From the IMG/VR virus record IMGVR_UViG_3300025470_000020: a DNA stretch of 20,000 nt, one strand, 5' to 3'. The notes beneath the pieces are model-generated. The model made no database searches and was not told the DNA's origin. It was given only the letters and a program-made list of their open reading frames with translations. A program made the position numbers and the translations under genes. Of the stretch, positions 1 to 20,000 are shown one piece after another. This DNA is from an uncultured virus (IMG/VR IMGVR_UViG_3300025470_000020) (taxonomy: Duplodnaviria; Heunggongvirae; Uroviricota; Caudoviricetes). Position 1 is the stretch's first letter. Every line of letters begins with the position of its first letter.

Positions 1-351
1 ACAAATACTATTCTTGGTTAATGGTTTATCTGGATAAGTCCAAATATAACCTTTAGAAGTTAAAGTGAAGTTATCTTCTTGATGCCAAAAGAAATTTAAT
101 TTTGAATCGGCACCCAATACATATAGAGCATCTAAATTTTTTGCGTGAATCCAAAATCTAGAATCTTCTAAAAAACTATATTCAACTTTGTATGTTGGAC
201 TATCATGGCCAAGATACCATTGATTATCTACAAACCAAACATCAACTTCAACATCAAATCCTTTAATTAAAGCTTGATTGATTTGAGTAGGACTATTTTC
301 TTTATCTTTATCTGGACCATCAAAAAGACCACGATGTGCAATATATTTCAT
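1..351 (-). CDS. Glycerophosphodiester phosphodiesterase (GDPD/PLC-like) domain protein, 3' end outside window
   Basis: Not in the ORF track. Manual translation from ATG at 351 (ATGA overlap with the upstream stop at 348-350) gives MKYIAHRGLFDGPDKDKENSPTQINQALIKGFDVEVDVWFVDNQWYLGHD...FWIHAKN...FFWHQED, open to base 1. IAHRG, EN(S/T), G-D-vE-D-v and HD are GDPD signature motifs. Confidence 0.8.
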   Translation of the reverse strand, partial: MKYIAHRGLFDGPDKDKENSPTQINQALIKGFDVEVDVWFVDNQWYLGHDSPTYKVEYSFLEDSRFWIHAKNLDALYVLGADSKLNFFWHQEDNFTLTSKGYIWTYPDKPLTKNSIC

Positions 352-1049
352 TTTATAATATAAGCGGTTGGCGCTTTAATACCGGTTGTATGTAATGTTA
401 GACCCATTTCTTTAATAAAATCATCTGCACCATTCGATTCACTCCAACTATGATAAGCATATTCATCAAATACAATTACTCCGCCAGTTACAATATTATT
501 CCAAAATGTTTTGAGTGCTGCATATGTTGGTTTATCTAGGTCCATATCCAAATACAATATACTGATTCTTAAACCTGGTTTTTCTTCTACTGTATTTTGT
601 GAGGTTTCAATGATATCACCTTTAATCAACTCAAACTTTGATGAATCAAAACCAGCATTAATAATTTTATTTTGAATTCCTTCATACGAAACATCATCTA
701 CAATTAAATTTTTATCTCTTGTAAAAACTTGCTTCATTGTATCTTTATCTACACCAGTTTTCATATCATCAACAAAACTTGGATCAAAAAAATCATAACC
801 CATTACTTTCTTGATACTATTAGGTTCGTTCATGGCCAATATTTTTAACCATGCCAAGATTCCTGAACCTTTGAAAACTCCACACTCAACAATATCGCCA
901 GGTAGATGTTTTGTCATTTCATAGAAATACATTTTACTGTATAACTTATTAAACACAACTCTATCATTACTAAACATAAAGTTATTGTAACTGTCATACA
1001 TATTTTGATTTTTTTGGATATCGGAATTGTCGTTGTATAGATTTGTCAT
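348..1049 (-). CDS. TylF/NovP/MycF family sugar O-methyltransferase
   Basis: Motifs PGDIVECGVFKGSG, GYDFF, LIKGDIIET, ILYLDMDL and GGVIVFDEY match the macrocin O-methyltransferase family. Confidence 0.85.
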   Translation of the reverse strand: MTNLYNDNSDIQKNQNMYDSYNNFMFSNDRVVFNKLYSKMYFYEMTKHLPGDIVECGVFKGSGILAWLKILAMNEPNSIKKVMGYDFFDPSFVDDMKTGVDKDTMKQVFTRDKNLIVDDVSYEGIQNKIINAGFDSSKFELIKGDIIETSQNTVEEKPGLRISILYLDMDLDKPTYAALKTFWNNIVTGGVIVFDEYAYHSWSESNGADDFIKEMGLTLHTTGIKAPTAYIIK

Positions 1050-1759
1050 AGCACTAGTTCTGTTCCATTCTTTCTTAATAGATGTTTAATTGAATTACGG
1101 ACCAATTTGGTTATATTATTATGTTTAAGTGCGTTTTGTAATATGCCATGTGGAGGACATAGATGACTATCTTCGTAGATAGGATTATAAAACTCATTAA
1201 ACATAAAATCGGACATCTTAATCATGTTATCTCTTGAAGTGAAAAAGAATTGGTCACCAGGTAAAGCATCAGCTGGGCTAGTACCGTGATGATAACCCAT
1301 TTCATTTTCTTGAATATCTAATATAATAGGTTCGTCTTGATACACCAAATCAAATCGAGTGCGGACTAAAATATCATACTTAAAATTGTTTTGGTTCTCG
1401 TAATGTTGAACCATTTCTGTTGCAATTTTAAACTTACGATATTGACCATACGACTGATAAGCATTTTCTGGTATGTTCAATTTAATTTCTCGCAGTTCAT
1501 TCTTAATTATTTCGTCTACTTGAGAAAATTGTTCAATGTTTGCCAATTTAACATTTACGTCAGATAATCCTTCAATCCATGTCTGTTCGGTAATAAGTTC
1601 ATCTTGTGTATCAGTCACACCCCATCCTCTAGGATGATATCCATATCGTAAATCGTATGAACAAATAAATGTATCAATATCTCCAAATTGTTTTAGAAAA
1701 CTTGGCTTTGTTTCGTTCCAAGTTCTATAATTTCCAACAATCATTACCGCTGTTTTCAT
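1046..1759 (-). CDS. Putative glycan-modifying/glycosyltransferase-like protein (YD...RxRxD type)
   Basis: Start revised to ATG 1759 (MKTAVMIVGNYRTW, ATGA overlap with the upstream stop). Contains Q-Y..K...YENQNNFKYDILVRTRFDL and D-FF, a pattern seen in uncharacterised proteins of polysaccharide clusters. Function is inferred from context. Confidence 0.5.
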   Translation of the reverse strand: MKTAVMIVGNYRTWNETKPSFLKQFGDIDTFICSYDLRYGYHPRGWGVTDTQDELITEQTWIEGLSDVNVKLANIEQFSQVDEIIKNELREIKLNIPENAYQSYGQYRKFKIATEMVQHYENQNNFKYDILVRTRFDLVYQDEPIILDIQENEMGYHHGTSPADALPGDQFFFTSRDNMIKMSDFMFNEFYNPIYEDSHLCPPHGILQNALKHNNITKLVRNSIKHLLRKNGTELVL

Positions 1760-3135
1760 TTGTAATGCTCCAAAAAGTAATTTAAATCTTCTGGAGTACC
1801 AATACCCCACATTTTCTTAATATTTTTAACACGAATCTTTTTGCCATCACCAATAGCTTCATTGAATACAGGACAAACATAAAATTCATTATTAGTGCGA
1901 ATATTCTTTTCAATCATCTGTTCTGCATACTTAACATAGTCAGAACCTTTTTTCCAATAATAGATACCAACTGTTGCCATATTAGAAATAGGTTTCTTCT
2001 CTGCAACTTCAGATACAAAACCATCTTCACCTAACTTAGCATAAGACCATTTAGGATGAGTGGCTTCAAAAGTAATAATGCCTCCATCGATAGAATCAGC
2101 AGTAAAGGCATATAAACATTCATTTGAATTCCATTCAACAAACTGGTCAGAGTTTGCCATCAATAGAGGTTCGTCACTATTAATTAATTCTTTAGCTAGT
2201 AACGTGGTACATGCAGCGCCTTCGGTCAAACCATCAACTTGTATAATATCACAACCGGGCGCAATCAAATTTAAAACTGATTGTAAATTATATTTCTCGT
2301 AATGTTCTTTTTGGCAAATAAAAATAAAATGTGCATCTACATTTAGATTATCCACTACAACTTGAATCATTGGTTTACCTTTGACTTCAATCAATGGTTT
2401 AGGGAAAGTATAACCTGCTGAAGCAAATCTACTACCGGCACCTGCCATAGGAATCAATACATTCATCTTCTTATTTCTCCAAGGTATGGATTTTATACGA
2501 CCACTATCTTCAAATTCTTCAATATAGCTTAAAAAATCTTCCACATTCAAATCATAAGCATCTTTTACTGGATACAAATGTGCACCAGAGTTAAATGCGC
2601 CTTCACGGCCAATATGTGAATCTTCCACAATGATAGTATCTTTAGGTAGAGCTTTCATCATTGTCATACATTTCCAATACATTTCAGGAAATGGTTTTGG
2701 ATTAAACACATCTTCGTTGCTTACATAATAATCAACATAATTTAAAATATCCATACATAATAAAGATGTCTTTACTGTTTCACGAATACTGTTGGACGCT
2801 ACTGCAATCTTCCATCCTTTAGAATTCAGATTATGCATTATTTTAAGAATATCAGGATTCTTTGGTGCTGTATGAATTAAATCAAATGTTTGTTTTTGTT
2901 TTTCTTTCCAAATTTCATCATACCAATCAATATGCAAACCTTTTTCTTGAGTAAGCATCTGTAATTTTTTTGTAGTGTTTAGTCCGTCATATTTTGATAA
3001 ATGTTCTTCACGGGTAATAATATAGTTGTATGAATCGGTTACTGTATGTATAGCACGATTGAGAGCTTCATAATGTAGCTCTCTACTGTCCATTAAAACA
3101 CCATCAAGGTCAAATATAACTAACTTTACTGCCAT
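1756..3135 (-). CDS. Fusion of HAD-family phosphatase (N-terminal) and sugar-phosphate nucleotidyltransferase (BcbE-like, C-terminal)
   Basis: HAD motifs IFDLDGVL, ASNS, KPFP and VEDS-IG. NTP-transferase motifs LIPMAGAGSRF...PKPLIEV, ANSDQ, EKKPIS, NNEFYV and GIGTPEDL. Start revised to ATG 3135 (MAVKLVIF), preceded by AGAAGGA. Confidence 0.9.
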   Translation of the reverse strand: MAVKLVIFDLDGVLMDSRELHYEALNRAIHTVTDSYNYIITREEHLSKYDGLNTTKKLQMLTQEKGLHIDWYDEIWKEKQKQTFDLIHTAPKNPDILKIMHNLNSKGWKIAVASNSIRETVKTSLLCMDILNYVDYYVSNEDVFNPKPFPEMYWKCMTMMKALPKDTIIVEDSHIGREGAFNSGAHLYPVKDAYDLNVEDFLSYIEEFEDSGRIKSIPWRNKKMNVLIPMAGAGSRFASAGYTFPKPLIEVKGKPMIQVVVDNLNVDAHFIFICQKEHYEKYNLQSVLNLIAPGCDIIQVDGLTEGAACTTLLAKELINSDEPLLMANSDQFVEWNSNECLYAFTADSIDGGIITFEATHPKWSYAKLGEDGFVSEVAEKKPISNMATVGIYYWKKGSDYVKYAEQMIEKNIRTNNEFYVCPVFNEAIGDGKKIRVKNIKKMWGIGTPEDLNYFLEHYK

Positions 3136-3836
3136 GTTGTTCCTTCTAAATCTAGCCAATACTTAACTATTTTACCTTTGCCTTCTAAAAGATAGAATGG
3201 TAAACAATGCATTAAACCCCGACCAGAATTATAGTATAACAGATTTGCTGGTGCTCTGTCAAGCGACCAAGCAAAATGGCTAGTACCTGTGTCACCACCA
3301 ATGAATGTTTCGGCAGTCATAATGTGGTATAAATTTTGGTCAAAATTGGTAGAGTATCTCCAGCCTTCAAACTCACAGGCTTTGGCAAAATGGTCATGCA
3401 CACAAATTACCTTTTCATAATCCTTATATTCATTCGTTGAATACTTTGCAATAATTTCCTCAAAGACGTGGCGAGGCCAATTACGATATACATTATATGG
3501 AGCATCAAAGATTGGACAAACTACAATCTTCTTTTGCATAGGTTCATTATTTGGTATAATAACATTGTCACCAATGATATCACGGAAATCCCAAAGATTG
3601 ACTCTTCGCCACGCTAATTCTTTATCACCAGGTTCAGTAGAAAAATAATCTGTATTCTTTAACATAAACTGGTAAAACTTCTGCACATAATCGGCAGAAT
3701 TAACTGAGCCTTGTTTCATATGAAACTTAATTTCTGGTGTTTGTTTTCTTAAATGTGCTATAACATTTGCAACACCAATTAAATCACCATTACGAAGTGG
3801 ACCACCAAACACTCCTTCAATAATATTGATAATCAC
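3126..3836 (-). CDS. GT9-like (ADP-heptose:LPS heptosyltransferase-like) glycosyltransferase
   Basis: N-terminal RNGDLI, central RNWP and C-terminal FIGGDTGTSHFAWSL match the GT9 pattern GD...K/R-W...D(S/T)G..H.A. GTG start overlaps the upstream TGA. Confidence 0.65.
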   Translation of the reverse strand: MIINIIEGVFGGPLRNGDLIGVANVIAHLRKQTPEIKFHMKQGSVNSADYVQKFYQFMLKNTDYFSTEPGDKELAWRRVNLWDFRDIIGDNVIIPNNEPMQKKIVVCPIFDAPYNVYRNWPRHVFEEIIAKYSTNEYKDYEKVICVHDHFAKACEFEGWRYSTNFDQNLYHIMTAETFIGGDTGTSHFAWSLDRAPANLLYYNSGRGLMHCLPFYLLEGKGKIVKYWLDLEGTTWQ

Positions 3837-4576
3837 AATAAACTTTCTAATTCATTATTATGCACTAGTTTAGATTTACGGTCCAAATAGAAATGTTTTT
3901 TAAATACTTGATTAATATCTTTACCATTATCCCAATAACAATTATCACCTTTTCTGAATTCAGGATTCCAATCTTCTGCTTTCCATACAACATAAGAGGA
4001 AACATTTAATAAGTCTGCAAGAACGGCCACACCAGTAAAATTAGTAATGAAAGGTTTCTTTAGATTTTTAATGATGTATGCGTTAGTCAATAATGAATTT
4101 TCATACGATAAGAATTTAAAATCTTTTAAATGAGATAGAACAGCAGTTGCTCTTCTATCATCTGTGCCTGGTGCATCCCATCGGTCACCACAGTAATAAG
4201 CATCTTCAATTTCAATATCTAATTCAGGTACTTTAATTTCTACATCATCATCAACTTCAAATTCTAAATTAGGATAGTTATCTCTCAACCAGTTTTCATA
4301 ACGACAAGTTTCAATTGGTCGATTTGGATTACTTTGTTCTTCTCTAGTCCAAGAACTGAGGTTAATGATACTGCCATACACAAAAACATCACTATCAAAC
4401 TCAACTGAAGAAAAGATATCTTGATAATTCAAAAACTCTTTGATACCTTTAAATTTATTCAAATCTCTTTTAACAATGAGGTCAAATTTTCCATATTGTT
4501 TATAAAGACCAGACAAAACAGGAAAGCCATTTAAAAAATCACCTAAGTTGGCAGTTGAGCTAAGATATACTTGCAT
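3833..4576 (-). CDS. Divergent GT9-like glycosyltransferase
   Basis: N-terminal NLGDFLNGFPVLSGLYK resembles the GT9 start (lGD.l...P.l..L). FITNFTGVAVLADLL resembles a degenerate DSG..H.A motif. Confidence 0.5.
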   Translation of the reverse strand: MQVYLSSTANLGDFLNGFPVLSGLYKQYGKFDLIVKRDLNKFKGIKEFLNYQDIFSSVEFDSDVFVYGSIINLSSWTREEQSNPNRPIETCRYENWLRDNYPNLEFEVDDDVEIKVPELDIEIEDAYYCGDRWDAPGTDDRRATAVLSHLKDFKFLSYENSLLTNAYIIKNLKKPFITNFTGVAVLADLLNVSSYVVWKAEDWNPEFRKGDNCYWDNGKDINQVFKKHFYLDRKSKLVHNNELESLL

Positions 4577-4578
4577 GA

Positions 4579-5202
4579 TTATCTCTTTTTTGCAATAATA
4601 GTTAAAATGTTTGGAAGGTATGAAACCGGTTTACGAATTTCATCCTCATGATTACAGATATACATTGGTATGAATCCTGCTTTGTCTATCAATGTAATTA
4701 ATCCATGAGAATCAAAATGATGGAAGTGTTCATTTTCTTTACGGTGTTTCCATGTTCTAAACCATTCAGCACCCATTCTTTCGTGCATCCATGGTAATGA
4801 TATCATAACATATTTTGTGTTAATTGAACCGAGAAACTCATGGATATTTGGAGAAGGAATATGTTCAATAGAATCAAAGAATGTAATGACATCAACTTCA
4901 ACATCTTTGACATTAGCCACAAACTCCACATCATTTGGGAGAGGATAGTTTGATATATCATGTCCAAAACATTTCTTACCATTCATGTGAGCATACTTCA
5001 GAAATGCTCCATCACCATAACCAAAGTCACATATAGAATCAAACTTAACATATTTTGAAAGTAAATCAAAACGTAATTTGGACATACTAAAGTCCATTTT
5101 AGTATAATACTGCATATAGTTAGTATCATACTTCATAATTTCACCGGTAGGTTTACTTTGAAACCAATGTCCAGGTTCTATCAATTCATAATTATCAATC
5201 AT
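4579..5202 (-). CDS. Class I SAM-dependent methyltransferase
   Basis: Motif I ICDFGYGDGAFL, GHDIS, DVITFFDSIEHIP, and EHFHHFD. Start revised to ATG 5202 (MIDNYELI), 1 nt after the upstream stop. Confidence 0.85.
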   Translation of the reverse strand: MIDNYELIEPGHWFQSKPTGEIMKYDTNYMQYYTKMDFSMSKLRFDLLSKYVKFDSICDFGYGDGAFLKYAHMNGKKCFGHDISNYPLPNDVEFVANVKDVEVDVITFFDSIEHIPSPNIHEFLGSINTKYVMISLPWMHERMGAEWFRTWKHRKENEHFHHFDSHGLITLIDKAGFIPMYICNHEDEIRKPVSYLPNILTIIAKKR

Positions 5203-5203
5203 A

Positions 5204-6019
5204 TTAAACTTTATTATTAAATTTATTAAACAATACAAATGGATCGTGACCAAGCTGATGGTCAGGAATCTGATGCAATTCAAATACCTTAGGTTCATTT
5301 ATATATGACTGTAGCCATAGACCTTGGTCATCATCAACTAAACCTTTTTCTTGTAAATCAACAAAAGATTGTGTCATTAGGTCGGACATTTTTTGCCACA
5401 TATCTTTATGAGCCACCACTTTTGCACCCAAGATATAAACATCATTATTAAGAACAGCGTGGTCTATTGGTTTATCATCATATGGTTTGTAATTGAATAG
5501 GTGAATTTTTGTTTCATCAAAATCATATTCCCATATTTTACTAGCAGGAATATTATTTTCACTACGGCAATAACCAAAATCAATCCATGCAACCATATCA
5601 TTTTGTGTATAATTATATTTGACAGCCATATTTGCAAAGTATGCTTTCAGATTAGTCACAAGAACATAATCAGGATTCCAATATTCTGGATTTCTTACTT
5701 GTTGAGGATTAACTTTCTTTTGGAATTCAGGATCTTTTTGAACATTAATGATTAAATCTCTCATATTAGAAAAATGACTATTCACATCAATTGGAATAAT
5801 TTTTGTTGTGTCTAAACGGTCTTTACATATATCAATTACCTTATGTTTTAAATCATCTGACGTGAAAACAGTAATGTCATTTTCCAATTTGCATAGATTA
5901 CTAAATCTTTCTAGATAAGTATCAGTTGTTCTATGCAAATAATGCGGTAGTCCTTTATCTGGTGTCCATTCACCACGACCAATATCAAAGAAAGCCGTTA
6001 CTATTGAAATTTTACTCAT
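5204..6019 (-). CDS. HtrL/YibB (WlaTC) family protein
   Basis: ISIVTAFFDIGRG.W, R...TYLERF..L..LEN, PEYWNPDYVLV..LK.YF, AWIDFGYCR and VDDDQG are characteristic of the HtrL family found in LPS/LOS loci. Confidence 0.85.
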   Translation of the reverse strand: MSKISIVTAFFDIGRGEWTPDKGLPHYLHRTTDTYLERFSNLCKLENDITVFTSDDLKHKVIDICKDRLDTTKIIPIDVNSHFSNMRDLIINVQKDPEFQKKVNPQQVRNPEYWNPDYVLVTNLKAYFANMAVKYNYTQNDMVAWIDFGYCRSENNIPASKIWEYDFDETKIHLFNYKPYDDKPIDHAVLNNDVYILGAKVVAHKDMWQKMSDLMTQSFVDLQEKGLVDDDQGLWLQSYINEPKVFELHQIPDHQLGHDPFVLFNKFNNKV

Positions 6020-6861
6020 TATGCAGTCCTGTAAACAAACATCTGTGATTCATCATCTTGTCCATATGTTACACGAACAAACTCTTTCCATTGTGGAACT
6101 CTATCATATTGATGAACAATAGCAAATGGTTTATCTTTGTAATACACGATACCATCTTTTACTGTTGGTTCATCACATAATAAATTTGGTCTAAATCTGT
6201 TAATCTTTGAAGGGTCAGCAACTGTGCCGGCTTCACAAGCCCAATCGACTGTCTTAAAAACTATATCTTTAAATGGTTGTGTATTGATTAACACATTGAA
6301 TACTGCTTGGTCGACAATTGGAATAGGTCTATTAACTCCGTTGGTGAAAATATGAAACACCATATCTTTTACATATTCTGCTTGACCACCAAATGTTCCA
6401 ACATTAAAGATTTCTTTATCTTTGAATAATTCATAAACATATGGACCGTATGCTTGTTTGAGATTTTCATCACCCCAAGATTCATCTTCATATTTTAATC
6501 CTTCTGAAGCAATAACAAGTTTATGGTTTCCACTTTCAATAAAATCAATTGGGTTTGTTTGAAAGTAAACATCTTTGACATCTGTTGTTACGACATATCT
6601 ATAATTCGTCCATGTTGCTTGTAGATAATCATAGATGGCTAAAAATCTTGCTACATGAATAGGAACATTATCTAAATCCGGCATAGGGATTAATATAAAG
6701 TTTCTTTTTTCTAATTCTATTATTGTATTATTATCAGTTTTACCAACAACTAAAATTTTATCGCCTGTAAAACCACACTTATCAATTGATTCACACCAAG
6801 GTTTTAATTGATTGTAGTTATAGTTTGTAAATGCACCAATGATTAAATCTTTTTGCGCCAT
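6019..6861 (-). CDS. Putative GT-A fold glycosyltransferase (nucleotide-diphospho-sugar transferase)
   Basis: RF..Y, TTDVKDVYFQ.NP (DxxD), N.GTFGG, DQAVFN and IVHQYDR motifs. Confidence 0.7.
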   Translation of the reverse strand: MAQKDLIIGAFTNYNYNQLKPWCESIDKCGFTGDKILVVGKTDNNTIIELEKRNFILIPMPDLDNVPIHVARFLAIYDYLQATWTNYRYVVTTDVKDVYFQTNPIDFIESGNHKLVIASEGLKYEDESWGDENLKQAYGPYVYELFKDKEIFNVGTFGGQAEYVKDMVFHIFTNGVNRPIPIVDQAVFNVLINTQPFKDIVFKTVDWACEAGTVADPSKINRFRPNLLCDEPTVKDGIVYYKDKPFAIVHQYDRVPQWKEFVRVTYGQDDESQMFVYRTA

Positions 6862-7559
6862 GGGAAATCTCCATTATATTTGTTTGTCATAATATTATTA
6901 CCGTATTCAAAGAATTCTTTCTTTACTGAACCTGCATTACCATCAACTTGATATTTTACTGTATACTCACCTGTGCAATCAAATTTAGGAAAGTGTTGTG
7001 CCATAGCTTGAAAGAATATTCTATCTTGACCCCAACCGCCATGCCATGCTGATGCTATTTTTGTTGCTACACTTGTTTTGATACAATAACAATTAGTATC
7101 TATGTGATTATAATCTCCACTAAAAACAGGCCATTTACCTAGTGATTCACAATCATCTCGACATGAATAATTTCCATCTTTGTCATAGATTTCTCGTAAT
7201 GAGTATGACCAGTCTAGGTCTTTTTCTTTAATAGTATCGATACAAGATTTAACGTGATTAGGTTTTAATGATACATCTTGGTCAAGATATAATACATATT
7301 CTGTATCTATTAGATGACTGAATGCAGCATAGACTCGATGGCCATAGAAACCATTGGCACCAACATTGATTGGTAAATAACAAACTTTTAGATTTTTGTT
7401 ACCAAGATAATCACTTACAATAACACTAGATGGACCTTTAAATTCTTGACCATCAATTACAACATAAACTGTTGTTGGGTAAGTTTGATTTAAAGCAGAT
7501 TCAATAGCATTCCTACAAACAGGATTACCTGTTATAGGTATAATCACGGTAGCACTCAT
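6843..7559 (-). CDS. Glycosyltransferase family 2
   Basis: TVIIP, AIESALNQTY, VVIDG, YVLYLDQD (DxD), IDTNCY and GQDR are canonical GT2 motifs. Confidence 0.88.
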   Translation of the reverse strand: MSATVIIPITGNPVCRNAIESALNQTYPTTVYVVIDGQEFKGPSSVIVSDYLGNKNLKVCYLPINVGANGFYGHRVYAAFSHLIDTEYVLYLDQDVSLKPNHVKSCIDTIKEKDLDWSYSLREIYDKDGNYSCRDDCESLGKWPVFSGDYNHIDTNCYCIKTSVATKIASAWHGGWGQDRIFFQAMAQHFPKFDCTGEYTVKYQVDGNAGSVKKEFFEYGNNIMTNKYNGDFPWRKKI

Positions 7560-7561
7560 AA

Positions 7562-7840
7562 TTAATCTCTAGTTAGTTTTAAAATTCGTTCTATTTGTTT
7601 CTCTATGATAGGTGTTCTGTTAGGCCAATATATGTATTCTTTATCGCCTGTAGAATGGAGTTTTGTAAGGAAAGGAATAATAATTTTTTCAACTTCATTC
7701 AATCTTGCTTTATAATCATCTGCTGTTTGTGCTGTATTCTTTATGACAGAATTATATTCTTCTTCTGATACTGCTGAAAATCCATAATCATTATCAGATT
7801 CATATTGTTTTGCTAACTTATCAAAATCAATTAATGCCAT
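7562..7840 (-). CDS. Hypothetical phage protein (92 aa)
   Basis: Clean ORF coupled to the upstream gene by TAATG. Contains DYGFSAVSEEE and IIPFL.KL....KEYIYWPNR. No function recognisable. Confidence 0.75.
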   Translation of the reverse strand: MALIDFDKLAKQYESDNDYGFSAVSEEEYNSVIKNTAQTADDYKARLNEVEKIIIPFLTKLHSTGDKEYIYWPNRTPIIEKQIERILKLTRD

Positions 7841-8292
7841 TATTTGTTTATCTCTATTTTAATATCATGTAGTAAATTATATAGGTCTAATAAATCCACG
7901 ATGGAACTAAAGTTATTACGGAAGAATTTAGTAATCTCATTCTTTTCATATTCACGATTTCTTTTTGTTGATGGTTCTTTAGCATCAAGTATTCTATGAT
8001 TTAAATCTTCTCTAATTCTATCTAACAACTTTACGCCTTCAGCCTTAGTGTCATTTATCTTACCTTCAGGTAAAATCTTTTTAAAGTAATCTCTATATCT
8101 TTCTGTAACAGAAATTTGATTGATAACGCCAGGCGGAATGTCTTCTAATTTCTTTTTAGCAATTCTTAATGCTCGACTAACATCAGGCAAATCTTCTTTT
8201 TTCTTTTCGATATAAGCCTCGACAATTTTAAATGCCTGTTCTACGCCTTTTTGGCCATGGTAAACTGAATGTTGTATATCGTCTAGTGTCAT
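7840..8292 (-). CDS. Hypothetical helical protein, possibly a shortened DUF6267-like protein
   Basis: The ORF fits exactly between its neighbours. The N-terminus (G..GV.QA) and C-terminus (K..STK..R...K....KFF..N...I..L..LYN.L...K..I) recall the two ends of a longer family of T4-like phage proteins. The family assignment is from memory and is weak. Confidence 0.55.
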   Translation of the reverse strand: MTLDDIQHSVYHGQKGVEQAFKIVEAYIEKKKEDLPDVSRALRIAKKKLEDIPPGVINQISVTERYRDYFKKILPEGKINDTKAEGVKLLDRIREDLNHRILDAKEPSTKRNREYEKNEITKFFRNNFSSIVDLLDLYNLLHDIKIEINK

Positions 8293-8293
8293 A

Positions 8294-9544
8294 TTATTTT
8301 GCTATTACAAATTTACTGGATTCTTCTGTTCTAGATGTGACATATTGGTACATCAATCGAACAAATTTGTCACTTCTATTTTTATCTTTATCTAAAAAAC
8401 TAACTATCTCTGGTATAAGAACATTGGTTACAATTAAAGCACTATATTCTTCTCTAATATTATCGTATGCTTCTTTTAACTTTTTGTTTGATTTGCCAGG
8501 ATTTTCTCCCATATCTTTAACTTTTTTGTTAAATTCTTTTTTAACTTTTTCAAGCGTTGAATAAAATTTACTAGCAAATTGCTCATCTATTAAAGCAAAT
8601 AGTGAATAAAATACATCGGATGAACTTACTGAGCCTCCTCTCGCTTCTCCACCAGATACCACAAATTCAGCTTTGAAAGCATTTGATGATGGATCATGCC
8701 TCATAATAATAGTTTTTTTCTTATCAGTTTTATCTAGATAGATACTCAAATATCTAGGTTGAGGTGATTTTGGTGTATACTTTTTAAAGTTATTTGTTCC
8801 ATTAAATGAGAATTTTTTAATTTCATCTAACTCTTGTTTTCTATCAAAATTAACTTTTTGTAATACAACTTGTTTAGTTTGTTTTTTTAGTGATAATGGA
8901 AGTAATTGCCCACCATCAATCAAATCACTAATCAATACATTTAAATCAGCAAAACTATATCCTTTTTTATCTTTACCAGAATTATTTTTTACAGCCTCTT
9001 CAATATTATCTCTTGCTAAATCTGAAGCAAAGTAAATATCAGCAGGTGACCATTTGTTAAGGTTTGCAAAGACAGCGCCTTTTTTAGCACCTTTTGTTTT
9101 ATTAAATTCTTTTTGTGTTTCATTAGCTTTCTTAAAAAGCTCTTCAATATTTTTCATTACTGGTTTATCACCACGAACAAACCATATTTCTGCTGCTTTA
9201 GGTTTTTTTATACCTTTAAAATTTGTAATAACTTTATCAATATCTTCTATAAGTTTTTTTGCTATGAGAACAGAAGAAATAAACCAATCAGGATTTTCTT
9301 TTAAAAACTTAACTATATCTTTATATGATATAGCAGGTGATTCTACATGCGAGTGAAAAATAGATTCTATTGATTTAGTTTTGTATAAACTGTCCCAATA
9401 TTTAGCAAACACCTCATATGACTTATATAAATCAATATTAAATAAATCAGATACACCTTTTTTACCGCTAGTCAATAAGACATAATCTGCCAAAGCACAA
9501 AAGAGTGCTTGAGATGATTCCGATAGTGTGGTTTTATCTGCCAT
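8294..9544 (-). CDS. Lys-rich protein, putative PD-(D/E)xK-fold endonuclease
   Basis: N-terminal T.L.ES.QA helix, NKWSPADIYF and LLPLSLKKQ form an E...AD...SLK arrangement typical of restriction-endonuclease-like folds. Very AT-rich and basic. Confidence 0.5.
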   Translation of the reverse strand: MADKTTLSESSQALFCALADYVLLTSGKKGVSDLFNIDLYKSYEVFAKYWDSLYKTKSIESIFHSHVESPAISYKDIVKFLKENPDWFISSVLIAKKLIEDIDKVITNFKGIKKPKAAEIWFVRGDKPVMKNIEELFKKANETQKEFNKTKGAKKGAVFANLNKWSPADIYFASDLARDNIEEAVKNNSGKDKKGYSFADLNVLISDLIDGGQLLPLSLKKQTKQVVLQKVNFDRKQELDEIKKFSFNGTNNFKKYTPKSPQPRYLSIYLDKTDKKKTIIMRHDPSSNAFKAEFVVSGGEARGGSVSSSDVFYSLFALIDEQFASKFYSTLEKVKKEFNKKVKDMGENPGKSNKKLKEAYDNIREEYSALIVTNVLIPEIVSFLDKDKNRSDKFVRLMYQYVTSRTEESSKFVIAK

Positions 9545-9550
9545 AAGCCT

Positions 9551-9558
9551 TATTTATC
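9551..9558 (-). promoter_or_regulatory. Possible variant T4-type late promoter (GATAAATA)
   Basis: Minus strand reads taGATAAATAaggcttATG, a 7/8 match to TATAAATA ending 6 nt before the ATG at 9544. It overlaps the upstream stop codon and could be chance in AT-rich DNA. Confidence 0.3.
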
Positions 9559-10666
9559 TAATAATTTGTATGTCTTTACCAGATGTCCAAACTTCGAGTT
9601 CTGTTCTTAATCGACCTTCCGCTTTCAATGTATCATAACGATTAGATGCCTTATTCTTCCACCAAGCAATAATATTGTTTAATTCATGCTTTTCGTAGTT
9701 TTCACCAGGTATTAATGTATCTGCTTTGCCATTGACAAAATCAACCATATTCTTAAAACCATAGTCTGAAACAAAATATCTTTTCTTTTCTGTTAGACTT
9801 TTAGCATTCTCAATCGTCTTCAAGAATGTATCACCTTCTGGTGTTCCTTTTAATGCAGCTTTAGTCATAGCAATAATCTTGGTAAATGTTCTTAACTTTC
9901 TACTAGTAGATGATTCTTCACCTTCTAATATGTCACCAACTTTGCTTTCAACAAAAGTCTTTAAGTCATTATATCTTTCACCGTGCATCATTGGTACAAC
10001 ATCCGAATCAGTTAAACCTTTAAATCGAATGAATGGTTTCATACCGTCATATTGAGATACCGCTTTACTACTACCATAAAGACTGGTAGTTTCAAATAGA
10101 CACAGATTCATACCATATTTTTTATTACATATCTCTCTAACGGTATGTGATGTGCAAATGGCAGCTAGTAATTTACCACCTAGATAATTGAAACCAAATG
10201 GTTGAGATGGAACAATCACAAAACCCATAATACTGCTGTCATTAAAGAGTTTAGCACCCTCCGTTGTTTGCGAGAACACTTGTCCTAGCATTTCATTTCT
10301 TGGTCTCATATAAATGACTGGAGAACCTAAACGAATGAATCCTAGTATCTTTCCTGTGTTTTTCTCTCTAACTGCCAATTGTATATTTCTGCCAACTGGT
10401 GCTTTATTAACATGAGATGATGTTATTGCCAAAAGTGTTTCCCATGTTTCATTTGGTAATTCACAAACTTCGATATCCATATCATTTGGATGCATAGAAA
10501 AGTCTGAAAACAAATCATCTTCTGGCGGAAATAAAGATGATGGAATACTTTCTACATGCTTTAGTTTTTCATCTCTCATGTATTGTTCTATATTCTCAAA
10601 ATTATCGAAGTAATCTTGGAACACTTTAGAACAATGTAAAGCATCTTCTCTATGTAAACTTATCAT
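9554..10666 (-). CDS. DUF4338 / Druantia DruA-like protein
   Basis: PVGRNI...V.EK.TGKILGFI.LGSP....PRN, VP.QPFG.NYLGGKLLA and ETTSLYG...SQYDG resemble DUF4338/DruA motifs (PPYN.LLGGKLVA; TTSLYG.SSQYN). ATGA overlap with the gp41 stop. Confidence 0.7.
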   Translation of the reverse strand: MISLHREDALHCSKVFQDYFDNFENIEQYMRDEKLKHVESIPSSLFPPEDDLFSDFSMHPNDMDIEVCELPNETWETLLAITSSHVNKAPVGRNIQLAVREKNTGKILGFIRLGSPVIYMRPRNEMLGQVFSQTTEGAKLFNDSSIMGFVIVPSQPFGFNYLGGKLLAAICTSHTVREICNKKYGMNLCLFETTSLYGSSKAVSQYDGMKPFIRFKGLTDSDVVPMMHGERYNDLKTFVESKVGDILEGEESSTSRKLRTFTKIIAMTKAALKGTPEGDTFLKTIENAKSLTEKKRYFVSDYGFKNMVDFVNGKADTLIPGENYEKHELNNIIAWWKNKASNRYDTLKAEGRLRTELEVWTSGKDIQIIR

Positions 10667-12030
10667 ACTTTAAAGCCTTCAAATTTCTTCGTTTGTGGTT
10701 TTTGATGACCATGACCAGCATCAGCAAGACCTGTTTGAGCAGATTGTTCAATATCATAGAGTTTCATTTTAGCACGGTCAATACCAACTGTAAATCTCTT
10801 ATAATGTGTTGGATCAGCATATCGATTTTTTAATTGTTTAACCATAATTTGGCCAAGTTCATCAAGTTCTTCTGAAGCAATCAAAGCAAACATCAAATCG
10901 GCAGTTGCTGGTAAACCAAATGATTCGGAAGTATCTTCAAGGCCTGGATCGGAACTTGTATAACCACTTCTTGTCGTTTGAGTTGCTGAAACAATCGGCA
11001 CATTAGTTTCTACGGCAAGACCACGTAATTCTTCAGCAATGGCTTTAACATATGTGTAAGAGTTGATTGAGGCGCCAGGTTTGATTCTAGCGGAACAACA
11101 AATATTAAGATAATCAATAAAGATAATATCAGGAATAAAATTCCTTTTAAGATTGAGTTCATTTAATAATGTCCTGAAATGAATAGCAGATGCTGAAGCG
11201 GTCGGATATTCTTTAATGATAAGTTTGCCTGTAGTCATATCTCTGACTTTGGATACTTTCTTATCATAGATGTCTTTAGGTAATTCTTTCAAATCATCTA
11301 GTGTTACGTTGAGAAGATTAGCATCAATTCGTTCAGCAATCTTTTCTTCCGCCATTTCTAAAGTGATATAAAGAACATTCTTACCTTGAACCATGCAAGA
11401 AGCAGCAACATGGCACATAAACAAGCTCTTACCGACTCCTGTTCCAGCCAAAGCAATATTGAGTGTCTTTGACGGTAGACCGCCATTCGTAATTTTGTTA
11501 AAGTATTCCAAATCAAATGGAATTCTTTCTTCTTTTCTATGATAGAATTCAAATCGTTCATCGGAGTTCTCCAAATAATCATGACCAACATTTCTGTCGA
11601 AAGATACTGATAGTGCATCAGCAAGAATTTGAGGTATTGCGCCTTTATCGTGAGTTTTATCTTTGCCGTCAAGAATAGTAATTGAATTTAGAACGGCATT
11701 ATAGACGGCTTTCTCTTGACAAAACTTTTCAGTCTTATCAATTAGCCATTGTATCTCCGTTTTATCTTGGCTATCTTTGCGAATCTCGCTGAGAAGATTT
11801 TCAGATTTCTCAACTTCTTCAGCTGTGAGTGCTGATTTCTCCTTAACAGCGATTGAAAGCGCCTCGATAGTCGGTGCGGCATTATACGAGGTAGTAAATT
11901 TTTCCGTTTCTTCAAAAAGAATCTTTTCTGATTTGTCAGCAAAATATTCCGCCTTTAGAAATGGTAATACTTTTCGTAAGTAGTCTTCATTGTAAATCAG
12001 ATTCTTTAATATCGTTTGTTCCAGTTTCAT
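10663..12030 (-). CDS. 41: T4-like replicative DNA helicase gp41 (DnaB/SF4)
   Basis: Walker A ALAGTGVGKS, LYITLEMAEEKIAERIDAN, IIKEYPT, IFIDYLNIC, IAEELRGLAVE, SATQTTR, SESFGLPATAD and KQLKNRY. Confidence 0.97.
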   Translation of the reverse strand: MKLEQTILKNLIYNEDYLRKVLPFLKAEYFADKSEKILFEETEKFTTSYNAAPTIEALSIAVKEKSALTAEEVEKSENLLSEIRKDSQDKTEIQWLIDKTEKFCQEKAVYNAVLNSITILDGKDKTHDKGAIPQILADALSVSFDRNVGHDYLENSDERFEFYHRKEERIPFDLEYFNKITNGGLPSKTLNIALAGTGVGKSLFMCHVAASCMVQGKNVLYITLEMAEEKIAERIDANLLNVTLDDLKELPKDIYDKKVSKVRDMTTGKLIIKEYPTASASAIHFRTLLNELNLKRNFIPDIIFIDYLNICCSARIKPGASINSYTYVKAIAEELRGLAVETNVPIVSATQTTRSGYTSSDPGLEDTSESFGLPATADLMFALIASEELDELGQIMVKQLKNRYADPTHYKRFTVGIDRAKMKLYDIEQSAQTGLADAGHGHQKPQTKKFEGFKV

Positions 12031-12310
12031 CAGTTATATCCTGCTCAATGTTTGATGACATGATTTCAACAAGCAAATCACCAATATAGTTTTTAAATGT
12101 TTCATCTTTTTCTAACTTCCTAGGTTTATCTACCTTGGATTCTAACACATCGTAGCCAAAAAGTAAATACATTTGCTCATTCTTTTCCTCAAATTTAACC
12201 TTACCATATTTGAATAAGGTATCTTTATAAGGACCGTCTAGAAACTTTATATGTACCGACTTTTCATCTTCTTTTGGGTAGATGAAGCAGTAATCAACGC
12301 CTTCAATCAT
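11987..12310 (-). CDS. Small conserved protein in the gp40 (head assembly chaperone) position
   Basis: Start revised to ATG 12310 (alternative 12313), downstream of GGAG. About 107 aa and located between uvsX and 41, the position of gene 40 in T4. Homology is inferred from synteny only. Confidence 0.55.
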   Translation of the reverse strand: MIEGVDYCFIYPKEDEKSVHIKFLDGPYKDTLFKYGKVKFEEKNEQMYLLFGYDVLESKVDKPRKLEKDETFKNYIGDLLVEIMSSNIEQDITDETGTNDIKESDLQ

Positions 12311-13385
12311 CATCTGCTCCGTTAGTTGTTTTAATTTCAGCAAAAAGATTTTCATGACCACCTTGCATAATTTCTGCTGATGCCACTCTATATTTGTTTT
12401 CAACAAATTCACGGAACTTCTTATTTGTTAAAATTGGCATCCAAAATTCTTTAGTGTCAGTTTCTTTTATACGGTATTTCTTCTCTTCCACAACACCGGT
12501 TTCCGTATCAACCTGCGAATACCAACCATTTGAAGGTTTAACAACGAAGTTGCCTTCAAGCGCAAGGTCAAGTAAACCTGACCAACGGCTAACGCCACCT
12601 TCAAACGAAACGGTAACAGGTATCTTACTTTTTTCTTTAACATATCTTGATTTCTCCACATTAATAATAAAGTTATAACCAATCACTTCCGTGCCTTCTT
12701 TTTCTTGCTGACGACCTAGAATAAAGATATTATCAGCAGAATAATATGAACCTGTTCCACCACCAACGATATCTTTAGGGAACATACCAATTTCTTTATA
12801 TGTGTGATTGACAACAATCATTGGAATATTTTTAAGATTTAAATGTGGTGTAACCATTCTGAATAATGATTTAACTTGTTTTGCTCTTGACATATCAGCA
12901 ACAGATTTTTGTTCTAGTGCATCTTCAACTTCTTTCTTTGAAGCAAGATTACCAATAGAATCAATAACAATAATTAATCTATCATCTCTTTCAAGATTAG
13001 ATAATTGTTGCATAATGTCAAATTTTAATTCCTCAATATCTGTAAGAGGAGTATGAAGCACACGATTTGGATCAATGCCGAAGGACTCGAAATAAGATTG
13101 TGGGGAACCGAACTCTGAATCATAGAATAATAAGGCAGCATCAGGATATTTGTCCAAGTAAGATTTAGCCATCAAAAGTGAAAATGCGGTCTTAAAGTGT
13201 TTTGATGGGCCTGCCCACATTGTAAGACCTGGTGTTAAACCGCCATCTAATTTACCAGATAGTGCCACATTGATAATCGGCACCGAAGTTGGTATCATAT
13301 CTTTGTCTGTAAAAAATTTAGACTTTGATAAAATGGCGGCTTCTTTGATACTACTATTTTTCTTAATCTTGTCAAGAATACTCAT
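12303..13385 (-). CDS. uvsX: UvsX RecA-like recombinase
   Basis: INVALSG, Walker A AGPSKHFKT, FYDSEFG, VIDSIGNLASKKEVEDAL, DMSRAK..KSLFR, VNHTY and GGGTG. RBS-like GAAAGG upstream. Confidence 0.97.
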   Translation of the reverse strand: MSILDKIKKNSSIKEAAILSKSKFFTDKDMIPTSVPIINVALSGKLDGGLTPGLTMWAGPSKHFKTAFSLLMAKSYLDKYPDAALLFYDSEFGSPQSYFESFGIDPNRVLHTPLTDIEELKFDIMQQLSNLERDDRLIIVIDSIGNLASKKEVEDALEQKSVADMSRAKQVKSLFRMVTPHLNLKNIPMIVVNHTYKEIGMFPKDIVGGGTGSYYSADNIFILGRQQEKEGTEVIGYNFIINVEKSRYVKEKSKIPVTVSFEGGVSRWSGLLDLALEGNFVVKPSNGWYSQVDTETGVVEEKKYRIKETDTKEFWMPILTNKKFREFVENKYRVASAEIMQGGHENLFAEIKTTNGADDD

Positions 13386-13408
13386 AATCTACCTTTCAAA
13401 TTTAATTA

Positions 13409-13741
13409 TTATCTACATCCTACGAATTGTTGTGTTGTATAACTTCTTCCGTAAGCATCATATTGTATTACTGTATTATATATCGCTTGGTATGGATATG
13501 GACACGCTACAGATGGTGTAGATGGTGCTATAACTACCGGAGGTGCATAATATCTTGGTTGTGCTAATTCATAACCAATTACTCCACCAATTAATGCTGG
13601 TCCAACCCAACCCATACCGCCATTATGATAACCTCCATGATAACCACCATGATATCCGCCATAACCACCACGGAAACCACCGTGTTCATGTGCCATTGCT
13701 GTGCTTGACACTAATAATAAACCAATCAACAACTTCTTCAT
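13409..13741 (-). CDS. Secreted/membrane Gly-His-Tyr-rich, Pro-rich small protein
   Basis: Start revised to ATG 13741 with a strong AGGAG RBS. Signal peptide MKKLLIGLLLVSSTAMA, GGYH repeats, glycine-zipper-like GWVGPALIGGVIGYELA, YYAPPVV, and two Cys. Confidence 0.8.
   Translation of the reverse strand: MKKLLIGLLLVSSTAMAHEHGGFRGGYGGYHGGYHGGYHNGGMGWVGPALIGGVIGYELAQPRYYAPPVVIAPSTPSVACPYPYQAIYNTVIQYDAYGRSYTTQQFVGCR
13625..13669. repeat. Coding tandem repeat, 3 x 12 bp plus a 9 bp partial unit
   Basis: atgataacctcc / atgataaccacc / atgatatccgcc / ataaccacc, encoding GGY-GGYH-GGYH-GGYH on the minus strand. Confidence 0.85.
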
Positions 13742-13742
13742 T

Positions 13743-14729
13743 TTACTTCTCCTTTTTTTCCTTAAAAGCCAATTCAACTTTCTCATCATATGTTTGAATT
13801 GGAACTGATTGCTCTTCAAATCTTCCGTGGCCATTATGAACCATTCTTGTTTCGTATAATGGCGGAATAGTTTCACCTGAAGCACCATCTATTACAATAG
13901 ACGGCTCAGGTGTATCTATTTTTGCTACATTCTTTTTTTCAACTTCAATTGTATCGTTTTGTTTCTCTACTTCCGGTTCTTTTACTTGTTCTTTAGGTTC
14001 ATCATGCCATGGGTCTTCACTTACCGGTTGCCAAACTTGTTTCCAACCTTCTGGCTTTTCTTCTTCTTTCTTTGCCGCTATTCCCATATTAGCAGCTACC
14101 AATAATAACACAGCTAAGGGGTCAAATACAACCATTATTATCATGATTACCAAGCGGACAGCCTTATCTACACCATTTATATCATCTGTACCGTAAATTA
14201 ATTCGGAAACATATTTGATTGGACCAATATCGGCAAGTTGTTTATTCTCTTGACTTAATAATGGCAATCTTTGTTTATTGATTGATGATAATTCTTTTTG
14301 TGTTTCTTGAATTTGTCTATCAAGTTTATTACTTGCTGTTGATGGGTCTTTAGCACGAGCAAGAAGATAGTCTAATCTATCATGTGTAATCTTTTCTTGT
14401 TGGTTTAATGTTCTTAATTCAACAGTATTTTCACCAGTTGAAATTGTAGAATCAATATGTGCTTTTGCTAAGAAACCAAAAATACCCATTGATGTGATTA
14501 GCATTAGAATTAAAACAGCAATAGTTAAATATGTTCTTAATAATACTGGTGCTGTTTTCCAATTACGATATAACCATGAAGCGGTTACTAATTTAGCAAA
14601 TTCTAAAACTGAACCCATGAATACGATTGGCCAAAAAGCACCAACGAATATCTTTGCTAAACCTATGACTGAATAATAAGCTGCTATACTTGATAATAAG
14701 AATGCAGCTAAAAATGTGAAAAATATCAT
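13743..14729 (-). CDS. Multi-pass membrane protein with coiled coil and acidic tail
   Basis: Three N-terminal hydrophobic segments (AAYYSVIGL, LEFAKLV.ASWL, LMLITSMGIFGFL), a heptad-rich region, GPIKYVSE, a fourth TM segment (VFDPLAVLLLVAA), then a low-complexity E/K/P tail. Confidence 0.8.
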   Translation of the reverse strand: MIFFTFLAAFLLSSIAAYYSVIGLAKIFVGAFWPIVFMGSVLEFAKLVTASWLYRNWKTAPVLLRTYLTIAVLILMLITSMGIFGFLAKAHIDSTISTGENTVELRTLNQQEKITHDRLDYLLARAKDPSTASNKLDRQIQETQKELSSINKQRLPLLSQENKQLADIGPIKYVSELIYGTDDINGVDKAVRLVIMIIMVVFDPLAVLLLVAANMGIAAKKEEEKPEGWKQVWQPVSEDPWHDEPKEQVKEPEVEKQNDTIEVEKKNVAKIDTPEPSIVIDGASGETIPPLYETRMVHNGHGRFEEQSVPIQTYDEKVELAFKEKKEK

Positions 14730-17257
14730 GAGAAGAAATCCTCCAAAGTGTTAATCTTTTCTGTTGTCCAACCCATACAATCAAGAATGATTTTAATTGG
14801 CTCTATGAATGCTTTTTCAAATTGCATATCATAATCAATATAATCATGTAAATTTAATTCTTTAGGTAATCTGCTAGGATAGGATATAACAGTATCCTTA
14901 AAGTGATTAGGCATTTTCAAATAAGCAAACTTTATCTTTTCGCCTTCTTGTATGAGATTGTATTTTTTTGTTAGTTTATTTTGTTTAATAAAGTTATTAT
15001 ATAAGATTGCTCCCTTTACATGAATCGGTGTTCCTGATTTATATAAAGTCACAGCATCAGAGTATTTATTTAAACCATTGATGCCACGAGGAAAAGAAAT
15101 CTCTTCTGGTGGTAACTTTTTGAAATCTTCTTTAAACTTTTTAATAAACTCATGTATATCGTTTTCAGAGCCAATCATCATAAGTTTAATTGCTTCTGCC
15201 ATCTTTGTTCTAATGGCAGATGGTGTTGATGACTTAATCATCTCAAGACCCATGACTTTCATCTTTGGTTCTTTATAAGCAACACCTTCGTTATTAAACA
15301 CATTGAGAATGTATCGTTTCTTAGCAGTCCAAATACCTTTGTTAGCCAACGCTTCTCGTTTCATTTGCATCTTTTGGGAATATGCCTTGAGATAATCTGC
15401 TAGTTCGCCATAAGACTTATCAATGTATGGCTGAATCTTATCTTCACAGATTTTATCCATGAATTGAATAGTTTGTTCAATCGACTTATCTTTACAGAAT
15501 TTATCAACGATAGGACCAAGTTTAAGATAAATTGAATCTGTATCTGAAGCAATAACATAATCTGTTTCAGTTTGTAATAACTTGTTCATATAGTCATTGA
15601 GTTTGTTTTCAATCCAACGAATTGCTAATTGACCAGATGTTGTTACTCCCAAAGCCATGCGTAAATCGTAGAATCTAAAATACTGACTACCAAGAGCACC
15701 GTAAGCACTATTAAGAGAAACTTTCTTAGCAAGTTGAAGATTATCGTATCTTGCAATTCGTTTTTCAATTTCATACTTTTTCGTGTCATCTGTTTCGTCT
15801 TCATAATCTTGTTTCGCCTTTAACATTAATTTTTTAAATTTCTTTCTATCTTCATACATTTCTTCCATCATCTTTGGTAAGAAACCCATCATATCAGTTC
15901 TAAAGAATTGACCATTTGGAGTAAGTGTTGCGTTTTGGAGTTTTGATGTATCAATCTTTTTATATAATAACTTATCAACATTAACACCTTGAGATAACAC
16001 TTCTCTCATCTCATCTGTATAATCTTCTGGATCAATAAGTGTTTCAGGTGAGATATTGAATTGCATCATGAGGTGGGGGTAGAGTGAATTTAGGTCAAAG
16101 CTGGCGATATAATCATGCTTGCCTACTTGTGGGTCTTTTACATATGCGCCTTCAAATGCTGAATCTTTATCTTTAACAACTTTAGGTGGAACAATGATGT
16201 TCTTTTCAAGCAAATAAGAATATGTTAATGAATCCCACATTCTAGTTTGTGCAAAGATATCATCATAGTTTGATTTTGTATCATATGCCAAAGTTAAACC
16301 AAGTTCAATGAGTTTTAATTTGTCTTCCAATGAAACAATAAGTTCTACGTCTTTGATATTATATTCAATAAACTTTTGATGGTTCATTTTGTATAAATCA
16401 TGTAGAGAATCATATTCATCATATGATATCTTTTCTTCACCAAGTTCAACTGATGCAATAGAATTAAGTTTATAGGATTCTTGTGACTTGCCACCAGGAG
16501 CATACCATCTGTATAGTTCAATGTAGTCTAAAGAAGAAACACCAAGAATATCATAGGCAATCATCTGACGATTGTTCACAACAGTTTTTCTTTCACCAAT
16601 ATAATTCCATGGAGAAAGTTTCTTTGCCTCATCTTCACCAAGTATTCTTCTAAATCGATTGATGATGTATGGTATATCAAAGAATTTTGTATTCCATCCA
16701 GTTACGATATCTGGACATTTTCTTGTCCATAGTTCCATAAATCTTTTACACAATGTATATTCATCACGGCATTTAACATAGATTTCTTTACCTTGAGTTT
16801 CATATGCACCAAGACCAAAGACATACATTTCGCCATTGAGATACTTAACAGCAATAGCAATAATAGGTTCATTTGCTTCGTATGGGTCTGGGAAACCATT
16901 TTCAGAACCAACTTCAATATCGATTACTGCAATTGATATCTTATCTTGGTCCCATTCAACCATACCTTTGTGTTGGTCGGCAATAAACGCATACTCATAT
17001 TTTGTATTACCATATATTTTAGGACCATTTGACACACCATCGAATTGTTTGATATAATCTCTAGCGTCTTTCATGGTACCAAATACTTTTTGGTCGAGGT
17101 AATCACCTTCAAGTGTTGTGAAGTTTGTTATACGTTTGGATGGAACAAAAAGAGATGGAGAATATTCAATTCTCTGTTTTACTCTTTTGCCATCCATAAC
17201 ACCTCGATAGAGAATGTTATTGCCAAAACTTTGAACATTAGTGTAAAAGTTACTCAT
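14726..17257 (-). CDS. 43: T4-like family B DNA polymerase gp43
   Basis: ExoI DIEV, ExoII GWNTKFFDIPY, ExoIII YNIKDV. Polymerase motifs SFDLNSLYP, KVSLNSAYGALG, ASDTDS and KKRY, with C-terminal clamp-binding LEDFF. Uninterrupted. Confidence 0.98.
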   Translation of the reverse strand: MSNFYTNVQSFGNNILYRGVMDGKRVKQRIEYSPSLFVPSKRITNFTTLEGDYLDQKVFGTMKDARDYIKQFDGVSNGPKIYGNTKYEYAFIADQHKGMVEWDQDKISIAVIDIEVGSENGFPDPYEANEPIIAIAVKYLNGEMYVFGLGAYETQGKEIYVKCRDEYTLCKRFMELWTRKCPDIVTGWNTKFFDIPYIINRFRRILGEDEAKKLSPWNYIGERKTVVNNRQMIAYDILGVSSLDYIELYRWYAPGGKSQESYKLNSIASVELGEEKISYDEYDSLHDLYKMNHQKFIEYNIKDVELIVSLEDKLKLIELGLTLAYDTKSNYDDIFAQTRMWDSLTYSYLLEKNIIVPPKVVKDKDSAFEGAYVKDPQVGKHDYIASFDLNSLYPHLMMQFNISPETLIDPEDYTDEMREVLSQGVNVDKLLYKKIDTSKLQNATLTPNGQFFRTDMMGFLPKMMEEMYEDRKKFKKLMLKAKQDYEDETDDTKKYEIEKRIARYDNLQLAKKVSLNSAYGALGSQYFRFYDLRMALGVTTSGQLAIRWIENKLNDYMNKLLQTETDYVIASDTDSIYLKLGPIVDKFCKDKSIEQTIQFMDKICEDKIQPYIDKSYGELADYLKAYSQKMQMKREALANKGIWTAKKRYILNVFNNEGVAYKEPKMKVMGLEMIKSSTPSAIRTKMAEAIKLMMIGSENDIHEFIKKFKEDFKKLPPEEISFPRGINGLNKYSDAVTLYKSGTPIHVKGAILYNNFIKQNKLTKKYNLIQEGEKIKFAYLKMPNHFKDTVISYPSRLPKELNLHDYIDYDMQFEKAFIEPIKIILDCMGWTTEKINTLEDFFS

Positions 17258-17568
17258 TATCCTGTGATGATTTTCTTTTGTGGTGGAACAACTAAACCTG
17301 CCCCAAATATTTGTTTATAGTTTGTGATAAAGTCTTCTGCTGGAACATAGTTATATACTACGTTTCTTTTACTTAAAATGACTGTGGCATCTTTCTTTTG
17401 TTCTGCATGGAGTGGAAAAGGCGAAAAACCTACGTTTGGTTTACCATCTTGTCCTCGAACAATTGAAATACCTACTGGATTTAAAACAACGAATTCTGTT
17501 TCAGACTGACTTTCTACTTCGCCTAAAACGTCTTCACCTGTGATTAATTTGAATGCAATTACTTCCAT
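17257..17568 (-). CDS. Conserved small phage protein upstream of gp43 (possible Sm-like beta fold)
   Basis: KLITGEDVLG...NPV...GFSPF...Y.QIFGAGLVVP. AGGAG RBS at 17575-17579 and TAATG coupling to gp43. The fold is an inference. Confidence 0.75.
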   Translation of the reverse strand: MEVIAFKLITGEDVLGEVESQSETEFVVLNPVGISIVRGQDGKPNVGFSPFPLHAEQKKDATVILSKRNVVYNYVPAEDFITNYKQIFGAGLVVPPQKKIITG

Positions 17569-17584
17569 TTGACTCTCCTAGTTA

Positions 17585-17592
17585 TATAAATA
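17585..17592 (+). promoter_or_regulatory. T4-type late promoter TATAAATA (gp55-dependent)
   Basis: Exact TATAAATA in the only sizeable intergenic region, 45 nt upstream of the first plus-strand ATG (17638). Confidence 0.8.
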
Positions 17593-17602
17593 CTTATCAA
17601 GG

Positions 17603-17631
17603 ATTATACAATAATCATTCATGAATGTCAA
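17603..17631 (-). promoter_or_regulatory. Perfect sigma70 consensus promoter (early) for the replication operon
   Basis: Minus strand reads TTGACA (17631-17626), a 17 nt spacer, then TATAAT (17608-17603), followed by AGGAG and ATG 17568. Confidence 0.9.
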
Positions 17632-17637
17632 GTTAAT

Positions 17638-17916
17638 ATGGATATATTTAAGTTAATTGCCGATTTGGGTTTTCCAATAGCCGCTGCTTGTGCTGGTGGT
17701 TATTTCATCTTTTTAACTGTAAAGTTTATCCTCGCAGGAGTTCTCTCAAGAGTCAAGGGCTTAAATGGTATAATTATAGCTTTGGACAATAGAGTTAAAA
17801 CCATGAATCATGATATTATTAGAATTGATACTTTAATGTCTAACGCTTTAAAAGTTCGTCCTGATTTGGATCGTATTGCTAGAGCAGATGGCAAAAACGA
17901 CGCTAGAAAGGATTAA
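17638..17916 (+). CDS. Small single-pass membrane protein with coiled coil (GFPI type, YvrJ-like), paralogue 1
   Basis: LIADLGFPIAAACAGGYFIF hydrophobic segment, then IIALDNRVKTMNHDIIRID, and a charged C-terminus. Confidence 0.75.
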   Translation: MDIFKLIADLGFPIAAACAGGYFIFLTVKFILAGVLSRVKGLNGIIIALDNRVKTMNHDIIRIDTLMSNALKVRPDLDRIARADGKNDARKD

Positions 17917-17917
17917 A

Positions 17918-18703
17918 ATGATTAAAGTAATGCCTTTTCCAAAACAAGCTCATTTATTTGCTGTATTAAGCAATTTAGCATATTCGGATCCATTCGATTC
18001 AAAACCCAAATTTGATGAGTTAGGTTTTAGAAGTGAGTTCTTTGATTGCAATGGAAGTCAAGCTTATTTATTGACTAATGATGAAGATGCAATCGTTGTT
18101 TGCCGAGGCACACAACCAACTGATTGGAGAGATTTAGCGGCAGATTTAGAAGCTAATCCTGTTCCAAGTTCAACAGGCAAAGGTTTAGTTCATTATGGTT
18201 TTAAACATAGTGTAGATAATATTTGGCCAACATTAGAACCAATGTTAAAAGAATTAGGTAAGAAAAGAACCATCTGGTGTACCGGTCATAGTTTAGGTGC
18301 AGCGATGGCAACTATTGTAGCTTATAAACTACAAAGAGATGAAAATTTACCAAGTGCTCAAGCATTATTTACTTATGGAAGTCCAAGAGTTGGAACACAT
18401 GAGTATATTGAAGGCATTACAAACACAGGTGTATTACATTTTAGATTTGTAAACAATACAGATATGGTTCCTCGTGTTCCTGTTTGGCCTTATAAACATT
18501 TTGGTGGAATGTATTACATGAACCATTGGGGCAATTTGAGAAGTTTTAGTGGATGGCAATTGACTAAAGATGTATGGCGTGGCTTTATCAGAGGTGTTAA
18601 AAATAAAAAATTCAGTTTACTTGATAACCATGCTATAGGTCATTATGTTTTAAATCTATATGATTGGTCTCAAGGTGTTGAGCATCCACAGGATAAAATT
18701 TAA
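17918..18703 (+). CDS. Lipase class 3 (alpha/beta hydrolase)
   Basis: VVCRGT, VHYGF, nucleophile elbow TGHSLGAAMA, TYGSPRVG, RFVNNTDMVPRVP and DNHAI, giving a complete Ser-Asp-His triad. Start revised to ATG 17918 after AAGGA. Confidence 0.93.
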   Translation: MIKVMPFPKQAHLFAVLSNLAYSDPFDSKPKFDELGFRSEFFDCNGSQAYLLTNDEDAIVVCRGTQPTDWRDLAADLEANPVPSSTGKGLVHYGFKHSVDNIWPTLEPMLKELGKKRTIWCTGHSLGAAMATIVAYKLQRDENLPSAQALFTYGSPRVGTHEYIEGITNTGVLHFRFVNNTDMVPRVPVWPYKHFGGMYYMNHWGNLRSFSGWQLTKDVWRGFIRGVKNKKFSLLDNHAIGHYVLNLYDWSQGVEHPQDKI

Positions 18704-18984
18704 TGGAAGAATTAGCAGATTTAATTAGTAAATATGGATTTCCTATTATCGCTGCTTGCGGTATGGGTTATCTTATTTTTTATGTTTGGAAGTGGGCAAC
18801 AGAAGAAACAGAACCAGTATTAAATGAAACTGAAAAGATAGTGATTGCTTTGATTGACCGTATTAGAATGCTAGATAATGATTTGATTAGATTAAATCAA
18901 AAACTTAATGTAGTATTAATGATGCGAGAAATTAAAGATGAAGAAAACAATAAGAATTCTCATACTGACGATACTGTCAAGTAG
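18703..18984 (+). CDS. Small single-pass membrane protein with coiled coil (GFPI type, YvrJ-like), paralogue 2
   Basis: LISKYGFPIIAACGMGYLIF and VIALIDRIRMLDNDLIRLN align directly with 17638..17916. TAATG coupling to the lipase. Confidence 0.75.
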   Translation: MEELADLISKYGFPIIAACGMGYLIFYVWKWATEETEPVLNETEKIVIALIDRIRMLDNDLIRLNQKLNVVLMMREIKDEENNKNSHTDDTVK

Positions 18985-19378
18985 CGCATATGCAGAACAG
19001 ACGTTTCAATTTAAATCTCCTTCTTTTTCAGGTATAGGATACTCTTCTCACGTTCAAACAATAGAGAATACTGAATACACTCGTAAACAAGCAATTTATG
19101 CGGCCAAAAAACAAGCTGCAATTGATGCTGCTACAGCTGCAGGTAATACTATATTAGCCAAGTTCTTGACTAACTTTGAGAGCAGAGTCTATGCTCAACT
19201 ATCTACACAATTAATTAATAATCTGTTTGGTGAAAATCCACAAAATAGTGGAACTGTTACCATTGAAGGCAATACTATTACATACACTAAAACAGCTGAC
19301 ATGATTAACATGACTGTTAAGGATCAAAATGGTAATGTAACACAAGTTAGTATTCCTATTGGAACTTTAAGTTTCTAA
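18938..19378 (+). CDS. csgF: Curli assembly/transport component CsgF homologue
   Basis: Signal peptide ending in AYA, mature N-terminus FQFKSPSFSG (compare CsgF F.NP.FGG), F..NFESRVYAQLS.QL, G..TIEG and a terminal beta-rich region. Lies immediately upstream of csgG. Confidence 0.8.
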   Translation: MKKTIRILILTILSSSAYAEQTFQFKSPSFSGIGYSSHVQTIENTEYTRKQAIYAAKKQAAIDAATAAGNTILAKFLTNFESRVYAQLSTQLINNLFGENPQNSGTVTIEGNTITYTKTADMINMTVKDQNGNVTQVSIPIGTLSF

Positions 19379-19379
19379 T

Positions 19380-20000
19380 ATGAAAAAAATATTAATAGCA
19401 CTTATGTGTATAACAATAATTGGCTGCACACCGCCAATGAATGTTATTAAAAAAGAACCAGAAATTATGCCAATGAAATGGGCTAGAGCTCCATTACCTG
19501 AACCTGCTAAAGGTAAAGTAGTTGTAGCTGTTTATAGTTTTGCTGATAAAACTGGTCAAAGAAAAGATTCTGCTACAATTGCTAAATTATCATCAGCTGT
19601 AACACAAGGCGGTGAAACAGTATTATTAAAATCATTAGAAGATGCTGGTGATGGAAAATGGTTTAGAATAGTAGAACGAGTTGGTATAGACAACTTATTA
19701 AAAGAAAGACAACTAATTCGTTCAGCAAGAGATGAAGCAAGAGATCCTTCTGGAATCAGACCTATGTTGTATGCAGGTATGATTATTGAAGGCGGAATTA
19801 TAAGTTATGATACAAATATAAGAACAGGTGGTATTGGTGTTCGTTGGTTAGGAATTGGACCAGACACACAATATCAAGAAGATGTGGTGACTGTAAGTAT
19901 TAGAGCAATTAGCACACAAACAGGTGAAGTGCTATTAACAGTAAACGCTCAAAAAACCATATTGAGTTATACAGCAGGTGTAGCTATATTTAAGTTTTTT
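19380..20000 (+). CDS. csgG: Curli secretion channel CsgG homologue (outer-membrane lipoprotein), 3' end outside window
   Basis: Not in the ORF track. Manual translation: MKKILIALMCITIIGC (lipobox) ...PLPEPAKGKVVVAVYSFADKTGQRK...SSAVTQGG...KWFRIVERVGIDNLLKERQLIRSAR...EGGIISYDTNIRTGGIGVRWLGIG...YQEDVVTVSIRAISTQTGEVLLTV...KTILS. These are classic CsgG motifs, and the frame is open to the window end. Confidence 0.93.
   Translation, partial: MKKILIALMCITIIGCTPPMNVIKKEPEIMPMKWARAPLPEPAKGKVVVAVYSFADKTGQRKDSATIAKLSSAVTQGGETVLLKSLEDAGDGKWFRIVERVGIDNLLKERQLIRSARDEARDPSGIRPMLYAGMIIEGGIISYDTNIRTGGIGVRWLGIGPDTQYQEDVVTVSIRAISTQTGEVLLTVNAQKTILSYTAGVAIFKFF

Follow-up and report, generated by a model that had tools for sequence, protein, structure and literature searches.

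Does a gene cluster that joins two small membrane proteins, a lipase and the curli-secretion proteins CsgF and CsgG behind a late-promoter motif serve to break open the host cell, or to export a phage protein to its surface? The cluster lies in the DNA of an uncultured T4-like myophage, whose whole viral record comprises 72.6 kb and is 44% complete; the 20,000-nucleotide stretch that was analysed is referred to as the window. The sequencing runs that contain this phage are labelled freshwater. Its DNA polymerase is only ~51% identical to that of any cultured phage, and by this protein its closest cultured relatives are cyanomyophages. An earlier note on the window had proposed that the genes work together as a lysis cassette in which each envelope task has its own component, and had offered export of a phage protein as another possibility. 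Its description of an exact late promoter followed by five tightly packed genes, reaching from 17585 past the window end, is borne out by the coordinates and by profile matches, those of CsgF, CsgG and Lipase_3 all lying above their cut-offs. The features are as follows.

17585-17592, plus strand: T4-type late-promoter motif TATAAATA, an exact match 46 nt before the TM1 ATG
17603-17631, minus strand: likely sigma-70 promoter, perfect consensus (TTGACA, 17 nt, TATAAT)
17638-17916, plus strand: TM1, membrane protein of 92 aa (phrog_18771, 7.9e-34)
17918-18703, plus strand: class-3 lipase of 261 aa (Lipase_3, 6.8e-27), starting 1 nt past TM1
18703-18984, plus strand: TM2, membrane protein of 93 aa (phrog_18771, 4.9e-32), with a 1-nt overlap with the lipase gene
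18938-19378, plus strand: CsgF, 146 aa (PF10614, 1.4e-16), with a 47-nt overlap with TM2
19380-20000, plus strand: CsgG (PF03783, 1.4e-43), after a 1-nt gap; the gene ends at 20162 on the window scale, outside the window

The possibility of an assembly chimera at ~17600, raised in the same note, was rejected. Contigs of four other runs bridge positions 17026-18870, with 0 differences from the window for X5, X6 and X7 and 74 for X14, and the gene order from the DNA polymerase through the cyclase is identical in strain L008 (95-97% identical). Beyond the window, csgG is followed by genes for a curlin-repeat protein, a FecR-domain protein, a lipoprotein, a small protein and a CHASE2 nucleotide cyclase. 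We propose from this arrangement that these five genes make up the first half of a putative ten-gene, ~6.9-kb late transcription unit extending from 17585 to ~24440 on the window scale, 4.4 kb of which are outside the window.

The sequence TATAAATA, which we take from the T4 literature to be the T4-type late-promoter consensus, occurs once in the window, compared with a mean of 4.03 in dinucleotide shuffles. The record contains six matches, four of which are intergenic (intergenic DNA makes up ~5% of the record), and all four are located 30-62 nt ahead of a start codon on the same strand. In loci that have otherwise diverged, TATAAATACT is retained 42-53 nt upstream of TM1, and an exact late-motif match is present at most 100 nt upstream of TM1 in 12 of 17 loci. 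The record also encodes a gp55-type late sigma factor (phrog_234, 1.2e-63). Late expression of the five-gene unit, as the note had supposed, is plausible: the motif is retained across loci, is scarce elsewhere and falls mostly between genes, and this sigma factor is encoded. Such timing would suit fibre production no better than a role linked to lysis. The sigma-70 site matches the consensus at 12 of 12 positions and corresponds to L004:19865-19893 (+), the minus strand of the window; it is likely an early promoter directed toward a 103-aa gene and the DNA polymerase, divergent from the late motif.

CsgF aligns with profile positions 7-132 of 132 of PF10614 (61.3 bits, cut-off 25.8) and matches phrog_35372 (1.5e-42). 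Its N-terminus, MKKTIRILILTILSSSAYA, resembles a signal peptide, and sequence searches gave no match to solved CsgF chains. The full CsgG protein of 260 aa scores 167.2 bits against PF03783 (cut-off 20.8) and 162 against the NCBIfam equivalog PRK15184, far under the cut-off of 505; its residues 4-257 align with residues 6-258 of E. coli CsgG chain 3x2r_D (E 2.6e-44). Inspection by eye revealed a lipoprotein signal, MKKILIALMCITIIGC, with a hydrophobic segment at residues 4-22 and the lipobox IIGC at residues 13-16. The curlin-repeat protein scores 24.7 bits against Curlin_rpt (cut-off 20.7) in three stretches, and has a signal peptide and five Q-x-G-x(1-2)-N repeats. Its AF2 model (pLDDT 83.1) contains 16 short strands, and the best of 48,161 solved chains compared with VIA was CsgA 8c50_A (Z 18.3, rmsd 8.6, 186 aligned residues, 23% identity); Foldseek returned nothing for this model at E <= 1e-3. 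Curlin repeats, a Sec signal and a modelled β-solenoid fold, the features of a curlin subunit, are all found in this protein, and a curlin-like substrate is conserved across loci. The next gene encodes a FecR domain (Pfam FecR, 5.8e-8), and the cyclase combines CHASE2 (2.8e-36) with Guanylate_cyc (1.3e-20). CsgE (PF10627) was not found in the 72.6-kb, 44%-complete record, the E. coli control being positive, and export may therefore differ from that of the E. coli system.

To place these genes in context, we surveyed 80 TM1 loci, with csgG found in 48 of them. TM2 is located downstream of TM1 in 77 of the 80, and the three misses have less than 1 kb of downstream sequence. Where at least 4 kb follow TM2, the cyclase is present in 45/45 loci and CsgG in 37/45; where at least 8 kb follow, the numbers are 31/31 for the cyclase, 30/31 for FecR and 28/31 for CsgG. 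The CsgF-to-cyclase block is on the strand opposite to TM1-TM2 in 23 of the 48 csgG-containing loci, so the five genes are not an obligate operon. Inverted blocks have their own exact TATAAATA before CsgF in 6 of 15 loci, and a one-base variant in most others. The lipase occupies the space between TM1 and TM2 in 8 of the 80 loci. Other inserts at this position are DUF4337, a carbamoyltransferase, DctP, Endonuclease_NS, HNH/NUMOD3 endonucleases and AdoMet decarboxylase. The nearest relatives, by DNA polymerase as well as by curli genes, have a TM1-TM2 gap of 3-6 nt and no insert; L096 is an example (polymerase 77%, CsgF 84%). Contigs from other runs break off at the conserved TM2 core (18840-18956), where the depth spikes. 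Judged by these observations, the gap is a hypervariable slot for lineage-specific cargo, and the lipase is one among a range of unrelated genes inserted there. Among cultured phages, tblastn detected the TM family only in HTVC008M and Melnitz, and in none of the cyanomyophages.

The earlier note had mentioned csgF and csgG without curlins in some aquatic T4-like phages. A published module of this kind does exist; curlin-repeat proteins are encoded here as well as in HTVC008M and Melnitz. The search of the downstream region that the note had advised yielded the curlin-repeat substrate and FecR, but CsgE was not found in the 44%-complete record and the endolysin gene is ~27 kb away. The note had also stated beforehand that a complete curli-like substrate set downstream would point to secretion; since a curlin-repeat substrate and FecR follow csgG, secretion is favoured over lysis. 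The CsgA-like substrate is in keeping with the note's second option, surface export, and the broader idea that the cluster acts on the envelope is supported.

A different role for the secretion proteins is already in print: the accessible text of PMC9004378 puts forward, as a hypothesis, that the CsgG/CsgF pore is a lysis timer in the Methylophilales phage Melnitz. CsgG, alone or joined by CsgF, would then form a channel of the pinholin or secretin kind that sets off lysis when it opens. In favour of this idea, late motifs precede the unit here and CsgF in the inverted layouts, and the CsgE gate was not found in the record. At the constriction, where E. coli CsgG has Tyr, Asn and Phe, the phage protein apparently has S, K and L, in an alignment that is gapped in the loop; such a difference would also suit the idea. 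The idea is at odds with the conserved, signal-peptide-bearing CsgA-like substrate encoded just downstream, and also with the lipobox, which makes CsgG a predicted outer-membrane lipoprotein, as such a pore cannot depolarise the inner membrane. We regard it as highly improbable.

The relationship between the two membrane proteins had been recognised correctly: TM1 and TM2 share 32.9% identity over 73 aa (E 7e-10) and are paralogues. Their hydropathy maxima are 1.93 (TM1, residues 14-32, 19-residue window) and 1.75 (TM2, residues 12-28, 17-residue window), and so both have the small size and membrane helix expected of a holin. TM1 is a single-pass membrane protein with a conserved helical tail at its C-terminus, and its family comprises 3651 homologous clusters. 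There is no Pfam family for TM1; in searches across the TM1/TM2 family the best YvrJ E-value was 0.005 and no holin match was significant. TM2 weakly matches phrog_4898 'holin' (1.1e-5), whereas TM1 does not, and 25 of 117 family members match it, the best at 1e-7. The nearest named Atlas clusters, YvrJ (0.88) and Holin_BhlA/UviB (0.84), are leads only. The pair is thus weakly holin- or YvrJ-like. It is not beside the sole endolysin gene of the record (L025:7460-8065; phrog_181, 3.6e-75; Glyco_hydro_19), and family scans of the proteins of the 44%-complete record found no other holin or spanin.

The lipase gene has AAGGA 8 nt upstream of its ATG, and its product scores 94.5 bits against Lipase_3 (PF01764; cut-off 22). 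The motif GHSLG (G123-H-S125-L-G127), D182 and H238, which supply the Ser-Asp-His triad, are invariant in 41/41 homologues (46-100% identity), and S125 and D182 align with the corresponding motifs in Rhizomucor lipase. Its AF2 model (pLDDT 87.1, pTM 0.87) gave 72 PDB matches in Foldseek at E <= 1e-3, which indicate an α/β-hydrolase lipase fold; the top matches were class-3 lipases (Rhizomucor) and feruloyl esterase A, with TM scores of 0.62-0.64. A sequence scan found no signal peptide, membrane segment or hydrophobic segment. The protein is predicted to be an intact cytoplasmic serine hydrolase, and it is outside the conserved module. It is encoded directly 3' of TM1 in 18/18 lipase loci, down to 59% identity, and this constant adjacency could reflect functional coupling instead of a common insertion site. 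One locus, L071, has a 40%-identical lipase copy elsewhere, on the other strand.

That displaced copy would suit an auxiliary gene of metabolism, whose enzyme would release fatty acids or alter host lipids for phage production and cause no envelope breakdown, its position next to TM1 being an accident of recombination. The predicted cytoplasmic location, the other metabolic genes in the slot and the class-3 homologues that cultured cyanomyophages carry in unrelated contexts, such as the P-SSM2 'esterase/lipase' near a tRNA ligase and hypothetical genes, are in line with such a role. However, the position after TM1 is kept down to 59% identity, and metabolic helper genes are not usually expressed from a late promoter. 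Neither sequence nor fold tells the substrate, with lipases as well as the feruloyl esterase among the best fold matches. We consider this role very unlikely.

TM1, the lipase and TM2 could also form a lysis cassette, CsgF and CsgG being mere neighbours. A holin/antiholin-like pair would permeabilise the inner membrane and release or activate the lipase, which would degrade membrane lipids and so do the outer-membrane job of spanins, or that of LysB in mycobacteriophages. With its intact triad and no signal peptide, the lipase would resemble a cytoplasmic endolysin awaiting its holin, and it always comes next after TM1. The late-promoter motif immediately upstream, the small single-pass proteins, the phrog_4898 matches with the Atlas leads, and the failure to find a further holin or spanin in the 44%-complete record agree with this. 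The Melnitz paper is consistent with it too, its accessible text containing no word beginning with 'holin' and reporting a single lysin-like gene (PMC9004378). However, the lipase is missing in 72 of the 80 TM-pair loci, and the slot is filled elsewhere by a carbamoyltransferase, DctP, AdoMet decarboxylase or homing endonucleases. Holins usually diverge fast, whereas TM1 is 74-87% identical across loci whose DNA polymerases share just 40-78%. The TM family is, moreover, tied to the cyclase/curli module (45/45 loci) and was detected by tblastn, among cultured phages, only in HTVC008M and Melnitz; a significant Pfam holin match is lacking, and the endolysin gene is ~27 kb distant. We consider this cassette unlikely, and more so in its bolder form, in which it would be a new Gram-negative lysis module replacing spanins and the pair would be the missing holin of pelagiphage and T4-like relatives that have no lipase. 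The integrated version in the earlier note is further disfavoured by the substrate and FecR genes after csgG, the inverted curli blocks and the variable presence of the lipase.

We favour, with a probability of roughly 60%, the reading that the locus is the published phage curli module behind a late promoter and the TM pair, with the lipase as cargo between TM1 and TM2. The module core would consist of CsgF, lipoprotein CsgG, a Sec-exported CsgA-like β-solenoid subunit, the FecR-domain protein and the CHASE2 cyclase, preceded by two conserved paralogous proteins of the inner membrane. The late sigma factor would begin transcription at TATAAATA, CsgG and CsgF would build an outer-membrane channel, and the curlin-like subunit, once exported, would polymerise on the surface of infected cells in the late phase. 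FecR together with the cyclase may sense a cue in the periplasm and answer it with a cyclic nucleotide. The lipase would most likely act on host acyl lipids late in infection, independently of CsgF and CsgG, and might weaken membranes or release fatty acids.

The finding thus mostly re-identifies a published system. The lipase is the sole new element of the locus, the rest being the described phage curli-secretion cluster; in agreement with the note, which did not recognise such a gene as described, our literature search found no paper that mentions a lipase in a phage curli setting, and the word has 0 occurrences in the accessible text of PMC7029224, PMC9004378 and PMC9599517. Curli modules are abundant among the phages of aquatic habitats, and both fibre and lysis readings of them exist. 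To this the locus adds a T4-like phage from freshwater metagenomes, conserved late-promoter motifs on the module, the recognition that two 'hypothetical' genes belong to a very large, unusually conserved membrane-protein family flanking an insertion hot spot, and an intact, predicted cytoplasmic lipase as one recurrent insert. If TM1 and TM2 are holins or partners of the cyclase, this would help to decide which of the two readings, fibre or lysis, applies to the module as a whole.

Compared with the curli system of E. coli, CsgG aligns over its full length, CsgF has the Pfam match and the curlin subunit has CsgA as its best structural match. The phage system differs in that FecR, the CHASE2 cyclase and two inner-membrane proteins are attached, and that neither CsgE nor, in family scans of the proteins of the record, a CsgD-type regulator was found. 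The phrog_4898 'holin', YvrJ (PF12841) and BhlA/UviB families share with TM1 and TM2 a short N-terminus, one membrane helix with a G-F-P motif and a helical tail; in contrast to them, TM1 and TM2 occur together as conserved paralogues linked to the cyclase/curli module, with no neighbouring endolysin gene. PSSM2_200, the esterase/lipase of cyanomyophage P-SSM2, is also of the Lipase_3 type (36% identity over 38% of the query), but its gene is shorter (615 nt) and has an unrelated neighbourhood with neither TM pair nor curli genes. Mycobacteriophage LysB is a lipolytic lysis enzyme whose gene adjoins holin and endolysin genes, according to the accessible text of PMC6116114. Under a lysis reading, the likeness would consist of a lipid-ester hydrolase beside small membrane proteins and late expression; the host envelope differs, and here no endolysin gene is adjacent and the lipase gene is missing from most relatives. 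LysB has a cutinase-like fold, in contrast to the class-3 lipase fold here.

The closest counterpart is the type VIII secretion (curli) module of pelagiphages (PMC7029224, PMC9004378 and PMC9599517, accessible text). HTVC008M, Melnitz and uncultured myo- and podophages have the same set of two ~93-aa genes, CsgF, CsgG, curlin-repeat, FecR and CHASE2 cyclase genes. PMC7029224 and PMC9599517 likewise report, in their accessible text, that CsgE is missing. The one or two 'histidine kinases' that precede the module in the accessible text of PMC9599517 may not be TM1/TM2. The HisKA/HATPase Pfam domains are absent from 14 TM1/TM2 sequences, even at E <= 10, and a histidine kinase core is impossible in proteins of just 92-93 aa. 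The freshwater SAR11 phages in the accessible text of PMC7029224 have no curli operon, whereas the present locus comes from freshwater-labelled runs. The lysis-timing hypothesis for Melnitz is the same idea as that of the earlier note, a CsgG/CsgF pore repurposed for lysis control; the accessible text of PMC9004378 mentions no lipase and does not consider the pair of small membrane proteins as potential holins. It takes the Melnitz set as incomplete, csgA and csgB lacking, whereas a curlin-repeat substrate follows csgG here and the Melnitz record itself annotates curlin-repeat proteins. TM1 is 55-59%, CsgG 41% and the cyclase 38% identical to the HTVC008M and Melnitz proteins. The gene order is that of Melnitz, while HTVC008M has its curlin-repeat match after FecR, and the class-3 lipase between the two small genes sets the present locus apart from both.

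The window is read from the reverse strand of a virus record of 72,584 bases with an estimated completeness of 44%. Gene calls, family matches and coordinates bear out what the earlier note had described after a late motif, namely a membrane protein, a class-3 lipase, a paralogous membrane protein, CsgF and CsgG. These five genes, and those that follow them past the window edge on the same scale, are:

17638-17916 (+), TM1, membrane protein of 92 aa (phrog_18771 at 7.9e-34)
17918-18703 (+), class-3 lipase of 261 aa (Lipase_3 at 6.8e-27)
18703-18984 (+), TM2, membrane protein of 93 aa (phrog_18771 at 4.9e-32), 1-nt overlap with the lipase gene
18938-19378 (+), CsgF (PF10614 at 1.4e-16), 47-nt overlap with TM2
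19380-20162 (+), CsgG of 260 aa (PF03783 at 167 bits), 1-nt gap after CsgF
20152-20859, curlin-repeat protein of 235 aa with a signal peptide (curlin repeats at 24.7 bits, cut-off 20.7)
20783-21847, FecR-domain protein
between the FecR and cyclase genes, a 118-aa lipoprotein and then an 82-aa protein
22383-24440 (L004:13059-15113 (-), in a locus of the same record), CHASE2 and class III cyclase protein of 685 aa

TM1 and TM2 are 32.9% identical across 73 residues. The lipase gene starts 1 nt past TM1 and has an AAGGA that precedes its ATG by 8 nt, and the gene strand switches past the CHASE2 cyclase gene (after 24440). An assembly artefact at the junction near 17600 was ruled out: the stretch 17026-18870 is bridged in four other runs by contigs, of which three show 0 differences and one shows 74, and L008, a strain that is 95-97% identical, has the same genes in the same order between the DNA polymerase and the cyclase. 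Terminator scan matches inside the unit lay only within coding membrane segments and were taken as spurious.

The best-supported reading, to which we assign a probability of about 0.6, places the five genes at the front of a late unit of ten genes. Its core would be the known phage curli-secretion module together with a sensor cyclase, and the lipase would be strain-level cargo at a recombination hot spot. The predicted late transcription, already proposed in the earlier note, is well motivated by the distribution of the motif TATAAATA, by its conservation upstream of TM1 and by a gp55-type late sigma factor encoded in the record (phrog_234 at 1.2e-63). The window contains one exact match, at 17585-17592 (+), compared with a mean of 4.03 in dinucleotide shuffles. 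The whole record has just six. Intergenic sequence, approximately 5% of the record, contains four of these, and a start on the same strand follows each of the four after 30-62 nt. Of 17 related loci, 12 have an exact match no more than 100 nt ahead of TM1 (7 of 11 distinct sequence groups), and the sequence around TATAAATACT is otherwise diverged. Where the curli block is inverted, CsgF has an exact motif of its own in 6 of 15 loci, and most of the rest have a one-base variant. Among the sequencing runs listed as containing this stretch, none is an RNA run. On the opposite strand, a perfect TTGACA-17-TATAAT (17603-17631 (-)) points toward a 103-aa gene and the DNA polymerase. This sigma-70 consensus and the late motif share one 69-nt spacer, an arrangement suggestive of two divergent promoters, one early and one late. 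A further copy of the motif falls in the 3'-terminal part of the FecR gene (L004:15732-15739 (-), 21757 on the window scale), 91 nt ahead of the 118-aa lipoprotein gene, and could serve as an internal late promoter.

A curli-like substrate set downstream of csgG, which the earlier note had named as a sign of secretion rather than lysis, is present. The model of the curlin-repeat protein has 16 short strands (pLDDT 83.1). In a VIA-align search of 48,161 solved chains, the CsgA chain 8c50_A came top (Z 18.3; 186 residues aligned, 23% identity, rmsd 8.6); CsgA was placed first by VIA-align only, and Foldseek against PDB gave no match at E <= 1e-3. CsgE was not found in the 72,584-base record, which is 44% complete, and comparison of CsgF with solved chains by sequence gave chance-level matches only. 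In PMC9004378, the CsgG/CsgF pore is proposed to time lysis as a pinholin or secretin. A timer role is highly improbable here, given the conserved substrate and the nature of CsgG as an outer-membrane lipoprotein. A small secreted protein (98-103 aa) is encoded after the cyclase gene (L004:12759-13052 (+)); in L012 (5687-5995), L085 and L100, its homologue is located between TM1 and the lipase.

The TM1/TM2 family comprises 3651 clusters at E <= 0.001, with 784 representatives in the 50% library. Every member inspected is of the TM1 or the TM2 type, and the best 150 representatives contained no distant relatives in other contexts, only members of those two subtypes or copies with frameshifts. 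The survey took in the 80 loci whose TM1 matches ranked highest, of at least 593. TM2 follows TM1 in 77 of them, and the three misses have less than 1 kb of downstream sequence. Loci with at least 4 kb past TM2 encode the cyclase in 45/45 cases and CsgG in 37/45; with at least 8 kb, the cyclase is found in 31/31, FecR in 30/31 and CsgG in 28/31. In 25 of the 80 loci, CsgF comes after TM2 in the same orientation, which is the layout of the window; a convergent block from CsgF to the cyclase is found in 23, an inverted cyclase alone is within reach in 25, and seven are unclassified. The TM pair is thus linked to the cyclase/curli module, and because the orientation varies, co-transcription with it is not obligatory. 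TM1 is 74-87% identical where the DNA polymerase is only 40-78% identical. A prediction of the TM1:TM2 complex, with each protein entered as an alignment, gave a score of 0.01 against a mark of 0.32, which is neutral either way. NCBIfam gave no match for TM1 or the lipase, and its GapS1 match for TM2 (18 bits, cut-off 320) was discarded.

The gap between TM1 and TM2, the slot filled by the lipase in the window, spans no more than 100 nt in 34 loci, 100-300 nt in a further 17 and more than 300 nt in 26. Eight of the 80 surveyed loci have the lipase there. Enzymes among the other inserts are a carbamoyltransferase, an AdoMet decarboxylase, a secreted Endonuclease_NS and HNH/NUMOD3 homing endonucleases; the remainder are a DUF4337 membrane protein, a DctP solute-binding protein, an EF-hand protein and small secreted proteins. 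The homing endonucleases (L064:9282-9785 and L081:5766-6374) may be drivers of local gene turnover. The nearest relatives by DNA polymerase and curli genes are free of an insert, as in L096 (polymerase 77%, CsgF 84%, gap of 6 nt). Environmental contigs from four independent runs show ends and a jump in depth at the conserved TM2 core (18840-18956), where the summed depth reaches up to 61 vs approximately 20 and loose contig ends lie at 18844, 18868 and 18903. Such breaks and such a spike are expected if co-occurring strains share the flanks and differ between them. Many co-occurring phage strains appear to have this TM2 core in common and to differ on either side of it. In L031, the DNA polymerase is 74% identical to that of the window and CsgF/CsgG are 42% identical; in L012, the polymerase is 43%, CsgF and CsgG 65% and 62%, and the lipase 63% identical. 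Together with L096, this disagreement between module and backbone suggests that lineages have exchanged the curli block.

The lipase has 649 homologues at E <= 1e-5, all of approximately 260 aa. Its GHSLG motif and residues S125, D182 and H238 are invariant in 41/41 sequences, down to 46% identity, and the structural matches of its model (pLDDT 87.1) are class-3 lipases and feruloyl esterase A, with TM 0.62-0.64. Since the sequence has neither a signal peptide nor a membrane segment, the lipase is made in the cytoplasm. It lies directly 3' of TM1 in 18/18 loci retrieved with the lipase as query, several of which are near-duplicates; CsgF is beside TM2 in nine of these, an inverted cyclase alone is found in eight, and one is unclassified. 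Six of the eight inverted-cyclase loci have an S11 DD-peptidase beside the cyclase. Loci without CsgF/CsgG beside TM2 encode a secreted Peptidase_S11 between TM2 and the inverted cyclase, often with the lipase (DD-carboxy/endopeptidase, L013:7964-8746 (-), 1.9e-41; equivalents in L010, L019, L052, L059 and L103). Cyanomyophages also encode class-3 lipase homologues, in unrelated neighbourhoods.

The fixed position after TM1, the lack of a signal and the predicted timing would suit a lysis cassette made up of TM1, the lipase and TM2. The TM pair shows some likeness to holins through a weak match to phrog_4898 (TM2 at 1.1e-5; 25/117 family members, best 1e-7) and sub-threshold Atlas neighbours (YvrJ 0.88, BhlA/UviB 0.84); Pfam gave nothing significant for the pair, and a literature search pairing YvrJ with holin found nothing. 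Lysis genes were sought with Pfam in 88 record proteins and with PHROGs in 58 of these, a set that excludes two genes spanning locus boundaries and ORFs of less than 50 aa. No other holin was found among these proteins of the 44% complete record, which also favours a lysis cassette, and the only lysis gene found was a GH19-type endolysin (phrog_181 at 3.6e-75). We nevertheless consider a lysis cassette unlikely, because this endolysin is distant (approximately 27 kb off), the lipase is missing in 72 of the 80 surveyed loci, unrelated genes occupy its slot, and the TM pair shows unusual conservation and a link to the cyclase. A purely metabolic role of the lipase is decidedly unlikely. The late curli-secretion unit with the lipase as cargo remains the preferred reading.

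PADLOC defence-system models were run on 11 cassette proteins and gave no match apart from the cyclase domain of the CHASE2 protein, which matches Pycsar cyclase models (PycC, 1.5e-26). Such a match is expected for any class III cyclase and probably reflects shared class III cyclase ancestry. Elsewhere in the record, two paralogous proteins of phrog_19197 (9554-10666 (-) and L004:2500-3762 (+)) match Druantia DruA (PF14236 at 4.3e-10 and 7.6e-21), which is unexpected in a phage. At 348-8292 (-), a run of sugar/lipopolysaccharide-type genes is similar to the island for host-surface modification described in pelagimyophages; it encodes a family 2 glycosyltransferase, HtrL_YibB, a HAD-nucleotidyltransferase fusion, and TylF and other methyltransferases.

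Megablast of 17257-20000 against cultured phages gave no match. The cultured phages HTVC008M and Melnitz both encode TM1, TM2, CsgF, CsgG, a curlin-repeat protein, FecR and the CHASE2 cyclase, without the lipase; Melnitz has the gene order of the window, whereas in HTVC008M the curlin-repeat match detected lies after FecR. PMC7029224 describes an operon in which CsgF/CsgG are accompanied by 'two hypothetical proteins' equal in size, and PMC9599517 the full viral module, including CsgA/B, FecR and an adenylate cyclase, with one or two 'histidine kinases' ahead of it. TM1 and TM2 contain no kinase domain according to Pfam, even at E <= 10. Three podophage-module records that we examined are 28-35% complete, and one carries a T4-type gp23. 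The word 'lipase' is absent from PMC7029224, PMC9599517 and PMC9004378, and a literature search on CsgG and lipase in phages or viruses returned nothing relevant by title and start of abstract. Phage CsgF/CsgG and the lysis idea are already in print. The lipase insert and the freshwater T4-like host phage are new, as are the promoter evidence and the description of the TM pair with its hypervariable slot.
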